Below, piece after piece: positions 1 to 64,000 of a stretch of DNA of 64,000 nucleotides. A program made the position numbers and the translations under genes. This DNA is from a virus (taxonomy: Duplodnaviria; Caudoviricetes): positions 2,758 to 66,757 of IMG/VR virus record IMGVR_UViG_3300042691_021640. The stretch is one strand, 5' to 3'. How positions within the stretch are numbered: position 1 is the stretch's first letter; the number at the start of each line of letters is the position of its first letter. Under the pieces are notes generated by a model, which saw only the letters and a program-made list of their open reading frames with translations, was not told the origin of the DNA and did not search any database.

Positions 1-2
1 TA

Positions 3-3000
3 GAAAAAGAAATAAAGCAAATACTAATTGAACAAGCAGCAATTTCAGAAAAAATAAAAACAAGTTCAGCAGACATTGGTGCTAGGTTTTTAGCTTCTGG
101 ATTAGGGGTTTCTACTTCTGGCGCTATTACCGGAAGAAGAAGTGCTGGAGGTTATATTCCCGCTAAACAACAAGCTGCTGAAATGGTAGGGGCAATGCAG
201 GGAGGATATGCTCCCGGTAAAGTAGTTGCTGCTCCTAAATCAATTGGTGGAGTAATGAATACTGCCGAGACGGTTAAATATATTCCCGGCTTCGCTCAAC
301 CTTATATTTTGCCTCCTAAAGGTTCTGGCGCAGCACAAGATTTGGCATCAAAGTCGATGGCAAAGAATGGAATTAATCCTTATATGGCTAGAGGATTCGT
401 TCCTAATTTTGCTCCAAAACCCTTAACTAATCCTTCTTATGGAGATAATGATTGGTGGCTTGGATCTGGTTTATCTGCTTCCGTTTCTCTTTCTCAAATT
501 GCAACTGGAACAGCAGCAGCTTGGAGTCAAGACAAAGGTTTTTATAAAACCGATGGTTCTGCTTTTACTGCAAATGATTTAAATACATTTGTTAGAAGAG
601 GAGCTACTTATGGAGATATTAGAAGATATGTTCCAGATAGTATTTTAAAAGATGATCCAAGATGGAAATCTGGAGCTATATCAGATTTAAATGCCATAAG
701 ACGCGACTTTGCTCCCGGAAAGAAAATAGCAGGTCAAGAAAACATCAAAGAAGGAATTAGGCAAGTTTATGAGCCTTATGTTCCTCCTGCTTCAATGCTT
801 GTATTTGATTTAGACGCAAAGAATAAAGAGCTTTTTGCAGATGAAAATACCGGAGAAATATTAACCAAGAGAAAAGAAGACGGAAGAGCTTTTAAGATTA
901 AATCTTATGCTTTAAATTCATCTTCTCAAAATGAAGAGAAGACCAATCTAATTACACAAACAGCAGATTTCTCTCGTAGAGTAACAAAGCAACTCGCTAA
1001 TTACATTAGACCCGGAGAATATTCGGATGGTTCTGTTGATGACTTTTTTAATAGAGCGGGTAAAAATTATTCTGTTCTTGCTGGCACTATTTTCGAAGCT
1101 TCTACTAATCTAGCCGCTAATTACACAAGAGATCAAGCTGGTGGCGGTGGTGGGGATTTCGACGTAATTGGAGGAAATATTGGAAATGTAAGACAATTTT
1201 TCCCCGGATTTGGAGACCAGTATGGAGATTATAAATTAAGAAACAATGATGACGCTGTAAGATCGTTTATTGGCAAAGTTAAGAAGCGATTTGCGCCGCA
1301 AATGGCCGAGCATTTTAAAGCTCAAGAAAAAAAGGTAGGTCAACTCAGCACTGGATTTTCAAAAGGTTTTATTCCTAATTTCGCTCCTCAACAAATGGAC
1401 TTTGATTGGTCAGGTGGAGTAGCCCCTGCTCCTGTACCTGTCCCAGTTCAAATTGATGAACCAATGGCAATTGGAGAAAGAAGCGGATCTTCTTTATTCA
1501 TAAAGCCAGACGGAACTTTAAAAGTTTCTTTTTTACGCAGTACAGAAGGAAATCCTTTGTTTTCTATAATCAAAGGTCTTAAGAAGGGCATGATTAAAAA
1601 AATTGATGCTGGTGCTATTATTGGACCTAGAGTTCCAAATCTTATCACTGGATTAAAAAATGTTCTTCCTGATTTAAGAAGAAATAGTCCCTTGATTCCC
1701 TCTTCTATTCCTATTGTAGGAATGTTCTCTCCTAAAGAGTTAATGTCAAATCTTTATAAGGATAGAGCTGAATTACAGTATTCTCTTGATAAAGATTCTT
1801 TAGACCAGATTAATAAATACTTAATTCCAAAAGGATTTGAAGTTCAAAAAGGTGGAGCGCCAAATAGATATGACGACTTTTCAACAATTGATAAATCCAC
1901 TGGACAAGCTGCTACGTTTTATAATTCGGAGGACAATGTGTTTTTGCCAGAGTCTTTTTCGATGAATAGCTACATGCTTAAAAAGATAAAAACCATACCC
2001 GGAGTTAATTTAAATTTAAAGAAGAGAAGAGAAACAGGTTCTTATGGATACAATCGTGAAGATTTTTCAAAATTAAGAAAAGCTTTTGAAGAAATGGGTA
2101 TTTTATCGACTTCTCCAGAAGGTAAAGCTACTTGGCAAAACCTGTCAGATAATGGTTATGGAGAATATGTAAGATTAGAAAATCTTTATCCTAATGGTCT
2201 TTCTAAGGGTTATATTCCCAATTTTAATCCAATTAAAGAAGCGATGGGAAGAGAAATGGCTGCTGGTTATTCTTCTTCTCAAGTTAGAATAGGTCAAAAT
2301 AGTAAATTAAAAACAAGCTTTAACCCAATGGGATTGGGCGTTTATAATTCTACAGAAGGATCTCTTAATAATGGAATTGGTTTGGCAGAGAAAGCTGGTA
2401 TAAATCCCAAAACAAAAGGAATGTCTGCAAGGGGACATATCCCTAATTTTGCTGAATTTGGTGGATTAGATCTTTTTGCTGTGACTAGTTCTCTTGCTGC
2501 ATTGGCATTTAGTGCTAGAGATTTCAACACGACACTTAAAGAATTAAAAAATGGCACAAAACAAGTAATAGACGATAATACAAAAAGCGCAGCTAGTGCC
2601 AGTAATGCAATTAAAAAAGCAAACGATGACTTGGATAAAATTTTAAAAGATCAGAAGGCCGCAGTTAAAAAACAAAATGCAGCAGTTGCCGCTGAAATTA
2701 AAAAAACGTTTTCGAACATTAATCCTACAACTTTAAAAACTATTGGCGGTAAAGGCGCTGTCCCAATGAGTCTTGGCGGTAGTATGCTTACAGCAGCAAA
2801 TACTGCACAAATTCAAAGATTAGAAGAGCTAAGAAAAGAAAAACAAGAAAATGCAAAAAAAAGAAAAGAAACAGAAGACAAAGCTAGAGCAGACAGAGAA
2901 CAGGTAATTAAAGAAAGTCTAGCGACACAAAAAGAAGCAGGTGAAAACATTAAAGCTGCTCAGGCTGGCAAACTTGGAGCAATGCTCTCACGTTTAGGCC

Positions 3001-6000
3001 CATCAGTTGGTATAATTGGTAGCACATTGGCTAACGTTGGCGCTCAATTTGTTCCTGCTGAAAATAAAAAAACACAAGCAGGTTTATCTGGTGCTGGTGA
3101 CGTACTTTCTTTAGCAGGTACTGGCGCAGCATTTGGACCAGTGGGAGCAGCAGTTGGAGGTGTTTTAGGATTGGGAGTAGCAATTAAAAAAATTGCAGAT
3201 GCTGACGCTGAACAGGCTATTGATAAAATAAGCAAAAGCTTAGACATTACAAAAGAAAAGGCTTCTGCTTTTTCTGGCGCTGCTCAGAATTATGCGACTT
3301 CATTAGAAAGTTTGCAGAACGCTCTAAATGATCCTAAAGCTCAACCTCAAGCTTTATTAAAATTCCAAACAGCGATAACTGATTCGCTTTCTTCTATTCC
3401 TGAAGAATTTAGGGGTAAAGTATTGGCCGCAGGAACTGATATTACTAAAGTGTCTGAAGCTATTGCTAAAGTAAATAAAGAATTTGCAATTTCACAAGAA
3501 AATCTAGAAAGACAATTAGCAATTACTAAATTAGTTAATAGTAAAACTGGAATCTTCAGCGGGAATACTTTAAATAAAGCTGATCAAGATCAATTTACTA
3601 GATTATTTACTCAGTCTATTAACCCAGAAAAAATATTGTCTAATTTCAAAGGTGGCGCAGGAGAATTTGAAACTTTCATAAATCAATTAAAGCCTTTGGG
3701 AATTAAGCAAGAAAGCTATAATATTCCGGGCAATCAAATGGGCGCAGCTACAACATACACAGCTTCAGTAGTAAATAAAGAAGCTTTAGCAGATATTAGA
3801 TCTCAACTAGAATCAAAAGGAATCTTTGGTGCAGAAATAGCCGATGCATTTGAAAAGACTTCTAAAGACATTAACCCAAAAAATCTTATAGCTCTTTTTG
3901 ATGCTATTGAAAAATTTGGTAAAGGAGTTTTTAGCGCAAGAGAGGCTGGACAAAATCTTGTAGAAATTCAAAAACAAAACGTTGAAATATCAAGAAAGAG
4001 CGCTCAAGTATTAAAAGATTTAAATCAAAAATACGAAACTCTAAATATTAATCTTTCTAATCAAATTGAAGCTGAAAAAAATAGAGCAGCTACTCTTAGA
4101 GATTTGAAGAAAATCGAAGCAGAAGGCGCAGTACAATTAGGAACCGCTAGAGCAAAAGGGGCATTAAATTTGGTTTCTCCTTTTATGACAGAAAGATCGA
4201 AGTTTGAAGCAGAATCTAATTTAGAAAATATCGCAATTCAAAATAGAATTAATGCTGAAAATAGATCCGTTTTAGATAAAACTTTATCTTCTTTTACAGA
4301 TACTATTACTAAAAAGGCAGATGAAATAAGATCGAAAGCATTGCCATCAATAACAGATTCAAGCAAAACTGAGACAGAAATAACAAAAGAACTAAATGTA
4401 TTTAGCACAAATATTCAAAAAATTTCTCCTTTAATATCTAAGTCTTTACAAGATATAAGTGCTGGTGGCAACATAGAAACAATCAAAGATACTCTGGTTA
4501 AATCAATCACAGACTCGGGAATATTTAAAAAACCAGAAGCTGATTTAATAGCAGGAGAATTGCAAAATACTTTCGAAGGGATGCTTAATGAGTTAATAAA
4601 AATTACTCAACAAGGAGATTACGACAGAGCTATTCAAAAAGTTAGCGCTGATTATCAAAAAAGATCTTTGGCTTTGTCAGAAAAGCTTAGTTTAGCTGGG
4701 GGCGCAGCAGCTTTAGGTTCTACTGGTCAAGTAGGAGTTTCTGAAATGTTTGATAAATTGACTGAGTTAACTTCTCTGCTTGGTAAAAACGTAAGATCAG
4801 GAAATGATATAGAAAAAGGCTCTGGTGTTTTTAGATTATTAGATACTCTTTCTAATCAATTTAATATTAGAGGCGCTGGAATTGGCTCCGAATTAGCTCC
4901 GTTACAAAATATATCAATAAGGGCTAGAGCAGCACAATTGCAAAAAGAAGGAGCAAGAGGCAGAGAATTAACTAATATTGCTTTAATTGAACAAACCGGA
5001 AGAGGAATAGAGGAAGGGGGCGCACTAGACAAGGCGTTTAATAAATTAAGTGAAGATTCACTAAGTGTAGCAATTGATCAAATAACTTCTCAGTTAAAAC
5101 TTGAAAATATGGGTACTTATTTCGATTTATTAGCTCAAGAAAGTCAGTATTTAAATGAGCTAACAAAACAGCAAACAGAGATTTTGGCAAAACAAGCTCC
5201 AGATATTACTAAGACTTTTACAGACGTTACTACTACCCAAGTTGGGGCGAAATTGGAATCTCTTAATATCAATTTAGTTGCCGCATTGAAAGAAATAAAT
5301 GCTACACAAAATAGAATTGAGTTAAATAAAGATATACAAAATTTATTACCTGTTTCGTCTGTTGCGACCCGAGAAGCCGCACTAAAAGAAATTAAAAATA
5401 ATCTTGATCGCTACAACTCTTTTAAATCATTTAATATTTCAGGAGAGAAGTCCTTAGAAGAAAGGCTTTTAACAGGAAATCCTGCTGATAATAGCCCATT
5501 AGAAACAATCGCTGACGAACTCTTAATAATAGCTAGTAATTTCAAAATTCCTGTTGCTAACTTAGTGCTACTCTTTAATAAATTAAATCAAAGTTTTCCC
5601 GGTGGTAATAGTGGAGCTTTTAATGCTTCTGCTTCTTCAGCGGTCTCTTCTAATCAATCACCATATAAATCTTTTGGCTTCGGAGTTCTGCCAACAGGAG
5701 TAGCTCCTATAGCAAAACCTCAACCTTTAATTGAGGCTGAGAAAGCCTTAGCTGAAACTCAACGAAAGATCCAAGAAGCAAAAAATGCTAAAATAGCAGA
5801 GATTAATAAAGTATATAGTGAAGGCAATAAAGCTCTTGCTGATCAGTTATACTTAGAAATGCAAATAAATGATCGCAGAAACGAAATAACGCAACGTTTA
5901 GCATCTAACGAAAGGGAGCTAGACATATTATACAATTCAGAATATGGCGATACTTTCTTCAAAGAAGAAAAAGCAGCCAAAATGAATGCGCGTATAGAAG

Positions 6001-7442
6001 ACAATGCTAGACTTGGAAAAGTCGATATAGGAGCCATAACAGAAAAGAATACAGAGTATAATAGAGCAGATTTTGCCAAAGATACTGGTCAACTAATCGA
6101 TACTTTCCAAACTGATTTCAAGTCTGGAATTGCTAGTGCATTTGGTGAAGCTATCAAAGGCACAAAGACTCTAAAGGACGCATTTAGAGACATGTTCCAA
6201 GGCATCTTAAACAGAATGCTTGATAAGTCTTTAGAAATGGGCGTTGATGCTTTATTTGCTTTTGGCAAGTCTTACGCTCAAAGCGCAAAAAATGGAGGCT
6301 TAATTAAAGGCTACAATTCTGGAGGTATGGTCACTGGGGGCTCTGGAATGAAAGATGATGTACCTGCTATGATGAGCGGCGGCGAGTACGTTATCAAGAA
6401 GTCTTCTGTTAATAAATATGGCGCTAATTATCTAAGGGCTTTAAATGGCGGTCTCATTCCTAAATATGCAACTGGAGGATTCTCTATAGGCCCATTGCAG
6501 AATGAATTCTTATACAATGATCCTGAGCGCCCAACTTCTGGAGAATACGCAGTAGACTCTAGATTGTCAGCAATGGCTCTCTCTGACGAAAACAATCCTC
6601 AAAATAGAATAAGAGAAGATCGTTTTAATAAGTTAGATCAATACTTACAAGACCGAGATCAATTCGAAAGAGATAAAAAACAATCTCTTAAGAATTATAG
6701 AAATCAAGTAAATAGCACTTTCTATTCAGGTCTAACTGCTGCCGCTGTCCAATTAGGTGCTGCTGGATTGACAATGGGAGCGCAAAAATTAAATGCAAAG
6801 CCCAAGTTTTCTAATATTCCCGGAGCAGGATTAGAACCCGGAGGTGCAGGATTTAGTCAAGATCAATTAAATGCTCAATACGCAAGATATGGAAGAGCAA
6901 ATGGCGGTTATATACCTAAATTTGCTGGCGGTGGATACACAGGCAAAGACAATATCCCTGCCTTATTAATGGGTGGCGAGTACGTTATGAATAAAAAAGC
7001 TGTCGATATGTACGGCAGAGACTTCATGGGTCAATTGAACTCTGGCAGTCTTCCTAAGTATGCTAGTGGAGGGATGGTTGGTACAAGTTACACTGGTCAA
7101 AATACTCCTCAAGACAGTGTAGAAGAATTGGTCGCTGCTCTCAATACTTTAAATGAAAACCTTTCAAAGGACACAGGAATAACTCAATCTGAGTCTGGCA
7201 AAATTTCAGCCGCTGGAGTCACTCAAGAATCTGGAATGTCTGTAGTAAATAACATTTCAATCAACATGACTCAAGGCGGAGAAGTTACTTCTGAGGCTAC
7301 TGCTTCTACCCAGCAAGGTAAAGATGCCAATCAAAACAACATTCAAAACAATGCCAAACTTGCTGAATTACTTAGAAGCAAAGTTGTTGAAGTCTTGGTT
7401 GAGCAAAAGAGACCCGGAGGGTTACTTTACGCTAGTAGATAA
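3..7442 (+). CDS. Tail tape-measure protein, 5'-truncated (frame open from the window start; at least 2479 aa)
   Basis: Frame has no stop from nt 3 (EKEIKQIL...) into the listed ATG at 183. Long A/K/E-rich helical body with a Gly/Ala-rich hydrophobic stretch (GAAFGPVGAAVGGVLGLG). Two C-terminal copies of the TMP-type motif D.(V/I)PA.(M/L).GGEYV....V..YG. Repeated G(F/Y/H)(I/V)PNF and GG.IPK(Y/F)A.GG motifs. Lies next to tail-tip genes. Confidence 0.88.
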   Translation, partial: EKEIKQILIEQAAISEKIKTSSADIGARFLASGLGVSTSGAITGRRSAGGYIPAKQQAAEMVGAMQGGYAPGKVVAAPKSIGGVMNTAETVKYIPGFAQPYILPPKGSGAAQDLASKSMAKNGINPYMARGFVPNFAPKPLTNPSYGDNDWWLGSGLSASVSLSQIATGTAAAWSQDKGFYKTDGSAFTANDLNTFVRRGATYGDIRRYVPDSILKDDPRWKSGAISDLNAIRRDFAPGKKIAGQENIKEGIRQVYEPYVPPASMLVFDLDAKNKELFADENTGEILTKRKEDGRAFKIKSYALNSSSQNEEKTNLITQTADFSRRVTKQLANYIRPGEYSDGSVDDFFNRAGKNYSVLAGTIFEASTNLAANYTRDQAGGGGGDFDVIGGNIGNVRQFFPGFGDQYGDYKLRNNDDAVRSFIGKVKKRFAPQMAEHFKAQEKKVGQLSTGFSKGFIPNFAPQQMDFDWSGGVAPAPVPVPVQIDEPMAIGERSGSSLFIKPDGTLKVSFLRSTEGNPLFSIIKGLKKGMIKKIDAGAIIGPRVPNLITGLKNVLPDLRRNSPLIPSSIPIVGMFSPKELMSNLYKDRAELQYSLDKDSLDQINKYLIPKGFEVQKGGAPNRYDDFSTIDKSTGQAATFYNSEDNVFLPESFSMNSYMLKKIKTIPGVNLNLKKRRETGSYGYNREDFSKLRKAFEEMGILSTSPEGKATWQNLSDNGYGEYVRLENLYPNGLSKGYIPNFNPIKEAMGREMAAGYSSSQVRIGQNSKLKTSFNPMGLGVYNSTEGSLNNGIGLAEKAGINPKTKGMSARGHIPNFAEFGGLDLFAVTSSLAALAFSARDFNTTLKELKNGTKQVIDDNTKSAASASNAIKKANDDLDKILKDQKAAVKKQNAAVAAEIKKTFSNINPTTLKTIGGKGAVPMSLGGSMLTAANTAQIQRLEELRKEKQENAKKRKETEDKARADREQVIKESLATQKEAGENIKAAQAGKLGAMLSRLGPSVGIIGSTLANVGAQFVPAENKKTQAGLSGAGDVLSLAGTGAAFGPVGAAVGGVLGLGVAIKKIADADAEQAIDKISKSLDITKEKASAFSGAAQNYATSLESLQNALNDPKAQPQALLKFQTAITDSLSSIPEEFRGKVLAAGTDITKVSEAIAKVNKEFAISQENLERQLAITKLVNSKTGIFSGNTLNKADQDQFTRLFTQSINPEKILSNFKGGAGEFETFINQLKPLGIKQESYNIPGNQMGAATTYTASVVNKEALADIRSQLESKGIFGAEIADAFEKTSKDINPKNLIALFDAIEKFGKGVFSAREAGQNLVEIQKQNVEISRKSAQVLKDLNQKYETLNINLSNQIEAEKNRAATLRDLKKIEAEGAVQLGTARAKGALNLVSPFMTERSKFEAESNLENIAIQNRINAENRSVLDKTLSSFTDTITKKADEIRSKALPSITDSSKTETEITKELNVFSTNIQKISPLISKSLQDISAGGNIETIKDTLVKSITDSGIFKKPEADLIAGELQNTFEGMLNELIKITQQGDYDRAIQKVSADYQKRSLALSEKLSLAGGAAALGSTGQVGVSEMFDKLTELTSLLGKNVRSGNDIEKGSGVFRLLDTLSNQFNIRGAGIGSELAPLQNISIRARAAQLQKEGARGRELTNIALIEQTGRGIEEGGALDKAFNKLSEDSLSVAIDQITSQLKLENMGTYFDLLAQESQYLNELTKQQTEILAKQAPDITKTFTDVTTTQVGAKLESLNINLVAALKEINATQNRIELNKDIQNLLPVSSVATREAALKEIKNNLDRYNSFKSFNISGEKSLEERLLTGNPADNSPLETIADELLIIASNFKIPVANLVLLFNKLNQSFPGGNSGAFNASASSAVSSNQSPYKSFGFGVLPTGVAPIAKPQPLIEAEKALAETQRKIQEAKNAKIAEINKVYSEGNKALADQLYLEMQINDRRNEITQRLASNERELDILYNSEYGDTFFKEEKAAKMNARIEDNARLGKVDIGAITEKNTEYNRADFAKDTGQLIDTFQTDFKSGIASAFGEAIKGTKTLKDAFRDMFQGILNRMLDKSLEMGVDALFAFGKSYAQSAKNGGLIKGYNSGGMVTGGSGMKDDVPAMMSGGEYVIKKSSVNKYGANYLRALNGGLIPKYATGGFSIGPLQNEFLYNDPERPTSGEYAVDSRLSAMALSDENNPQNRIREDRFNKLDQYLQDRDQFERDKKQSLKNYRNQVNSTFYSGLTAAAVQLGAAGLTMGAQKLNAKPKFSNIPGAGLEPGGAGFSQDQLNAQYARYGRANGGYIPKFAGGGYTGKDNIPALLMGGEYVMNKKAVDMYGRDFMGQLNSGSLPKYASGGMVGTSYTGQNTPQDSVEELVAALNTLNENLSKDTGITQSESGKISAAGVTQESGMSVVNNISINMTQGGEVTSEATASTQQGKDANQNNIQNNAKLAELLRSKVVEVLVEQKRPGGLLYASR

Positions 7443-8249
7443 TTCTTTAATCTTAGAGTCTATAGTCAGTATAGCCTGATTATAGATTTGCTCTATGTTG
7501 CTGTCTTTAGCTAGAGGAAGATTTAGAAATGGAGTCTTTTCTACTTTTACAATGAAGGGATGACTTGAGTATTCTTTATTTATTGGTTTATTTAAAGTAA
7601 TACGATATCTCTTTATGTATATTTCGCCACAGAGGAAAGGGTCTTTAATCTTTTCGTTTAAATCTGCGATTATAGATGAACCTTCGTGCTTAACATCTAG
7701 TACAGAAAAGAACTTGAGTTCTTTATTATTGTTTTTGCCCAAGATTACAGAAAGCTTGGCTCCTTTGCCAGAGCCGCCTTCTATTTCTGCTTCATTAAAA
7801 TTTTGGCAAAATTTGCCTTTACTAATTAGATTTAATTCTAAGATGCCGCCATTAGAGTCTATAGAGACAACCTTAAATAAAGCTTTTTCTTTCTTATCTA
7901 AGCTATTCTCAAAATAAGAACTATTAGAAAGACTAACTATTTCATTGACTTTATATCCACTACCTTTCTCAATAACATCGTTAACAAGCGCAACATAATA
8001 AGTTTTAAAATAGCAATCAATAGTATCACCATCTAATACCAAGTCTTTTGCATTAGAATCAAATTTAATCCTTGACTCAGAGACGACAGAGAATGGTTTA
8101 TTGTAATTAATAGAATTAATACGAACAGCAGAGAACTTCTCTGGACTACCCATTATTTCAATTTCTTGGCCTGAATTAATAGAAGACCAGTTGGCTAAAT
8201 TATTTGAATAAAAATGCTCGTCACCGAAACAAAACAACACATCTGTCAT
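7422..8249 (-). CDS. Hypothetical tail-associated protein (275 aa)
   Basis: Last gene of the tail-tip operon. Carries GSGY..NE and GGSGKGAKLSV motifs like the Gly-rich beta repeats of virion proteins. Confidence 0.5.
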   Translation of the reverse strand: MTDVLFCFGDEHFYSNNLANWSSINSGQEIEIMGSPEKFSAVRINSINYNKPFSVVSESRIKFDSNAKDLVLDGDTIDCYFKTYYVALVNDVIEKGSGYKVNEIVSLSNSSYFENSLDKKEKALFKVVSIDSNGGILELNLISKGKFCQNFNEAEIEGGSGKGAKLSVILGKNNNKELKFFSVLDVKHEGSSIIADLNEKIKDPFLCGEIYIKRYRITLNKPINKEYSSHPFIVKVEKTPFLNLPLAKDSNIEQIYNQAILTIDSKIKELSTSVK

Positions 8250-8251
8250 AT

Positions 8252-8950
8252 TTACATTATATTGCCAATCACTGCTTTTACAATAGGATGTTTTGCGTTT
8301 TCTGCTTCGTATCCGCTAATTTTAATCTCTGGATCTGAAATATAACCACTACCTAGCTTTTCCATTGTTATTGAAAGAAGCTCTCCTTTTGATCCTCTAA
8401 TAGCATGAGCAGAAGCAGTTATTCCATAATTAAACTCACTTTCTTCAGGTTGAGCTATAGTAACAGAAGGCACAGGTTCTGAACAACCATAACCGGGGTC
8501 AATGATTTGTATGTCTACTATATTATAAAAAGCGTTAAACTTATTGATCTTTTCGCAGTCATGAATGTGATGCATCTCTGTTCTGCAAGAGAGTTCTCTT
8601 AAGAAGTTTTTATTCTTTTTAATGATCTCTGTTTGTTTGTTATTAGGGGTCTCTAATGATATGATAAAATCAATATCAAGCTTTTGCAGTAAAGCGTTTC
8701 TTTTAGAAGTGAATTCTTTTACTTTTTTATTGATAAGCTCTTCTTTTTTCCATATTGAATTACCATCAGGTAAAAATTTTCTATGTTCTAGTACGCTTTG
8801 ATCAATGTGTTTTTCTAATGGTACAATATAATCGACTACTTCATAGTCTACTCCTACAAGATGAAGCTTGTTTAGGTTATCCATTAAGTTAAGAGAAGAC
8901 TGCAAGTATTTGTAGCCGCCGTTTATAAAATATACTATATAGTGTTTCAT
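8252..8950 (-). CDS. Hypothetical tail-associated or fibre-assembly-like protein (232 aa)
   Basis: Directly downstream of gpJ. Helical KRNALLQKLD segment plus C-terminal DPGYG...SVTI and GSGYISDPEIKI repeats. Confidence 0.45.
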   Translation of the reverse strand: MKHYIVYFINGGYKYLQSSLNLMDNLNKLHLVGVDYEVVDYIVPLEKHIDQSVLEHRKFLPDGNSIWKKEELINKKVKEFTSKRNALLQKLDIDFIISLETPNNKQTEIIKKNKNFLRELSCRTEMHHIHDCEKINKFNAFYNIVDIQIIDPGYGCSEPVPSVTIAQPEESEFNYGITASAHAIRGSKGELLSITMEKLGSGYISDPEIKISGYEAENAKHPIVKAVIGNIM

Positions 8951-8951
8951 T

Positions 8952-11900
8952 TTAGTAAGTTATTACTATTGATAGTTCTAAGGCTTGAATGTGAAAATTA
9001 TATAAAGGAAATTGATTTTTGAAATTTAAATGTGCAAAAGCTAAATTTTTTGGGCTCTTAAACTTCCAAAAGTATGGGTTAGTTATTGATGTGGTTGCAG
9101 CGTAACTGTTAATATAAGTATAATAATTTGCATAAGGTACATTTTTTAAGGTGACCTTAATAATATTATCATCTCCGGGAATTATTTGAGTCTTATCTGC
9201 TTCGCTGGCAATAAAGTCTTCTCCTGCGAAGCAGTATACTTTTATAGCCTTAGCCTTATTAACGTTTCCAATTGCGAAAGAAATAGATAAAGACTCGTTT
9301 TCTAAAACGGGCACTCCAGCATAAAATAAAGTATTTATACCATTGCTCAATGAATTAGTAGTTGCTTGATTTATAGCATAAATAGTAAAGTCTTTCGGTT
9401 CTCTATTTATAAATATCTCAACAGATTTGGTGCTAACTCCGAGTTCAGAAAAATTATTTTCAGGAGTTACATTTATAGCATTAAAAGATGAATTAAGTAG
9501 TCCATCATTTAATACATTATTAAATACTGATTTAGCGCTGGCTTCTGTGTTTGAAGTTGAGGCATTTACAGGGATTAAATAAGTGTTTATATTGTCAGGA
9601 ATCATGCTCTTTATATTGCCAGTAAATGTTGAGTTGTTTAATCTAGTAATAGATATGTCAAAGAATTCTTCGCCTCCTTCACCAAAAGAACTATTGCTGA
9701 TTTTTACTTTAGAGCTAAAGACGTTAGAGGTTACTAATTCTGATTCTACTCCTTTTAATAATTGCACAGGAGCAGCAGGGTCGGCAACTAAAGCTCTTGT
9801 GAAAATCTTATTTCCGTTTAAAACGTAAGCTCTCTTGCCTGTGGGTATTTTTGGAGATATAGAAGCATTAGGTATATTATCTCTATTCTGTAAAGAGAGT
9901 TTATAATAAGCCATAGTGCCATCTGGATCTGAAGATAAAACCTTATCGTCTTTACCTCCTGCGGATAAATTAGCATTTGTAGTAGGCTTGTAAATTACGC
10001 TTTTCCTAGATATCGCATAATTAGGAGAACGTAGAGTATTAACGCTAGTTTCAAATGTGCTTTCAGTTAATATTGTTTTGTTAAATGTAAAATGAAGATA
10101 TCTTGTATCCGCATCTTTTAACACTGATTCTAATGAGAAAGACAGAGGGGTTGATGACTCTTGTTTTATAATAATTGGGTTACTAATTTGAGCATAGTTT
10201 CTGCCTTGAATACTGTCTTTATCAATAAAACTAGAATAGTAATCTAAAATATTCCTTACTGTTCCTGCGTTTGAATTAAACTGCCAAGCGAACATCAGGG
10301 AGTCTACGGCGATTAAATAAGCGTTATAAGAAGTAGAATCAAAACCTTTACCATTGTCGTCACTTAAGTCATTAAAATTAAAGATCGCTTGGTTATTTGG
10401 TATGCTTACAAAATGAGAGTCAATTATCTCTTCGCCAGTTGCGTCATTAATTGAGAGAGGTGTGCCATCAGAATTATGATTTATTGAATTAACGCCAAAC
10501 TTGAAAGTGCTATTGCTGGGTATTAATAACAAATAAAATGCATTAATAAAAGAACTCGCTGTATCTTGCTGAATAGTAAATTTTAATCTATTTGATCCTT
10601 GGCTTGTAACAATAGAGTAGGTCGCTCTTGTGTCATTTAAAATTGCATTTAGAGAAGCTTTTAAATCAGCATCTTGATTATCATAAGTTACTAATAAAAA
10701 TCCATCTGCATTCTTGAATTCGTTTGAAGTAGACTTCATGCCAGAATCCGTAAATGTTCTCTTGTCTATAGCTAAAGAAAAGTCTCTATATCTACCTAAA
10801 ACGTTTGAAGTTTTATAATTATATATATTATCGTTAGTGCTGTCTTCGTCAAACGTTAAATACTCTTCCCAGCTTGTGGAGGAATTGAGATATTTGTCAT
10901 AGCTAGTAATAAAGGACTCTTTTGTATTTACTTTCTCAGGTATTATTACTATTCTATAAGGGTAATCAAGATTATTAAACTTGTTTGGATTCTTTATAAA
11001 TTGCAGGGGTATGTTAAACAATAAAGACTCTGAAGGTTTAATTGATTGAACTTGTGATGGTATTGAAGATTGAAAATACTCTGATTTTGTTAAAGTAATT
11101 GGAGATCTAAAGCTATAGGCTTTATTATTTACAGTAATAGAAGAACTTGTATTTACATCATCATAAGTAATTGCAATAATTGGAGAAACAAATGTTTCAT
11201 TTGAATTGTTAGAACTTGAAGCTTCAACATAAGACAATGGAGAACTGTTGTTTATATTTGTGCCGTAAATTCTTATGGAACCTTTTATTTTTTCTTTATC
11301 TAGTACAGTTCTTACATAGGATTCATAAATATCAATTGGCACAAACGTAAAATCACTAGAGCTATTTGGATTAAAATCAGATCCGTAGAATGCTTTGTTA
11401 AATATTTTAAACCCTATTGTAGTTTCTTTTATAGAAGAGTCGTAGAAAATTTCGACGCTAACTTTGCTCTGATCTATTACGCCGTTAGATTCTGCAACTC
11501 CAAGAGTAAATAAGGCTCTTAAAGGAGCAGAAGCTTCTGGTACTGGCGCTTTTGCTGGAGTGATATTGAGTCCAGATTCTATTTGGGCATATTTTAAGTG
11601 ATACATTTGGGAACCCATGACAGTGTAGCTACTTCCCTCTGTAGATTCTTGAATTCTAAATATTCTATAAAAATCATAATCACTATCTGTAGAGCCATTT
11701 AAATTGCCTGAGTTTTCCAAAGCCCAAGTTATTGATTTTGGAGACATTCCAGATGCTCCAGTAAAATAAGATAATCCAGTTACATTTAATCCAGAAGCCA
11801 TTACTGGTGCTAATCCAGTGATTCTTATAGAATCGTAATATTGACCAGTTATTAAGTTGCCGCTATTAATTATAAAAGAGTTAGTCAGCGGTTGCCTGTA

Positions 11901-14900
11901 TTCGTTATAATCAATATTGCTATTTACTGCTCCTGCAAAACTGGGGTCGAGATTATACTTAGGAGATAGTATTGTTAATTTATAGCTTTGATTTCCTGAG
12001 AAATTGAAATCAAGTTTTCTATCTAACGCCAATATGCCAGTAGTCGCATTAACGCCCCCAGAGATATTAATATTATTTAACCTTCCTCCTACTGTCTTGT
12101 ATTTTCTATTGTAATCATAAACCTTAATTACGTCTCCGGGTTTTAGATATACGCACTCTGGGCCAGATTCAAAAGATACGGTCTCTGTTTCATTATACTC
12201 TGATGCCAACAACCATCTGCCAAGTCTTTGAGCTTGACCTCTGCTGGTGCATCCAAAGGCTGTTAATTCGGTTTCTTTAAATCCAAATTTTCTAACCGCT
12301 TCAATATTTTCAACGTATTCTACTGCTGGTTTATAGAAATTATTTTTATCAATATAACGAACATATACAGCAGAGTTTCTGTCTTTTAGTGAAGTAGATT
12401 CGTAATTGAAGTTTCCATCAACAACATTAGAGTTAGTAAAAGAGTAAATAGGGGTCTCTTCTGGCATGTCATTTATAGCGTAAATGAATCCATTTGAGTA
12501 ATAAAACATTCCTCTAAATACTGATGCCATGTCAGACAATACTTTGAGAGCGTCATCTTGACTTTGTATATAAAGGTTACAAGTAAATCTTGGTTCTACT
12601 CCTCCAAATCCATCTGAAACAAGTTCATCGCAATACTTGGCTATTTGATAAAGAGACCATTTGTCTACATCATTTTCTGTAACATAATTACCTACTCCAT
12701 ATCTTTTATTCGTTAAGAGATCATAGAAGCACCAAGCTGGATTATCGGTCCACTCTTTATTAGTTTTAAATTCTCCATCCCAATAATCGTTTGATGTAGA
12801 ATAAGGTAAAACTCCCGCTACATCGTAAACAACTGTTTTCCTAGAAAGACCTTCTGAGAAAAGATTTCTTGCAAAAGCTTGAGTCAAAGAAAGCCTGTCA
12901 AAATCAATTTGATTTACTCTAATAGAATCAGCAAATCCTTGTATTTTGCCGCCGAATCCAGCGCCAGATTTGTCTGTAAATATTTCTATTTGATTATTAT
13001 TTGTTATAAAGTAAGAAGGTATAAATGGACCAGTTTTTGTATTTGCTGCATTATATGTTTGCCCAGCAGCGAGAGGGATAAGGACTTTAACCTGTTCTTG
13101 AGAAGAATCAAGAGTTATTGAAGTAGAAGACCCATCGAATGTTTTATGTGCGTCTAATTTGTTATAAGCATCTAAAGCTGCTTGAGAAATGGCGCTTATT
13201 TGTACTCTTTGATTTATTTCATTTTGAAAAGTAGCGTCTGAATTGGGCCTCCATAAAGCTCCTACGCAAAGAGTTTGGTAGCTGGAGTAATTAGCGATAT
13301 TTATATTGCATTGAATTTGTTTCTCAAGATTTACTAGAACATCTATTTCTGCATTTAGTATGTCTGGAAAGTATTCTTTAGTAAGTCTTCTTTCAATAAC
13401 AGGAACAAAAGTTGAAAACTTTCCTCCTGTCTGTTGTGAGGCTGCATTAAAATTGCAGTATATATATTTATAACAAGTTTCTGGTAAGTTGTTTATTTCG
13501 CCACTATAAGAGGTGTCTTCTTTAAATGTTATAGATTTTATTAAATAAAAATCTTTTAATTCTTGAGCTAACGCTTTTTCCCCTCCATCAGTCGTAAATC
13601 TTCTAACTGTAAAATAATCGTTTATCCAAGTTCTGTCGGATATATTTATGTTATTTACTTTAGCAGCGTTTGCGTTGTATGATATGTTTGGTTTGACTAC
13701 TTTTGGTAATGCATAAAAACTAATTCTTGTAAAAGCGTCTTTGAGTCTGGTTGTTGAATACCTTGTCGAATCTAATGCTTTCGTTATGGTGTATTTTTTA
13801 CTATCATTTGAAGAAATAATTGTGAGTATTAAACTTACATTTTCTCCAGATATAGTCATAGAAAGATTAAATTGATTATCTCTATGAATTAAAGTATAGT
13901 TACCGTTTGAAATGCTTGCGCTTAGTTTAATGAAAAAGTCGGAATAGAAGCTGCAAAATCCTTGATCTTTTAAAGAAAAATTAGATGGAACGTTCGAGTT
14001 TTTCCAATATCTTTGAGGTATTAAATCGAATTGATAGTAATCAGACGAAGCTAAGTTGCCTCCTGCGTAAGTATAGGCTTTTGTTGATTGACCATTAGCG
14101 CAAAGAGTTTTTAATGGCATTTTTAAATAAGTGCTTGCGCCTACATTAAGAACATTGATATTATAAGACCCACTTGTAGTCGTAGTGCTTATACTGTTTC
14201 TGGTTACGTTCCACTTGTTATTTAACCAGTTTCTTATCTTTATGCCGTCTGATTTAGACAAGGCTTTGTTGAAAACTAATATTTCAAATACGGTACATCT
14301 ACTAGTGGCTCCTGCTGAATTGATAGCTAATCCTTTTGGGGCGGCTACTGCAAAAACTGGTTTTGCGTAATAATTAGTGTTTTGCCAAAAAATATTTATA
14401 TCTTTTAGATTGTTTACGCTTGTTCCTGCTATGTAAGTATTTGCGTCATTAGAAGTGTCCCAGTAATTAGATCGATTGAATTGATAAAAATTAAGGGGCA
14501 TTACGCCATAGACTTGCGCTCCTATAACAAATGTGCTATTAAATTTAGCATCGAAACCTAAAACAAAAGAAGAAGGTGTGGTAGATGATGAAATTATCTT
14601 GTTTCTTTCTGCGCTTGTTGCGCTATCATGCCATTTGCATACTGTAAAAATAGTATAATTGTTATTAGCGTCAGAAAATGAGGCGGTTTCGGTTTGATAA
14701 ACGAATCTTACTTTTTGACTTGTCGTAAATGAAACTCCATAATTTCCATTGGGGCTTTGCTCTGAGTGGCTTGATCCATATGTTGGTCTAGCTGTAGTTC
14801 CAGCAGGAGATGCGTAAGTTCCATCTCCTAAGATACATTTTATAGTTGATCCAGCTACAGTATTGGGCCAACTAGTTACGGCTCCTGTTGAAGTGGTTAA

Positions 14901-16310
14901 GGAAGGATTACTCGCATCAAACTGAGCAATTAACCCATCTGTAATCGGAGGATTAACATTGTCAGAATTTGCATAAGAATTATTTTCTCCAATAAAGAAA
15001 TCTGTTGTTATTACTTTATCGGTTTTCTTAAATGAATTGCTTTCTGTAATTGAAAGAGGCGTAGTATTGCCGTAAGTCTTCGTTACTGGGTCATAATTAG
15101 CAGGAACTTTAACCTTTAGTAGCTTAACATCGTATGATCTTTCTGGTATTTTTGAGAAGTATGCGGCATTAAATTTAGAGGTTACGATTGCAGAATTAGT
15201 GTACCTGAATGAAGAAGAATAAATTTCAGTAATACTTTCTAAACTTATAAAAGAAACTCTTGAAGAATAAGTATCTTCTGGGCTAATTTTTAATACTGAA
15301 ATATCCCAACCTAACCAATTTTCATTTTCATTTAATGAAAGGAATTTAGAAGAAGTATCAAAGACAACTTGTTTAGCGTAGCCTTGAGTGACTTTTCCTT
15401 TTGATTCTATTTCGAATACTTGAGGAAACGAATCTACGTTAACTACTAGATCTTTTGCGTCATTAACTACTTTAACTTTATCTGAAGTCAAAGGAATAGT
15501 TGCAGAATTACCGTTGTAGCCTTCTTTATAAATTGGAGATATCCTAATTCTAATTTTAAAATTATGGCGTATTACAGAGCCTACTCCTGCATCTAGCGTC
15601 TTTCCATCGGCGAGTTCAACTTCTCTGGTTGAGGGGTCTAATGTAAAATTGCCATTAGCTTTATTTGCCGCAGTAACTCCTTCTATTTTTAATCCTTTTT
15701 CTACGGCTTCTAGGTCTTGATATTTCAAAGCAACATAAAGAGAAGAAACTCTAAAAATAAGAGACATCTTTTTGCACTCTCTATTAAGAATGCGATAGGT
15801 CTTTTGATAATCAAGAACATCGTCTTCAGTAGTAGCTAGTTGATTTGGTCCTCTTAATCTTTCTCCTATTGAACGAATATAAGAAACGTTGTCAAACTCT
15901 CCTCCTGATGAAGTGCCTACTGGAGTTCCATTTGTTACTTGGATATTTATTTGTTGGAAATTGTATTTATCTTGGCTATCTAAAAGGGGTGTTTGATTCC
16001 ACTGCACTGATCTTAAATACTTTGATTCGCCGTCGCTTCCTACCACTGATGGGTATTCATTATAAGTAACTTTTTTAAAACCTAGGTCTCCAACTTGGCC
16101 TGAAAAAAGATATTGTCCTTCAAGTAAACCTCCAATTGGTCCTTCTGACAAAAGATCTTTTACTTTGGCAAATTGATATACATTATAAGCAAGGCCATCG
16201 TAAACAAATCCCTCAACATCTTCATATGCAGCAGTTGGTGATGGGGCTTGACTTGCTGCGCCTCCGCCGCCAAAGCCTTTTATGTATTTGAAATCTTCAA
16301 AGTTATTCAT
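8952..16310 (-). CDS. Tail tip / host-specificity protein J (lambda gpJ-like, 2452 aa) with a large internal insertion
   Basis: Diagnostic WTDNPAWCFYDLLTNKRYGVG...DKWSLYQIAKYCDELVSDGFGGVEPRFTCN, AFGCTSRGQAQRLGRW, LKPGDVIKVYD, KDLLSEGPI.GL. Confidence 0.93.
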   Translation of the reverse strand: MNNFEDFKYIKGFGGGGAASQAPSPTAAYEDVEGFVYDGLAYNVYQFAKVKDLLSEGPIGGLLEGQYLFSGQVGDLGFKKVTYNEYPSVVGSDGESKYLRSVQWNQTPLLDSQDKYNFQQINIQVTNGTPVGTSSGGEFDNVSYIRSIGERLRGPNQLATTEDDVLDYQKTYRILNRECKKMSLIFRVSSLYVALKYQDLEAVEKGLKIEGVTAANKANGNFTLDPSTREVELADGKTLDAGVGSVIRHNFKIRIRISPIYKEGYNGNSATIPLTSDKVKVVNDAKDLVVNVDSFPQVFEIESKGKVTQGYAKQVVFDTSSKFLSLNENENWLGWDISVLKISPEDTYSSRVSFISLESITEIYSSSFRYTNSAIVTSKFNAAYFSKIPERSYDVKLLKVKVPANYDPVTKTYGNTTPLSITESNSFKKTDKVITTDFFIGENNSYANSDNVNPPITDGLIAQFDASNPSLTTSTGAVTSWPNTVAGSTIKCILGDGTYASPAGTTARPTYGSSHSEQSPNGNYGVSFTTSQKVRFVYQTETASFSDANNNYTIFTVCKWHDSATSAERNKIISSSTTPSSFVLGFDAKFNSTFVIGAQVYGVMPLNFYQFNRSNYWDTSNDANTYIAGTSVNNLKDINIFWQNTNYYAKPVFAVAAPKGLAINSAGATSRCTVFEILVFNKALSKSDGIKIRNWLNNKWNVTRNSISTTTTSGSYNINVLNVGASTYLKMPLKTLCANGQSTKAYTYAGGNLASSDYYQFDLIPQRYWKNSNVPSNFSLKDQGFCSFYSDFFIKLSASISNGNYTLIHRDNQFNLSMTISGENVSLILTIISSNDSKKYTITKALDSTRYSTTRLKDAFTRISFYALPKVVKPNISYNANAAKVNNINISDRTWINDYFTVRRFTTDGGEKALAQELKDFYLIKSITFKEDTSYSGEINNLPETCYKYIYCNFNAASQQTGGKFSTFVPVIERRLTKEYFPDILNAEIDVLVNLEKQIQCNINIANYSSYQTLCVGALWRPNSDATFQNEINQRVQISAISQAALDAYNKLDAHKTFDGSSTSITLDSSQEQVKVLIPLAAGQTYNAANTKTGPFIPSYFITNNNQIEIFTDKSGAGFGGKIQGFADSIRVNQIDFDRLSLTQAFARNLFSEGLSRKTVVYDVAGVLPYSTSNDYWDGEFKTNKEWTDNPAWCFYDLLTNKRYGVGNYVTENDVDKWSLYQIAKYCDELVSDGFGGVEPRFTCNLYIQSQDDALKVLSDMASVFRGMFYYSNGFIYAINDMPEETPIYSFTNSNVVDGNFNYESTSLKDRNSAVYVRYIDKNNFYKPAVEYVENIEAVRKFGFKETELTAFGCTSRGQAQRLGRWLLASEYNETETVSFESGPECVYLKPGDVIKVYDYNRKYKTVGGRLNNINISGGVNATTGILALDRKLDFNFSGNQSYKLTILSPKYNLDPSFAGAVNSNIDYNEYRQPLTNSFIINSGNLITGQYYDSIRITGLAPVMASGLNVTGLSYFTGASGMSPKSITWALENSGNLNGSTDSDYDFYRIFRIQESTEGSSYTVMGSQMYHLKYAQIESGLNITPAKAPVPEASAPLRALFTLGVAESNGVIDQSKVSVEIFYDSSIKETTIGFKIFNKAFYGSDFNPNSSSDFTFVPIDIYESYVRTVLDKEKIKGSIRIYGTNINNSSPLSYVEASSSNNSNETFVSPIIAITYDDVNTSSSITVNNKAYSFRSPITLTKSEYFQSSIPSQVQSIKPSESLLFNIPLQFIKNPNKFNNLDYPYRIVIIPEKVNTKESFITSYDKYLNSSTSWEEYLTFDEDSTNDNIYNYKTSNVLGRYRDFSLAIDKRTFTDSGMKSTSNEFKNADGFLLVTYDNQDADLKASLNAILNDTRATYSIVTSQGSNRLKFTIQQDTASSFINAFYLLLIPSNSTFKFGVNSINHNSDGTPLSINDATGEEIIDSHFVSIPNNQAIFNFNDLSDDNGKGFDSTSYNAYLIAVDSLMFAWQFNSNAGTVRNILDYYSSFIDKDSIQGRNYAQISNPIIIKQESSTPLSFSLESVLKDADTRYLHFTFNKTILTESTFETSVNTLRSPNYAISRKSVIYKPTTNANLSAGGKDDKVLSSDPDGTMAYYKLSLQNRDNIPNASISPKIPTGKRAYVLNGNKIFTRALVADPAAPVQLLKGVESELVTSNVFSSKVKISNSSFGEGGEEFFDISITRLNNSTFTGNIKSMIPDNINTYLIPVNASTSNTEASAKSVFNNVLNDGLLNSSFNAINVTPENNFSELGVSTKSVEIFINREPKDFTIYAINQATTNSLSNGINTLFYAGVPVLENESLSISFAIGNVNKAKAIKVYCFAGEDFIASEADKTQIIPGDDNIIKVTLKNVPYANYYTYINSYAATTSITNPYFWKFKSPKNLAFAHLNFKNQFPLYNFHIQALELSIVITY

Positions 16311-16311
16311 T

Positions 16312-17049
16312 TTATATATTATTAATTTGATCTTTTACGTCTACTGCCGTTGATTTAGTGCCGAGTTCAACATTATTAACAGATACTTCAACTGTTTGAG
16401 ATCCTATTTTCATCTTGCCGTAACCAATTGGTACAGGACCACCTTCTCCAAGAATGTTAGAAGGTCCGTCAAATAAGTAGTTTGGTTTGCTGCCATCTTC
16501 TTGAATCTTTCTAAAATCATCAAATTTTGGAGGAGACATCATTAATAGCGTGATTCCTGTTACGGCTAATCCGATACCTGCGCCGATTAGTGCGCCAGAC
16601 AAAATGGTTGCTCCCATTCCTCCTTGGGCTCCTGCCATGCCAAGAAATGTAACTCCCCCTGCTGCTCCTATACCTGAAGCAATTAATATAACTCCAAGAA
16701 CTAAAGCTAATACTCCTTTTGTCGTACTATTGCCGCCGCCTCCAGCGCCTCTAATAATTGGAACTATGTCTAGAGTTTCCAGCTTTTCATTTATCATTAC
16801 TAATTCAGAATTAAGAATGGACTCTGGTTTTTCTAGAGAAATACTTTCTGGATTCATTATTTCTCTTTTATTAACGATCACCTTGTACTCTACGCTTTTT
16901 TCTGCTGCCCCAATTAGATATTTCAATAACTTTCCCTTAGACAAAACCTGAATAGCTCGCAACGCTTCCTTTATGGAATTTACTTTTAATTTCCAATTTT
17001 CTCTTCCTACTTGCTCCGCTATTTCTCCGTGTAAGGTAATGTTAGTCAT
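16312..17049 (-). CDS. Tail assembly protein I (lambda gpI-like)
   Basis: N-terminal ubiquitin-like ITLHGEIAEQVG...SIKEALRAI, hydrophobic Gly-rich middle, NYLFDGPSN...GGPVPIGYG; sits between K and J. Confidence 0.88.
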   Translation of the reverse strand: MTNITLHGEIAEQVGRENWKLKVNSIKEALRAIQVLSKGKLLKYLIGAAEKSVEYKVIVNKREIMNPESISLEKPESILNSELVMINEKLETLDIVPIIRGAGGGGNSTTKGVLALVLGVILIASGIGAAGGVTFLGMAGAQGGMGATILSGALIGAGIGLAVTGITLLMMSPPKFDDFRKIQEDGSKPNYLFDGPSNILGEGGPVPIGYGKMKIGSQTVEVSVNNVELGTKSTAVDVKDQINNI

Positions 17050-17788
17050 AAAGGTTATGCCTCATTATATAAATTACCCATTTTTTGTGTTGGTTAGAAA
17101 GCTTTTCGATAAGAGAGATCTTATTTCCGGGGTGATGCAAAATCATATCTCCTCCAAGATAAATAGCGCAATGGATTGGGAAATCGAACCTTTTGGTCCT
17201 CATTATCAAGACATCGTTCTTTTTAAAATTAGAAACTTGTCTAAATCCATTATGTTCAAAGTACCTCTTTAAATAGTCGTCTTTTCCTTTTAAAGCTCCT
17301 TCTTCGTCTAGAAGTCTTTTACTTGCTGTCTCGTTATAGTCTTCTTCGGAAACATTATTTTTAAGAACTTCTAATTCTGGACAGAGATGAAGATTTAAAT
17401 CGTGTGCATAGTAGTCTTTTACTAGCCATAAACAGTCTGCAAAACCTAAAAGAAAAGGTCTTCCTTCGTATTGAATCTTATAACTATTGGGGGAATAGAC
17501 ATGAAAAGATCCGCTTTGCTTATTGTAAACAACACATGATAATCCTAATCTTTCAGACACAATTATATCTGCATCTGAAATATTATCAAAATCAATATGA
17601 GAATGATAGTAGCCAGCAACGTTAGACTGCCCATCAACATCCATCATGAACTCAGTGGCAGAGTTGATTAGATTTTGTTTCTTTTGGATCTCTATTCCAT
17701 TGTCTGTATATAATAGAAAACCACATACTTCGTTATTAGAAGTATTAGCATGTTCAATGATCTGATTTTTAAGTTCCTCTGTTAGCAT
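17042..17788 (-). CDS. Tail tip protein K-like, copy 2 (JAB/MPN + NlpC/P60)
   Basis: EVCG...YHSH.....SDAD JAB motif; GFADCLWLVKDYY and HCAIYLG...ILHH NlpC/P60 motifs. Confidence 0.88.
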   Translation of the reverse strand: MLTEELKNQIIEHANTSNNEVCGFLLYTDNGIEIQKKQNLINSATEFMMDVDGQSNVAGYYHSHIDFDNISDADIIVSERLGLSCVVYNKQSGSFHVYSPNSYKIQYEGRPFLLGFADCLWLVKDYYAHDLNLHLCPELEVLKNNVSEEDYNETASKRLLDEEGALKGKDDYLKRYFEHNGFRQVSNFKKNDVLIMRTKRFDFPIHCAIYLGGDMILHHPGNKISLIEKLSNQHKKWVIYIMRHNLYD

Positions 17789-18540
17789 AGCTCTTTATTT
17801 CTTGCAAAGCAGTATATTCTTCTTTTTTCTGCGTCTGTTAGTTTTTCAATTACTGATTTTTTATTTCTTGGTTGGTGCAAAATGTAGTTTTGTCCAAGAT
17901 AGATTCCGAAGTGAGAAGGGTAATTGTCGAAGTATTTAAATACTATTATATCGTGCTTCTTAGCGTTTTCTATGTCTTCAATTTTAATAAAGTTTTCTTT
18001 TTCGAAGAACTTGTCGAAATTTTGTGAGTCGCAAAACTCTGCAAGTTTGTGCTTTACGAAGTCTTCGTAGTTCTTGTCCCAATCTGCTCCTCTTTCGTAG
18101 TGAAAAATTTTAATGCCAAATTCTTGATTATAGTAATTCTCCACTATTGATAAACAATCAGATTCACCAATTACAAAATCTTTATCAATGTATTTATTAT
18201 AGTAATTTTCTGGAGAGTACTCTTCGAAAGAGTCTCTTTTAAGTATGTAAACTATATTTTTTAGGTTAAGTTTGTGACTTATCTGCTTGTCTAGCTCCGA
18301 AAAAGAATTGTCTTGTATGCAGTGCGAATGATAAATGCCAATTATTCTGCCGTGCATTGTCGCTTTTAGATAATCCATTTGACAAACGATAAACTCGTTT
18401 TCTTTGTCTTGAGCAGCGTTTCTGCATGAGAAAGCTTCTAGTTCATTTTTACTGTTTAAAAGTAAAACACCGCAGCATTCTTCAGGATTTTCCTTTAATG
18501 CGTGTGCTTTTATTTTTGCTTTTATTTCGTCCGAAACCAT
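17782..18540 (-). CDS. Tail tip protein K-like, copy 1 (JAB/MPN + NlpC/P60)
   Basis: PEECCG...IYHSHC....FSELD; GESDCLSIVENYY; HFGIYLG..YILHQP. Confidence 0.88.
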   Translation of the reverse strand: MVSDEIKAKIKAHALKENPEECCGVLLLNSKNELEAFSCRNAAQDKENEFIVCQMDYLKATMHGRIIGIYHSHCIQDNSFSELDKQISHKLNLKNIVYILKRDSFEEYSPENYYNKYIDKDFVIGESDCLSIVENYYNQEFGIKIFHYERGADWDKNYEDFVKHKLAEFCDSQNFDKFFEKENFIKIEDIENAKKHDIIVFKYFDNYPSHFGIYLGQNYILHQPRNKKSVIEKLTDAEKRRIYCFARNKELC

Positions 18541-19661
18541 TACAATGCTCCTCTATTATAATTAGATACTCCATAGAAGCCACCAAAAGGTAAAGCATTT
18601 TCTCCAAATCTTATTTTACAGCCTTTTACGCTTTTAGAACATTGATCAGCTATCCAATACTGCCCGTTTGGAGGAGGCGTGTCCATAGGAACATTTGTTT
18701 TAGCTACAAAGTAAAAATTAATATTTTTCTTATTAATGAAAACTACGTCTCCTTTGTTATAAGGCGTTGATAGTTTCCAAGATTCTATCTTGTTGGTTCC
18801 TACGGTCGTGCCAGAAAAGATTGGCATTTTTGAAATTATTTGATCATCTTCTGTGGCGCAAACAGGAGCTTTTGCTCCGCTAGAATCGCTTTTATTTGGT
18901 ATTGGAGTTATAGTGCCATGAATATCTTCGCTTAATTTTTCTTGATATTCATAAAGGCATCCTTCTCCTCTATACTGCCAAGGACAAATATAGCTTAGGA
19001 CTCTTCTCTTGGGAAGTTTAGCTCTGTCTAGATCTATTGCGCTTGATAATTCAAACTGAATACTATTCTTATTTTCAGAAGATTTTCTATCAAAATAATA
19101 AATATCTCTGGGAAATTCGCAGTTAGGATCAGGATCAAACCCTTCTGGTATAACCAATTTATCAGGAGACAGAGCAGACACTCCATCAGCTTGATAAAAA
19201 TTATTCCTATCAAGGAATTTGGCAAAAGTCCTAATTCTAGTGAACTTAGCGCCAATCAAATCTCCAAAATTAACTGTTCCTCTAAAGAGGCTAAACACAT
19301 CAAGCATGTCATCAGAAAAGCTTATTTGAACTTTGGGTTTTGGAAATACGCCTCTTGAAGCTAATTCAAATCCTTCTGTAGCAAGCGGGGCGGGTAGATA
19401 AGCATTTCCTTTCCAATAAATAATGTTCCTTCCAAGCTTTAGATTGTTATGGAGACGTATTATTTTATAATTAAAAACTCCATCATCTTCTCCCGGCAGT
19501 ATTATTTGAAAATTCTTAAGATTAACGACGAATTGGGGGTCTGTGTCAAAACCAATTTCAGTTAAATCAACTTCAAATAAAGAAATAATAGAAGAAGGTT
19601 CAAGCGAAAAGAACTCTTTATTTACTTTTAAAGCTGCATCTTTTTGTTGTTGAGTAGCCAT
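18540..19661 (-). CDS. Minor tail protein L (lambda gpL-like, Fe-S cysteines)
   Basis: IISLFEVDL, FTRIRTFAKFLD, ICPWQYRGEGCLY, DQCSKSVKGCKIRFG...PFGGF. Confidence 0.92.
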   Translation of the reverse strand: MATQQQKDAALKVNKEFFSLEPSSIISLFEVDLTEIGFDTDPQFVVNLKNFQIILPGEDDGVFNYKIIRLHNNLKLGRNIIYWKGNAYLPAPLATEGFELASRGVFPKPKVQISFSDDMLDVFSLFRGTVNFGDLIGAKFTRIRTFAKFLDRNNFYQADGVSALSPDKLVIPEGFDPDPNCEFPRDIYYFDRKSSENKNSIQFELSSAIDLDRAKLPKRRVLSYICPWQYRGEGCLYEYQEKLSEDIHGTITPIPNKSDSSGAKAPVCATEDDQIISKMPIFSGTTVGTNKIESWKLSTPYNKGDVVFINKKNINFYFVAKTNVPMDTPPPNGQYWIADQCSKSVKGCKIRFGENALPFGGFYGVSNYNRGAL

Positions 19662-19665
19662 AGTA

Positions 19666-20220
19666 TTATGCTGGTACTTCTTCGAACGTAGCTTTTATAG
19701 AAAAGTTATTGAAGAATGGATTAGAGGAGCCCCATCTTCTACAAACGAATAGTTTAGCATCTGTGGAAGCCACAGAATAAGGGGCGGATGGGTAATAAAT
19801 AAAAGCAGTCTTAGCAGATCTTGCGCTTAAAAAATGCAGAATAGCTGTGCATTCATCTAGAGTTAAACCATCAAAGTTTAAATCAAAATTAAGAAGATTG
19901 AAGTTAATTTGATCGCTCACTCTCTTTTCATAGCCGTCTCCATATTTGACTACGCTTACTTTTGGTTCAAAGTTGGCTTGAGTTTGATAAGAAGGCTTCC
20001 AGATAAAAAAAGGATAGTCTTTTTTCACTACTGGGTGTTGAAAGTAGCCTCCCCAATAAGCGTCTGAGTTAGAAATAACACTAGAATAAACTGGTGGATT
20101 ATTAGCGGGTACGGCAGCTTTAGCATAATAATACCGATTATCCGTATATACGATAATATCGTGTTTATTGTATACGCTGGAATTATTCCATGTACTAATG
20201 TTAAAAATGGAGCTAGACAT
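19666..20220 (-). CDS. Minor tail protein M (lambda gpM-like) with an N-terminal extension
   Basis: PKVSVVKYGDGYEKRVSDQIN...FDLNF...ILHFL...AF, KATFEEV; first gene of the M-L-K-K-I-J operon. Confidence 0.85.
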   Translation of the reverse strand: MSSSIFNISTWNNSSVYNKHDIIVYTDNRYYYAKAAVPANNPPVYSSVISNSDAYWGGYFQHPVVKKDYPFFIWKPSYQTQANFEPKVSVVKYGDGYEKRVSDQINFNLLNFDLNFDGLTLDECTAILHFLSARSAKTAFIYYPSAPYSVASTDAKLFVCRRWGSSNPFFNNFSIKATFEEVPA

Positions 20221-20246
20221 ACCTTTTACCTTTTACCAACTTATTA

Positions 20247-20264
20247 TTACACTTTTTTGTGTAA
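20247..20264. promoter_or_regulatory. Back-to-back GTGTAA motifs (candidate phage late promoters) between the divergent tail operons
   Basis: TTACAC at 20247-20252 (GTGTAA on minus) and GTGTAA at 20259-20264 on plus, both followed by AT-rich sequence, in a 57-nt gap. Confidence 0.5.
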
Positions 20265-20277
20265 ATAATAAAATAAG

Positions 20278-21096
20278 ATGGCATTATCTCGACTAAATAA
20301 ACAGAACTTGGATTTTTACTTGAATCAAAGCCAAGTTCATGGCGTTCAGGATATTCAGGCTTCCTATCAAATGCCAGTTCAACATACCAAATATCTTGGT
20401 ATGAATAGCAGCTTTTACACTCCAGAAGGAGCAAAGACTGCCTCTTTGTCTGTAACTAGTCTGTTGACTACTTCTAATGATTTTCTCGCTTGCACAGGTG
20501 AGGCGGGTAACTATGGATTTATTACCAAGAAGAGTAATCCAAGTTCTAATATACTATTTGGATTTCAAAGCGGTTATTTAAGTTCTTATACTTGTGGGGC
20601 TCAAATTGGAGAAGTCCCAACTGTCAGAGCAAATTTTGAAATATACAATGATGCTGGGTCTATAGGTTCTGAAGGCAGCTTCAATCAATCAAGTGCCGTG
20701 GCTTTAGTAAATTCAAATTCAATAGATATAGGAATCAATGACTTCGCCACAAATAGAGTTAATTCTTTTAACCTTAATATAAACGCTAATAGAAACGCCG
20801 CTTATTACCTAGGTTCTTCAACCCCGTTTTCTGTAAGAACAATTTATCCGCTTGAAGTTAGTTGTGAATTTAACATCGCTCAAGACAGTTACTCTTTACA
20901 AAAACTATCAGACTTATCATACAACATAAAAAATATCAGTAATTTTTACATTAAAACTAAAGACTTTAATGGGAATTCGGTAAATTTTGATTTTGGAAGT
21001 TCATTATGTTATTTTATTGATGTTTCCGAAGACTTCTCTGCTAGTGTAAATTCTCCTGTAGGAATAACGGTAAGGTATAGGGGTTATCTGAAATAA
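20278..21096 (+). CDS. Putative tail structural protein, tail-tube/hub-like paralog 1
   Basis: Ser/Asn-rich beta pattern with an internal two-fold repeat (VQDIQASY...KYLG and VNSFNLNI...YYLG); tail context. Confidence 0.45.
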   Translation: MALSRLNKQNLDFYLNQSQVHGVQDIQASYQMPVQHTKYLGMNSSFYTPEGAKTASLSVTSLLTTSNDFLACTGEAGNYGFITKKSNPSSNILFGFQSGYLSSYTCGAQIGEVPTVRANFEIYNDAGSIGSEGSFNQSSAVALVNSNSIDIGINDFATNRVNSFNLNINANRNAAYYLGSSTPFSVRTIYPLEVSCEFNIAQDSYSLQKLSDLSYNIKNISNFYIKTKDFNGNSVNFDFGSSLCYFIDVSEDFSASVNSPVGITVRYRGYLK

Positions 21097-21105
21097 GGCA
21101 AAAGG

Positions 21106-21909
21106 ATGAAATATTTTAATGAATGCGAGGTCGTGTTTAATTCACGTTTTGGGTCAGGAGTAATTCTGGCTCAGAATACTTCTATTGCTGTAAATCGAAG
21201 TATGAATTCTACTTACACCATTGGAAGACAAAACTCTTCTCAGATGGTCAAGACTAAAGCAGACGAAACCAATATAGACTTTACTTATTTTCCAAATATT
21301 TCTGACCCTATTTACAAATGTTTTGAATATGTAAAGACAGGAGTATTTACCAATAGTTTCCCAGAGTCTTTTGTTCCTGTTCAAGTTGTTGTGGCTGGTG
21401 CAAGTGGTTCTTTTTATCCTTCTAGATTTGCATTAGGAGTAAATCCAAACTCCAAAGTTCAAGCATCTGTTTCGTTTTCTAGTTTTTCTAACTTATCAGG
21501 AAGTTTAAATGATAAAGTCGCAAATAATAATCTAAATAGCGGATCTGGAATTGCCCATTCTTGGAACGCTAAAGTTTCAGGAACAGCCGCAGTCTATAAT
21601 GTTTTAGACTTTAGTTACGATCTTTCTATTAGCTGGAATCCTATTTATTCCATTGGGCAGCAAAGACCAAGGCAAGTTGATTTATCTGCGGGTCAAGAAT
21701 CCTTTGACTTTACGATAGAGAATTTTAATTCCAATTTTTCAAATACAGATTTATCAACAGCAGAGAATGCTAAAATAAACATCACGACTTTTGGCAATCA
21801 ATCAATAATGATTTTAAATACGTCAGGAAGTAAAATAGACTCTTCCAATATGTCAATTAATCTTGATGATTTTGCCAAAAATAAAATATCATTAAAAAGG
21901 AGTTTCTAA
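21106..21909 (+). CDS. Putative tail structural protein, tail-tube/hub-like paralog 2
   Basis: Internal repeat AQNTSIAVNRSMNSTYTIG and VLDFSYDLSISWNPIYSIG. Confidence 0.45.
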   Translation: MKYFNECEVVFNSRFGSGVILAQNTSIAVNRSMNSTYTIGRQNSSQMVKTKADETNIDFTYFPNISDPIYKCFEYVKTGVFTNSFPESFVPVQVVVAGASGSFYPSRFALGVNPNSKVQASVSFSSFSNLSGSLNDKVANNNLNSGSGIAHSWNAKVSGTAAVYNVLDFSYDLSISWNPIYSIGQQRPRQVDLSAGQESFDFTIENFNSNFSNTDLSTAENAKINITTFGNQSIMILNTSGSKIDSSNMSINLDDFAKNKISLKRSF

Positions 21910-22989
21910 ATGTATTTTAATTATAAAAATTGCCCGTTTAAATTAAGTGGTATTGATATCCTCGCCACTAATGTAAACATGTCTCTTGATTCGACAAACT
22001 CTCCTGTTTATAATGAAGAGTTCAAGAAAAATTCTTATACATATGCTCCAGAAGATACTGTAGACACTAATTTTTCAATATCTTACTATTTAACTGGGAA
22101 AGACTTCGTAAAAGAGTATTTGCTAGGAGGAAATTCTGAGCAAGGTATTTCTGGTAATTTTTGTGGCCTTTATTTTGAAAATGGATATATAACAAATTAT
22201 TCAATAAAAGGTTCTCCAGATTCATTAGCAAAAGTTGATCTGGAGATAAAGGTTTTTGAAACTCTAAAGGGTTCTTTTTCGGCGGTCACTCCAACTAATC
22301 AACCAGAGATTGCTCCTTTAAATTTCTCAAACTTTTATCTCTCTGGTAATTTAGATGGTACTGCCTTTGATTCAAATGGTTATAATTTTACCAGCTTTAG
22401 TTACCAATACCAAAGAGAGGTTGAAAAATATAATAAAGAAGGATCTTCGATTTTTGATCAAAGTGGAAGAGCTTATTTAGGAAAAAGATCTCAGAGTCTT
22501 AGTTTTGAAATTGATAATTTTAATTATTCTTTGCCTTATTCAGGCGTTCCTTGCTCTTTTTATGTATCTTTACAAACTGGATCTCAACCTTTAGACACGT
22601 TGTCTTTTGCGGGAATAGTATCTTCAAAAAGATCTTCGGTTGAGGCTCAAGGATACATCAGATCTGAATTTTCTTTAAGACAAGATTTCTCTCATTTTAA
22701 ACCGCTCATTTCAGACTTTACTCCAAGAGTTATTTTGCCGGGAGGAACTGTTACAATAAATGGAAGTAACTTTATAAATGTTAAAAAGATTCTTTTTGGT
22801 AATACAGAAGCTTCTTCTTTTAGCGTTGCTTCTACTTCTTCTCTAACCGCTGTTGCTCCTGCTCAATTAAAAGGTGCTGCTCCTATATATATTGAAACAG
22901 AAGAAACTAGTTCTTCTTCAATATTTAATTTTAAAACAAGCGTAAATAAAAACGACATTAGACTATCTATAAATTTCGAAGGACTATAA
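21910..22989 (+). CDS. Putative tail structural protein, paralog 3, with a C-terminal IPT/TIG domain
   Basis: Same repeat pattern, then PLISDFTP....PGGTVTINGSNF.NV..I.FG...A..F.V.S...LTAVAP (IPT/TIG signature). Confidence 0.6.
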   Translation: MYFNYKNCPFKLSGIDILATNVNMSLDSTNSPVYNEEFKKNSYTYAPEDTVDTNFSISYYLTGKDFVKEYLLGGNSEQGISGNFCGLYFENGYITNYSIKGSPDSLAKVDLEIKVFETLKGSFSAVTPTNQPEIAPLNFSNFYLSGNLDGTAFDSNGYNFTSFSYQYQREVEKYNKEGSSIFDQSGRAYLGKRSQSLSFEIDNFNYSLPYSGVPCSFYVSLQTGSQPLDTLSFAGIVSSKRSSVEAQGYIRSEFSLRQDFSHFKPLISDFTPRVILPGGTVTINGSNFINVKKILFGNTEASSFSVASTSSLTAVAPAQLKGAAPIYIETEETSSSSIFNFKTSVNKNDIRLSINFEGL

Positions 22990-22990
22990 T

Positions 22991-25900
22991 ATGCCAAGTT
23001 ACAATACAGGTTCAATAAATCAAAGAATGCGCGTCACGGGCGCAGGTCTTTATGCCGTTAGTGGCTTGCAACTTCCCGGTGCTGGATTCGTAGACTTCTC
23101 ATACTATGAAGCTGATCCAGAATACATAGAGTTTAATGTTCCAGAAAATATAGTCTTTGGAGAGGCTAGATTTCATTTTATTACAGGAGATACAATTTCA
23201 TCTCCAATGTATGTCAGTGGAGTACCATTTTTTCCAATCCCAAGATTAGACGCAGTAATTCCTCAAACGCAAGAAGTTGGAGAATTTGTTTCAATCAGCG
23301 GTAAATCATTGAGCGGTATTCAATATGTATCATTTAACAACATAACAGGAACAAATATATCTTATCAACCAGACAGTGGTGTTTTATTGGTTAAGGTTCC
23401 TAGCGGTTATACAACTGGCCCAATTAGGGTTAGTGGATATAATAATACAGGAATTGTACCTGCGGTTAGTGATTTTAATTTTTATGGTAGAATTTTCATA
23501 AGTGGGTTTAGTGATAATCTTCCTTATGAAGGGGACTTATTAAGAATTTCTGGTAAGAATTTTAACCTATCTTATGTAAATGAAGGGTATTTCCCTGTAA
23601 ATTTTACTACTTATGTAGATAGTCAAGCTACTGGTTTTGTTACCGCAAGATTTACTGGTGTTGGGGATATGATTTCTGGAATTGTCCCTCAAAATGCAAA
23701 CCAAGGATTTTTGACAATTAACTCAAAAGATAACACAACATTTACTTCTAGAAGTCAAATTACTGTTTTAAAAGCTCCTCAAGTATTTAATGGTTTAAAC
23801 TTTTATTTAAATTCTGGACAATCAAATATAGTCATTGGTAAGAACTTCGATTATGCAACAGGAATTATTCTTAGCGGATTAAATTACAGAGAACCAAAAA
23901 ATATATTAAATAGCGGAGTAAGGAGTTCTGCTGTTGGTTTATTTGGTAGATCTTTATTATTTAGCGGGAATTCTTATTTGCAAATTCCATCTCCTTCTGG
24001 AGGGGATTTTAGTTTTGGATCAGGCATGTTTACTATTGAATTTTCAATTAATCCATTACCGTATACAACCGCTCAAAGAATTGATCTGTTCCAAGACCGA
24101 GGTTGGGATGGAAATGGGTTTTATTTTTCTAAGCCTGCCGCCAGTACTAATTGGACTTTCTATGCTGGGGATAGTGCAAAATTTAATATAGCAACTTCTT
24201 TAATACCCGCAAATCAATGGACAAAAGTATTAATTTCTAAAACTACTCCCAATGGATATACCTTTTATGCTATTAGCGGGGCATCTAGACAGGTTTTTGG
24301 AGCGGCATCAGCAGGAGTTCCTTATACAGTTACAGCAGGTAGCGGATTGTTTATAGGAGCTAATAATCCAGCGTTTTATGCAGCTTCTGGAATTAATTCA
24401 TTTTCTGGATATATAGAAGATTTTAGAATTGTTAAAGATGCAGGTTTATATAGCAGTATTAATCAATTAGTTACTGGTTCTGGATTATTTGATGTTCCAA
24501 ATACAAAACTACTCCTTCAAGGAAACTATTCTGACTACGATTACAGGGCAGACAGGACTCAAATATCTAATATAAAAGACATCTCTGGATATGTAGAAGA
24601 TTACAATTATGGATTATACAATAAAACTTTCCCAATAACTGCTTTTGTTAAAAATTCTAGCAACACTAGTTTAACTTTCACTGGTACAAATGCAGATGCA
24701 GGGTGTTATGATATTACAATAAGAAACACAGGCGGAAGAGATTTCTTATTTAAGAATTTTGAAATTATCAAAGGCTCTCCAGTAATTAAAAATATATCAA
24801 CTTTTGAAAATTACATTGGTGGATTTATTGAAGTTCTTGGGCATAATATTTACCCAGAATCTCAGTTCCTGTTTCAGGATACTGGTGATGCTAATTCGAT
24901 TGTTGAAGCTACTGAAAATGCAAATAGCTATTCTTACCAATCAACATTTAGACCTCAGAAAGATTTAACGATTTCTAGTTCTGTAGCAATAAGCAACAAT
25001 GCTTCTAAATTTGATGACAGAAGCTTCTTGTTCTCTGGAAGCCCCGGTCCATATATAAAGTTTTCTATAACGGGTGAGTATCCAAACGTCCCATTAAGTT
25101 ATGAAAACACCTTTACGGTTGAGCTAGACTTTAAGCCACTAACTTCTTTCTCTGCCTCCGATAGAAAATTTTTAATAGGAAGCCAAAGCGGTTTAAACGT
25201 TTTCGTAACGTCTAATAAGGTAGTAATCTCGGGAATAGATTGGAATGGTTTTATTTCTAATTTTTCTGGACAAATAAATGCGTCAGATTGGAACCACTTG
25301 TCTATTTCAAAGAGTTACATAAATCAAGGTACAATCAGTGGAAAGATTTTATTGAATGGTTCGCCTATAAATTTAAGTGGAAGCGAGCATTCTTTAGATT
25401 TCGCAACCTCTAATTTAGATTTTAGTTTAAATAGTGACAAGAGTTTAACTAGCCCAACTTTTGATATTTATATAGGAAGAGATTACGCAAATACTCCTTC
25501 TAACTATTGGAGCGGTTACATAGATGAGGTTAGAGTAGTTAGAGAAAATCCTTATCAGTATTCTAATTTTGCGCCAATTAGAAGGGCTAGAAATAATTCA
25601 ACTACAGAAGTATTGGTTCATGCTAATGCTGGGCTAATTGATGATAATGTAAGAAGCTTTGGGTATCTAAGCCTTAATACTCCAAACTTAACGTCTCTTA
25701 GAAAATCTAATTTAGTATTAGACAACTCTAATTCAAGAATTACTGGAGGCTTTGACAAGATATTTACATTCTTAAAGACTCCAACGATAACAGGAATATA
25801 TCCATCTTTGTTAGAGCAAGGTCAGCCAGCTACTGGATATGGAAGCGATATTTATTACGTTGGTTCAATTAATGTTGGAGGTTACAATGTTAATAATTAT

Positions 25901-28501
25901 ACCATTTCTCAAAATGGTTCTGAGTTTGATCAAAAGCTAGTCTTCACAGTTCCTGATTTTGCAGAAAGCGGAAACAGTTTAACAATCAATTCAAATTACT
26001 ATACTTATACATATCCAAGTGGTTTGCCAATCAAGAGCGGAACTTTAGTTGTCGATGGGTTTTCTCCATTAACGGGTGCGGCAAATACTCTAATTACTCT
26101 TTCTGGAAAATTTTTAAATACCGTTACTTCTATTGAGCTAGGAAGACAAGACGGTGCGTATAAAGTAATAACAGCTTTCAGAAGACAAAGCATAAGTGGA
26201 TTAAGCTTTTTCATTCCTCAAGTATACGATATCTCAGATGGCCCAATGGTTGTAAATGGTAGTTCAAGAGTTACTACTACAGATTCTTTAACTTTTGTTA
26301 ATCCAATAATTTCAAAAATAACTCCTAATTCTGCATATTTTGGAGACTCTATTAGTTTGTCTGGAAGCAATTTAAATGCTCTTGATTTTTATGGCGTTGG
26401 ATTCAATAATGAAATAATAAAATATCCTCATGTCATTGCTCCTACTTCGACTGGCGCATTAGTGACTGTGCCAAGAGACGTAAAGAAAGGTGCTTTTAGA
26501 TTTTTTAATTCTGGCACTACTGTAGAAATTAAAGGCTTTTCTCCATCATTTAATCCAAGTACTACGGTATCTGGATCAAATGCAAATATTTATAGGACAA
26601 GAGATTCGATTACGCTTACCGGAATAAACGCTCATAGATTTCAAACTAGAGATTTATATATTAGTGGATTTAATTTGCTTACTAATAAAACTGGACAGTA
26701 TTTGATTTCTCAAGCTATGCAAGTTATTGATATATCAACTCTTTCTGGTCTGGCTCAACCTTATACTGGGTATTCTATCTTGTCTGGAAATCTAAATATT
26801 GTATCTGACGTTTCTTCTCAAATACCAGATTTAGATCTATTAATAAGTGGCGCAGATATAATCGGCATAGGAACCACTGTAAGTTCTAATAGCTATATTA
26901 CTTTAGATGGGTATATTGGAAGTGGACAAATCTTCTTCCAGAGAAATAGTTTTGATGCTGATAGAATGTATAAAACAATTACCGTTAAGCCTCCTTCAAT
27001 ATCGACTTCAACATTAAATATCTTAACTGGTACATATAGATCTCTAATTACTTTAACTGGAGAAAATCTTAATTATGTAACAGGAATCAGGTTTGAAGGG
27101 GTTGGCACTCTTGCAAGAGGCGCTTCTGGAGCGATTGCTACATCTTTCCCTTATTTAGCCGTAAATTATAAATCTGGAATTTCAGTTGTCACTGATGCCA
27201 GAGATATAAATAGTAGCGTTACTTATAAAGACTACAACATGTTAAAGTTTTATCCTCCATCTATGGCAGGAAGGAATTTACATGGTAAAGATGTAGAAGA
27301 TATAAGACCAATTTCTGGAATGTTCTATTTGCAAACCTATTTAGGAGAAGAGTATCCAGTAACTGGAAACTTTAACTACATTCCATTTATATCTATCAGC
27401 GATGCTTATCTAAATAATAATTTGACTTATAGATTAGACGGAACAACTCAAGTTAGTGGTTGGGATGGCTCTGTTGTTTCTTTTAATGGTCAAGGAGTTA
27501 GATTTTTAACAGGCGTTGACTTCTTTTCTCAAGTCGATGGAATAATAGTAGAAAACTACCCAACAGTATTCCGATTTAATAAAAAACAGGCAAAGGTAAA
27601 TTTCTTTAATTCTGCTGGCGGAAATATTACTGGATACAGTATTATTAGTGGAGGTGCTGGTTATACATCATCTGCAATATCAATAGGCTTTACAGATGGA
27701 GGAGCAGGAGTTCCAACTGCAAACGCTTTAGTTTCTTTCATGCCTCCATATGTTGGTCAAGTTACAGGAGTAGATATAATATTTAATCCAACTTCTTCTA
27801 CTCCAAATTTCTGGCAAGGAAATAATGCTATTGTTTCAAATCCGGTTTCAGGTTTTATTCCAAAAAATCCTCCTGCTAATCTTATTTTCTCAGGAGATAA
27901 CTTTGCGGCTCAAAGTGGAGATGGTTCTAAATACTATGCTTATTATACAACTTCAGTAACTTTCCCATTAGATAATGGATTTGTAGTTGGTGAAAAGCTA
28001 GACATGAAACTTTACAATGTCGGAGCGATTTATCAAACTTCAGAACAACCATTCTTGACTATACAAAATCCAAATAACTTTGCTAAAATAGCCGATATTG
28101 TATTAACTGGAAATAGTTATGTTGGAGAAAATTCATTCACCATTAGATATGATCAGATATATTCAAATGATGATGCTGATTTTAATGATATGGATTTACA
28201 GTTTAAAACCTCAGTCCTTTATCCTACTGGGTATAATGGAAAGAGGTTTATGCTTACAACTACAAAGCCATCTAAGAATGGCAGGAATTTAAGAATAGAT
28301 TTCTCTACAAAGGTTCCCGAAACAGGGAACTATGTAAATCCAAATGATCCAATCGATTCCAAATATTTAAAATTAAGAATCGAAAGTGTAAATTCAGCAG
28401 CTTCATTGTTCAAAGGATTAGGAACTACCAGTTCAGTAAATAAAGTTTTTGCTGGATCAGTTGGAGCAGGATCTAGCTCCCCCGGAATTGGGACTTCTTA
28501 A
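22991..28501 (+). CDS. Large tail fibre / adhesin with several IPT/TIG repeats and two LamG-like (concanavalin A-type) domains (1836 aa)
   Basis: Repeated P.I....P....G..I.I.G.N units; LamG units FSFGSGMFTIEF...GYIEDFRIVKD (about 24000-24530) and FTVELDFKP...WSGYIDEVRVVR (about 25100-25630). Confidence 0.75.
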   Translation: MPSYNTGSINQRMRVTGAGLYAVSGLQLPGAGFVDFSYYEADPEYIEFNVPENIVFGEARFHFITGDTISSPMYVSGVPFFPIPRLDAVIPQTQEVGEFVSISGKSLSGIQYVSFNNITGTNISYQPDSGVLLVKVPSGYTTGPIRVSGYNNTGIVPAVSDFNFYGRIFISGFSDNLPYEGDLLRISGKNFNLSYVNEGYFPVNFTTYVDSQATGFVTARFTGVGDMISGIVPQNANQGFLTINSKDNTTFTSRSQITVLKAPQVFNGLNFYLNSGQSNIVIGKNFDYATGIILSGLNYREPKNILNSGVRSSAVGLFGRSLLFSGNSYLQIPSPSGGDFSFGSGMFTIEFSINPLPYTTAQRIDLFQDRGWDGNGFYFSKPAASTNWTFYAGDSAKFNIATSLIPANQWTKVLISKTTPNGYTFYAISGASRQVFGAASAGVPYTVTAGSGLFIGANNPAFYAASGINSFSGYIEDFRIVKDAGLYSSINQLVTGSGLFDVPNTKLLLQGNYSDYDYRADRTQISNIKDISGYVEDYNYGLYNKTFPITAFVKNSSNTSLTFTGTNADAGCYDITIRNTGGRDFLFKNFEIIKGSPVIKNISTFENYIGGFIEVLGHNIYPESQFLFQDTGDANSIVEATENANSYSYQSTFRPQKDLTISSSVAISNNASKFDDRSFLFSGSPGPYIKFSITGEYPNVPLSYENTFTVELDFKPLTSFSASDRKFLIGSQSGLNVFVTSNKVVISGIDWNGFISNFSGQINASDWNHLSISKSYINQGTISGKILLNGSPINLSGSEHSLDFATSNLDFSLNSDKSLTSPTFDIYIGRDYANTPSNYWSGYIDEVRVVRENPYQYSNFAPIRRARNNSTTEVLVHANAGLIDDNVRSFGYLSLNTPNLTSLRKSNLVLDNSNSRITGGFDKIFTFLKTPTITGIYPSLLEQGQPATGYGSDIYYVGSINVGGYNVNNYTISQNGSEFDQKLVFTVPDFAESGNSLTINSNYYTYTYPSGLPIKSGTLVVDGFSPLTGAANTLITLSGKFLNTVTSIELGRQDGAYKVITAFRRQSISGLSFFIPQVYDISDGPMVVNGSSRVTTTDSLTFVNPIISKITPNSAYFGDSISLSGSNLNALDFYGVGFNNEIIKYPHVIAPTSTGALVTVPRDVKKGAFRFFNSGTTVEIKGFSPSFNPSTTVSGSNANIYRTRDSITLTGINAHRFQTRDLYISGFNLLTNKTGQYLISQAMQVIDISTLSGLAQPYTGYSILSGNLNIVSDVSSQIPDLDLLISGADIIGIGTTVSSNSYITLDGYIGSGQIFFQRNSFDADRMYKTITVKPPSISTSTLNILTGTYRSLITLTGENLNYVTGIRFEGVGTLARGASGAIATSFPYLAVNYKSGISVVTDARDINSSVTYKDYNMLKFYPPSMAGRNLHGKDVEDIRPISGMFYLQTYLGEEYPVTGNFNYIPFISISDAYLNNNLTYRLDGTTQVSGWDGSVVSFNGQGVRFLTGVDFFSQVDGIIVENYPTVFRFNKKQAKVNFFNSAGGNITGYSIISGGAGYTSSAISIGFTDGGAGVPTANALVSFMPPYVGQVTGVDIIFNPTSSTPNFWQGNNAIVSNPVSGFIPKNPPANLIFSGDNFAAQSGDGSKYYAYYTTSVTFPLDNGFVVGEKLDMKLYNVGAIYQTSEQPFLTIQNPNNFAKIADIVLTGNSYVGENSFTIRYDQIYSNDDADFNDMDLQFKTSVLYPTGYNGKRFMLTTTKPSKNGRNLRIDFSTKVPETGNYVNPNDPIDSKYLKLRIESVNSAASLFKGLGTTSSVNKVFAGSVGAGSSSPGIGTS

Positions 28502-29203
28502 TTACTTAGCCTTTTGAATTCTTTCAATCAATTCGAAGATTTTAATCTTTGGAATATCGGCTATTGACATAAGAGAGTCTGCATTAGCGTAGCCTTCTTT
28601 TATAAGGCGTTCTTTTAATTTTGCAAAAGTAACGCTTTTCTCTTTCATTACTTTTTCAAGGATGGCATGAGGCTCAAATGCTGCCGAGGACTCAGCAGCA
28701 GAGTCATCAACGACGTTATTCTTTGACTTGCCAATTTCGTCTTGACCAACAATGTTGATCTTTAAGAAATTTCGAACACAGCGAATGAAGGCCCTGTTCT
28801 CTGCAATTGGACCCAAGAAGTGACGAGCAAAGTCCTTAGTGTTACCGGGAGAAGCGTCTCCAATAGAAGAGAAAGTAATTGGAGTACCTTCTGTTTCGTA
28901 GTTTGGAACCCAGTCTATCTTGCAAACAGCAACTACATAGTCTGAGCTTGGGGAAGTTACGGTATAATCAACAGAGAAAAATCCTCTGAGTTGAGCTACA
29001 TATTTAATTCCAGCAAGAAGAATAAGAAGATCTTTATCTTCTAGCTTGGTAACATCAGTTTCATTAGTCCTGTCTCTATTTGGGACAAGGAACTCTGGCT
29101 TGATCATTTTGCGCCAGTTAATAGATCCATCATCATTAAAGTGGTATTCTACACCTTCAATGAGGCCATCAGAAGAACGAACAAGTTTCTTTACAGTATT
29201 CAC
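28502..29203 (-). CDS. Putative Rad52/Sak-like single-strand annealing protein
   Basis: LLILLAGIKYVAQLRG...VAVCKIDW...SSIGDASP...PIAENRAFIRCVRNFL pattern; GTG start; lies in the replication/recombination block. Confidence 0.5.
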   Translation of the reverse strand: MNTVKKLVRSSDGLIEGVEYHFNDDGSINWRKMIKPEFLVPNRDRTNETDVTKLEDKDLLILLAGIKYVAQLRGFFSVDYTVTSPSSDYVVAVCKIDWVPNYETEGTPITFSSIGDASPGNTKDFARHFLGPIAENRAFIRCVRNFLKINIVGQDEIGKSKNNVVDDSAAESSAAFEPHAILEKVMKEKSVTFAKLKERLIKEGYANADSLMSIADIPKIKIFELIERIQKAK

Positions 29204-29209
29204 ATAGGT

Positions 29210-29238
29210 ATACTATGCGGCAACTGGCGACTTATCAA
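29210..29238 (-). promoter_or_regulatory. Sigma70-type promoter TTGATA-N17-TAGTAT, 6 nt upstream of the GTG start (leaderless-type)
   Basis: Exact 17-nt spacing read from the sequence; lies inside the 3' end of the upstream gene. Confidence 0.6.
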
Positions 29239-30385
29239 CTCTAAAAATCCAAAAACTCTCTACTTCTTTCCAAAACTCTGGGCAGTCAATGACTGGTTCA
29301 GCAAGCTGCTTGGCTTCTATTCCATTTTTTAAAGAGGACTCGCTTAAATAAATTTTGCCATTACTGATTATTCTTTTATTTGACTTGTAAAAAGAATTAA
29401 GAGTGTATTCGATACCAGTTTTATGCTTTAGATTTGTCGGCATTTCTACAATAGATTCTTGATCAAGATATTTAAGCTTGACTTCTTCTAGCTTTTTGTC
29501 TTGCAAATAAGTAAACAATTGATAAGAAATATTATTATGAGCTAGAAAATTAGCAAATTCTATTTGGCTATCTTCTTTAATTTCATAGAAAATGCGCCCA
29601 ATGTTCTTTTGATTGTTCAGAATTAATTCGGAGCTAATGGGTTTATTAGCAATAATGAAGCACTGACAGACTTGTAGTTGTTCATTTAAGAGCTTTTCAT
29701 TATGGTCTAAGTCCATTCTAACAACAATATTGTTAGAATTAAACTGCTTTGGATTTACTATTTGATTAGGAACCATCTCTAATCTCATGTTATTGTATTC
29801 AGTGCCGAAGTAGAGGCTTTGAATAGAGTTAGAATGAGGTATCTGTAAAAGAGTTAATACATTGTTTGCAATAACCTCTGGCTTGATACTATTGATTGTC
29901 TTTGGGTTCTCTTCAAAAGAAAAAGTTGGCTTATTTTTTCTCTTTGGTTCAAGAAGAATATGGTCTTTAGGATTGCCGAAGAATGGCTTTACACAGCTTA
30001 TGTAATTGTTTGAGTAAAGGGCGACAATCTTTTTGCCATATCCAGAAGCGATATGAGTGGGAAAACTGTCTGCACCTACATGCAGCAAAGAACTCCTAAG
30101 CACAAAAGCCGTCTGATTGATATTTGTAAGTCCAACAAGACTAAGTACTCCAGTGTAGACTTTCTCCTTTTCCTGCCCAAGTTGAATAATTTTTATTCCT
30201 TTAGATTCCAAGATGGGCAAAATCAAATTAATGACTTCTTGCCAGTAATCATAAGTTTTTGAAGGCTTTGAGCTTGGGTGAAAAGTAATATACTTATCAG
30301 CAGTAACTGGAAAAAATTTTTCGTAGATATATGGCTTCTTAATCTTTACTCCAGAAGCTAGGGAGTATTGCTCTAAAAGGTGCAT
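29213..30385 (-). CDS. Glycosyltransferase family 9-like protein (C-terminal Rossmann half only) plus an unknown C-terminal region
   Basis: YITFHPSS..SKTY..W.EV...IIQLG...LVGLTNINQTAFVL..S.LHVGADSFPTHIASGYGKKIVALY matches the second half of heptosyltransferase-like GT9. Confidence 0.72.
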   Translation of the reverse strand: MHLLEQYSLASGVKIKKPYIYEKFFPVTADKYITFHPSSKPSKTYDYWQEVINLILPILESKGIKIIQLGQEKEKVYTGVLSLVGLTNINQTAFVLRSSLLHVGADSFPTHIASGYGKKIVALYSNNYISCVKPFFGNPKDHILLEPKRKNKPTFSFEENPKTINSIKPEVIANNVLTLLQIPHSNSIQSLYFGTEYNNMRLEMVPNQIVNPKQFNSNNIVVRMDLDHNEKLLNEQLQVCQCFIIANKPISSELILNNQKNIGRIFYEIKEDSQIEFANFLAHNNISYQLFTYLQDKKLEEVKLKYLDQESIVEMPTNLKHKTGIEYTLNSFYKSNKRIISNGKIYLSESSLKNGIEAKQLAEPVIDCPEFWKEVESFWIFRVDKSPVAA

Positions 30386-30386
30386 A

Positions 30387-32294
30387 TTATTTAATATCGA
30401 ATGCGATCTTATCTTTTCCGTTATGAAGATAGTTAAGCATCTTCTGGGTTCCTATGTGAGGCAAGAAAGCGATTTCAAAATATCCTTGATGATTGCCGTG
30501 TCCTTCCAGCCATAGCAAGCTGTCCATTTGAGGGATGTATTCTATGGTCCTGTGGACAAAAGGGTTACCTTCAAGAATTGAAAAATACTCTTTCTTGGTG
30601 GCAAAATATAAATTATAATCAGGATAAGTTTCTTTGACTGATTCAAGAAGAGCGGTGCAAAGATAAATATCTCCAATACTTTCTGGCATTACAAACAATA
30701 TCCGCTTTCCTTTATCATTAGGATCTAGAAATTCTTCAAAATCAACTTTTATGTTTTTTTGATTTTCTTGAGTAGCTACTTGACGGAAATAGTTCTCAAT
30801 ATTTTGTCGAGATTCTCCTTCTGCTAATTTTTTAGACCAATGCTTAAAGCCGTCATCGTTTATATCGACTTGAGGCATTTTAAGTATATTGCGATACATG
30901 AAGATTAGCCATTCTCCATTTTCTGTAATATTTGGGATAACTGCATTAGGGTCTTTTTCTTCTTCCTTTAAAGAAAAGTCATAAGTTGTAAAAGGAATAG
31001 AATCAATATATTTCTCAAATATATTTCCAATAACAGGAACAGAATAATTGTCTATTGCCCACTTCCTCGCCTTTTGACCGATCTGCCTTTTCTCCGCTTC
31101 TGGCATCTTGTAAGCACGATACAATTGCTTGGCGATAGAGGAAGGATATGTTGAAGCTTTCCTGAACTGAGTTCCGTGTTCTCTATACTCTGACCATTCT
31201 AAAGCGACAGATCCAGCATCAGGGTGACACATGTCTTCGCCGCAGCTATAATTAGTAACTAAAGTTAATAGTTCACAATACTTAGCCTCTTGAATTGGGA
31301 TCTCTTGTCCACCACTAGTAAATGGGTGGCAATACACATCCATCAAGTTATAAATCTCGCATAGCTGTTCTTCAGATACGCCAAAATTTGTATTTGTCGT
31401 CGAGCAGCTTTTTTCTGATTTGCAGGAAGGACAGCTTAGTTCTTGCCCTTGGAAAGGAGTAATAAAGTAATTTTTACATTTATTGCAAACATAAGTAGTG
31501 TGAATATCTTTTCTATCTATTTTATATTCGTCAGCAAGCTTATGAATGTCCCATCCTTCGCCCCAATGAGTATGCAATAGTAGCTTTGCATTTTTAACAT
31601 CGGGATTATTTTTAACAAAGTCTTTAAATCCTTCTAGAAGATTAGGAACAGACTTGCGAAGTTGATTTCTAAACACGAAACCGACAACAAAAGAATCAGA
31701 AAGTCCGAAACGGGATCTTAATTTATTCCTTTTCTCTGAACCTAGATAACTAAATTTAGAGTGGTTTACTGGCCCATGAACAGTTTTGGCATTATTAATA
31801 CCAATTTTATGCATTTCGTTTGTAGCAAACTCACTCCAAATCCAGTACTGAGATGACTTTTTAGCTTGATTAATTGCTTCATCATAGATAGGCAAAGAAT
31901 CAAGAGTCACCCAAAGCAAAGAGGTAATATTTTTATACCAGTGCTTGTTATAATACTGAGTAAAAGCCCAAGGATCTTGTGCGCCAATCCAAATATCGGG
32001 CTTTTCTTCTTTAATTACTTGATCAACATAATAAGAGCCATAAGAAACATCTCTTGCGAGAGTTTGATCTGCATTAATTCTGTTGACCTCGTTTGGATCG
32101 GTAGGTACGCTTCCTAAACTCTTCCAAGGAGTTTTAGAAAGAATGGTGGAACCCACTTGAGTTCCCGCACAATAATGGATAATATCATACTTACCCGTGT
32201 TGTACAGGTAAGAGATTAGTTCCTTCGCTGCCCTACCGAATCCAGTTTTAGCGAGGCACCAATCCGTTTGAATTACTATCTTTTTCTTTCGCAT
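30387..32294 (-). CDS. GT-B (GT4-like) glycosyltransferase with an inserted Cys4 zinc ribbon and a C-terminal GT9 N-half
   Basis: TGFGRAAKEL, FVVGFVFRNQLRKSVPNLLEGF, IYNLMDVYCHPFTSGGQEIPIQEAK; CNKC...CPSC; C-terminal RILFVMPESIGDIYLCTALLESVKETYPD...LEGNPFV. Confidence 0.8.
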   Translation of the reverse strand: MRKKKIVIQTDWCLAKTGFGRAAKELISYLYNTGKYDIIHYCAGTQVGSTILSKTPWKSLGSVPTDPNEVNRINADQTLARDVSYGSYYVDQVIKEEKPDIWIGAQDPWAFTQYYNKHWYKNITSLLWVTLDSLPIYDEAINQAKKSSQYWIWSEFATNEMHKIGINNAKTVHGPVNHSKFSYLGSEKRNKLRSRFGLSDSFVVGFVFRNQLRKSVPNLLEGFKDFVKNNPDVKNAKLLLHTHWGEGWDIHKLADEYKIDRKDIHTTYVCNKCKNYFITPFQGQELSCPSCKSEKSCSTTNTNFGVSEEQLCEIYNLMDVYCHPFTSGGQEIPIQEAKYCELLTLVTNYSCGEDMCHPDAGSVALEWSEYREHGTQFRKASTYPSSIAKQLYRAYKMPEAEKRQIGQKARKWAIDNYSVPVIGNIFEKYIDSIPFTTYDFSLKEEEKDPNAVIPNITENGEWLIFMYRNILKMPQVDINDDGFKHWSKKLAEGESRQNIENYFRQVATQENQKNIKVDFEEFLDPNDKGKRILFVMPESIGDIYLCTALLESVKETYPDYNLYFATKKEYFSILEGNPFVHRTIEYIPQMDSLLWLEGHGNHQGYFEIAFLPHIGTQKMLNYLHNGKDKIAFDIK

Positions 32295-32875
32295 TAGAAT
32301 ACGAGTTCTTCTGCCTGAGCCTCTGCTTCAGTCTGAGCGGCTGGCTGATTTAGTTGAATTTTATTATACGCTGGCTTCTTTGGCGCTTCTTCTTCTTGAG
32401 CCTCCTTTTGTGGAGCAGCGTCGTCTTGAGGATAGAAAGAGTTCCTAATGAACTCCAAAAGGAAAGCCTTGACCATTACGGCTTCTGCAAAAGAAAAGCC
32501 AATCAAAAAGCTCACCTTGTTAACGGTATCTCCTTTTTGCTCTTTAGTAGCATTGAAAGAAAAACCAATCTGGGCATTGTCCCTTAGATAAGGACAGAAC
32601 TTGCCCATAGCATTTGAATTAGGAGCAGTATGATAGAACTTATATTCTGCATTTCTATCAATTGCGTCTACGATACCTGCGGCTTCTACTGCGTTGAATT
32701 TTAGAACAGTAGTCTTCTCTGGGTTCTTTGCGTTCTCACGAAAAGATCCAAGTTTCTTGGCTTCATTCCAAGAGTGCTGCTTTATGAAGTTAACAAACAA
32801 AGAGGTTCCCTTTGTTTGAAAAGAGCAAGCGGTTCCAGTTACTTTTGCATTTCCCTTATAAAATTGTAGGTTCAT
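32294..32875 (-). CDS. Hypothetical protein, possibly ssDNA-binding (PC4/Whirly-like)
   Basis: Aromatic beta-rich N-domain, low-complexity A/E/P/Q tail ending EELVF; directly downstream of the polymerase. Confidence 0.35.
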   Translation of the reverse strand: MNLQFYKGNAKVTGTACSFQTKGTSLFVNFIKQHSWNEAKKLGSFRENAKNPEKTTVLKFNAVEAAGIVDAIDRNAEYKFYHTAPNSNAMGKFCPYLRDNAQIGFSFNATKEQKGDTVNKVSFLIGFSFAEAVMVKAFLLEFIRNSFYPQDDAAPQKEAQEEEAPKKPAYNKIQLNQPAAQTEAEAQAEELVF

Positions 32876-32884
32876 TCAGACATT

Positions 32885-32913
32885 ATTTTGCCTGAAAAAA
32901 GCCGATTTATCAA
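32885..32913 (-). promoter_or_regulatory. Possible sigma70-type promoter TTGATA-N17-CAAAAT, 9 nt from the ATG
   Basis: Sequence inspection; the -10 element is imperfect. Confidence 0.35.
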
Positions 32914-35468
32914 TTATTTTTTTCGGCTTTTAATTGAGAAAGTTTAGTGTAAACGGTGTGCGTTTGAATCGCTACCATCCTCGCAAAAACAGAGTCCCCA
33001 AACTTTTGTCCAGTTACAATAACGATATCTTCTTCTTTTGGCATTCTATTGTTAAGGTTTTGCATATCGTCTATCTTATCGGAGAAGATCATAGTATTCA
33101 CAGCGCCAGTTTCATCTGAAATTTGCATCTTAAAGTATCTAGTTTTCTTTTCTCTTGATACTCCAGACTTGCATTCTTGAATTACTCCAATAAAGCAGAC
33201 TTCATCTTTCTCGGCAAAGTCAACAATGTCTTTTATGTAAACTAGGTCGTCTTTCTTTGAGATGAAAACTTCTCTCAATTTATTCCTGACGCTATATCCA
33301 ATAATAGAGTTCTCATAAAACCAATTTGCAAAACTCTCTGACTTGCTATTGATTTCATAGATCTTTTTATAAGGCTCTGCCTTGGTCCTCATTGTCTGGA
33401 GTCTTGACTCTTTGATATAAGGCTTTCCTTGCACATCTTTGTTATCTTTCATGTGCATAAGAATTTTAACTAAATCATAATCAAAGTTTTCTCCAAAAAG
33501 TTTGGCATTTACTTTTTCTTTATTGGTTAGAACATTCCAAAGCTGCGCCTCATAGACGATTTTGCTTCTTGATTGTTTGAAATCTCCATCTAAAGCTCCT
33601 GCTTGGATAAGAGCGCAGAGAACGCCGATGTTCAGATTAGCTTGAGAAGCAGTTTCAAAGATATCAAACTTGTTCTTAAACTCTCCCCTGAACTCATTTA
33701 CCGCCATGATAGTCTTTTCGCTAATGCCTTTAACAGAGAGAAGCCCAAAGCGAATGTTATCTCCTTCGATACAAAATTCTTCTTTTGATTTTAATAAATG
33801 AGGAGGAAGAAGCTTAATGTTGAAATAAACTAGCTCCTTTTCAATCTTGGATATTTCTCCAATAGGATCAGGTTCATGCTTACTCATCTTTAACAAAGAC
33901 AAGAAGAACTGCTGTGGGTATTTGAATTTGAGATAAATAGAGATTGCAGCAAGAGCAGCGTATGCAACTGAATGCGATTTATTGAACTGATAGTTGGCTG
34001 AGTCGTTCGCAATCCTCCATAGGACTTCACCAATCTTGGGATCTAGTTTTTGTTGGGAGATCTTGTCTTTAATCTTCTGCTCCCACTCTTTCATCTCTTC
34101 GACCTTCTTTTTGCCTACACAGCGTCGAACAATTTCTGCTTCATCAAGTGAGAATCCAACCTTACTGACCATTTTCATCAACTGCTCTTGATACAAGCAA
34201 ACGCCTCCGGTTACGCCTAAGATATCATCAAAGAAAGGATGAATGCTTTCATAATGATCGTTATTTGTATAGTTAGCATACTTATCAATGAACTGTAGTG
34301 CGCCGGGACGAGCTAGAGCCAACACGCCGCTTAACTGCTCAAGATTCTTGGGCTTTACCTTTTGGCATACTTTAAAGTTAGTTTCTGCTTCAATTTGGAA
34401 CAATCCATGAGGTAGTTTAAAGTCTTGCAACTGTTGATAAATAAAGACATCATTTACGTCAATATCCTCATATCTAATTCCAAGAGATTTGCAAACGTCG
34501 TCTACAACTGACACGCCTCGCAAACCAAGCAAGTCGAGTTTAATATTATAAGCCGTAACATTATTCATGTCATAGCTTGAGACAGCTTGTTTGTCTGACG
34601 AGAGTTCTACAGGACAAGACTCTTCAAGAGGAGAGTGAGCCAACAAAAGACCGGAAGGATGAACTCCTTTGTTCTTATTAAGATTTTGAAGTTTTAAAGC
34701 GATCTTATAAACCTCATCATTTTGACTAGCCCATTCAGCGAATTTTTCGCTTTCAGTAACCGCCTCTTCAAGACTCTTAACTTGACCGAAGAGCTTAGGG
34801 ATGTAAGAGGAAACATCATTCATTTCACTCTCTTGCTTCTCTGCTACTACTTTTCCTGATTCCTTAATACAAAGTTTAGAGCTTAGAGTATTTAGAGTAA
34901 GGATCTTAGAGGTCTTACCTTTAAACTTCTCTTCAAGATAAGCAATTACTTTATAACGATTATAGTAACAAATGTCAAGATCAACGTCAGGAAATAGAGA
35001 ACCATCAAAATAGGTTACTCCATCGATGACTGTTTTCTTTGCTCTGGCTTTTGAGATGAAACGCTCAAAGAATAGTTCGTATTTAATGGGATCAATTTTA
35101 GTTACATCAATGAGAAATAAGAGAAGAGAGCCAGCGCAAGATCCTCTCCCCGGTCCAGTTGGAATATTATTCTCTCTGCAATAATTAATAACATCCCAAA
35201 TAAGGATGATATAGTCAATGAACTCTAACTCTTGAAGAATTTGTAGTTCGTAATTAACACGATCAATGTATCTCTTGTAAAGATTACTTCCTTTTTCAAG
35301 GTTGAGTTTATAAAATCCTTCTCTAGCTAGACTTCTTAAAAAGTCATAATTAGAAGTCGAATCGGGCAGCTTAAGTCTCGTCTTGTGTCTCTGATCAATT
35401 TCAAAGACAGGCATTCTAAGTCCATGAAGCCCAAGGTCGTACTTTTGAAAGTCTTTTGAAAAATTCAT
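32910..35468 (-). CDS. dnaE: DNA polymerase III alpha-like catalytic subunit (family C), lacking the PHP domain
   Basis: GPGRGSCAGSLLLFLIDVTKIDP, LFFERF, PDVDLD, HPSGLL, KLDLLGLRG, LYQEQLM, FNKSHSVAYA, C-terminal OB fold. Start placed at 35468 (ATGA overlap) rather than the listed 35498. Confidence 0.95.
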   Translation of the reverse strand: MNFSKDFQKYDLGLHGLRMPVFEIDQRHKTRLKLPDSTSNYDFLRSLAREGFYKLNLEKGSNLYKRYIDRVNYELQILQELEFIDYIILIWDVINYCRENNIPTGPGRGSCAGSLLLFLIDVTKIDPIKYELFFERFISKARAKKTVIDGVTYFDGSLFPDVDLDICYYNRYKVIAYLEEKFKGKTSKILTLNTLSSKLCIKESGKVVAEKQESEMNDVSSYIPKLFGQVKSLEEAVTESEKFAEWASQNDEVYKIALKLQNLNKNKGVHPSGLLLAHSPLEESCPVELSSDKQAVSSYDMNNVTAYNIKLDLLGLRGVSVVDDVCKSLGIRYEDIDVNDVFIYQQLQDFKLPHGLFQIEAETNFKVCQKVKPKNLEQLSGVLALARPGALQFIDKYANYTNNDHYESIHPFFDDILGVTGGVCLYQEQLMKMVSKVGFSLDEAEIVRRCVGKKKVEEMKEWEQKIKDKISQQKLDPKIGEVLWRIANDSANYQFNKSHSVAYAALAAISIYLKFKYPQQFFLSLLKMSKHEPDPIGEISKIEKELVYFNIKLLPPHLLKSKEEFCIEGDNIRFGLLSVKGISEKTIMAVNEFRGEFKNKFDIFETASQANLNIGVLCALIQAGALDGDFKQSRSKIVYEAQLWNVLTNKEKVNAKLFGENFDYDLVKILMHMKDNKDVQGKPYIKESRLQTMRTKAEPYKKIYEINSKSESFANWFYENSIIGYSVRNKLREVFISKKDDLVYIKDIVDFAEKDEVCFIGVIQECKSGVSREKKTRYFKMQISDETGAVNTMIFSDKIDDMQNLNNRMPKEEDIVIVTGQKFGDSVFARMVAIQTHTVYTKLSQLKAEKNN

Positions 35469-36103
35469 ACTGCGATTTGGAATTTCAGTTTGTTCCATAC
35501 TTTAATATTCAAATGTAAATCGTTAAGTGCGTCGTGAAGAGTCTCGTAATCGTGTTCTATGTTATGGTCTTTCCCAAGACTTGTAAGGTTAGTTTTTACT
35601 CCTTTTCGTCTCTCATTAAGAATTCTATATTGATATTCAATGAGTTCCATTTCTTGAGAGTAAGGGATTTCATACTTGATGCCTTTTGCTAGGCAGTTAG
35701 TGTCTATAACTTTCTTTATTAAATGCTTCCATTCCATTCCATACATTTCGTAGTAGTCTTTAATAAGATAAATATCAAAGTTTAGTACGTTGTGCCCGAT
35801 AATATAATCACAATTTTCTAACCATTGAGCTATCGTTTTAATAGCTTCGCTGGAATGTATGGCAATTTTATTATACTTGTACTGGTCGAAGCGAGTAATT
35901 TGAGCGGCTTCTTTACTTACATTAATTGGTTTATCCCATTTAATATAAATATCAGAAGTTTGCAGGATTTCATTTCCCTTGACTTTGATCATGCCGCATT
36001 GCCAAGGGCGATTATTTACGAAACTAAGACACAAGTTCTCTGTTTCTAAGTCAATAAAAGTATAGACTTTATCTTTGTCATAACGAAGAAGATTTTCCAT
36101 CAT
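35465..36103 (-). CDS. DEDDh 3'-5' exonuclease (DnaQ/epsilon-like)
   Basis: ExoI FIDLETE, ExoII IGHNVLNFD, ExoIII HDALND. Confidence 0.9.
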   Translation of the reverse strand: MMENLLRYDKDKVYTFIDLETENLCLSFVNNRPWQCGMIKVKGNEILQTSDIYIKWDKPINVSKEAAQITRFDQYKYNKIAIHSSEAIKTIAQWLENCDYIIGHNVLNFDIYLIKDYYEMYGMEWKHLIKKVIDTNCLAKGIKYEIPYSQEMELIEYQYRILNERRKGVKTNLTSLGKDHNIEHDYETLHDALNDLHLNIKVWNKLKFQIAV

Positions 36104-36861
36104 ATAGAATTCGCCTCCTTCCAGCTTTCAAAACTAAATTCGGTGCTGCACATATGTTCCAAGTTTGGCTTATTAAGAGTCGTTCTGTTATTTATGCATC
36201 TAAAAGTCAAGTACGCCTTAAAGTCTTCTCTTGTCTTGTAGTAAATGCTCTTGCAAGGAACAGTCTCGTACTGATCTGAGCAGAATTTAATTACCTTTTG
36301 TTTTACTATTTGATCGAATGGAAGATTGTTGTCTTCAATAAAGAAAGTGGGTTTTGTAAATGTCAACTCTGGGCAGCACAAAGAATAAGACATCGCGTTA
36401 TTGAATAAAAACGAATCATAGAATGGAACGCACAGTTTTAGACTAGTCTCGTCCCACTCTTGTGTCAAGGTCTTTTCGTCTATTCTTGGGGTATAATAAA
36501 ACCCATTTGTTGCAGCGATACTAAATATTTTAATCAGCTTCTTATATCCATCGCCATTTTTAGCAAAGATTATTATTTTGCTGCATTTCTTTAAAGACTC
36601 TTCAGTCTTTTCGTTGATATCTGGACAAAGTTCCAGTCTAAGACCATAGAAGAATGGAACCTTAATAGAGTTAAAGTTCTTAAACGCATCAAGAAAAGAA
36701 CTCATATTCTCCTCTACAAGAAAAACTTGATCTAGTTTATTTTCTTTAACGATATCTACTATGGAAGATGAACCTTCTTTAGAAGAAGAACCAGCTTTAT
36801 CTAGGGTTAAGATTGATTTGCCAATGCTGTAATGGCTTTTAAAAAGCGGTAATATTTTCAT
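36100..36861 (-). CDS. Stand-alone PHP domain of DnaE (metal ligands degenerate)
   Basis: PLFKSHYSIGKSIL, FFYGLRL, IIIFAKNGDGYKKLIKI match the DnaE N-terminus; the HxH, DH and DxH ligands are not retained. Confidence 0.82.
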   Translation of the reverse strand: MKILPLFKSHYSIGKSILTLDKAGSSSKEGSSSIVDIVKENKLDQVFLVEENMSSFLDAFKNFNSIKVPFFYGLRLELCPDINEKTEESLKKCSKIIIFAKNGDGYKKLIKIFSIAATNGFYYTPRIDEKTLTQEWDETSLKLCVPFYDSFLFNNAMSYSLCCPELTFTKPTFFIEDNNLPFDQIVKQKVIKFCSDQYETVPCKSIYYKTREDFKAYLTFRCINNRTTLNKPNLEHMCSTEFSFESWKEANSI

Positions 36862-36870
36862 GATTAAGAG

Positions 36871-37797
36871 TTATTTCCATCTGGGGCAACCTTCATACTT
36901 AAACTTTTTGATGACTTGAGTCTCGTCTTTCTTCGCTACTTTAGCTTCTTCTGCTGTAAAAAAGCTCTTTACGAAATTATTGTCCTTATCGTAAATAGAA
37001 TAGAACCACATCTCATTCTTGAAAGGGCAAACCCAAGTAGCTCCTGCTTGACATAACCACCTGCTTTTTACATTGTCTGCGGCAAAGTTTTGCTTTCCAT
37101 CTTGTTCGGAGAAATTAGTAACTTTGTCATAAACATGTTTAAGATAAACTTCAAATCCAGATAATTCATCATCAGTAAATTTTACCGGCTGAACAGGTTC
37201 TTTAGGAAATCTGAGAAATACAAATTCTACTTCTGGCTCGTATTCGGGCCAATAAATTTTAGAAGCAATAGAGTATAGCATGGCCTGTACATTGGCTGTC
37301 AACTCTTCTCCTTTGAATTTTGCCTTGCTGGACTTGTAATCTCTAATCTTGCTCTTCTTTTCTTTCTTATAAAGGATGGGAAGGTCAATGAATCCTCTAG
37401 CCTTGTAGCCATCTCTTTCGATTTTAAATTCGAACTCTGGGTCTTGAATGTTGCCGCCTTTAGGGAAGAAATCGCTCTTAAGACCGACAAGAATCATTTT
37501 ATTGATTAGAGCTATATCTTCAGGAGTATTGATTCCCTCTCTTGTGGCGTGTTTTATTACTAACTTGCCTACTGGAACGCAGGAAAGCGGATCGCCAGAG
37601 GCAATAATTTCCTTGTAAATCTTCTTGTGACGAGGATTAAGAAGCAATTCAAATACTAAGTGGCAAATTGTGCCGCGCTTGGCTCCTGAATTAGACTTCT
37701 CAGGAATGTTTAAATGATACTTACAATAATAAGACCATGAACAAGTTTCGAGAGCTTTGATTCTGGATGCAGATAGGTAGACTTCTTTCTTATCCAT
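36871..37797 (-). CDS. PD-(D/E)XK exonuclease, Cas4/RecB-like
   Basis: LSASRIKALETCSW.YY, GTICHLVFE, GFIDL, IRDYKSSK, QAMLY, C-terminal WLC...WVCPF. Confidence 0.85.
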   Translation of the reverse strand: MDKKEVYLSASRIKALETCSWSYYCKYHLNIPEKSNSGAKRGTICHLVFELLLNPRHKKIYKEIIASGDPLSCVPVGKLVIKHATREGINTPEDIALINKMILVGLKSDFFPKGGNIQDPEFEFKIERDGYKARGFIDLPILYKKEKKSKIRDYKSSKAKFKGEELTANVQAMLYSIASKIYWPEYEPEVEFVFLRFPKEPVQPVKFTDDELSGFEVYLKHVYDKVTNFSEQDGKQNFAADNVKSRWLCQAGATWVCPFKNEMWFYSIYDKDNNFVKSFFTAEEAKVAKKDETQVIKKFKYEGCPRWK

Positions 37798-38707
37798 TGA
37801 ATTCCTTCATATATAAGTCTATCTCATTTTTGCTCATTAATCCAAAATCTTTTTTGGGAGGCAGCTTTATCTTGACTTGATTCTCGTCGAAGAACATCAA
37901 GAGTTTAGATTTTGCTTTTTTCGCCGCTTCATTACCAGCAGAATTATTAAAAGAATCATTATTAAAAGCAATAACCACTTCTTGGACAGAGTTCTCTAAT
38001 AGAAATTTTGTGATCTTGGGAGAGATTGCCAATCCAAAAGTAATAATCACATTCTTGTAGCCAGCTTGCCATAAAGCCAACATATCTCCAATACTCTCAA
38101 TCAAGAAAACTCTTCCGCTTTCAGATATAGCATTTTTACTAAAAAAAGCTGGATAGACCCACTCCTTTTTAGTTCCAAGGTGTTTCCATTTAATGAAATC
38201 AGGTCTTTTTGAATCAACTAGTGACCTGCCGCTAAATCCTACAATTTTGCCAGATGGATTATAAATAGGGAACACATAACGATTAATCATGTTTCCTTTT
38301 TTAGCTATTCCACCTTTAAACTCTGCTACGATCTCTTCTTTGACTCCTCTATTAAGCCAGTATCCATGATTTTTTTCAAGGCTGACGAGCATCGATTCAT
38401 CGTAAACCTTTACTTGATTGATGGTATTTTTTTCTTGATTTACAATAATGCCCGTGAAGTTAAACTTCTCGGCAAGCATCTTGTCTGCATAATCTAGATC
38501 GTTTAGATTAAGTGTGATTTGAACTAATTCACTTAACTTACCCCCTCGACATAGTTTATAGTCATACCAATAACCAGTATTTTTATTGATTGCTAGAACT
38601 GTATCATTATCTGAACTCCTGTAGATTGGTCTAGTTCTGTACCAACCGCCGAAGTCTTTAAGATTTTGATAACCGATGTTTTGAAGTATTTCTTTTATAT
38701 CGCTCAT
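37790..38707 (-). CDS. dnaG: DnaG-like DNA primase (TOPRIM), with an atypical Cys-poor N-domain
   Basis: RYVFPIYNPSGKIVGFSGR, KWKH, VFLIESIGDMLAL...G.KNV...FG, AFNND...AG..AA; coupled to the helicase gene. Confidence 0.85.
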   Translation of the reverse strand: MSDIKEILQNIGYQNLKDFGGWYRTRPIYRSSDNDTVLAINKNTGYWYDYKLCRGGKLSELVQITLNLNDLDYADKMLAEKFNFTGIIVNQEKNTINQVKVYDESMLVSLEKNHGYWLNRGVKEEIVAEFKGGIAKKGNMINRYVFPIYNPSGKIVGFSGRSLVDSKRPDFIKWKHLGTKKEWVYPAFFSKNAISESGRVFLIESIGDMLALWQAGYKNVIITFGLAISPKITKFLLENSVQEVVIAFNNDSFNNSAGNEAAKKAKSKLLMFFDENQVKIKLPPKKDFGLMSKNEIDLYMKEFNG

Positions 38708-40188
38708 AACAAAGTGCCGTCATTGGGATTAGCATCATTCAACGAGAATGTTTGACGCTCTCTCTCAATGATATCGCCCAAGGAACCTCTCTCTTCTACA
38801 CTGAAATTGTTGATCTGAAAGTTGATAAAGTTCTGAACATATTTTTCATCACCATGTTCATTCCTTCTTCTAAGAAGATCTTGATGCCCAGCGGCATCTT
38901 TGCCTTGGAATCGACTCTTCAAAGTTATCAACTTATGAGTCCCAAAGTCTGGCGTATCACGCTCTATTTCGTCAAGAGTTTTTCTTCGGAAAATTCCTAC
39001 AAAGCTTGAGAACCATTGGAGTCGATCAGATAGAGCTATTGCCGAGCTATCATCAGTTACATCTCCAGCATTTCTATTAAAATTTTCACCAGATCTATTC
39101 ATTTGCATGGCAGTGAATAGCGGAGCATTAATTTCTTCTGAAATCTTTTTAAGTTTATCGATCTTTTCACCGATAGCTTGATGCTCTGCCCAGTTTTGGC
39201 CTACCTTTTCTCCGGTAAGTTTAACATAATCATAGCAAATAAGAGCAGGGTTTCCTCTTCCAACTTTGCTATAATACCATCTACGAATAAAAGAAACAAT
39301 CTCATCAATACCTTTATTACCAACACAATGATGAGTATAATTATATTTACTGAATTCTTTTAAGAAGCCCCTGACTTTATTGACCATTTCAGGATTTTTG
39401 CGCCAGTTTCCTGTGTCAATATACCAGAAAGGAACACCAGTCTTCGCTGCCGCAATACGAAGCTTAACATCTTGCGAGAACATTTCAGTATCAAGATAAA
39501 GAACACTAACTTTCTTGTTCTTTAAATAAGCTCCAAGAGACATCTCAACCAAGAACGAACTTTTGCCTTGGCCGGGACGACTAACGATTGCGTAGACATT
39601 GCCATTTCTCAAGCCGCCATAAAGCCTTGCGAATTCTGGATAATGCAAATCTATACCTGCTTCATCTTGAGGGTTGTTACCTTTTTCTTCTATGAACGCT
39701 TCTATGTCGTCAAAGATGTTTCTAATTTCTTCAGTGGCATCAAAAGAATTAATCTTTTCGCCGTATATAGAATCTACTTCAGCTATTATTTGATTAGCAT
39801 TTTTCTCAGGATTGGTGGAAACGGTTTCTATTATTCTTTGTGCCATGCCTTTTATGTCTCGGCGAATAGAAAACTGTTTTAACTCTTGAGCGTATTTAAT
39901 AGCAGAATCTTTATTTGAAACTGTTAAAGAAAGACAATCAATATAATCATATATATCAAGATCTTCTTGGAAAGAAATACCAAGATTCTGAATTTTCTGA
40001 GCCAGAATGACTTTATCCACTTTTTCTTTAGCATTACATATCTGGCGAATTATTGAGTAAATTGTACCATTTACATCATTTGTAAAATCAATCTCTGATA
40101 TAAAGTGATCTATATCATAAAATGATTCTGAATTTTTAATGAGCGAACCAAGCAAAGATTGCTCTACTTTAATAGAGGAAAGTTTCAT
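38704..40188 (-). CDS. dnaB: DnaB-like replicative helicase
   Basis: EQSLLGSLI N-domain, Walker A SRPGQGKS, LDTEM, CYDYVKL, AMQMNRSG, KSRFQG. Confidence 0.93.
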   Translation of the reverse strand: MKLSSIKVEQSLLGSLIKNSESFYDIDHFISEIDFTNDVNGTIYSIIRQICNAKEKVDKVILAQKIQNLGISFQEDLDIYDYIDCLSLTVSNKDSAIKYAQELKQFSIRRDIKGMAQRIIETVSTNPEKNANQIIAEVDSIYGEKINSFDATEEIRNIFDDIEAFIEEKGNNPQDEAGIDLHYPEFARLYGGLRNGNVYAIVSRPGQGKSSFLVEMSLGAYLKNKKVSVLYLDTEMFSQDVKLRIAAAKTGVPFWYIDTGNWRKNPEMVNKVRGFLKEFSKYNYTHHCVGNKGIDEIVSFIRRWYYSKVGRGNPALICYDYVKLTGEKVGQNWAEHQAIGEKIDKLKKISEEINAPLFTAMQMNRSGENFNRNAGDVTDDSSAIALSDRLQWFSSFVGIFRRKTLDEIERDTPDFGTHKLITLKSRFQGKDAAGHQDLLRRRNEHGDEKYVQNFINFQINNFSVEERGSLGDIIERERQTFSLNDANPNDGTLL

Positions 40189-40202
40189 TTAACTAAAAAG
40201 AG

Positions 40203-40484
40203 TCATTTACTAGCGGGGCCATCTTCATCTTCACCATCTTCATTTTCTTGATCAGAAGCAATAATATTATGAATTGTATTTTCTAAATTGATTTGTTCAA
40301 CAGCACTAAGCCAATTATTAATATAATAATGCATAGCCATTGCGTTCTGTGCATTATCGAATTTAGACCTTACTTCTGGCATTCCTTTTTTGTCAAAGGT
40401 AAATAATAAAAACCCTCCCTGCGAGCATTCATCTATTTGTGATAGAATGCTTTCTGGAAAATGGAATTCTTTATTTTTTGCCAC
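40203..40484 (-). CDS. Hypothetical protein (93 aa, acidic tail)
   Basis: Fills the operon gap; GTG start 8 nt downstream of a GTGTAA motif. Confidence 0.6.
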   Translation of the reverse strand: MAKNKEFHFPESILSQIDECSQGGFLLFTFDKKGMPEVRSKFDNAQNAMAMHYYINNWLSAVEQINLENTIHNIIASDQENEDGEDEDGPASK

Positions 40485-40492
40485 AGAGTATA

Positions 40493-40498
40493 TTACAC
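40493..40498 (-). promoter_or_regulatory. GTGTAA motif (also the terminal Val + stop of the upstream gene)
   Basis: GTGTAATATACTCT-GTG. Confidence 0.4.
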
Positions 40499-40912
40499 TA
40501 ACGATATCTTGAATGTATAATTTATATAATCGTAGGTCAATTTATTTAAATCAGAAGTCTCTAATTCTATTAACTGAAAGCCATTCTTTTCTAACCATAT
40601 AGACTTCTTGTAATCTCTTTTTATAGAGTTAAGATAATTCAATCTAGAATTATTGTGAAAGAATTTATTAAAAGAAGAGTGTTGATCTCCATTGACTTCT
40701 ATCGCTATTTTGCGAGATGCATTAATAAAGTCAACCTTCATTCTACTACCAAAAACCGGGAACTCTTCGTAACAAACGTGACTTTTCCAAAATGGTTTCA
40801 GGAATTGTTTAACCTGAAACTGAATCTTAGAACGAGACTGTTTATCCCAATCTATTAAAAATTGAGAAACATTTTTGTTAACTATTCTGCCAGTTACAGA
40901 ATATAACTTCAT
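40493..40912 (-). CDS. DUF559/Vsr-like endonuclease
   Basis: YEEFPV...KVDF....KIAIEVNG.QH...D..K..WL..NG..LIE. Confidence 0.75.
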   Translation of the reverse strand: MKLYSVTGRIVNKNVSQFLIDWDKQSRSKIQFQVKQFLKPFWKSHVCYEEFPVFGSRMKVDFINASRKIAIEVNGDQHSSFNKFFHNNSRLNYLNSIKRDYKKSIWLEKNGFQLIELETSDLNKLTYDYINYTFKISLV

Positions 40913-42060
40913 TTTGATTGAACAGCTTTCAGCTTACTAAAGAGATACTTGGTGGCTTGTTCGTTTTCTTCAAGCCATTTTCTGAAGTTTTCTCTTCCTT
41001 GGTGCTGTTTAGGGATTTCAATTTCAACAGTCTTAAGTTCTTCAATCAAAGAGTCATCAACGGTAATCCAAGCTCCCTTTGCAACAACAAGATCCCACAT
41101 GAGCAAGCAATCAAGAATCTCATATTCAACCCAGATGCCAGAAGGCTTCTTACCAAATTTAATAGGATACTGAATAATATTTTTGCGAGTTGCTTCGCTG
41201 GTAGACTTTTGAATCATTACCTTGGAATATTTTCCAATCGATTTGGTCTTGCCATCATTCATCTTTCCTGATGGGTTGTCAAGGATGTAGTCGCCCATTG
41301 CGGTTGGGCTGTACTCTAGGATAAAGTCGGCCCAATGCAAGAGCGCATTTCCGCCGCTGAACATCCCGCCTCTGGGAGCATTCTTAGCATAAGGATCGAT
41401 TTTAATTTCAGAAGTAATTTGACTAATAGCAATCATTAGATGTCCATGCTTGAACATTCCAATGCTTAGTGACTGCAATAGCTTCTTACTAATTACTTGA
41501 GTTCCAGCGACCTTGCTTGCGTCTGCTGGGCTTGTGTCTTTGTCTCTCTTTAAAATAAGACCATCCATTGAATCAATCACGAAGCAATAACGATGATCTT
41601 CTTGATTATTAAGGACAAGATCTTTAATAACATCAATTACTAAATCATATACATTTGATTCAAGAATGAAAACTGACCCATCAGTCCATTCTGAAGCGTC
41701 AGTAACGAACTTCATTCCGCAGCGTTCTCTATTTTCTTTAGAAAGACGGCCCTCTGCCAAGACCCAGACTACTCTGCTTTTTGGAATCTCAGAAAGGAAG
41801 TTTCTGCAAATCTCCAACGCTTGAGGAGTTTTGCCTTCATTGTTTGGTCCGCAAAGACGAATAAGAGAAGGGGTAATTCCGCCACCTACTGCTGCGTCTA
41901 AGAGTAGGCTTCCCGTAGAGATCTTCCAGCTTACTGCTTCTTCGAAATTAAAATGATCATCTTTATGATCTTTATTATTTAGAATAGCTTGGAGTCTGCT
42001 TGAGGCTCCAACTGCTGAGATTTTTTCTTCAGGCTGCTGTGTTTTCGGGGGTCGGGCCAT
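40909..42060 (-). CDS. recA: RecA-like recombinase
   Basis: ISTGSLLLDAAVGGG, Walker A GPNNEGKT, Walker B VIDS, ISQI, GGNALLHWAD. Confidence 0.9.
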   Translation of the reverse strand: MARPPKTQQPEEKISAVGASSRLQAILNNKDHKDDHFNFEEAVSWKISTGSLLLDAAVGGGITPSLIRLCGPNNEGKTPQALEICRNFLSEIPKSRVVWVLAEGRLSKENRERCGMKFVTDASEWTDGSVFILESNVYDLVIDVIKDLVLNNQEDHRYCFVIDSMDGLILKRDKDTSPADASKVAGTQVISKKLLQSLSIGMFKHGHLMIAISQITSEIKIDPYAKNAPRGGMFSGGNALLHWADFILEYSPTAMGDYILDNPSGKMNDGKTKSIGKYSKVMIQKSTSEATRKNIIQYPIKFGKKPSGIWVEYEILDCLLMWDLVVAKGAWITVDDSLIEELKTVEIEIPKQHQGRENFRKWLEENEQATKYLFSKLKAVQSK

Positions 42061-42421
42061 AATTAAGAAATTCTTTTAAAGTTCTGGGCTTCTTGACGAT
42101 TTGAATGTCTTCGCCCACTTTGCTGTTCTCTTCATTATAGCTGATTGCAGTCTTTGAGTCAAAGCTTTCTTTGAGCTTTTCTTTCGACCGCTTCAAGTCC
42201 TTTTGCTGAAGAAAAAGTGAGTATCTTTCTTTTAAAGTCTCTAGAATTTCTTTATTCTGTAAGAAAGCAAGATTAGAAACTAAAGGGTAAGGCTCTACCC
42301 ATTCCCAAAACCCATGTTCTGGAAATTTTTTTAAAAGCCTAGTGGCGACTTTCATGTCCCTAGGCCAATTTTGCTCTTCTTTTCTTACGAATTTTTCTAC
42401 AATGGTTTGTTGAATTGACAT
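42029..42421 (-). CDS. Hypothetical protein (130 aa)
   Basis: Operon-filling ORF with overlapping junctions on both sides. Confidence 0.6.
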   Translation of the reverse strand: MSIQQTIVEKFVRKEEQNWPRDMKVATRLLKKFPEHGFWEWVEPYPLVSNLAFLQNKEILETLKERYSLFLQQKDLKRSKEKLKESFDSKTAISYNEENSKVGEDIQIVKKPRTLKEFLNYGPTPENTAA

Positions 42422-43473
42422 TAAAATTGATTGAGATCAGATGCTACCATGTCTTTTACTAATTGATGAAAAGAGTACTTTGGATTCCAGTCTAATTCTT
42501 TGCGAGCCTTGGAAGAGTCTCCAAGAAGTAGTTCTACCTCTGCTGGACGGAAAAATTTTGGATCTATTCGAATCAAAACAGAAGACGCTGCATCGTTGCG
42601 TATGGCATATTCAGTTGATAAAGAATATTCTTCATTTGTTCCTTGCCCATGCCAAAAACCTTCTATACCAACTTCTTTAAATGCTAGTTCAATAAATTCT
42701 CTAATAGTATGAGTTTCGTTGCTTGATAAAACGTATTCATTTGGTTTTTCTTGATTGAGCATTTTCCAGACTCCATCTACGAAATCAATTGCGTGACTCC
42801 AGTCTCTTTTTGCGTCAACATTTCCCAAACAAATAGGATCAAAAGATTCTCTTCTTTTAATAGCCTTTATTATTCTGGCTACTCCTTTAGTAATTTTTCG
42901 AGTAACAAACTCTTCTCCTCTTCTTGGTGATTCATGATTAAAAAGATAACCTTGAATTGCAAAAAGATTATAAGATTCACGATATACTTTAACTAAATGC
43001 CTTGCCGCAGCTTTTGCCGCTCCATAGGGAGACCTTGGAGAAAGAGGGTGTTTCTCATCTTGAGGCGCATATTTTACATCTCCAAACTCTTCAGAGCTTC
43101 CAGCGTTATAAAATCGACAACTTGGAGAGTACTTACGCACGGCTTCAAGACATCTTAGCACACCCATAGCCCCAGCGTCAAATGTTTGTTCAGGAATTTG
43201 CCAGCTTGAACCAACAAAAGATTGCGCGGCAAAATTAATAAAGTAATCAGGTTTAATTTCTCTAACCGCATTGTCAATTGATTGAGAATCAGAAAGATCA
43301 AAGGTGACAAGCTTAAATCGATTATTGCAAAGATGCTTAGAAAAATTAGAATAGTTAGGCTTAGACAGTCTTCTTACTGCTCCAAAAATATTATAATTAG
43401 TCTTCTCAAGCAAGTAGTCAACCATGTAAGACCCATCTTGTCCAGTAATTCCTGTAATAATTACGTTTTTCAT
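42421..43473 (-). CDS. gmd: GDP-mannose 4,6-dehydratase
   Basis: ITGITGQDGSY, NFAAQSFVG.SW, YNAGSSEEFG, PRSPYGAAK, FNHESPRRGEEFVTRKIT, LGNVDAKRDW, FFRPAEVELLLGD. Confidence 0.96.
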   Translation of the reverse strand: MKNVIITGITGQDGSYMVDYLLEKTNYNIFGAVRRLSKPNYSNFSKHLCNNRFKLVTFDLSDSQSIDNAVREIKPDYFINFAAQSFVGSSWQIPEQTFDAGAMGVLRCLEAVRKYSPSCRFYNAGSSEEFGDVKYAPQDEKHPLSPRSPYGAAKAAARHLVKVYRESYNLFAIQGYLFNHESPRRGEEFVTRKITKGVARIIKAIKRRESFDPICLGNVDAKRDWSHAIDFVDGVWKMLNQEKPNEYVLSSNETHTIREFIELAFKEVGIEGFWHGQGTNEEYSLSTEYAIRNDAASSVLIRIDPKFFRPAEVELLLGDSSKARKELDWNPKYSFHQLVKDMVASDLNQF

Positions 43474-44234
43474 TATTCTGTATGTATTATAGGTTGTGGA
43501 ATATTATTTTTTATAAAAAAGCTTTTATCTATTTCAAGCTTGTTAGTTTCATAATTCCATTTGTAGGAGCAATGTCCAAAATGTTTATTTTGATATTCTA
43601 CTTTAAGTTTTCCATTTGAATGTAGCCAAGTCATGTGTCTAACATGAGCATAGTACTTTGGAATTTTTTGATTTACTAAATACTTATAGTTAAGCTCATC
43701 CCTTCCGTTGCTGTAAATAATATCATTATCCCAGTAAAATTTAACAAGTTTTAATCCTCTAGAATTAAAAAATATCCTTGGGGGGCAGAAATCATCTATC
43801 CATTGCTTGCCATCTAAGATGTAATTTTTAAAATTGATGCTGTACCATTGATTAAACTTATCGTTTGAAATATAAGAGATTATTGATTTTATCTCTTGTA
43901 TTGAATAATACTCATCGCTAAGATCTAATAACCAAACGCAATCAACATTGTCAGATAACAATGGAAATAAAGCTAAATTTCTAGCATCAGACTCTATAAG
44001 AGCTTCATTGGGAGCATTAAAATATTGAATTAAACCTTTGTCTTTTAGATTATTAAAGTAATTTATTGTTTTTGAATTATCAATGTTAATGTTTAAATCC
44101 TTGTACTCTTTAAACATGCACGAAACAAAAGAAAAGATAATCTCGCATTCTTTCGCCGCTTCAAACCAAGGACTTAACCTGTTTTCTAAGTCGTCAATGC
44201 AATCATACCCACATCCTAGGATACCTATCTTCAT
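43473..44234 (-). CDS. Putative GT-A fold glycosyltransferase
   Basis: ESDARNLAL...DCVWLLDLSDEYY (DxD-like), PPRIF, late His motif; resembles neighbouring GT2-like genes. Confidence 0.5.
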   Translation of the reverse strand: MKIGILGCGYDCIDDLENRLSPWFEAAKECEIIFSFVSCMFKEYKDLNINIDNSKTINYFNNLKDKGLIQYFNAPNEALIESDARNLALFPLLSDNVDCVWLLDLSDEYYSIQEIKSIISYISNDKFNQWYSINFKNYILDGKQWIDDFCPPRIFFNSRGLKLVKFYWDNDIIYSNGRDELNYKYLVNQKIPKYYAHVRHMTWLHSNGKLKVEYQNKHFGHCSYKWNYETNKLEIDKSFFIKNNIPQPIIHTE

Positions 44235-44239
44235 AAACT

Positions 44240-44920
44240 TTAAGCTTTAATTAAGAAATGATATGCTTTTTCTGCATCTTTCGCAGTAGATGGCTGATAT
44301 TTTCTACTATTTTCTGGTTCATTATTTAAATATGGGACACTGATCCATTTACCGCTTTCTTTAACTCTCCTATAAGCCGCTGCACAATAGCCATCTCCCT
44401 CGGTATAAGCAGTGTCATCAACACAACAAATGCCATTTTCTGATAGAACAGAATGAGCTAGTTCGATATCTTCAAAACACGCCCAGTCATAATGAAGGCC
44501 ATCAACGAAAACAAATGAAAATTTATGGTTTTCAATTAAATGATTTTTAAGCCTTGCGTCTTGAGACATCGCTCTATAATGAATAAAGTTTTGATACTTA
44601 CTCGTTTCATTGATAAAGAAATTAAAGACTTTTTGATCGCCTTCTTGCTGTCCATTGTAAGGGTCTACGCTTATAATTTTTTTACTATATATTGAAGCTA
44701 GTTCTAGGAGTGGGACTGTTGTGGTTCCGTATCTGGAGCCTATTTCTAATATATCGCCTTCTATATTTTCCATTGCTAACTTAGCTACATTTAGCATGGT
44801 GATTGTTTGATACTGAGAAGCAAGCCAGCTACTTGGGTTTCCTAGATCTTTAGAGATGCTCCAAGCATAAGTTAGATGAATTAGCTTTGCTATTTCTTTG
44901 GATATATTTTCTTTTGTCAT
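44240..44920 (-). CDS. Class I SAM-dependent methyltransferase (Methyltransf_24/TylF-like)
   Basis: GDILEIGSRYGTTT, ISVDPY, FVFVDGLH, ICCVDD. Confidence 0.82.
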   Translation of the reverse strand: MTKENISKEIAKLIHLTYAWSISKDLGNPSSWLASQYQTITMLNVAKLAMENIEGDILEIGSRYGTTTVPLLELASIYSKKIISVDPYNGQQEGDQKVFNFFINETSKYQNFIHYRAMSQDARLKNHLIENHKFSFVFVDGLHYDWACFEDIELAHSVLSENGICCVDDTAYTEGDGYCAAAYRRVKESGKWISVPYLNNEPENSRKYQPSTAKDAEKAYHFLIKA

Positions 44921-45636
44921 ATTCTGTTTATAAAATCGTTATATTGTTTTTCCCATCCTATATGCTCAACAATGCTATTGTCAGTGAAGCTAAAAATATT
45001 TTCTTGATTTAGTAAATATTTTGCGGCTATCTCATAAGCCATTTCTACATGAGGATGTATTCTTTCAAAGTTTTTCAATACAAAATTAGAGACATAAATC
45101 ATGTCTCTTGAGCGAAGCATTGCCGGATTAAAACTCCATTCTTTTTTTGCTAAATAGAAACCATCTCTTTTTTCTCCAGATAGTCTTTGAACAATGTCTG
45201 GTTGATCTACTCTAGAATATCTATGATAAATAATGCTTGAATTATTTTCTAAGATACGAATAGAATTATCAAGAAGAAAATCTAATTCATTTGTATGAAA
45301 CACCCAGTCATTTTCTAAATGAAACACAAATTGATGGCTTTTAACTAATTCATGGTTATAGCACTTCGCCATGTCTTTGATAAGTCCATGAGCATGACTT
45401 TCGTGATCATTCTTCCAATGTTCTGTAGTGGAAATAACATGAAACCCTAGAGACTTGAAAAAACTAATTTTTTCAGCAGCTATATTTTCATCTCCGGGGA
45501 TTATTTTTATATGCGCTAGTTTGTCTGCCTTGTGAAATAATTGAGATTTTTTAAAAGTATCTTTTAGACTTACTATGTCTACATCGTTTAGATTATAATG
45601 TTGTCTTGTGCTTGTTAGGAATACAATGCTGAACAT
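44917..45636 (-). CDS. Putative GT-A fold glycosyltransferase
   Basis: SIVFLTSTR, FVFHLENDWVF, WSFNPAMLR, VEHIG. Confidence 0.6.
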   Translation of the reverse strand: MFSIVFLTSTRQHYNLNDVDIVSLKDTFKKSQLFHKADKLAHIKIIPGDENIAAEKISFFKSLGFHVISTTEHWKNDHESHAHGLIKDMAKCYNHELVKSHQFVFHLENDWVFHTNELDFLLDNSIRILENNSSIIYHRYSRVDQPDIVQRLSGEKRDGFYLAKKEWSFNPAMLRSRDMIYVSNFVLKNFERIHPHVEMAYEIAAKYLLNQENIFSFTDNSIVEHIGWEKQYNDFINRI

Positions 45637-45640
45637 AAAT

Positions 45641-46315
45641 TTACATTTTCATTCCGCAGAACCATACGCATTCGTTAAAAATCTCTTTGTGAATATTAAT
45701 AATGCTGTTATCTGTACAAGCTTGCTTTATATCGTCTAATTTAGTTTCCCAAGAAAACCACCTTCCTTCTGATTTTGCTTGTTCAAATTGCTGTTCATTT
45801 TCAAAAAAATCATGAGACATAATGATATCTCCTCTCTTTAGAAATTTTGAGTAGATATTAAATTCTTTTACTTTATCTCCATTATCGCAAAGCAATAAAG
45901 TCCTGCCTTGTTTTTGAATTAAATTTCCAACTTCAGAAATGCACTTTCCATTTGTTAAAACGTCATATTGAAAAAATTTACCGCCGAGAGCTTCGATTAA
46001 ATTAATAGAAGTTTGATCTCTGACAGTATTATCAAAGGTGAAAAATTCTTTTGGAGTTTTATGGTGAGTATTGTTTTTATACAAGACAGGTTCGTTTGTA
46101 TTTTTGCAAGAAGCTGGCATCTTGCTTAAATAGCAGTATAATGCTAATAAAGTTGATAGTCCTCCATCATGGGTTCCAAGCTCAATAATTGTAGAAAAAT
46201 TATAATCTAACAAAAGTTGGTTGATTGCTCTTGGTGCATTTGGGTGTTGTTGCATGAAGCAACCAAAAAATGGCAAATGCATATTGCTAATACATTTTTT
46301 TTCTTGATTTGTCAT
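45641..46315 (-). CDS. CmcI-like SAM-dependent (sugar O-)methyltransferase
   Basis: MQQHP, IIELGTHDGGLS, LLLCDNGDKVKEF, LKRGDIIMSHD. Confidence 0.7.
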   Translation of the reverse strand: MTNQEKKCISNMHLPFFGCFMQQHPNAPRAINQLLLDYNFSTIIELGTHDGGLSTLLALYCYLSKMPASCKNTNEPVLYKNNTHHKTPKEFFTFDNTVRDQTSINLIEALGGKFFQYDVLTNGKCISEVGNLIQKQGRTLLLCDNGDKVKEFNIYSKFLKRGDIIMSHDFFENEQQFEQAKSEGRWFSWETKLDDIKQACTDNSIINIHKEIFNECVWFCGMKM

Positions 46316-47073
46316 ATGTCTAAATGATGCTTTTTGATTTCTATTTTAGAAAAATCAATTTTATTATCTATCTCTTTTCCTGCGCGATTCGACCAAACGG
46401 GTTGCCAGAAATCATTTTGTTTAATCCTTTGATCTTTATCTATAGCCCAATAATGGAACACATAGGGCGTTTGTCCTTCTCTAAGATCTTCAATTAAATT
46501 ATTAAACATCAAAGTCTTAACAAGATTTCCAGAGACATCTATCAATTCACAAGTGTCGCTTTTGTCTGTATCTATCTTTCCATCTTGTTTTTTAGCAAAA
46601 TTTACTATTCCACGATATAAGCCATCTTTGTGCATGTACCATTTGTAGCCTATGTCTTTATAGTGGTAAATGTCACCGCATAGATTAATGCTTGGAATTA
46701 AATAAGCAGAAGCTTCTGATTGAGATAATAAGTAATTAGCAACCCTGCGCCATAGATTTTTTTGATAAAGAGGAAACCTTTCGTCTATATCGCAAGAAAT
46801 TTTTATATCTCCAGATGTATGTTGCAGCGCAAAGTTTTTAATTTTACCATCAAATGCCAAATCAGAATAATCAAAAGCGCATTGACAAAGGATGACGTTA
46901 GAAATGCCTTTTTCTTCTAGAAATTTACTGACAGTTTCAAACGTTTCATCTTCTGATTTATTAATAGCAATAACGACCTCATCCATAAACTGTGAATAGT
47001 TTAGGATAGACTTTTGCCAGTCGAATCCCATCTTAATGAGATTAAACGCAGAGGTATAAGAAGAAAATTTCAT
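46312..47073 (-). CDS. GT2-like glycosyltransferase
   Basis: DEVVIAIN.S.D.T, KNFALQHTSGD..ISCDIDER, VFHY. Confidence 0.78.
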   Translation of the reverse strand: MKFSSYTSAFNLIKMGFDWQKSILNYSQFMDEVVIAINKSEDETFETVSKFLEEKGISNVILCQCAFDYSDLAFDGKIKNFALQHTSGDIKISCDIDERFPLYQKNLWRRVANYLLSQSEASAYLIPSINLCGDIYHYKDIGYKWYMHKDGLYRGIVNFAKKQDGKIDTDKSDTCELIDVSGNLVKTLMFNNLIEDLREGQTPYVFHYWAIDKDQRIKQNDFWQPVWSNRAGKEIDNKIDFSKIEIKKHHLDI

Positions 47074-47708
47074 TTAACCACAATAGGGAGATTCCCTAGT
47101 TTATTATTTATTCTTTTGCAAAGCAATTGCTTTGGAGAATGATTATCATAAAATCTTAATGGTAAAAAAGATTTAGAAAACTCTTGCTGATAGACTTTTT
47201 CTACATCTCTGCCCCAATCGTCTAAGAGCATGTAATCGATTTCAAGATCTAAAGTTAATTGAATATCATTTCTAACACAATCTTCCCAATGGTCTCCATC
47301 AATAAAAATAAAATCAAATTTTTGATCTTTAATTTTATCTTTTACTTTTCTGCTGTCTTCATTTATAAAAGTAAACCTATTAGGAAATGATTTTTTTAAA
47401 TGGTCAACAGCTTTAAACGTCCAAGATTTGTCTGGATATGGAGTTCCATGAATTTGACAATGAATCAAATCGCTTCTATGGTAAACTGGATCTACAGATG
47501 TTACGTTTGCATTTGTATGCAGTAGCCAATTTAGAGCAGACCCTCCTTCAAAAAATCCTATTTCAAGAATATTTTTAGGGTTGCAAAATTGAAGAATATC
47601 TCTAGTTACAAGAGCAAGCTCAGAATAGTTTTGCATTGGTTGAATCTGCTTGCCTTCGACAATATAATTAAAAAATTCTTCTGGCTTAACAGCTTTTAGT
47701 TTGCTCAT
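47070..47708 (-). CDS. Class I SAM-dependent methyltransferase (Methyltransf_24-like)
   Basis: NILEIGFFEGGSA, VTSVDP, FDFIFIDGDH, MLLDD. Confidence 0.85.
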   Translation of the reverse strand: MSKLKAVKPEEFFNYIVEGKQIQPMQNYSELALVTRDILQFCNPKNILEIGFFEGGSALNWLLHTNANVTSVDPVYHRSDLIHCQIHGTPYPDKSWTFKAVDHLKKSFPNRFTFINEDSRKVKDKIKDQKFDFIFIDGDHWEDCVRNDIQLTLDLEIDYMLLDDWGRDVEKVYQQEFSKSFLPLRFYDNHSPKQLLCKRINNKLGNLPIVVK

Positions 47709-48547
47709 AGATAAAATCCTTTGTTTGCTTTTATCGATTTTAGATCTTCATTTAAAATTTTCTTTCTATAAAAATCTTTTAAAATGCCCTCTGAATTAAT
47801 AAACTCTTTAAACTTTTGGTCTGTCGATACAGACTGTTTAGCGTAATTAATAAAAGAATCGGCGGTGAATTCTAATCCTATAGAATAACAATACATTCTA
47901 AATTGTTTTCTATTCTCCTCGGCTCTTCGGAAGCCTTCTTGATCATTCTCTCTTCCTAGGAGCAGATGATTACTTCTTCCGTATACATAATAGTATTTAA
48001 AAAAATGATCAATATAATAAGACTCATCTCTTTCTGGATCGTCTTCTCCATCTCTTAGTCTCCAAGTATGTTCTTTTTTATTTTCGTCAAAGAATTGAGA
48101 TAGGTCAACAGCTTGGCTTCTGGCTCCAATTAGTCCCCAGTGCGGAGAACCATGAAAATACATGTCGTCATAATATTCAAAAGCGAAGCCTTTGCCATAA
48201 TTATATATAGACTTGATATTTGATTGTTTAGCTTTTTGAATTAGATCTTTGATTCCTGAAACCCATTCAGGATTAAACCTCTCTCTAGAGTCTCTAAGAA
48301 CGAGCCAATCGCCAATCTTAAGCGGTCCTTGGCGCAAAAATTCATTCATTTGAAAGTCATGATCGTTAGTCCATTTTCGATAGACGACTTGACCACAGCC
48401 CTTTCTTTCCTCTAGAAGTTCTTTAGTTCCGTCTGTAGAACCGCCATCGACATAAATCAAACCGTCAAAAGCTTTGTAACAGTCTCTTGTTAAATCATCT
48501 ATATTTTTCTTTTGATTTTGTGTGATTCCACAAAGATAGACTTTCAT
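47705..48547 (-). CDS. GT2-like glycosyltransferase
   Basis: LIYVDGGSTDGTKELL, WTNDHDFQMN, WLVLRDSRER. Confidence 0.78.
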   Translation of the reverse strand: MKVYLCGITQNQKKNIDDLTRDCYKAFDGLIYVDGGSTDGTKELLEERKGCGQVVYRKWTNDHDFQMNEFLRQGPLKIGDWLVLRDSRERFNPEWVSGIKDLIQKAKQSNIKSIYNYGKGFAFEYYDDMYFHGSPHWGLIGARSQAVDLSQFFDENKKEHTWRLRDGEDDPERDESYYIDHFFKYYYVYGRSNHLLLGRENDQEGFRRAEENRKQFRMYCYSIGLEFTADSFINYAKQSVSTDQKFKEFINSEGILKDFYRKKILNEDLKSIKANKGFYL

Positions 48548-49344
48548 TCACTCATTATATCTATCCCTAAAGAATCTTTCCAACATAAAAAAGAATTATT
48601 TTTATGACCTTCTGGAATTGTGCCATTAATCCAAGTGCTGTTTAAAATAGAATTCCATTCTTGATCTGTTAGTTTTACGTTTGGAAAATCTATTCTTTTC
48701 TTTATAGGGATATCAATAAACACTTCTTTCGTGTCCGTGTATTGTGTTAATCTACCGCCGCAAGGGTATTCGCGTATTGAAATTTTACCATTATCAGCAA
48801 ATAGTAATTTAGTAACAAAGAATTTTAAATTATTTTCTTTGTAGAAATTCTGAACTGCTTCTTCTGTCCATAACTCATTTGCAAAAGGACCGGGGCCACC
48901 TTTTGAATTTGGAATAGAGTTATAAAACTTTTTGCTAGTTAAATGAGCCCTTTCTGAATATCGCCCATTACCTTGGTTGCCAGCAAGATCAACATGACCA
49001 GCAATTTTATTTTGTTCTAATGCTTCTTTATAGCTATTAAGTTCTTCTATAGTGAAGTCTCTAACCATAAACTGATCGCATTGTACATAAACTACATAAT
49101 CATTATCAAGATTAAATTCATTAAAAAGTTCTCTTGTCCCTAACCCGCAGCCAGAATTTTTTTTCCTTAAGATGAGTTTGTCAATTAATCCTTGATTGAA
49201 AAAAGAAAAAATGGCAGCGTGGTCTTCGCCGCCGTTATTTAGCAATACTACTTCGTGATTGAATTTAGTAAATTGCTTGATTGATTTTAAACAAAGCTCA
49301 GTTTCTTTGGGTCGATTATAATTTAATACTAAAAAGGAAAGCAT
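48544..49344 (-). CDS. GT2-like glycosyltransferase
   Basis: SFLVLNYNRPKETELCLKSI, VVLLNNG, NSGCG.G, VVYVQCD. Confidence 0.8.
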   Translation of the reverse strand: MLSFLVLNYNRPKETELCLKSIKQFTKFNHEVVLLNNGGEDHAAIFSFFNQGLIDKLILRKKNSGCGLGTRELFNEFNLDNDYVVYVQCDQFMVRDFTIEELNSYKEALEQNKIAGHVDLAGNQGNGRYSERAHLTSKKFYNSIPNSKGGPGPFANELWTEEAVQNFYKENNLKFFVTKLLFADNGKISIREYPCGGRLTQYTDTKEVFIDIPIKKRIDFPNVKLTDQEWNSILNSTWINGTIPEGHKNNSFLCWKDSLGIDIMSE

Positions 49345-49628
49345 TATTTACTTCTTTCAATGATATTATCAAGTTTTGCTTCTATTTTATCAAATCTAGC
49401 GTTAATATGCTCTGAGAATTTATTAAGATCTTCTTTATTGACGTATTCTTTAGGAAGAGAGATTTCAACACCATAGATTTTTCGTTCAAGATCTGAAATT
49501 TTATCTTGTTGTTTATCTATTGCATCAAAGTTTCTTTTAAATACCCAAGCAGCTAAGAAACTAAGAATAGATAATGCTATATTAAATAAAGTTTGCCAAT
49601 CCATAGTTGCTCCTGTTGTTGGATTCAT
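49344..49628 (-). CDS. Small protein with an N-terminal transmembrane helix and coiled coil (holin/XhlA-like candidate)
   Basis: WQTLFNIALSILSFLAAWVF followed by a heptad-rich region; the real start may be the second Met. Confidence 0.45.
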   Translation of the reverse strand: MNPTTGATMDWQTLFNIALSILSFLAAWVFKRNFDAIDKQQDKISDLERKIYGVEISLPKEYVNKEDLNKFSEHINARFDKIEAKLDNIIERSK

Positions 49629-49644
49629 ATTCGTTAGTTGTAAT

Positions 49645-49676
49645 AAAAAAGCGACTCTCTTGTAACAGAAAGTCGC
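49645..49676 (-). terminator. Intrinsic terminator
   Basis: Minus strand GCGACTTTCT-GTTACA-AGAGAGTCGC-TTTTTT: 10-bp stem (one G.U pair) plus U6. Confidence 0.75.
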
Positions 49677-49682
49677 TATAGT

Positions 49683-49760
49683 TCAGCGCACTACGTTTTT
49701 TCCGCTGTTTTGCTTTTGTTTTGCCTCTATCTTTTTGGAAAAATCGACCTTAATGTGCAT
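49683..49760 (-). CDS. Candidate 25-aa peptide MHIKVDFSKKIEAKQKQNSGKNVVR (not in the ORF track)
   Basis: ATG 8 nt after a GTGTAG motif variant; stop 6 nt before the terminator stem. Confidence 0.3.
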   Translation of the reverse strand: MHIKVDFSKKIEAKQKQNSGKNVVR

Positions 49761-49811
49761 ACAATATTCTACACCTTAGAAATACTGTATGAACAAAAAA
49801 GGTTGAAAATT

Positions 49812-51779
49812 TTAAAGACTAACTGGCTCACATTTTCCACCAGCGCAAGCAGCTTCTTGAGTGTGACTTGTTTCGTCTTCGTCCTCAATAAGCTTGGTGA
49901 AATCAACGCAAGACCACTCTTCCTGAAGCTTCTTGAACTTGGCTTCATCTTCAGGCGTTACAATTGCTTCCATTGGAGCTTGCTGATAAATCTTATCTCC
50001 AGAATAAGGCAATAAAGAAACAGCAGTAAAATACTCTTGGTTCTTGTAAAGGTACTCTGTAACGGTCTTCCATTCGTCATCTTTAACGATAACTGTGCAG
50101 CTAACTGAATGGTTTAAGGGTTTCTTATTGGCTTCGGTTGTCCCGCAGTTTACCCAATTAGTTTGAGTCAATTTAATAAGTTCCAAATGCTCAACAGCAT
50201 TAAGTTCAGATTTAATCTTGACATTCTTACCTACTTCAATAGGGAATGAGATAACATCGTCTACCTTGTTTGCGCTCCAAACGCTCTCTTCGCAAGCGTG
50301 TTCGTTAAACATCTTAAAGAACTTATAGACGTTATCTTCTTTATTGACCTGAATTCGGCGGAAGTACTTGCGAGCATGATGGGGGTGAATTCCAGAAGCA
50401 GCAGACAATACAATTGAATTAGTACCTTCTGGCTTGATGCAGGTCACTCTAGAAGCCTGATTGATGCCAATCTTCTTAGCCCATTCGATATTAGTATTAA
50501 CTGATACCTTGGCGGCTTCTCTTTGATACTCTGGATTAAAAAGGACTTCTGGATTGTCCATCATTCCCGTAATAGAAACGCCAAGCAAAGCCTCTTGCTC
50601 TGTTAGCTCCTCTGAAGTATGACCAAGATAAGGGAATGTGGTATAGGCAGCTTGCAGCGTACCGATCAAAGAAGCAGCCCAAGAAGCATTTTTAAAATCT
50701 TCTAGAGACTCAACTTTAGCTCCATTAATAGAAGTAAGGTTACAGAATTGGAATCCGCAACGCCCATCTTTAGTAATAGGAATAAAAGAAATCTCAAAGC
50801 AAGGATTCAAAAGCTGATTCTCATCAACAACGTACAAGAATCCCGGCTCGCCAAACTCTTTGGTCTTATTAATAAGGGTTTCAAACTCTTCATAAGAAGT
50901 TTTGCCGCGAATAATAATGGCAGAGTTATTTGATCTAGCTCTCTGAGGATTGTCAAGGAACCAATTTCCAGTCTTGGCGTTCATCATGTCCTTGTCTTGA
51001 GCGTCAAAGATAACGCTGCAAGCAGAACGGCGAATACCACCTGACAACACTGCATCGGCGCAATGCATCAAAATATCATAAGCATTAACGGTCTTAAGGC
51101 GAGTTTGATTGCTGTCTTCAATGATGGTGTCAAGCAAGAGCTTAACCTTGAAATGGCAGTTCTTAAGCCCCTTGTAACCGGGAGCTTTACCGCCGCCGGT
51201 CTTGAGTTTCGCACCTTTTGGACGAATTTTGCTATAATCAAATACAATCTTACGCCCAGAATAAGCAGTGTTCTTGAAATAGCAATTTAATAGGGCTTCA
51301 ATAGAGTCGCCCCAACCTTCAATATTATCAGTTACAGTATAAGTGATTACCGCTCCCGTCTTATCTTTAGCGTTAACGAGATCAGGGAGTCGATTGAGGA
51401 ACTTATCAGTGATACCAAATCCAACACCAGTACCACAAAGAAGAGTATAAAAGGACTCAGCAAAAGAACGAATAGAATCAATATGACGTACAGCGCAGTT
51501 AAAGATTCTTCCATTATGAGCTTCAACAGCCTTACCGCCGAATTGCATGCTCCGCATTGAAGGAGTAACTTTCCTTTCTCTAACCAAGTCGAAAGCTTTT
51601 GAGATTTCATATTTGTCTTCTTTTGGTAGGTGCTTGAATTTCTTCAAGTGCATGGTCTCGACTCTTGTAACAGTCTCGTCCCATGTTTCTCTACGCTTCT
51701 TCTTTTCATCATATTTTGCGTATTTTGTTACGAACGTAAAGTTCGCCATTTCATCTAGGAAGTTAATAGCCTTGCTCAT
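49812..51779 (-). CDS. nrdJ: Class II (adenosylcobalamin-dependent) ribonucleotide reductase
   Basis: RETWDETVTRV, PSMRSM, FNCA, GGIRRSA, NPCFEI, CNL, TCIKPEGT, C-terminal ACAGGKCE. Confidence 0.9.
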   Translation of the reverse strand: MSKAINFLDEMANFTFVTKYAKYDEKKKRRETWDETVTRVETMHLKKFKHLPKEDKYEISKAFDLVRERKVTPSMRSMQFGGKAVEAHNGRIFNCAVRHIDSIRSFAESFYTLLCGTGVGFGITDKFLNRLPDLVNAKDKTGAVITYTVTDNIEGWGDSIEALLNCYFKNTAYSGRKIVFDYSKIRPKGAKLKTGGGKAPGYKGLKNCHFKVKLLLDTIIEDSNQTRLKTVNAYDILMHCADAVLSGGIRRSACSVIFDAQDKDMMNAKTGNWFLDNPQRARSNNSAIIIRGKTSYEEFETLINKTKEFGEPGFLYVVDENQLLNPCFEISFIPITKDGRCGFQFCNLTSINGAKVESLEDFKNASWAASLIGTLQAAYTTFPYLGHTSEELTEQEALLGVSITGMMDNPEVLFNPEYQREAAKVSVNTNIEWAKKIGINQASRVTCIKPEGTNSIVLSAASGIHPHHARKYFRRIQVNKEDNVYKFFKMFNEHACEESVWSANKVDDVISFPIEVGKNVKIKSELNAVEHLELIKLTQTNWVNCGTTEANKKPLNHSVSCTVIVKDDEWKTVTEYLYKNQEYFTAVSLLPYSGDKIYQQAPMEAIVTPEDEAKFKKLQEEWSCVDFTKLIEDEDETSHTQEAACAGGKCEPVSL

Positions 51780-51793
51780 ATTAGGATAATAAA

Positions 51794-51799
51794 TTACAC
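51794..51799 (-). promoter_or_regulatory. GTGTAA motif 14 nt upstream of nrdJ
   Basis: GTGTAATTTATTATCCTAAT-ATG in a 50-nt intergenic gap. Confidence 0.45.
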
Positions 51800-51829
51800 C
51801 GACAGGAAGCTGATTTGGGAAATCAAAAA

Positions 51830-52174
51830 TTACAGTGCGACTCTGTTCGTGTGCTTTGCGCCACGACGCTTCTTGGAATACTCTTTTTGAGCCTTGTCTT
51901 TAACGGGGTCTACTCCTCTTTCTTTTTCTCTTTTTTCAGAAAGATCTTTCGAAGCATCCCACATTTCGCCAAGATTATAATTCTTTCTCTTAGTCTTTTC
52001 AACAAAATCTCGCTCAGAGTTCGCATCTATATGTGTATCTACACTTACATTAGGAGAGATGAAAATTCTTTGCCACTTGACTCCGCCCTCAGAATACACT
52101 TTCTCTGCGTCAATGCCAAGAAAAACTTCTTTGTATTCTTTCGTTTTAGGATTTTGAAAAATGTAAACTGGCAT
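51830..52174 (-). CDS. FmdB-like small protein (lacks the usual Cys residues)
   Basis: MPVYIFQNPKTKEYKEVF...WQRIF resembles the FmdB zinc-ribbon N-terminus. Confidence 0.45.
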   Translation of the reverse strand: MPVYIFQNPKTKEYKEVFLGIDAEKVYSEGGVKWQRIFISPNVSVDTHIDANSERDFVEKTKRKNYNLGEMWDASKDLSEKREKERGVDPVKDKAQKEYSKKRRGAKHTNRVAL

Positions 52175-52175
52175 A

Positions 52176-53255
52176 TTAGAAAAGAGAGAGAATCTGCTCT
52201 ACGGTCTTTTTGACGGTGAACTGGTCTTGCAACTTCAAACCTTCTTGGTTTATTTTGCTTTGCTTAACTCTGGCGATAGCTTTTTCGCAACCTTCAATAA
52301 AAGCTTCTTCAGACCATTCAAAAATATTTCCTTGATTAAATTCTTGCCCTTGATGAAAGAACATTCCATCATAAGCAGGAATTTTGCTTGAAGGATTTAT
52401 TAGAACTGAATTTTTATCATTAGCCCAAGCAGTGTAAGCGTGGGCGTTAACAATTACAGAATGCTTGCCAATTGCGACAGACTGAAATTCTGGCAATGCC
52501 CAGCCTTCGCCGCCAGAAGCACCAAGGATAACGTCTGCTGAATTTAGAAATTCATTATAAAGATTAACCTGAGCCATGTGACCAAAGAAACTAACATTGA
52601 AGAATTTCTTTCCTTCAACTGCCATGTTAATTAGTTTGGTGTTATCTTCTTGGGATAGAAAGTTATTATAAAGAGCGCACTGCAAAGAGTAACTGCTATT
52701 ATTAGCATACTTATTGATCCATGCGCGAATAGCTTTTACATGGTGCTTGCGCTTCTCAAACTTGCCACAGAGATTAAACGTAATTCTTCCATCATTAAAA
52801 TACGTCTTGTTTGTAGCTTTAAAATTCTTTGCATCAAAGAACAGGGGTAAATAAGAAGTATTACCTACCCCATGTTCATTGAATACCTTCACAGAATAAG
52901 GAGAGGAAACTAATACCTTGTCATTATTTTTTAAGATATTAATTTCAGTCTGAGTGAGGGCATCAAGTTCGTGAAAAGTAAGAAGGAACTGCCTGTCACT
53001 ATAAGACTCAAGGGAACCATTAATATGCCATAGTTTAAAAACTGGATCTTTTCTTGAATGATATCGAAGACCTTTCTTCAAACAAGAATTAAACCAATTC
53101 TTAAAATCTTCCGAAACCTCCTCCTGCCCAAAGTCAGGATTGCCAATCATAAACAATGATGGCTCCAGCTTCAAGGAATAAATCTCCTTGAGAAGCTGAA
53201 TTGAGACCTGACCAAAGCTGGTCGTGTTTACTGGAAGATGTAAGGCAAATTTCAT
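52176..53255 (-). CDS. GT-B (GT4-like) glycosyltransferase
   Basis: TSFGQVS..L, FNLCGKFEKRKH, LNSADVILGASGGEGWALPEFQSVAIGK. Confidence 0.82.
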   Translation of the reverse strand: MKFALHLPVNTTSFGQVSIQLLKEIYSLKLEPSLFMIGNPDFGQEEVSEDFKNWFNSCLKKGLRYHSRKDPVFKLWHINGSLESYSDRQFLLTFHELDALTQTEINILKNNDKVLVSSPYSVKVFNEHGVGNTSYLPLFFDAKNFKATNKTYFNDGRITFNLCGKFEKRKHHVKAIRAWINKYANNSSYSLQCALYNNFLSQEDNTKLINMAVEGKKFFNVSFFGHMAQVNLYNEFLNSADVILGASGGEGWALPEFQSVAIGKHSVIVNAHAYTAWANDKNSVLINPSSKIPAYDGMFFHQGQEFNQGNIFEWSEEAFIEGCEKAIARVKQSKINQEGLKLQDQFTVKKTVEQILSLF

Positions 53256-53256
53256 G

Positions 53257-53613
53257 TTAGATCAAATCATCATCTGCGCTGACTTGGCTGACTGCGGCCT
53301 TTACAAGAGGCTTAACTACTGCGCGAGGAGCGGCCTTTGCTGCTGGAGCAGGAGTGGGAGCGCCTTGAGTTCCAGTGAGGGTTTCGTACTGAGCCTTCTC
53401 CATAAAAATCTGAAAGTCAGGAGAGCCGTCGTTCTTCTTCTTGTTGTTCGGGAAAACAATGATCTTAACTTCGTCAAAGTTATCCTTGATATCCTTAAGG
53501 CGGAATTTACCAGTTAGATACTCAGAACCACTAGAACCTTTACGGCTCCAAAGTGCGCCAAGTTCGCGTCGAATTGTATTACTTTCAGTATTGTTAGTAT
53601 TAGGAGTAGGCAT
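53257..53613 (-). CDS. Small protein, DUF736-like / putative ssDNA-binding
   Basis: ELGALWSRKGSSGSEYLTG...VFPNNKK....PDFQI and an acidic C-terminus DDDLI. Confidence 0.45.
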   Translation of the reverse strand: MPTPNTNNTESNTIRRELGALWSRKGSSGSEYLTGKFRLKDIKDNFDEVKIIVFPNNKKKNDGSPDFQIFMEKAQYETLTGTQGAPTPAPAAKAAPRAVVKPLVKAAVSQVSADDDLI

Positions 53614-53628
53614 AATATATGCAATAAA

Positions 53629-53657
53629 ATACTAGCCTATACATCCCGAAAAGTAAA
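53629..53657 (-). promoter_or_regulatory. Sigma70-type promoter TTTACT-N17-TAGTAT
   Basis: Exact 17-nt spacing; -10 element is 15 nt from the ATG. Confidence 0.55.
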
Positions 53658-53663
53658 GTCTAT

Positions 53664-54251
53664 TTACACAAAATCTTGCATTTCTTTGCTCTCGATTTTT
53701 GTCTTTAAAAACTCTAAAGCTTTCTTGTGCAAAGTGATTGCTGTTTGATATGTGACTCCAAGTTCTTTGGATATATTCTTCCATTTGCGAGAAGATTTGT
53801 CCCCATAGTATCTCAGCATGATTATTTTCTCCAACCTCTTGTCTTTCATCTGAGAAAGAAGATTAAAAACAAACTCCTTCTTTTCTTCAAAATCATTAAT
53901 CTCTTGGCATAAATTTGCTGCTATGTTTTTCTGATTTTCATCATCAAGAGAAATCGCCCACTTGTGTTTAGTAATATTTGTTAAACATTTGTATTTAACA
54001 TGGTTAGCAAGCCAAGTCGAGAACTTACTATTTTGTGTCTCGTCAAAATTAAGAGTGCATTTATAGATAATGTAATCTTTTTCACTTACAAGATCTTCTG
54101 GGCTTATTCCTCTTTCTTGAAGAATCTTATTGTATTTCTTAAAAATATCAAAACAGAGAGGCGAGTGCCTTTCTATAAGAGTTTTTAATGATTGGTTGCA
54201 TTGATGAAGTTTTACCTTCGTTACAAGTTCGTTGTCAGTTGAGTCTATCAT
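53664..54251 (-). CDS. Phage RNA polymerase sigma factor (sigma70 regions 2 and 4)
   Basis: LKTLIERHSPL, FD....SKFSTWL.NHV (region 2), W..I.KELGVTYQTAITLHKKAL (region 4 HTH). Confidence 0.8.
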   Translation of the reverse strand: MIDSTDNELVTKVKLHQCNQSLKTLIERHSPLCFDIFKKYNKILQERGISPEDLVSEKDYIIYKCTLNFDETQNSKFSTWLANHVKYKCLTNITKHKWAISLDDENQKNIAANLCQEINDFEEKKEFVFNLLSQMKDKRLEKIIMLRYYGDKSSRKWKNISKELGVTYQTAITLHKKALEFLKTKIESKEMQDFV

Positions 54252-54867
54252 GTGCGAAAAGCTTACCTTCTTTTACGAAGATGTCAACAGTCTTTTTAAC
54301 CAAAGACTTCAAATATTTTTCAGGATCTGCATGCTTCCAGCGAACAATATAATCAGAATGTTGTCTAAGAAGAGGATCGTTTCTTCTCTCATCATCATTC
54401 GCAGGATTGCAAATTGAACCGTTATCAAAAAATTTTTCAACATAAATTAAAACCCCTTTATTTTCTTCCTTTAGCCAGACCACTTCGTCAGCAGGATATT
54501 CGAAGTGTCTAATATCAGTTACACAAAAAATATCAGAGCTTTTAAAATTTTCACTCTTCTTGTATTCTTCAATCACTTCATCTAATTTTGAAATCCAATA
54601 TCTTCCATTTGTTTCTTGTCTCATTTTTCTTGCATGTTCGACAAGTTCAAATCTCACTTTGTTTTTATCTTCAGAAGAGCAACTTAGAATATCAACTCCA
54701 TGCTTATTAACAATAAAATCCCGCAAGTCAGATTTTAAAATGTCAGCTAGAGCAAACCTTACTACGTTCACTCCAAAGTCTTCTAAACAAAATTCCTTTA
54801 GTAATTTATAGTAAGTATCCTTACCAACAGTAGCTGCGCCAGAAATTCCTAAATACAGGTTAGACAT
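54235..54867 (-). CDS. Deoxynucleoside monophosphate kinase
   Basis: GISGAATVGKDT P-loop, RFALADILK, R..LVEHA...R....RYW, VTDIRH. Confidence 0.8.
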   Translation of the reverse strand: MSNLYLGISGAATVGKDTYYKLLKEFCLEDFGVNVVRFALADILKSDLRDFIVNKHGVDILSCSSEDKNKVRFELVEHARKMRQETNGRYWISKLDEVIEEYKKSENFKSSDIFCVTDIRHFEYPADEVVWLKEENKGVLIYVEKFFDNGSICNPANDDERRNDPLLRQHSDYIVRWKHADPEKYLKSLVKKTVDIFVKEGKLFAHDRLN

Positions 54868-54875
54868 AGTAAGTA

Positions 54876-54904
54876 ATAGTATTTAAGAAAGGCTGGTTTG
54901 TAAA
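54876..54904 (-). promoter_or_regulatory. Sigma70-type promoter TTTACA-N17-TACTAT, 8 nt from the ATG
   Basis: Exact spacing read from the sequence. Confidence 0.65.
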
Positions 54905-54906
54905 AG

Positions 54907-55130
54907 GAACTGCCAGCTTTATGATTTTTCTTTGAGTTAAAATAGGAAAAGGCTTGTCATCTCTAAAGAGTTAGAGATTTCAAAATAATCAAGAGTTACC
55001 CATTTCAATCCTTCGCAGTCTGTTTATCAGATTTTCAGCCTTCTTAAGAAAGCCTAGCTAATGACTAACTCTTTGTTTAAGTTCTTTGTCTTTGCGGGTG
55101 GGATTTTTCTTAGGACGAACTGCCAGCTTT
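54907..55130. repeat. 14-bp direct repeat GAACTGCCAGCTTT (54907-54920 and 55117-55130)
   Basis: Two exact copies 210 nt apart, each followed shortly by TTC/TTTGAG. Confidence 0.8.
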
Positions 55131-55324
55131 TTCTTTTGAGAAAAATGAGGTTTCAGCTTTTTCAAAGTCTTCTCCTTGCGGAACGTCGCCTTTTCCCGAA
55201 ATGGCGCTGGATTTCTTAGATCCAGTTGACTAGGGTCTTTTTACGGGCCTGATGTCTCTGATGCGTTCAAACTGGGATATCCCCAGTAGGCTGTTCACCC
55301 AGACAAAGAACTAACTCATCCTAG

Positions 55325-55741
55325 TCAGGGAGACTTGGTTTTGTCAAAAGTTTTTTCGCGCAACTCGCTGAAGATGACCAAAAGGTTCTTGATGTCCTTC
55401 TCGCTGATTGAAGCTGGGGTGCATCTTTCAGAATCGTTTTCAATGAGAGCGCAATAAGAATTAATAATTTCTGCGATAACGAAAGAAGTTTTAGGAGAAA
55501 TAGTGACGTTCTGCTCGTAAGCATCAAACTTCTTAGAAAGAATCCAATAATTATTATTTTTAAACGTTGCCTTTTTTACGATTCCGTTCTTCTCAAACTC
55601 TTCAAGAGTACACAAGACGCAAGCTCTTTCAGATTCTGGATTCTCGGAAATAGTGAGTAGTTTGGTAAAATCATTCTCACAGAAACTATCATTCTGAAAA
55701 TACCATTGATATAATTTAACTGAAGCATCTGCGATTGTCAT
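55325..55741 (-). CDS. Hypothetical protein (138 aa)
   Basis: First gene of the minus-strand block; TATGAT lies 5 nt upstream of the ATG. Confidence 0.6.
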   Translation of the reverse strand: MTIADASVKLYQWYFQNDSFCENDFTKLLTISENPESERACVLCTLEEFEKNGIVKKATFKNNNYWILSKKFDAYEQNVTISPKTSFVIAEIINSYCALIENDSERCTPASISEKDIKNLLVIFSELREKTFDKTKSP

Positions 55742-55818
55742 ACTTAATCATACAAGAATGCCAGAAAAAGCTCCAAATAAACTTGATTTTTTGCTTTTGC
55801 TGCGCGAGAATATTGTCC

Positions 55819-56277
55819 ATGAGACTTTCTTGGCACGAATATGGATGCATGATGGCTCTTGCCGCTTCCTCTAGAAGCGAAGACCCTCACACCAAAGTTG
55901 GGGCTTGTATTCTAAACAAAGAGGGGAGGATAATTTCAACTGGCTACAACGGCCTCAAAAAAGGCTTCCCAGTCAAAGAGTGGATGAAGAAAGAGGAAAA
56001 TCGTCCAAGAAAGCGAGAAATAATGATTCATGCAGAAACTAACGCTTTGTCCTTGATAAGAAGAGGAGAAGGAGAGAGTATATGCTTGACAATCTCACCT
56101 TGCTTCGCTTGCGCCAAAGACATTGTTTCTCATGAGATTCAAAGAGTGTTTTATATTAAAGAGTATGATCAGTGCAATAAGTTCAAGGAAATCTTTGATT
56201 TTTATAAAATTCATTACCAAGAACTAAAAGAAGAAAACCTTTCCAAAATTAAATCTCATTTACAATCATGGATATAG
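55819..56277 (+). CDS. dCMP deaminase
   Basis: RSEDPHTKVGACI, STGYNG, HAETNAL, PCFAC. Start reassigned to the ATG at 55819 (MRLSW). Confidence 0.92.
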   Translation: MRLSWHEYGCMMALAASSRSEDPHTKVGACILNKEGRIISTGYNGLKKGFPVKEWMKKEENRPRKREIMIHAETNALSLIRRGEGESICLTISPCFACAKDIVSHEIQRVFYIKEYDQCNKFKEIFDFYKIHYQELKEENLSKIKSHLQSWI

Positions 56278-56753
56278 AATCAATCGTACCAGTTAAGTTC
56301 GTGAAGTTAAACAACTTAGCCATCACTCCAACTCGCCAAAAGACTGGAGATGCTGGCTATGACTTGTACGCAACTGAAAACGTGAGGATCAAGCCAATGA
56401 GCCGCGCTCTCGTTAGCACTGGTCTTTCAATTGAGGTTCCTCAAGGTTACTATGCAAGAATTGCTCCTCGCAGCGGTCTGGCAGTTAAGAATGGAATTGA
56501 TGTTCTTGCTGGAGTTGTAGATTCTAGTTATCGTGGAGAAGTTAAAGTTGTTCTTATGAATCTAAGTATTGATCTTGCAAGCATGATGGGACTTACTCCA
56601 AATATTGCTGGTTCAAATTTTGATTTCAACATCAAAGCTGGAGACAGAATCGCGCAACTTATCATTGAAAAGTATCACGCTGTTGATTGGCAAGAAGTCA
56701 CTCAACTTTCTTCAAGCGAAAGGACGGGCGGATTTGGAAGCACTGGCGTGTAA
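56268..56753 (+). CDS. dut: Trimeric dUTPase
   Basis: AGYDL, APRSGLA, GVVDSSYRGE, GDRIAQLI, R.GGFGSTG. Confidence 0.95.
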   Translation: MDIESIVPVKFVKLNNLAITPTRQKTGDAGYDLYATENVRIKPMSRALVSTGLSIEVPQGYYARIAPRSGLAVKNGIDVLAGVVDSSYRGEVKVVLMNLSIDLASMMGLTPNIAGSNFDFNIKAGDRIAQLIIEKYHAVDWQEVTQLSSSERTGGFGSTGV

Positions 56754-56756
56754 GAA

Positions 56757-56769
56757 TGTCACTGTGACA
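56757..56769. promoter_or_regulatory. Perfect inverted repeat TGTCAC-T-GTGACA, candidate upstream activator site
   Basis: 55 nt upstream of the sigma54-type element. Confidence 0.35.
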
Positions 56770-56824
56770 ACCAATTTTGTCTCAGAATGTCTCAAATAAG
56801 CAGTAAAAAGGCGGTTTTTAAAGT

Positions 56825-56840
56825 TGGCACAGTTTTTGCT
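56825..56840 (+). promoter_or_regulatory. Sigma54 (RpoN)-type -24/-12 promoter TGGCAC-AGTTT-TTGCT
   Basis: GG at 56826-27 and GC at 56838-39 are separated by exactly 10 nt, matching the TGGCAC-N5-TTGCW consensus. Confidence 0.7.
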
Positions 56841-56853
56841 AGAGGAAAATTCT

Positions 56854-57192
56854 ATGATATACTATATTCAATCAAGCAATGGTCAAACTCAAAAACTAGA
56901 TCTTTACAATAAAGATTCATTCGTGCTAGACAAAATGAGCAACGAATATGTTTCTGAAATTGAAGTGCCGGGTTTCAGTAAAGAAGATTTAGATATTACA
57001 GTAAAGAGAGATGAGATTGGCGATTTAGTCACAGTTAAAGCCTCTAACGCGAAGAGGAAAGCTGAAGCTTCGCTATGGATTCCTTCCGCAGCGGACGCTT
57101 CTCTTTTGAAAGCTTCTGCTGAGAACGGACTGCTTACTTTGTCGGTTCCTGTTAAGGGAGCCTATCAGCCGAAGAAAGTTAAAGTAACCTAA
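56854..57192 (+). CDS. Small heat-shock protein (Hsp20/alpha-crystallin domain)
   Basis: EIEVPGFSKEDLDITV...LKASAENGLLTLSVP. Start reassigned to the ATG at 56854, because the listed TTG lies inside the promoter. Confidence 0.85.
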   Translation: MIYYIQSSNGQTQKLDLYNKDSFVLDKMSNEYVSEIEVPGFSKEDLDITVKRDEIGDLVTVKASNAKRKAEASLWIPSAADASLLKASAENGLLTLSVPVKGAYQPKKVKVT

Positions 57193-57198
57193 GTTACT

Positions 57199-57221
57199 CC
57201 CCGCCTTCGGGCGGGGTTTTT
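57199..57221 (+). terminator. Intrinsic terminator with a cUUCGg tetraloop
   Basis: CCCCGCC-TTCG-GGCGGGG-TTTTT directly after the Hsp20 stop. Confidence 0.92.
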
Positions 57222-57226
57222 ATTTT

Positions 57227-57886
57227 ATGAGTTATCTAAGTTCATCAATACCAGTTCAGATTGGATACCTTGACGTTTCCTTTCTTCATAATGCAAAACC
57301 TAGGACCATGAACGAATGGATTCCTGTTGAGATATTCTCTGTGGTTTCAATACCTAAGAGATGTTTAATGTTTAATGTGATGAGTGAGTTTGGCGCACAG
57401 TTCGCAAGGGTTCCAATTCACTACTTGTCCTTTGATGCCAACCCAACTACTGATTACGAATTACATTGGTTGCAATTGTGGGATAGTTTTAGTTACTATT
57501 TCACTATTCAGAGATTTGATTATTTAAAAAATGCTTCTGCTTATATACTTTTGAAAGATAAAAGTAAACACGTTGGCAAATATTGCTTCACGATTGATTG
57601 GTGTAATGGTGATGATTATAATTTAGGTTATTCTGAGATATCTGCTGGACATAAATGCGCTCACATCTTCTGGGGAGAAGGGGGACAAATGTTCGCTCAA
57701 CCAAACAACAGAATAGTTTGGAGAGATTCAGGAGCATTTATTGGTTCCCCGCTTCCTCTAGAGGCAAAAAATTGGAAACCTTTCGGACATGAGTTCTCTT
57801 GCGAAGGGCTTGCTTATAAGTGGACTGCTGGCGATGAAGAACTTATGTATTATGAGTTCAAGAATGAGCCAGAGTTAGCCAAATAA
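57227..57886 (+). CDS. Hypothetical phage protein (219 aa)
   Basis: Long ORF with aromatic motifs LQLWDSFSY, YCFTIDW, HKCAH, AQPNNRIVW. Confidence 0.65.
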   Translation: MSYLSSSIPVQIGYLDVSFLHNAKPRTMNEWIPVEIFSVVSIPKRCLMFNVMSEFGAQFARVPIHYLSFDANPTTDYELHWLQLWDSFSYYFTIQRFDYLKNASAYILLKDKSKHVGKYCFTIDWCNGDDYNLGYSEISAGHKCAHIFWGEGGQMFAQPNNRIVWRDSGAFIGSPLPLEAKNWKPFGHEFSCEGLAYKWTAGDEELMYYEFKNEPELAK

Positions 57887-57903
57887 ACACGATAAAATAG
57901 AAT

Positions 57904-57909
57904 GTGTAA
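57904..57909 (+). promoter_or_regulatory. GTGTAA motif
   Basis: GTGTAATATAAG, 18 nt upstream of the ATG at 57928. Confidence 0.45.
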
Positions 57910-57927
57910 TATAAGATGTAATTGAAT

Positions 57928-58209
57928 ATGACTGCTGAAGAGAATGAAATTTTTAGAGAAGCTATTTTACTTCAGAAAAGCACCAATTGGTGGATTAATC
58001 AAACATCTAAGATTATCCAAAAAATAGACGATCTTGAAAAACAAGATTTCTCTTTGGAAAAGGAAAATGAATTAGAGAATCTTCGCAAGAATCTAGGCAC
58101 TTTTTTAGCTCGCAAGAAAATAGAAGAAAAGAAAATCGAAGATCTTCTCATTAAGATCGACAAGGTAGAAAAAAAGGAAAAGGATAAAAATGCCAAAACT
58201 AAAACGTGA
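57928..58209 (+). CDS. Hypothetical coiled-coil protein
   Basis: K/E-rich ORF; ATG preferred over the listed TTG. Confidence 0.55.
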   Translation: MTAEENEIFREAILLQKSTNWWINQTSKIIQKIDDLEKQDFSLEKENELENLRKNLGTFLARKKIEEKKIEDLLIKIDKVEKKEKDKNAKTKT

Positions 58210-58351
58210 AAAATTCTACATGGTAATCTCAAAGAAAAATAATTACACCTATGGAGCCTTTCCATATTCAAAGGAAGGCAAACAAGCAGCCAGAGATTAC
58301 ATTGAAGAAAAATCAAACAAAAATTTGCAGTTAAAAATTAAAATTAAATAA
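58190..58351 (+). CDS. Small basic hypothetical protein, 53 aa (not in the ORF track)
   Basis: MPKLKREKFYMVISKKNNYTYGAFPYSKEGKQAARDYIEEK...; AAGGA upstream; fills an otherwise empty gap. Confidence 0.55.
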   Translation: MPKLKREKFYMVISKKNNYTYGAFPYSKEGKQAARDYIEEKSNKNLQLKIKIK

Positions 58352-58352
58352 T

Positions 58353-58499
58353 ATGCCAGTACCGAACAAGCGTAAAAATGAAGATCCAAAGAAGTTCATG
58401 GGGCGTTGCATGACCGACATTCCAAAGGACGAATACCCAGACCAGAAGCAGCGTGTCGCTATCTGCCTAAATCAGAATAAGAAGAAGCCGAAGAAGTAA
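58353..58499 (+). CDS. Small protein, 48 aa (not in the ORF track)
   Basis: MPVPNKRKNEDPKKFMGRCMTDIPKDEYPDQKQRVAICLNQNKKKPKK; MP.P...E..F..RCM...EYP...QR.AIC pattern familiar from small phage proteins. Confidence 0.65.
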   Translation: MPVPNKRKNEDPKKFMGRCMTDIPKDEYPDQKQRVAICLNQNKKKPKK

Positions 58500-58508
58500 T
58501 TCTTATTT

Positions 58509-59174
58509 ATGAAGCTAGTTATCTGCATCCCCGGAAACAACTTTTCCGGGGCTTTTCTTGATTCCTTTATTGAATTCTATCATTGGTGTCTTCACAATGG
58601 TATTCATGTATTATTGTCAAGGAAAGAATCATGTAATATTTACTATGTCAGAAACATGTGCCTTGGCGGCAATGTTCAAGCTGGCAAAGATCAGAAACCT
58701 TGGAGCGGAAAGCTTGATTATGATTACATGTTATGGATAGACTCTGACATCATCTTCAAACCTGAAGACTTTATTAAACTTCTTCAGATGGAAGTTGATA
58801 TTGCATCAGGTTTATACTTAATGACAAATGGAACTAGAGAGCCTAATCAGTTTGCGACCGTAGTAGATTGGGACGAAAAGTTTTTTGAAAAAAATGGTTA
58901 CTTTAAGTTCGTTCAGAGAGAAGATATAGTAGGCCAAACAAAACCCTTCGTAGCTGACTACACTGGGTTTGGTTTTATCTTAATTAAGAAAGGCGTATTT
59001 GAGAGTTTGGATTATCCTTGGTTCCAGCCGATCTTCTTTAATATTGGTAATGCCCATGACTTCTGCATGGAAGACGTTGGCTTCTGCCTAAAAGCAAAAG
59101 AAAAAGACCACAAAGTATGGATACATCCACAAGTAATAGTGAAACACGAAAAGAAGATCCTTCTCAGTACATGA
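58509..59174 (+). CDS. GT-A fold glycosyltransferase-like protein
   Basis: YDYMLWIDSDIIF (DxD), TGFGFILIKKGVFE...PWF, EDVGFC, HEK. Confidence 0.75.
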   Translation: MKLVICIPGNNFSGAFLDSFIEFYHWCLHNGIHVLLSRKESCNIYYVRNMCLGGNVQAGKDQKPWSGKLDYDYMLWIDSDIIFKPEDFIKLLQMEVDIASGLYLMTNGTREPNQFATVVDWDEKFFEKNGYFKFVQREDIVGQTKPFVADYTGFGFILIKKGVFESLDYPWFQPIFFNIGNAHDFCMEDVGFCLKAKEKDHKVWIHPQVIVKHEKKILLST

Positions 59175-59470
59175 GGGATCTAAAGATTACTCGACTCTGC
59201 CTGTTGGAGAAATTTTTTAATACTGACTTAGAATTGTTAGTTGAAATCTGGAAAGGAGAAACTGAATATCAGTATTTTACTCTTGATTTCGCTTACAATT
59301 ATACTTCTTGCGCCGTTATGGGATCAATAAGCGACCGAGAATCAACCCTAGGAAATTACAAAGAAATTCTTTGGGCAAAAGATCAGTTGTTTCATATAAT
59401 GGATTTAGAAAAGTATCTTAGATGGGATACCTCAGAAGCAGTAATCGAAGATTTATCTGAAAAACAATGA
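59171..59470 (+). CDS. Hypothetical protein
   Basis: Start placed at the ATGA overlap with the upstream stop. Confidence 0.55.
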   Translation: MRDLKITRLCLLEKFFNTDLELLVEIWKGETEYQYFTLDFAYNYTSCAVMGSISDRESTLGNYKEILWAKDQLFHIMDLEKYLRWDTSEAVIEDLSEKQ

Positions 59471-59919
59471 ACGTAAAGCTAGAAAATTATCTTTGCAACC
59501 GTTTCGCTCCTTTCTTTGAAGGCAAAGACCATTCGTTTGACTGTTCTGACGGCTGGTTTTTTATCTTAAATTGGGCGTTTTTGAGAGTTGAACGTTCTCT
59601 AAAATACATAAATGAAGAGAAGGCTCCAGAAGACAAGGACTCTTTCGTCGTTTTGCAAACCAAAGAAAAATTTGGGACTCTTCGGCTCTACTACGCAGGG
59701 ACAGACAGCGAAGAGATTCGCACCATTGTTAGCAATGCAGAGTCTTTGAGCGGCTTTATTTGCGAAGAAACTGGAGTGTTTAATGAAACTGTAGGGAGTA
59801 ATTCCAAGGGATGGATCAAAACTCTTGCTAAAGATCAAGCCGGGTTTAATACTGGATGGACTAGCAATTATGATGAAAATTTGCTTGCCATCTTAGAAGA
59901 AATAAAACTAAACAAATGA
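59467..59919 (+). CDS. Hypothetical phage protein (150 aa)
   Basis: DGWF.IL, QTKEKFGTLRLYY, ICEETG, WIKTL motifs. Confidence 0.65.
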   Translation: MNVKLENYLCNRFAPFFEGKDHSFDCSDGWFFILNWAFLRVERSLKYINEEKAPEDKDSFVVLQTKEKFGTLRLYYAGTDSEEIRTIVSNAESLSGFICEETGVFNETVGSNSKGWIKTLAKDQAGFNTGWTSNYDENLLAILEEIKLNK

Positions 59920-60143
59920 CTGAAAAAGAAGCCAAGCAGCAATGCTTAATGATTAAGAAGACTTCTAATTGGCTAAAGAAGGAAATCGCAGCGACGATGA
60001 AACTTGTCAGAGAGTCTAAAAGCGGGGAAGAAACACTCCTCCATTTAAATAATCTCATTTGTTTGAAGAACAAGGCTGGAGCAGAGGTCAGCCGCATTGA
60101 CGACTTGATCAAGCGGATGGAAGACGAAGATTTTGAATTTTAA
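59916..60143 (+). CDS. Hypothetical protein (75 aa)
   Basis: 4-nt overlap with the upstream gene. Confidence 0.55.
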   Translation: MTEKEAKQQCLMIKKTSNWLKKEIAATMKLVRESKSGEETLLHLNNLICLKNKAGAEVSRIDDLIKRMEDEDFEF

Positions 60144-60179
60144 CCTTGTTTTCCCCTTGCGAGCGACTAGAGTGGGGGC

Positions 60180-61091
60180 GTGATAAATTACGGACTTTGC
60201 TGCATTTCTCTTGTTTTATCCGAAAAAGGAGACAAGTTTCAAACGCTTACCTACACAAGATTCAAGACTCTAGGCAGGGAGGAGGGGATGAAGGTTCTCT
60301 CCAAGAGAATACTTAACAATTTCAATGTCACTCTTAAAACAATTTCTCACTGCGCTCAAAGCGGAATTGGATCTTACAGACTTTCTAGCGAGATTACTCC
60401 TCTTCTTAGTCATCCTGATCTTAATCTTGATCTCACTGAACTTGACGATGCGAAAGAAATTTTTGATATCATTGATGAAACTAAGAAAGAGATAAAGAGA
60501 TCAGGCTTGCGAATCTCTGCTCACCCTCCAGAGTTTGTTAGCTTCACTTCTCAGAAAGAAGAAGTTATTAATAATTCAATCAGAGACTTAGATGAACACG
60601 CTATGATTTTTGACTTGTATGACTGCCCAAAAGATTATCGTTCTCCTTTAAATATTCACATTAGACAAGATGGCGACCCAGAAGAACTCTCTCAGAGATT
60701 TATTTCAGTTTACAATCGTCTCAATCCTAGTGTAAAAGATAGATTGGTGCTTGAGGTCAATGACAACAAGAATGGCACTTGGTCAATCAAGAATCTTATA
60801 AAATACTTTTATGAGCGACATGGGATTCCAATTACTTTCGATTCTTTGCATCAGTCTCTTTTGCATGGCGATCAATCTGATGAGGAGGCGTTTAATGATG
60901 CTTATCGCACTTGGCCCACTAAACCTTTATTTCATTATTCTGAAGGCATAGATGGCACTCGCAAACATGCCGACATGCCAATAAATCATCCAAAAAACTT
61001 TGGACAGTCTGTTGACTTTGACATAGAATTGAAGAGTAAAGATTTAGCGATCTTTAAATTGAAAGAAATTGCTAAAACAATTTGTAATTAA
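60180..61091 (+). CDS. uvsE: UV-damage endonuclease (UvsE/UVDE)
   Basis: GLCCIS, YRLSS, RISAHPPEF, NIH, RLVLEVND, PITFDSLH, PLFHYSE, HAD, DIELKSKDLAI. Confidence 0.93.
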   Translation: MINYGLCCISLVLSEKGDKFQTLTYTRFKTLGREEGMKVLSKRILNNFNVTLKTISHCAQSGIGSYRLSSEITPLLSHPDLNLDLTELDDAKEIFDIIDETKKEIKRSGLRISAHPPEFVSFTSQKEEVINNSIRDLDEHAMIFDLYDCPKDYRSPLNIHIRQDGDPEELSQRFISVYNRLNPSVKDRLVLEVNDNKNGTWSIKNLIKYFYERHGIPITFDSLHQSLLHGDQSDEEAFNDAYRTWPTKPLFHYSEGIDGTRKHADMPINHPKNFGQSVDFDIELKSKDLAIFKLKEIAKTICN

Positions 61092-61097
61092 TTCGCC

Positions 61098-61169
61098 GCC
61101 AAAATAGCTCAACGGTAGAGCATCGCTTTTGTAAAGCGGAGGTTGCTGGTTCAAATCCAGTTTTTGGCT
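61098..61169 (+). tRNA. tRNA-Thr(UGU), no encoded CCA
   Basis: GCCAAAA/TTTTGGC acceptor stem, GCTC/GAGC D stem, TCGCT-TTTGTAA-AGCGG anticodon arm, GCTGG-TTCAAAT-CCAGT T arm. Confidence 0.93.
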
Positions 61170-61196
61170 CGAATCTTTCTATAGGCTCCATTTTAA

Positions 61197-61586
61197 GTGA
61201 AAAGCTATTACATATTTTTAGATGATATAAGATATCCAGAAGATGTCACATGGGTAAATATTCCTAATTATGAATGGACAATTGCCCGTGATTTTTTTCA
61301 GTTTCGGGATATAATAAAGATAAAGGGCGTTCCTGCTTTTATCTGTTATGATCATGATCTTGGGGCGCAGCACTATCGTGATCTTAAAACCATCCTAGAA
61401 ACTAATAAAATTGACTACTCTAAATATAAAGAAAAGACTGGCTACGATTGTGCTAAGTATTTGGTTGAGCTTTGTCAAGATCAAAGTGTACCTCACCCAG
61501 AATACGAAGTCCACTCAATGAATCCTGTGGGTGCAGAAAACATTAAAAAATACATAGACAATTACAATGCATCAATTAGAATTTGA
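61197..61586 (+). CDS. Cyclic-phosphate-processing receiver-like domain protein
   Basis: IFLDDIR.P, ICYDHDLG, TGYDCAKYL, VHSMNPVGAENI. Confidence 0.75.
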   Translation: MKSYYIFLDDIRYPEDVTWVNIPNYEWTIARDFFQFRDIIKIKGVPAFICYDHDLGAQHYRDLKTILETNKIDYSKYKEKTGYDCAKYLVELCQDQSVPHPEYEVHSMNPVGAENIKKYIDNYNASIRI

Positions 61587-62220
61587 TTTTAGATCTCCAG
61601 AAGAGATTAATAGGCAGAGAAAAATCGCAGAAGAAAACGAAAAGGTTTTTGAGGAGATGTTCTCTGATGATGGATATGTTTATAATAAGTTTGTAGACTT
61701 TTTGCTTGACCTCGTTCCTTTTAGGTTGGCATGGAAATCTAGATACTGGCCGGGGAACATTAGGTGGTGGATTAAATGCAAGTATCAGAAAATTCGCTAT
61801 GGAGTTTCTGATGATGATGTTTATTCTTTAGGCTATAATATAGCTCTTTTTGCCTTGCCTCGCCTTAAGTATTTTAAGGAGAAAGGAAAAACTGGAATCC
61901 CTGTTTGTTTCTTGCCAAACAATTTTCATCTCCTTGAGGGCGACGAGCAGACAGCCGCTGAAGAAAGAGGCATCAAAGAAATGGAAGCCGTTCTTGACGA
62001 AATGATTTTTGCTTTTGAGTATATTATTGATGGAGATAAGATGTGCGAATTGCCAGAGAGCCTTTCTTTTAAAGGTAAGGCTTTCGATTTCAACTCTGAA
62101 AAGAGCATAGAAGAAAAGGAGGATTGGAAACGTTATATGGAAAAATCTAATAAGCTTAATGAAAGAAAAAATAATGGCCTCGCTCTCTTTGCCAAGTATT
62201 ACGACATTCTTTGGATATGA
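61567..62220 (+). CDS. Hypothetical phage protein (217 aa)
   Basis: Coupled ORF; LPRLKYF, W...LDEMIFAF-like and GL.LFAKYY.ILW motifs. Confidence 0.65.
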   Translation: MHQLEFDFRSPEEINRQRKIAEENEKVFEEMFSDDGYVYNKFVDFLLDLVPFRLAWKSRYWPGNIRWWIKCKYQKIRYGVSDDDVYSLGYNIALFALPRLKYFKEKGKTGIPVCFLPNNFHLLEGDEQTAAEERGIKEMEAVLDEMIFAFEYIIDGDKMCELPESLSFKGKAFDFNSEKSIEEKEDWKRYMEKSNKLNERKNNGLALFAKYYDILWI

Positions 62221-62414
62221 AATTTACTGATGAACAGCGCGAACTAATTAAAGAAACGCGCAGAAAAATTAATAAACTAGAAGACGAGCAAACTGCTTTA
62301 TATAGTAATTTGCTTTCTCAATTAAATATGCCTGAAAGGGCAGAGGATTGGATATTTGATTATGTTTATAACAATTACGGGACGATAAAGAAAATAGAAT
62401 CCTTTCTTAAATAA
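62211..62414 (+). CDS. Hypothetical protein (67 aa)
   Basis: Operon-filling ORF. Confidence 0.55.
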   Translation: MDMKFTDEQRELIKETRRKINKLEDEQTALYSNLLSQLNMPERAEDWIFDYVYNNYGTIKKIESFLK

Positions 62415-62415
62415 T

Positions 62416-62766
62416 ATGTCAAAACTGCATTTTGTTCCCAAAGGCTGGGGATACGAGAAGTGGATTGTTAATAATGACAAGTATTGTGGCAAAATTCTTT
62501 TCGTCGTTAAAGATCGCAAGTGTAGTCTTCATTACCACAATATCAAAGATGAGACTTTCTACATCCAAAGCGGAAAAATTGTCTTGCATTATGGCATGGA
62601 CGAAAAAACTGCAAGAAATCACTGGATTACCTTGGGTCGAGGCGATACCTTTCATATCCCAGTAGGGATGATCCACCAATTCTCTGCTCTAAAAGATAGT
62701 GAAATCATTGAAATCAGCACCCAGCATTTCGACGAAGACAGCTACAGAATCGAAAAAGGAGACTAA
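62416..62766 (+). CDS. Cupin-fold protein (mannose-6-phosphate isomerase/sugar isomerase-like)
   Basis: VPKGWG.E.WI, CSLHYHNIKDETFYI, FHIPVGMIHQF. Confidence 0.82.
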   Translation: MSKLHFVPKGWGYEKWIVNNDKYCGKILFVVKDRKCSLHYHNIKDETFYIQSGKIVLHYGMDEKTARNHWITLGRGDTFHIPVGMIHQFSALKDSEIIEISTQHFDEDSYRIEKGD

Positions 62767-62767
62767 A

Positions 62768-62953
62768 GTGTCGCAAAATAAAAAACTCTTAAGCGAACTG
62801 GCGAAAAGCATTAAAAATGTCGATCCCAGCGAACAACCTAATCGTATAGTTAAGAATATCGATAAGATTATTCAAGACTATTATATGAAGTTTTACGACA
62901 CAGTTGACATTAGAAAACAAACAACTCAACAAAAAAATGGACACTGCTGCTAA
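62768..62953 (+). CDS. Hypothetical protein
   Basis: GTG start just after the cupin stop (3' part of listed ORF 62699-62953). Confidence 0.4.
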   Translation: MSQNKKLLSELAKSIKNVDPSEQPNRIVKNIDKIIQDYYMKFYDTVDIRKQTTQQKNGHCC

Positions 62954-63128
62954 GGTTTCAACCCCTTGCACCAGATTTTGTAAATTAAGAGACGGTTTTT
63001 GTATAGGTTGTGGGAGGTCTTGGCAGCAAATCGCTGATTGGACTCAGTATTCTGAGAAAACAAGACTTGAAATAATGGAATCTCTGTTATCAAACGAACA
63101 AAATGAACGGAAAAGGAAGCAATCCTAG
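62937..63128 (+). CDS. DUF1289-like Cys-rich protein
   Basis: STPCTRFCKL.DGFCIGCGRS..QIADW. Confidence 0.75.
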   Translation: MDTAAKVSTPCTRFCKLRDGFCIGCGRSWQQIADWTQYSEKTRLEIMESLLSNEQNERKRKQS

Positions 63129-63270
63129 AAATTGTTTTAGTAAACAGTTCAAATCTAATTATGATGAGATTAACTGGAATAAACCAGTTAACAATGAACA
63201 GACCAGTAAACATCATGGAACTCAAAGAAAAAGACTTAAAAAAATACCACCAACCCAAAGTGGGGGATAA
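63103..63270 (+). CDS. Candidate small protein, 55 aa (not in the ORF track)
   Basis: MNGKGSNPRNCFSKQFKSNYDEINW...; GKG..PR...NYD.I.W pattern; overlaps both neighbours. Confidence 0.4.
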   Translation: MNGKGSNPRNCFSKQFKSNYDEINWNKPVNNEQTSKHHGTQRKRLKKIPPTQSGG

Positions 63271-63397
63271 TTTTCAAGCAGGAGACTTACTTCATTTGAT
63301 TGACGATGAATATGTAGTCATTTCAAAAGACAATATCCTGATGAAACAAACAATTAGTAAGTATAACAAAGTATATAGAAAAAATGGAAAAAGATAA
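63215..63397 (+). CDS. Hypothetical protein
   Basis: 3' part of listed ORF 63161-63397 (MELKEKDL...). Confidence 0.45.
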   Translation: MELKEKDLKKYHQPKVGDNFQAGDLLHLIDDEYVVISKDNILMKQTISKYNKVYRKNGKR

Positions 63398-63890
63398 AGA
63401 CGGTTATCTCTTGGTCCCCAAAGAATTCACTCACAAAGGTTACCAGTTCAAGTTTATAAAAAAGCTTGAAGGCGGCTGGATGATCTACGAGAAGACAAAA
63501 GAGACCACAAAAACCAAAAAGTATGAATTGGTTAAGCCTAAAAGACAAGATCAATTCGTGTTTCATGGCAAAACTATTGAGGCTAAGTGGGTTTACCCTA
63601 ATAATAATGCTTTTGGCAGGACTGGCTTTGACTGCATTTCTTTTGATACTGCTATTAATAGGCATAAAGAGATCTTGGCAAACAAGCAAGAACAAGTTGA
63701 GAACACTCAAGCTGAATTAAAAATTCCAAAGAGCGAGTTTACTATGAAAGATCTCCTCGTTACAAACAAGATCCCTTATCCTAAGCTCTATCTTAAGGTT
63801 AAACAAATGGTTTTTGAAAATACTATTAAGAAGATTGGCGAGAAGCGCAACGTCAGAGGAAAGCCTAGTGATGTTTTTAAATTAGTGTAA
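63384..63890 (+). CDS. Hypothetical protein with a possible C-terminal winged helix
   Basis: FTMKDL...YPKLYLKV...IKKIGE....RGKPS.VFKL. Confidence 0.6.
   Translation: MEKDKDGYLLVPKEFTHKGYQFKFIKKLEGGWMIYEKTKETTKTKKYELVKPKRQDQFVFHGKTIEAKWVYPNNNAFGRTGFDCISFDTAINRHKEILANKQEQVENTQAELKIPKSEFTMKDLLVTNKIPYPKLYLKVKQMVFENTIKKIGEKRNVRGKPSDVFKLV
63885..63890 (+). promoter_or_regulatory. GTGTAA motif (also terminal Val + stop), 10 nt upstream of the tail-collar gene
   Basis: GTGTAATAAATAATCT-ATG. Confidence 0.5.
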
Positions 63891-63900
63891 TAAATAATCT

Positions 63901-64000
63901 ATGGAAGAATATCTAGGAGACATTAAATTATTCGCAGGAACATATAGCCCACAGTATTATATGTATTGCGATGGTCAAACATTATCAATTCAGCAATATA
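63901..64000 (+). CDS. Phage tail-collar domain protein, 3'-truncated (not in the ORF track)
   Basis: MEEYLGDIKLFAGTYSPQYYMYCDGQTLSIQQY matches the G.I..FAG..AP.GW..CDG..LSI tail-collar N-terminus. Confidence 0.8.
   Translation, partial: MEEYLGDIKLFAGTYSPQYYMYCDGQTLSIQQY

Follow-up and report, generated by a model that had tools for sequence, protein, structure and literature searches.

Why does one short peptide recur several times within a phage tape measure protein (TMP), fencing off segments that differ from one phage to the next? The question is raised by a 64,000-nucleotide stretch of viral DNA (hereafter the window; positions 2,758 to 66,757 of IMG/VR record IMGVR_UViG_3300042691_021640), in which the TMP contains four copies of the peptide G(F/Y/H)(I/V)PNF. 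A first-pass annotation of the window had read this part of the protein as a cassette array and had suggested that the peptides are linkers, processing sites or recombination joints that allow injected cargo domains to be swapped. Here we ask which of these roles are borne out by the window protein, its predicted structure and its relatives.

The tape measure protein and its recurring peptide

The window TMP is a TP901-type tape measure protein of an uncultured water phage. From its residue 498 on, the full-length protein P0002 has the same sequence as the ORF translation (positions 3–7442, + strand), which places the C-terminal 2479 of 2976 residues in the window. The 497 additional N-terminal residues of P0002, encoded upstream of the window, contain the PF10145 (PhageMin_Tail) domain, which Pfam scans locate at residues about 118–320 in relatives. 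The array itself is real and occupies residues about 545–1315 of the 2976-residue protein, but the first-pass annotation was mistaken in assigning it to the N-terminal region, because the reading frame is open at the 5' end of the window and continues upstream for those 497 residues.

PHROG TMP families match residues 2097–2177 of the window protein and gp16, the TMP of mycobacteriophage Douge, matches it in two places; a Pfam search with the window protein gave no match at E-values up to 1. Cultured phages gave no match in a DNA search, and in a protein search they matched only the PF10145 part, with 26–29% identity to the TMPs of Bacillus phages, and lacked the array. In a host search, only nine contigs from metagenome-assembled genomes (MAGs) matched; their labels are mixed, with three of Flavobacteria type. 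The TMP body is helix-prone and enriched in Ala, Glu, Leu, Lys and Gln (44% versus 31%); the two blocks of the array are richer than the body in Pro, Gly and aromatic residues. Two hydrophobic segments lie in the body. The first (residues 819–837; positions 2457–2513, + strand) directly follows the array on its 3' side, and the second (residues 1034–1065; positions 3102–3197, + strand) is a Gly-rich candidate membrane-inserting stretch.

A pattern scan for G[FYH][IV]PNF finds the peptide at window-protein residues 131, 455, 736 and 811 (nucleotides 393, 1365, 2208 and 2433), in agreement with the positions 387, 1359, 2202 and 2427 given in the first-pass annotation once the two residues preceding the Gly are counted. 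The copies, all on the + strand, read ARGFVPNFA (387–413), SKGFIPNFA (1359–1385), SKGYIPNFN (2202–2228) and ARGHIPNFA (2427–2453), the last of which ends the array. The scan also recovers the degenerate copy AGGYIP (144–161, + strand) that opens the first module; a full G(F/Y)IPNF stands at this place in relatives such as P0033 and P0037 (residue 546). Three relatives of the motif, with the form G.(I/L)PK(Y/F)A.GG, were found by pattern scan in the C-terminal part of the protein (6450–7061, + strand; copies at 6450, 6906 and 7044). Those at 6450 and 7044 close a module, DD.PA...GGE.V...LN.G, that is widespread in TMPs, and the copy at 6906 precedes the last such module.

From the composition of the protein, 0.00017 matches to the array motif are expected versus the four seen. 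Shuffling the protein 20,000 times produced three matches in total, and the motif was not found in the other frames of the 64-kb window. It is present in all 120 homologues listed, which together contain 579 copies, with 2–12 per protein. The search pattern fixes the Gly, Pro and Asn of the motif, so that their constancy in these copies is built in; at the remaining positions conservation is 78% for the first Phe, 97% for Ile/Val, 95% for the final Phe and 67% for the trailing Ala. Of 56 more distant IMG/VR loci that were examined, 53 have the motif too, including every one with an intact TMP reading frame. Its amino acids are kept across lineages of 29–43% GC, and the motif is conserved at the protein level among relatives that are 13–30% identical elsewhere. 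In two AlphaFold models pLDDT falls below 50 at every motif and is 70–90 in the flanking domains. The predicted position of the peptides, in low-confidence stretches between better-predicted domains, supports the suggestion that they act as linkers.

The modules between the peptides

Judged by their sequence profiles, two homologous modules of about 80 residues bracket the array, and we refer to them as bookends. The entry bookend (162–386, + strand; about 75 residues) is the most conserved part of the region, with invariant columns and a predicted structure at pLDDT 70–80, and its peptide patterns occur in at least 230 IMG/VR loci or contigs. The exit bookend (2229–2426, + strand; about 66 residues; families 0 and 2) is the last module of the array in 105 of 120 relatives. 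Profile–profile comparison of clean family alignments relates the two over 53–60 columns with 95% probability (E = 2e-8), confirming the first-pass observation of two related short modules. This comparison supersedes an earlier one with mixed alignments, where the motif alone was aligned.

Between the bookends lie two cassettes. They belong to separate families and are both predicted to be mixed alpha/beta, as anticipated by the first-pass description of two unrelated, non-helical blocks. Cassette 1 (family 1; 414–1358, + strand), which extends between motif copies 1 and 2, always occupies the first variable slot. Cassette 2 (family 6; 1386–2201, + strand), a predicted alpha/beta domain, has seven different left and five different right neighbors in relatives. 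The invariant residues of cassette 1 are G361, F364, E365, D387, F400, D409, K411 and K425 (window residues), and E365, D387, D409, K411 and K425 are retained throughout 22 cassette-1 sequences with identities down to 13%. These residues fit the order E ... D ... (D/E)xK of PD-(D/E)xK nucleases, and the cassette possibly contains a minimal site of this kind; the best PDB match of the cassette-1 model (pLDDT 68; Z 4.1) is a non-nuclease.

Other searches for the identity of the cassettes were negative. The model covering residues 50–470 has no clear fold match (Foldseek best E 0.6, VIA-align best Z 4.1), the ESM Atlas gave no usable match to cassette 1, Pfam scans of its 22 members revealed no consistent family, and a PDB profile search with the cassette-1 alignment returned only a 25-residue lectin match. 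The model covering residues 449–830 gave no fold match either (Foldseek best E 0.085, BFVD best E 0.027). A likeness of cassette 2 to STAS-like chains was rejected, as the best VIA-align Z of 4.8 is not meaningful. Searches for free-standing homologues of either cassette found only fragments on contigs of ~1 kb, and in a full HMMER search cassette 2 occurs almost only in proteins of 2000–3900 residues. Because neither cassette has a recognizable fold or family, the term effector is unsupported for the cassettes of this phage.

Among the 120 homologues listed, the inter-motif blocks comprise 81 families arranged in 75 architectures or orders. Blocks differ in number, family and order while the motif is kept, which is the outcome forecast in the first-pass annotation; the invariant helical blocks that would have refuted it were not observed. 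With seven related loci, the borders of DNA similarity fall only a few bases away from motifs 1, 2 and 3. Similarity to L001 and L030 ends at nucleotides 413–415, at the first motif; at the second, L005, L009 and L018 cease to be similar at 1386–1387 and similarity to L010 begins at 1365; at the third, similarity to L001, L005, L009, L018, L030 and L031 resumes at 2200–2217. The DNA of cassette 1 is 88.3% identical to L005 and that of cassette 2 is 89.6% identical to L010, compared with 67–79% farther along these genes. Related phages have gained, lost and duplicated entire modules and have exchanged them with one another, with junctions at the peptide, and we are close to certain that the region is an exchangeable array inside the TMP.

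In two relatives the slots between motifs contain recognizable enzymes: a staphylococcal-type nuclease (SNase) at residues 662–755 of P0032, with motifs on either side at 627 and 828, and a GNAT acetyltransferase at residues 1266–1320 of P0033, flanked by motifs at 1243 and 1426. A TMP gene split at the motif was also sought. The sole split, in L071, is downstream of the array and resembles a frameshift.

What the peptide and the modules may do

The best explanation for these observations taken together, to which we assign a probability of about one half, is an exchangeable cargo array inside the TMP in which the motif serves as a protein-level signal. Two bookends would enclose independently folding modules, each ending in (A/S)xG(F/Y/H)(I/V)PNF(A). 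Because the same peptide ends every module, any in-frame junction there would give a working protein, and this would explain why only such recombinants are observed. Related phages swap inserts exactly at the peptide, and the tail therefore probably brings preformed proteins, in a set that can change, into the host. The modules would ride in the virion within the TMP and exit the tail with it at infection, so that ready-made proteins would reach the host envelope or cytoplasm, with the nuclease and acetyltransferase of relatives as examples of the payload. By analogy with known TMPs, the balance tips slightly in favor of the modules being virion cargo that is delivered to the host.

Two considerations bear on this step. 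Because family 1 is always found in the first slot, it may be a semi-fixed functional part instead of free cargo, which counts against the cargo reading. The lumen of the tail tube is about 4 nm wide, and three copies each of domains of ~30 kDa would have to be accommodated in it or pass through it, which makes it more likely that the domains are unfolded or elongated or that they are located elsewhere.

If the peptide is a protein-level signal, our first choice for its function would be a cut that separates the modules, as the cut in T5 pb2 sets its enzyme domain apart, although we consider a cleavage site less likely than not. The cutter could be a host protease or one of two lambda gpK-like tail proteins (NlpC/P60 and JAB + NlpC/P60), which are encoded at 17042–18540 on the - strand (genes at 17042–17788 and 17782–18540) according to domain and neighborhood annotation and may be processing peptidases. 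Their genes are part of a lambda-type M, L, K, K, I, J series (8952–20220) that lies on the opposite strand and is convergent with the TMP gene; in L005, Ig-domain tail or head-decoration proteins are encoded upstream of the TMP, and the two genes that immediately precede it there lie at 8163–8903 and 8956–9972. The more ambitious version of this proposal, which we also hold to be possible at best, is that the peptide is a dedicated cleavage signal, used by a tail-borne peptidase or for self-cutting at the invariant Asn, and that the TMP is a programmable effector polyprotein that releases enzymes at infection. For the first-pass terms "processing sites" and "injected cargo", which remain inferences, support comes from analogy with T5 pb2, with gp96 of phage P23-45 and with the nuclease and GNAT cassettes of relatives.

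A rather unlikely alternative is that the peptide is a docking or clamping element that binds the tube lumen, the two partner chains of the TMP or a tail assembly chaperone, with the modules held in register on an uncut chain. In the models the motif is a linear stretch exposed at each junction, TMPs form trimers in the tube, and the conserved, homologous bookends resemble handles and not cargo. P23-45 gp96 is uncut in virions, which is consistent with docking and also means that cargo needs no cleavage. However, motif spacing in the homologues varies from 59 to about 700 residues without a period, which would be odd for contacts with a helical tube.

It is still less probable that the modules are not delivered effectors, but instead have a role in tail assembly or length as spacers, plugs or chaperone-like elements, or are cut off before assembly and act late in the producing cell. 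Such roles would suit the fixed slot of family 1, the lack of a recognizable enzymatic fold in either window cassette and the absence of the cassettes as free-standing proteins in our searches. As spacers, however, the nuclease and the acetyltransferase that relatives have in these slots would make little sense. In addition, cassettes turn over fast between close relatives, as is typical of genes involved in conflict, and eight invariant cassette-1 residues (five of them polar) at 13–19% identity suggest an active site.

That the motif is a recombination joint at the DNA level only, a shared microhomology with no role in the protein, is very improbable. The breakpoints are indeed located at the motifs, and a bias at the Pro codon indicates some silent-site constraint: CCT is used in 45 of the 47 motif copies from the clade of the window and, among 212 distant copies, in 68%, versus 31% in other Pro–Asn pairs. 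The Gly, Asn and Phe codons of the motif, on the other hand, follow background usage, and the four copies in the window gene have only 6–12 identical bases in common, which points to conservation at the protein level and away from a DNA-only joint, as does the persistence of the amino acids across divergent lineages. The earlier interpretation is partly supported: the array, the variability of its blocks and the linkers are borne out, and the recombination joints survive as breakpoints at a protein-level motif but probably not as joints at the DNA level only. Finally, an ordinary helical TMP in which the peptide recurs by chance or simple internal repetition has a negligible probability; TMPs often contain repeats, but this reading is refuted by the expected number of matches, the conservation of the motif in the homologues and the variability of the cassettes, which are unrelated and non-helical.

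Relation to known systems and implications

Enzymes embedded in TMPs are an accepted theme, and two TMPs, T5 pb2 and lambda gpH, are already known to be cut. T5 pb2 matures to pb2* and a C-terminal fragment by a cut after R1127, between a hydrophobic stretch and a peptidase domain, and the tail retains the fragment (Linares et al. 2023, PMC10038345). What makes T5 relevant is that its TMP is cut at one particular place, by which an enzymatic domain is parted from the rest. This site reads NSFVPR↓AEGG (arrow, cut) and resembles the C-terminal G.(I/L)PK(Y/F)A.GG copies of the window TMP and, more loosely, the array motif; FVPR↓AEGG has three to four residues in common with (Y/L)IPK(F/Y)A.GG and F(I/V)PNFA, a likeness without alignment support, and BLASTP of T5 pb2 against the window TMP aligned coiled-coil regions alone. 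T5 pb2 differs in having one site, one fixed C-terminal enzyme domain and no exchangeable array.

The TMP of Thermus phage P23-45, gp96, has 5002 residues and contains in its N-terminal part an active RNA polymerase that is present in virions, acts in the host and remains part of the uncut polypeptide (Chaban et al. 2024, PMC10770324). The likeness lies in a giant TMP with a large globular enzyme ahead of membrane and helical parts, but the single enzyme of gp96 is fixed, with neither a delimiting peptide nor turnover of cassettes.

Polyvalent proteins, which phages and conjugative elements encode, are large chains of unrelated conflict-type domains (nucleases, GNATs, kinases and peptidases) in many combinations, and their entry into the host together with the DNA has been predicted; tape measure proteins are mentioned nowhere in their description, nor is a repeated fence peptide (Iyer et al. 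2017, PMC5512222). The array is like them in its unrelated, effector-type domains in variable combinations, as seen in its 81 families and 75 architectures and in the SNase and GNAT of relatives. Pfam searches for polyvalent hub domains (zincin-like peptidase, MuF, ParB-like and others) found none in the window protein or in ten relatives.

In polymorphic toxins, delimiters such as VENN in CdiA and PxxxxDPxGL in Rhs border a constant part and variable, exchangeable domains, and each protein has one variable C-terminal toxin that is followed by an immunity gene. The array is similar in that a short conserved peptide marks the border of exchangeable domains, but the window cassettes are several, internal and part of a virion protein. 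No cognate immunity gene was found after the array or the TMP, which is followed by tail genes on the opposite strand. TMPs of the TP901-1 and SPbeta YomI type have the same N-terminal PF10145 domain, but they contain fixed cell-wall hydrolases and have neither a motif-fenced array nor combinatorial variation. Sle1-type effectors of actinobacterial contractile injection systems combine a TMP-like carrier with a functional domain that varies between species and is experimentally exchangeable (PMC13277306). They belong to an injection system of cells, each protein has a single functional domain, and they are not known to have a repeated delimiter.

In the literature searched, we found no description of a rule-based exchangeable array with a universal junction peptide and two conserved bookends. 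Recent lambda work names the manner and purpose of TMP cleavage as an open question, on which the junction peptide provides a handle, and in laboratory strains the array might serve as a natural place to load phage tails with foreign proteins. Delivery of the modules would mean that a siphovirus tail is able to transport a diverse set of proteins, and this lineage would offer dozens of unknown domain families that are likely to act at the earliest stage of infection. If, in addition, the peptide is a cleavage signal, the TMP would be to phages what polymorphic toxin systems are elsewhere, as well as a natural plug-in slot for protein delivery by way of a non-contractile tail, with a conserved carrier, two bookends, a universal junction and an interchangeable set of enzymes that is freed in the host.

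A tape measure protein with a repeated peptide

The open frame at 3-7442 (+) is continuous and runs off the 5' end of the window. A protein search recovered its full-length form, P0002, a protein of 2976 residues whose sequence from residue 498 on is the same as that of the window protein. P0002 contains the TP901-type tape measure domain (PF10145) in the segment that lies upstream of the window, PHROG tape measure families match the C-terminal region of the window protein, and this region matches the tape measure protein (TMP) of mycobacteriophage Douge twice. The genes just 3' of the TMP gene form a lambda-type tail tip set on the opposite strand: M (PF05939, -), L (PF05100, -), two adjacent gpK-like genes (17042-17788 and 17782-18540, -), one with JAB and NlpC/P60 domains and the other with NlpC/P60 as its only recognizable domain, and I and J (-), the latter encoding 2452 residues. 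The open frame is therefore the TMP of a siphovirus whose tail tip is lambda-like. As a whole, the M-L-K-K-I-J operon does not follow the TMP gene but converges on it. At 22991-28501 (+) lies a gene for an 1836-residue protein without a Pfam match, preceded by three paralogous genes (20278-22989; about 270-360 residues each), the last of which has an IPT/TIG domain.

The window protein has the motif G(F/Y/H)(I/V)PNF at residues 131, 455, 736 and 811 (393-410, 1365-1382, 2208-2225 and 2433-2450, +), with a degenerate copy, AGGYIP, at residue 48; a pattern scan of the translated frame reproduced the coordinates of the first-pass annotation exactly. Given the composition of the protein, 0.00017 copies are expected, 20,000 shuffles yielded three copies in all, and the motif is absent from every other reading frame of the 64-kb window. 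The array had been assigned to the N-region of the TMP, a placement that must be revised because it occupies residues about 545-1315 of the 2976 in the full-length protein. Three related peptides, G.(I/L)PK(Y/F)A.GG, are found near the window TMP C-terminus. At 6300-7100 (+) a C-terminal module, DD.PA...GGE.V...LN.G, is repeated; this peptide ends the first and the last repeat, and a further copy of the peptide precedes the last repeat. The module occurs twice in the Douge TMP, gp16.

Variable cassettes between conserved bookends

The 120 homologues listed contain 579 copies of the motif, 2 to 12 per protein. The search pattern fixed G, P and N; at the other positions, F is found in 78%, I/V in 97% and the last F in 95%, with A following the motif in 67% and A/S two residues before it in 79%. 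When the proteins were cut at the motifs and the resulting 466 blocks clustered, they fell into 81 families arranged in 75 different architectures, bearing out the earlier proposal that the motif is kept while the blocks between repeats vary. The order is PF10145 N-domain, entry module, one to ten variable cassettes, exit module, final motif and then a hydrophobic, helix-prone TMP body. In many relatives the entry module is flanked by two full motif copies. The exit module (71-78 residues, families 0 and 2) is last in 105 of the 120. The blocks of the window belong to families 1, 6 and 0 (324, 281 and 75 residues, respectively). Family 1 always occupies the first variable slot, with right neighbours of seven different kinds, and family 6 has seven different left and five different right neighbours.

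In clean family alignments, 53-60 columns of the entry and exit modules align with 95% probability and an E of 2e-8, part of the score being due to the common motif; in mixed alignments only the motif aligns. The clean match therefore sustains the earlier description of two related short modules.

An IMG/VR search with the conserved entry module returned 230 loci, and the motif is present in all those examined that have an intact TMP frame (GC 29-43%). DNA and protein searches found no cultured phage with the array, and in genome collections only nine MAG contigs match the entry module. These contigs have mixed labels (three Flavobacteria-type, Halobacteriovorax, Neomarinimicrobiota and candidate-phyla bacteria; one is from deep Lake Baikal) and are probably binned phage contigs, giving a weak host hint. 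Three loci (L074, L077 and L081) have TMP frames of about 2950 residues, matching array-bearing proteins in length, with just two motif copies, both around the entry module; in these loci the array may be absent or built on a variant peptide.

We compared the window TMP gene with seven related loci by BLASTN. For L005, L009 and L018, similarity ends at nt 1386-1387, just past motif 2, and restarts at nt 2200-2208, at motif 3; for L010, it sets in exactly where motif 2 begins (nt 1365); and for L001 and L030, it ends at nt 413-415, just past motif 1, and restarts at nt 2213. Cassette 2 (1386-2201) is 89.6% identical to that of L010 and cassette 1 (414-1358) is 88.3% identical to that of L005, whereas later parts of those same genes are 67-79% identical. 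Breakpoints at the motifs and cassettes more identical than the later gene parts therefore show that whole cassettes moved recently. The comparisons show a conserved carrier, two homologous bookends and a universal linker peptide at which modules turn over.

Folds and contents of the cassettes

Both cassettes, described earlier as non-helical, are indeed predicted by AlphaFold to be mixed alpha/beta domains (two-part models from alignments A1 and A2; mean pLDDT 68 and 61.5), and in both models every motif lies within a stretch of pLDDT <50. Pro, Gly and aromatic residues are commoner in the array than in the TMP body. Fold searches matched neither cassette to solved or predicted viral structures, there was no Pfam match, and homologue searches found no free-standing homologous protein. 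In the part of cassette 1 that spans residues 361-425 (1083-1277, +), G361, F364, E365, D387, F400, D409, K411 and K425 are invariant among 22 sequences with identity down to 13%. The order E...D...DxK fits a minimal PD-(D/E)xK site, a reading that fold comparison, PDB profile and Pfam searches did not back. Among the relatives, P0032 has a staphylococcal-type nuclease (residues 662-755) in the first slot, where the window has cassette 1, and P0033 has a GNAT domain (residues 1266-1320) belonging to the much-copied family 3; most other cassettes scanned have no Pfam match.

A possible role for the motif peptide

The four motif copies of the window gene have only 6-12 identical bases in common, and the Gly, Asn and Phe codons of the motif in general follow background usage; conservation thus reflects a protein requirement, with the DNA providing microhomology at most. 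For Pro, by contrast, CCT is used by 45 of 47 motif copies of the window's clade and by 68% of 212 more distant ones, compared with 31% of other Pro-Asn pairs; none of these motif copies are independent samples. CCT-AAT places TAA in the -1 frame of the motif.

TMPs form trimers that occupy the tube, from which they are expelled upon infection (Linares et al. 2023, PMC10038345, among others), the P23-45 TMP, gp96, includes an active polymerase and carries it into the host (Chaban et al. 2024, PMC10770324), and the cut in T5 pb2 falls after R1127, between a hydrophobic stretch and a peptidase domain, with a fragment remaining in the tail (PMC10038345). On these precedents we favour a cargo array in the TMP, in which the peptide would act as a protein-level signal. 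Our first choice, tentative at a probability of about 0.3, is that this is a cleavage signal, and we infer that the two gpK-like peptidase-domain proteins are candidate processing enzymes. The T5 cut site, NSFVPR|AEGG, resembles the C-terminal G.(I/L)PK(Y/F)A.GG copies, including those closing the C-terminal module, and more loosely the array motif, a likeness that BLASTP alignment against the window TMP did not support. Recent lambda work names the mechanism of TMP cleavage as a question still to be answered and does not place the lambda site. Our second choice is a docking or clamping element, which we hold to be slightly less probable than a cleavage signal.

Enzymes embedded in TMPs, TMP cleavage and polyvalent proteins are already known. 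The paper describing polyvalent proteins (Iyer et al. 2017, PMC5512222) nowhere mentions tape measures. Literature searches for the motif or for motif-fenced TMP arrays found no paper. The array is genuine and occurs widely among uncultured aquatic phages, and the mechanism by which it would deliver cargo is a proposal.

Follow-up and report, generated by a model that had tools for sequence, protein, structure and literature searches.

A fixed locus with exchanged content: an operon of Gmd, glycosyltransferases and methyltransferases in phage DNA as a candidate assembly line for methylated glycans

The phage DNA analysed here, a window of 64,000 nucleotides, carries at 42421-49344 on the minus strand nine genes that encode, in order of transcription, GT2, GT2, MT, GT2, CmcI-like MT, GT-A, MT, GT-A and Gmd (here g9 to g1), that is, one Gmd, five GT-A/GT2-type glycosyltransferases (GTs) and three class I SAM methyltransferases (MTs). 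The ORF positions reproduce the coordinates, strand and order given in a first-pass annotation of this DNA. Neighbouring genes overlap by 1 or 4 nt or lie 4-5 nt apart, and the nine form a translationally coupled operon, in line with the tight coupling noted at first pass. The coupled run starts at p94 (49344..49628, minus strand; phrog_462), a small protein with an N-terminal membrane helix that is the first gene of this island in 14 of 14 contigs, passes through Gmd and enters p130 (42029..42421, minus strand) and a UvsX-like recombinase gene (40909..42060, minus strand), the conserved right anchor of the island. The small p130 gene, which joins Gmd to UvsX, is conserved but fast-evolving (68-78% amino acid identity, dN/dS about 0.2-0.27). 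The conserved left flank in close relatives is a class II ribonucleotide reductase (RNR) gene (49812..51779, minus strand). A membrane span is predicted in p94 and in none of the nine island enzymes. The cassette is indeed more AT-rich than the replication genes, with a GC content of 0.29-0.35 in g2-g9 against 0.408 in UvsX and 0.409 in RNR, although this is only about 3 points under the window mean (about 0.35). Purifying selection acts on the genes of the island (dN/dS 0.03-0.10). The island comes from an uncultured freshwater phage.

The last gene of the island in all cases, g1 (42421..43473, minus strand), is by its sequence matches a GDP-mannose 4,6-dehydratase of the extended SDR type. 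Its match to PF16363 (7e-115) covers positions 1-332 of 332, and it aligns with eleven solved GMDs at 1e-87 to 8e-79. Against the NCBIfam equivalog TIGR01472 it scores 367.9 bits, under the trusted cut-off of 415, in an alignment that runs end to end (2-341 of 342), with every other model far behind. The translation carries GITGQDGSY, GSSEEFG and SPYGAAKAA, which contain the cofactor motif GxxGxxG, the catalytic S/T..E and YxxxK; we take these to correspond to the equivalent residues of E. coli GMD. The closest cellular Gmds share 54-61% with g1 and come mostly from Flavobacteriales MAGs. In the window's island there is no 4-reductase or aminotransferase downstream of Gmd, which leaves the Gmd product without an evident next enzyme; the islands of relatives have DegT, SDR or C-MT genes where the window's has none.

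The labels of the nine genes are backed by Pfam, by family-level searches or by AlphaFold models, g9 alone being borderline. Two GT genes without annotation were checked for the GT-A fold that the first-pass annotation had assumed, and the predicted models of both show it. For g2 (43473..44234, minus strand), which has no Pfam match of its own and belongs to a large family, the AF2 model (pLDDT 97.7) has a GT-A/GT2 fold with Z scores of 13-15 to ThuS, SunS, RmlT, TarS and SpsA (15.0 to ThuS, 14.1 to SunS, 13.7 to TarS); D104 is nearly invariant in the family, D107 and E108 are invariant, and members also occur fused to GT2, GT9, GT1-like, C-MT or FkbM domains. The model of g4 (44917..45636, minus strand; pLDDT 94), whose family is known only from viral contigs and which does not match the Pfam GT2 model, finds SpsA, TarP and a3GalT as its best fold matches; the family has an invariant E108-x-D110 and H225. 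The gene g6 (46312..47073, minus strand) is a predicted GT2/GT-A enzyme: its family profile matches TarS at 1.8e-5, 15 of 31 family members match PF13704 (g6 alone reaches 18.1 bits against a cut-off of 27.5) and D95-x-D97-E98 is invariant. Likewise, g8 (47705..48547, minus strand) is predicted to be a GT2 enzyme from its matches to PF00535 (23.9 bits, cut-off 23.3) and phrog_13126 (5.6e-13) and from the invariant VDGGSTD and D86..E89 of its family, which is found in 14 of 14 islands. The last, g9 (48544..49344, minus strand), appears to be a divergent GT2-like enzyme, borderline in its match to PF00535 (23.0 bits, cut-off 23.3), in which NNGGxD and CDQ replace DDGSxD and DxD, so that the only acidic motif is an uncertain C-D90-Q.

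The three MT labels were also borne out as class I SAM enzymes. Two match Pfam directly: g3 (44240..44920, minus strand) matches Methyltransf_24 (PF13578; 46.4 bits, 7.8e-12), and g7 (47070..47708, minus strand), a SAM-dependent O-methyltransferase, matches PF13578 (43.4 bits, 6.7e-11) and PF01596 (25.8 bits), the cut-offs being 26.3 for PF13578 and 22 for PF01596. The third, g5 (45641..46315, minus strand), has no Pfam match itself and is a putative CmcI/rhamnosyl O-methyltransferase-like enzyme, as predicted from its homologues, 8 of 23 of which match PF04989 (RMNT_CmcI; best 2.3e-5) and two of which were named 'cephalosporin hydroxylase' by JGI. Its motif I reads IELGTHDGG, and its profile touched a single O-MT in the PDB (E 0.14). 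A strict pairing of GTs with MTs, as had been proposed for this cassette, is an inference from gene order only.

What is new here is the comparative result, namely a swapped set of enzymes at one spot. The comparison suggested at first pass was made with 13 related IMG/VR contigs, whose RNR and UvsX are 89-98% identical in amino acid sequence, and gave with the window a set of 14; it revealed a swappable cassette of glycan enzymes only. The stretch from p94 to Gmd/UvsX measures 7.8-17.5 kb, the window's being the shortest at 7.8 kb, and the 14 islands draw on about 50 protein families, of which just p94, one GT2 and Gmd occur throughout (14 of 14). The gene pool of the relatives holds GT-A, GT-B, GT9 and GT17 enzymes, O- and C-methyltransferases (including a sugar C-MT), a DegT aminotransferase (1e-65), SDR reductases, FkbM and a GT2+MT fusion (family F33), with up to about 8 GTs and 7 MTs. 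A homologue of g3 is absent from 13 of 13 related contigs, so that g3 is unique to the window's island variant, where it takes the place of the GT9-like, DegT and GT-B genes of the nearest island type. The island alleles are not in step with the backbone. Related phages carry different enzyme sets at the same locus, an island of fixed position and variable content.

Conservation of the position runs deep: among 71 more distant phage loci, the gene immediately upstream of UvsX was Gmd in 47 of 47 cases. Elsewhere in the window lie conserved GT genes. A candidate 'core' GT of the clade is encoded by the conserved gene GT359 (52176..53255, minus strand; phrog_2170/4356), which has 93-96% amino acid identity in relatives and occurs in 41 of 71 distant loci; further non-variable genes are a conserved GT9 C-lobe gene and a GT4+GT9 N-lobe gene (29213..32294, minus strand). 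Of four further GT genes listed at first pass, those at 29213 (GT9), 30387 and 52176 held, but the GT label of the one at 58509 is unsupported, as it has no Pfam match and its cyanophage homologues are annotated as hypothetical. Taken together, the deep conservation of the Gmd-UvsX position and the 93-96% identity of the core GTs suggest that this glycan is integral to the clade, not an add-on.

Based on these observations, we give roughly an even chance to the explanation that the island enzymes work in the cytoplasm as an assembly line for a methylated 6-deoxyhexose glycan specific to each strain, with virion proteins as its most likely acceptor. First, Gmd would turn host GDP-mannose into GDP-4-keto-6-deoxymannose. 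In the window's minimal variant, reduction of the keto sugar would then yield a sugar of the rhamnose or fucose type, and the enzyme responsible would be a host reductase or Gmd itself, since the GMD of PBCV-1 is capable of this step; relatives would make perosamine-type or C-methyl sugars instead. The five GTs would add sugars sequentially in the cytoplasm onto a core provided by the conserved GTs encoded outside the island, and the three MTs would O-methylate particular residues. We agree with the first-pass annotation that the acceptor lies beyond the reach of sequence alone; structural proteins of the virion are the most likely one, and this is the least certain step of the explanation.

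Virus-encoded GTs and MTs that act on capsid glycans are known from PBCV-1, which has A064R and A061L and a bifunctional GMD, and its capsid N-glycan machinery (A064R GT-GT-MT, A061L MT, A118R GMD, A295L GMER) is listed with the clade-specific fibril glycan clusters of Mimiviridae as the closest known system (PMC9614988). Common to these viruses and, by prediction, to the island are soluble GT-A enzymes that, together with SAM O-methyltransferases, act on deoxyhexoses, and a viral GMD fed by host GDP-mannose; GT+MT fusions are also found among the island's relatives, and a fusion of this kind is the best BFVD match of g4. However, PBCV-1 is a eukaryotic giant virus, whereas the island, known from its genes alone, belongs to a bacteriophage, lacks a GMER and is one operon at a fixed locus with content swapped between strains. 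Among phages, PMC12619734, citing Freeman et al. 2023, describes the capsid and tail tube of mycobacteriophages as glycosylated, with phage GTs proposed to decorate structural proteins assembled in the cytoplasm. If virion proteins are the acceptor here too, each phage strain would have its own glycan coat. The mycobacteriophages of Freeman et al. 2023 reportedly carry a few GTs, and mycobacteriophage virion glycosylation is not known to us to involve a hypervariable locus, a series of MTs or the synthesis of sugar nucleotides.

The lack of membrane spans is also compatible with host-aided lipid-linked assembly, since typical O-antigen GTs are likewise soluble or peripheral. The soluble phage GTs and MTs would then modify undecaprenyl-linked O-antigen, capsule or protein-O-glycan intermediates of the host using its initiating transferase, flippase and ligase, and the altered surface of the infected cell would bring about superinfection exclusion or keep progeny off debris; we consider this unlikely, though it deserves serious weight. 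The set of Gmd, GTs and MTs is like that of ABC-transporter-type D-rhamnan loci, which hold gmd, rmd, GTs and MTs, and the Flavobacteriales, from which most of the nearest cellular Gmds come, make methylated O-glycans. Bacterial O-antigen and capsule loci share with the island variable content between conserved flanks, low GC, NDP-sugar tailoring enzymes beside GTs and MTs, and alleles whose exchange does not follow the backbone, but the island is virus-borne and without initiating transferase, Wzx/Wzy, Wzm/Wzt or ligase. The GT-rich hypervariable regions of pelagimyophages and cyanomyophages have been interpreted as acting on the host envelope (PMC7029224). Their 'host recognition cluster' is, like the island, a non-syntenic insert between conserved modules of aquatic phages with many LPS-type GTs and sugar-nucleotide genes, of predicted function in both cases; however, it sits in the structural module, mixed with tail fibres and AMGs, whereas the island is a single coupled, methyltransferase-rich operon of glycan enzymes only, anchored by Gmd-UvsX in the replication module. 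Against an envelope product, no initiating phosphoglycosyl transferase, flippase, polymerase, ligase or ABC transporter was found in the island families, and a scan of 30 island proteins gave no initiating transferase, flippase/polymerase or ABC exporter. Over about 50 island families, membrane helices were predicted only in p94 and one GT-B variant, and no island encodes a multi-pass membrane protein, which argues against a self-contained surface-polysaccharide pathway. In addition, conservation of the locus, Gmd and several GTs over a deep phage clade under strong purifying selection would be unusual for an accessory exclusion function.

Some observations count against virion proteins as the acceptor: the island lies in the replication module, away from the structural genes, no Ser/Thr/Pro-rich candidate acceptor protein was found within the window, and the T4 DNA beta-glucosyltransferase gene also adjoins uvsX. 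The island enzymes might instead guard the phage DNA from restriction by building a methylated deoxyhexose oligosaccharide on one of its bases, a reading that we regard as rather improbable; cassette swapping between strains would then reflect an arms race with modification-sensing restriction systems, and arms races of this kind would drive variability as well. The island, directly upstream of UvsX within a replication and nucleotide-metabolism module, takes the place where T4 has gene 42 and beta-gt, and the window also encodes a dCMP deaminase, a dUTPase and a possible dNMP kinase. Phage GTs akin to the enzymes of LPS and teichoic acid attach mono- to trisaccharides to 5hmC (10.1101/2023.12.21.572611), RB69 and DLP3 produce the NDP-sugar themselves and poly-arabinosylate 5hoC (PMC13326640), and YerA41, with several GT genes, bears an apparent oligosaccharide of about 1 kDa on T (PMC9023294). 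Known hypermodification clusters (T4 gp42 with alpha/beta-GT; MT+TET+GT clusters; 5hoC arabinosylation in RB69/DLP3) are like the island in having GT genes near uvsX in the replication module, an own activated sugar and a modification that varies among related phages, but they differ in that no base-activating enzyme (ThyA/gp42, Dcm) was found here in the surveyed DNA and in that the island has far more GTs and MTs. Every known route requires a ThyA-family hydroxymethylase/hydroxylase or a C5-MTase with TET. The hydroxymethylase search that had been proposed at first pass was made by tblastn (E <= 0.01) with T4 gp42, E. coli ThyA and Dcm as queries over the window and 3.5 Mb of fetched loci and gave no match, its reach being limited by two or three queries and by coverage of about two-thirds of the genome. 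No relative of ThyA/gp42, Dcm, gp56 or beta-GT was found in the window, in the surveyed part of the longest related contig (about 100 of its 148.6 kb), in 1.18 Mb of distant-locus flanks or across the 3.5 Mb of fetched loci; one weak match in the search for base-activating enzymes was dismissed. The result for T4 beta-GT (none at E <= 0.01) is weak evidence, as other GT folds also act on DNA. No DNA-modification domain appeared in the Pfam-scanned island families (about half of 50), and the GT and MT numbers of relatives, as high as about 8 and 7, are far above any known DNA glycan. Since no ThyA-, Dcm- or T4 GT-type gene was found in the surveyed DNA, modified DNA is a less likely option; a methylated 6-deoxyhexose oligosaccharide on DNA by way of base activation of a kind unlike that of ThyA, Dcm or T4 seems to us quite improbable.

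A further soluble product can be envisaged, either a free or secreted glycoconjugate (glycolipid, glycosylated peptide, small molecule) or a decorated non-structural protein of phage or host. The peptide S-glycosyltransferases ThuS and SunS are among the best fold matches of g2, and g8 has a weak SunS-family match. However, the g2 matches tie, within about 1 Z unit, with GT2 enzymes for teichoic acid and polysaccharide, and no gene for a peptide precursor, an exporter or lipid synthesis was found in any island. We consider such a product highly improbable.

Finally, alignment of the spacer between RNR and p94 shows a 25-codon remnant of a small gene (49683..49760, minus strand; family F39) that is 97 aa long in contig 3300013005_000025, and a terminator-like hairpin at 49650-49677 sits in sequence that is coding in relatives. 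Ahead of the island lies a candidate promoter-like motif, GTGTAGAATATTGTATG (49758..49774, minus strand), which is similar to the GTGTAA-W motif that precedes RNR and the two tail operons and is kept upstream of the island in 8 of 8 relatives compared, irrespective of island content.

The island comprises nine minus-strand genes at 42421-49344, numbered so that g9 is transcribed first and g1, the Gmd gene, last. It lies in a single minus-strand run that begins with a small leading gene, p94 (49344-49628), continues through the nine genes and a second small gene, p130 (42029-42421), and ends in UvsX; neighbouring genes in it overlap by 1 or 4 nt or are separated by 4-5 nt. Genes g2-g9 have a GC content of 0.29-0.35, compared to 0.41 for UvsX and RNR and approximately 0.35 for the window, so the AT-richness relative to the flanking replication genes that the first-pass annotation had judged by eye holds when computed. 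Elsewhere the window encodes a tape measure, a lambda-J-like protein, a split family-C polymerase, DnaB, a primase, UvsX, a class II RNR, a sigma factor, a dCMP deaminase and a dUTPase. Its nearest relatives, contigs in IMG/VR, reach 148.6 kb, the length of IMGVR_UViG_3300044568_001868. There is no close relative among isolated phages, and matches of the cassette DNA to isolated phages are short and confined to Gmd.

Profile, family and AlphaFold evidence supports each label gene by gene, with g9 as a borderline case, and the proposed order of GT2, GT2, MT, GT2, CmcI-like MT, GT-A, MT, GT-A and Gmd is therefore correct (GT, glycosyltransferase; MT, methyltransferase). A GDP-mannose 4,6-dehydratase is encoded by g1, which matches PF16363 at 7e-115 and solved GMDs at 1e-87 and carries the GxxGxxG, S-x-E and YxxxK motifs; its score falls under the NCBIfam equivalog cut-off. 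Both g3 and g7 encode Methyltransf_24 enzymes, g7 also scoring above the O-MT model PF01596; single-sequence PDB searches with the two were uninformative. PF04989 (rhamnosyl-O-MT/CmcI) is matched by 8 of the 23 homologues of g5 and not by g5 itself, and 'cephalosporin hydroxylase' is the JGI name of two of these homologues. While g8 exceeds the PF00535 cut-off, g9 is 0.3 bits short of it and its motifs are degenerate. The g6 family profile matches TarS (1.8e-5), PF13704 is matched by 15 of 31 members, and D95-x-D97-E98 is invariant in the family. Profile searches of the PDB with g4 and g5 returned nothing usable, and neither g2 nor g4 has a family match by sequence; nevertheless, the GT-A fold that the first-pass annotation had assigned to both is found in their AlphaFold models. 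The g4 model (pLDDT 94) is nearest to SpsA, TarP and a3GalT, the g2 model (pLDDT 97.7) matches ThuS/SunS, RmlT, TarS and SpsA at Z 13-15, and acidic motifs are conserved in both, though hhalign detected no relation between the two families. The top match of g2 to ThuS/SunS does not argue for a peptide acceptor, since polysaccharide GT2 enzymes tie with it. Homologues of g2 also exist as fusions with GT2, GT9, GT1-like, C-MT and FkbM domains, and no homologue of g2, g6 or g8 was found among 50,697 isolated phage genomes. With g2, g4 and g6, the island brings together uncharacterised GT-A families within a small region. One GT label outside the island, that of 58509-59174 (plus strand), is unsupported, as this gene has no Pfam match and its homologues in cyanophages S-TIM5 and DSL-LC02 (43-45% identical) are annotated as hypothetical.

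No reductase or aminotransferase follows Gmd in the window's island. Reduction of the 4-keto sugar would fall to Gmd itself, to a host enzyme or to the product of a gene beyond the window; self-reduction by Gmd is rare but has been shown for PBCV-1 (PMC9614988). Relatives encode a DegT aminotransferase (1e-65) that would yield perosamine-type sugars from the product of Gmd.

RNR- and UvsX-anchored loci were stitched for 13 contigs, with every overlap exact. The distance from the end of RNR to the start of UvsX is shortest in the window, at 7,755 nt, and 10.6-17.5 kb in the others. The 14 islands hold approximately 50 protein families in about eight arrangements, and only p94, a g8-like GT2 and Gmd, which is always last, are universal (14/14); the Gmd-p130-UvsX end recurs in nine further UvsX-anchored loci. 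A comparison of cassette content among relatives, which the first-pass annotation had suggested as a check, shows families that are swapped, and those scanned belong throughout to glycan chemistry. The relatives' pool includes a sugar C-methyltransferase, two SDR epimerase/reductases, GT9-like, GT-B, GT17 and DUF5672 proteins, and FkbM and Methyltransf_24 MTs. It also includes a 660-aa protein (L001:12673-14655, in one relative's island) with a GT2-like N-terminus and a Methyltransf_24 C-terminus, recalling the GT-GT-MT architecture of PBCV-1 A064R. The window's island is of the type found in contigs c42881 and c13005 (3300013005_000025), with g3, which is present in none of the 13 relatives, replacing a block of GT9-like, DegT and GT-B genes plus a 112-aa gene.

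Beyond these relatives, the g6-family profile recovered 71 further loci in other phage contigs, with g6-like proteins 33-51% identical. Of these loci, 55 contain Gmd, 48 UvsX, 41 a GT of the type encoded by the conserved gene at 52176 and 38 the sigma factor. In all 47 loci with both Gmd and UvsX, the two genes share a strand and Gmd is located upstream, at a distance of no more than 1.5 kb. The locus is therefore ancient and keeps its place in the genome, whereas its gene content is replaced over time. Bacteria change the content of their O-antigen loci in a similar manner. Virus-encoded glycan synthesis is already known, and GT-rich hypervariable regions in aquatic myophages have been published (PMC7029224). 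What is new here is an operon composed purely of glycan enzymes and rich in methyltransferases, a Gmd-UvsX anchor fixed across a clade, a cassette turnover resembling that of O-antigen loci, and GT-A families for which no homologue was found in isolated phages (g2, g6 and g8 searched).

To regard the 13 relatives as near-identical phages would be wrong, since the backbone is approximately 86% identical in DNA, at dS 0.5-1.1. RNR, UvsX, DnaB and the 52176 GT are 89-98% identical in protein (dN/dS 0.02-0.06), and shared island genes are 71-91% identical; the dN/dS of the latter, 0.03-0.10, shows that they are functional. Relative to c13005, dS of the island genes is mostly above that of the flanks (approximately 1.2 to saturation vs 0.5-1.3). 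Island allele similarity is decoupled from the backbone, in that the closest island genes belong to c13132, the contig with the most divergent backbone, and alleles of Gmd fall into two classes, at 64-66% and 86-89%. This decoupling indicates that island segments are exchanged among co-circulating phages. p130 and p94 (68-93% amino acid identity, dN/dS up to 0.27) evolve much faster than the adjoining UvsX and RNR, which is consistent with their marking sites of recombination at the island's edges or co-adapting with the island.

We favour virion proteins as the acceptor of the glycan with moderate confidence, given that the trait is clade-wide, that several conserved 'core' GTs are encoded elsewhere, at 29213-32294 and 52176, and that the enzymes are cytoplasmic. 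In PBCV-1, the capsid glycan is assembled and methylated by A064R and A061L, and the virus has a bifunctional GMD (PMC9614988); mycobacteriophages provide a phage precedent for virion-protein glycosylation (as cited in PMC12619734). No mucin-like Ser/Thr/Pro-rich acceptor was found within the window. Modification of the host envelope is rather unlikely. The island families have no multi-pass membrane segments, and those scanned include no initiating transferase, flippase, polymerase or exporter, which argues against a self-contained surface-polysaccharide pathway, although assembly with host help is possible. Phage DNA is a decidedly improbable target, even though the island is located in the replication module. 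T4 gene 42 and beta-gt lie directly upstream of uvsX, and the T4 order 42 - beta-gt - (segA) - uvsX - 40 - 41 ... 61 is mirrored at 37790-49628 by island - p130 - UvsX - two small genes - DnaB - primase; the island therefore fills the DNA-modification slot of T4. Furthermore, YerA41 carries an apparent oligosaccharide of approximately 1 kDa on T (PMC9023294). However, the known routes to glycosyl-DNA all begin with a ThyA-family enzyme or with a C5-MTase plus TET (10.1101/2023.12.21.572611; PMC13326640), and tblastn searches that used T4 gp42, E. coli ThyA, Dcm, T4 gp56 and beta-GT as queries gave no match at E <= 0.01 across 3.5 Mb of DNA, comprising the window, about 100 kb of the longest relative (148.6 kb) and every other locus retrieved. 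A weak T4 gp42 match in a relatives' ORF (L108:12198-13073) was dismissed after comparison with solved structures. Some other target is very improbable. Separately, a 210-aa protein encoded at 54235-54867 (minus strand) matches phosphomevalonate kinase (NMP-kinase fold) weakly and lacks homologues in isolated phages; should it be a dNMP kinase, as is possible, it would be relevant to the DNA-modification question.

Virus-made glycans are well documented in giant viruses of eukaryotes; for phages, to our knowledge, experimental evidence comes only from a few mycobacteriophages. Here, a dedicated glycan locus occupies one genomic address beside UvsX across a clade of abundant uncultured freshwater phages. 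If its product coats the virion, it would define phage 'serotypes' under frequency-dependent selection, with consequences for adsorption, grazing, particle stability and phage engineering. Should the target instead be DNA or the host surface, the locus represents a repertoire of counter-defence or exclusion chemistries that is no less rich and just as unexplored. There is a weak pointer to a host among the Flavobacteriales, as the closest cellular Gmds (54-61%) come mostly from Flavobacterium or Flavobacteriaceae MAGs and 57227-57886 (plus strand) encodes a 219-aa protein with 32-36% identity to proteins of Flavobacterium phages, pelagiphages and many cyanophages, annotated as PurM-like, ferredoxin or hypothetical.

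In the spacer between RNR and p94, 49650-49774 contains the conserved motif GTGTAGAATA..TATG and, after it, the 25 codons that remain of a gene of the F39 small-gene family, which is 97 aa in relatives. A strong hairpin with a T-run (49650-49677) lies inside this remnant, and its interpretation as a terminator or attenuator before the island was dropped because the gene is intact in relatives. The GTGTAA/GTGTAG motif fails to discriminate late from replication genes, as RNR is preceded by the same motif. In three relatives' loci (L009, L011 and L013) the RNR match spans 2.8-2.9 kb rather than 1.97 kb, an excess of approximately 0.9 kb, with the query alignment starting at about locus position 11200. 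This pattern suggests that an intein, an intron or a homing endonuclease has inserted near the 5' part of RNR. Approximately 4-7 kb past the right end of the window, relatives (L097:14418-16923) carry a second, weakly supported dCMP-deaminase-like gene along with genes for an HNH endonuclease and a RuvB-like AAA+ protein; this AAA+ protein weakly matches sigma-54 activators and could be relevant to a putative sigma-54-type Hsp20 promoter.
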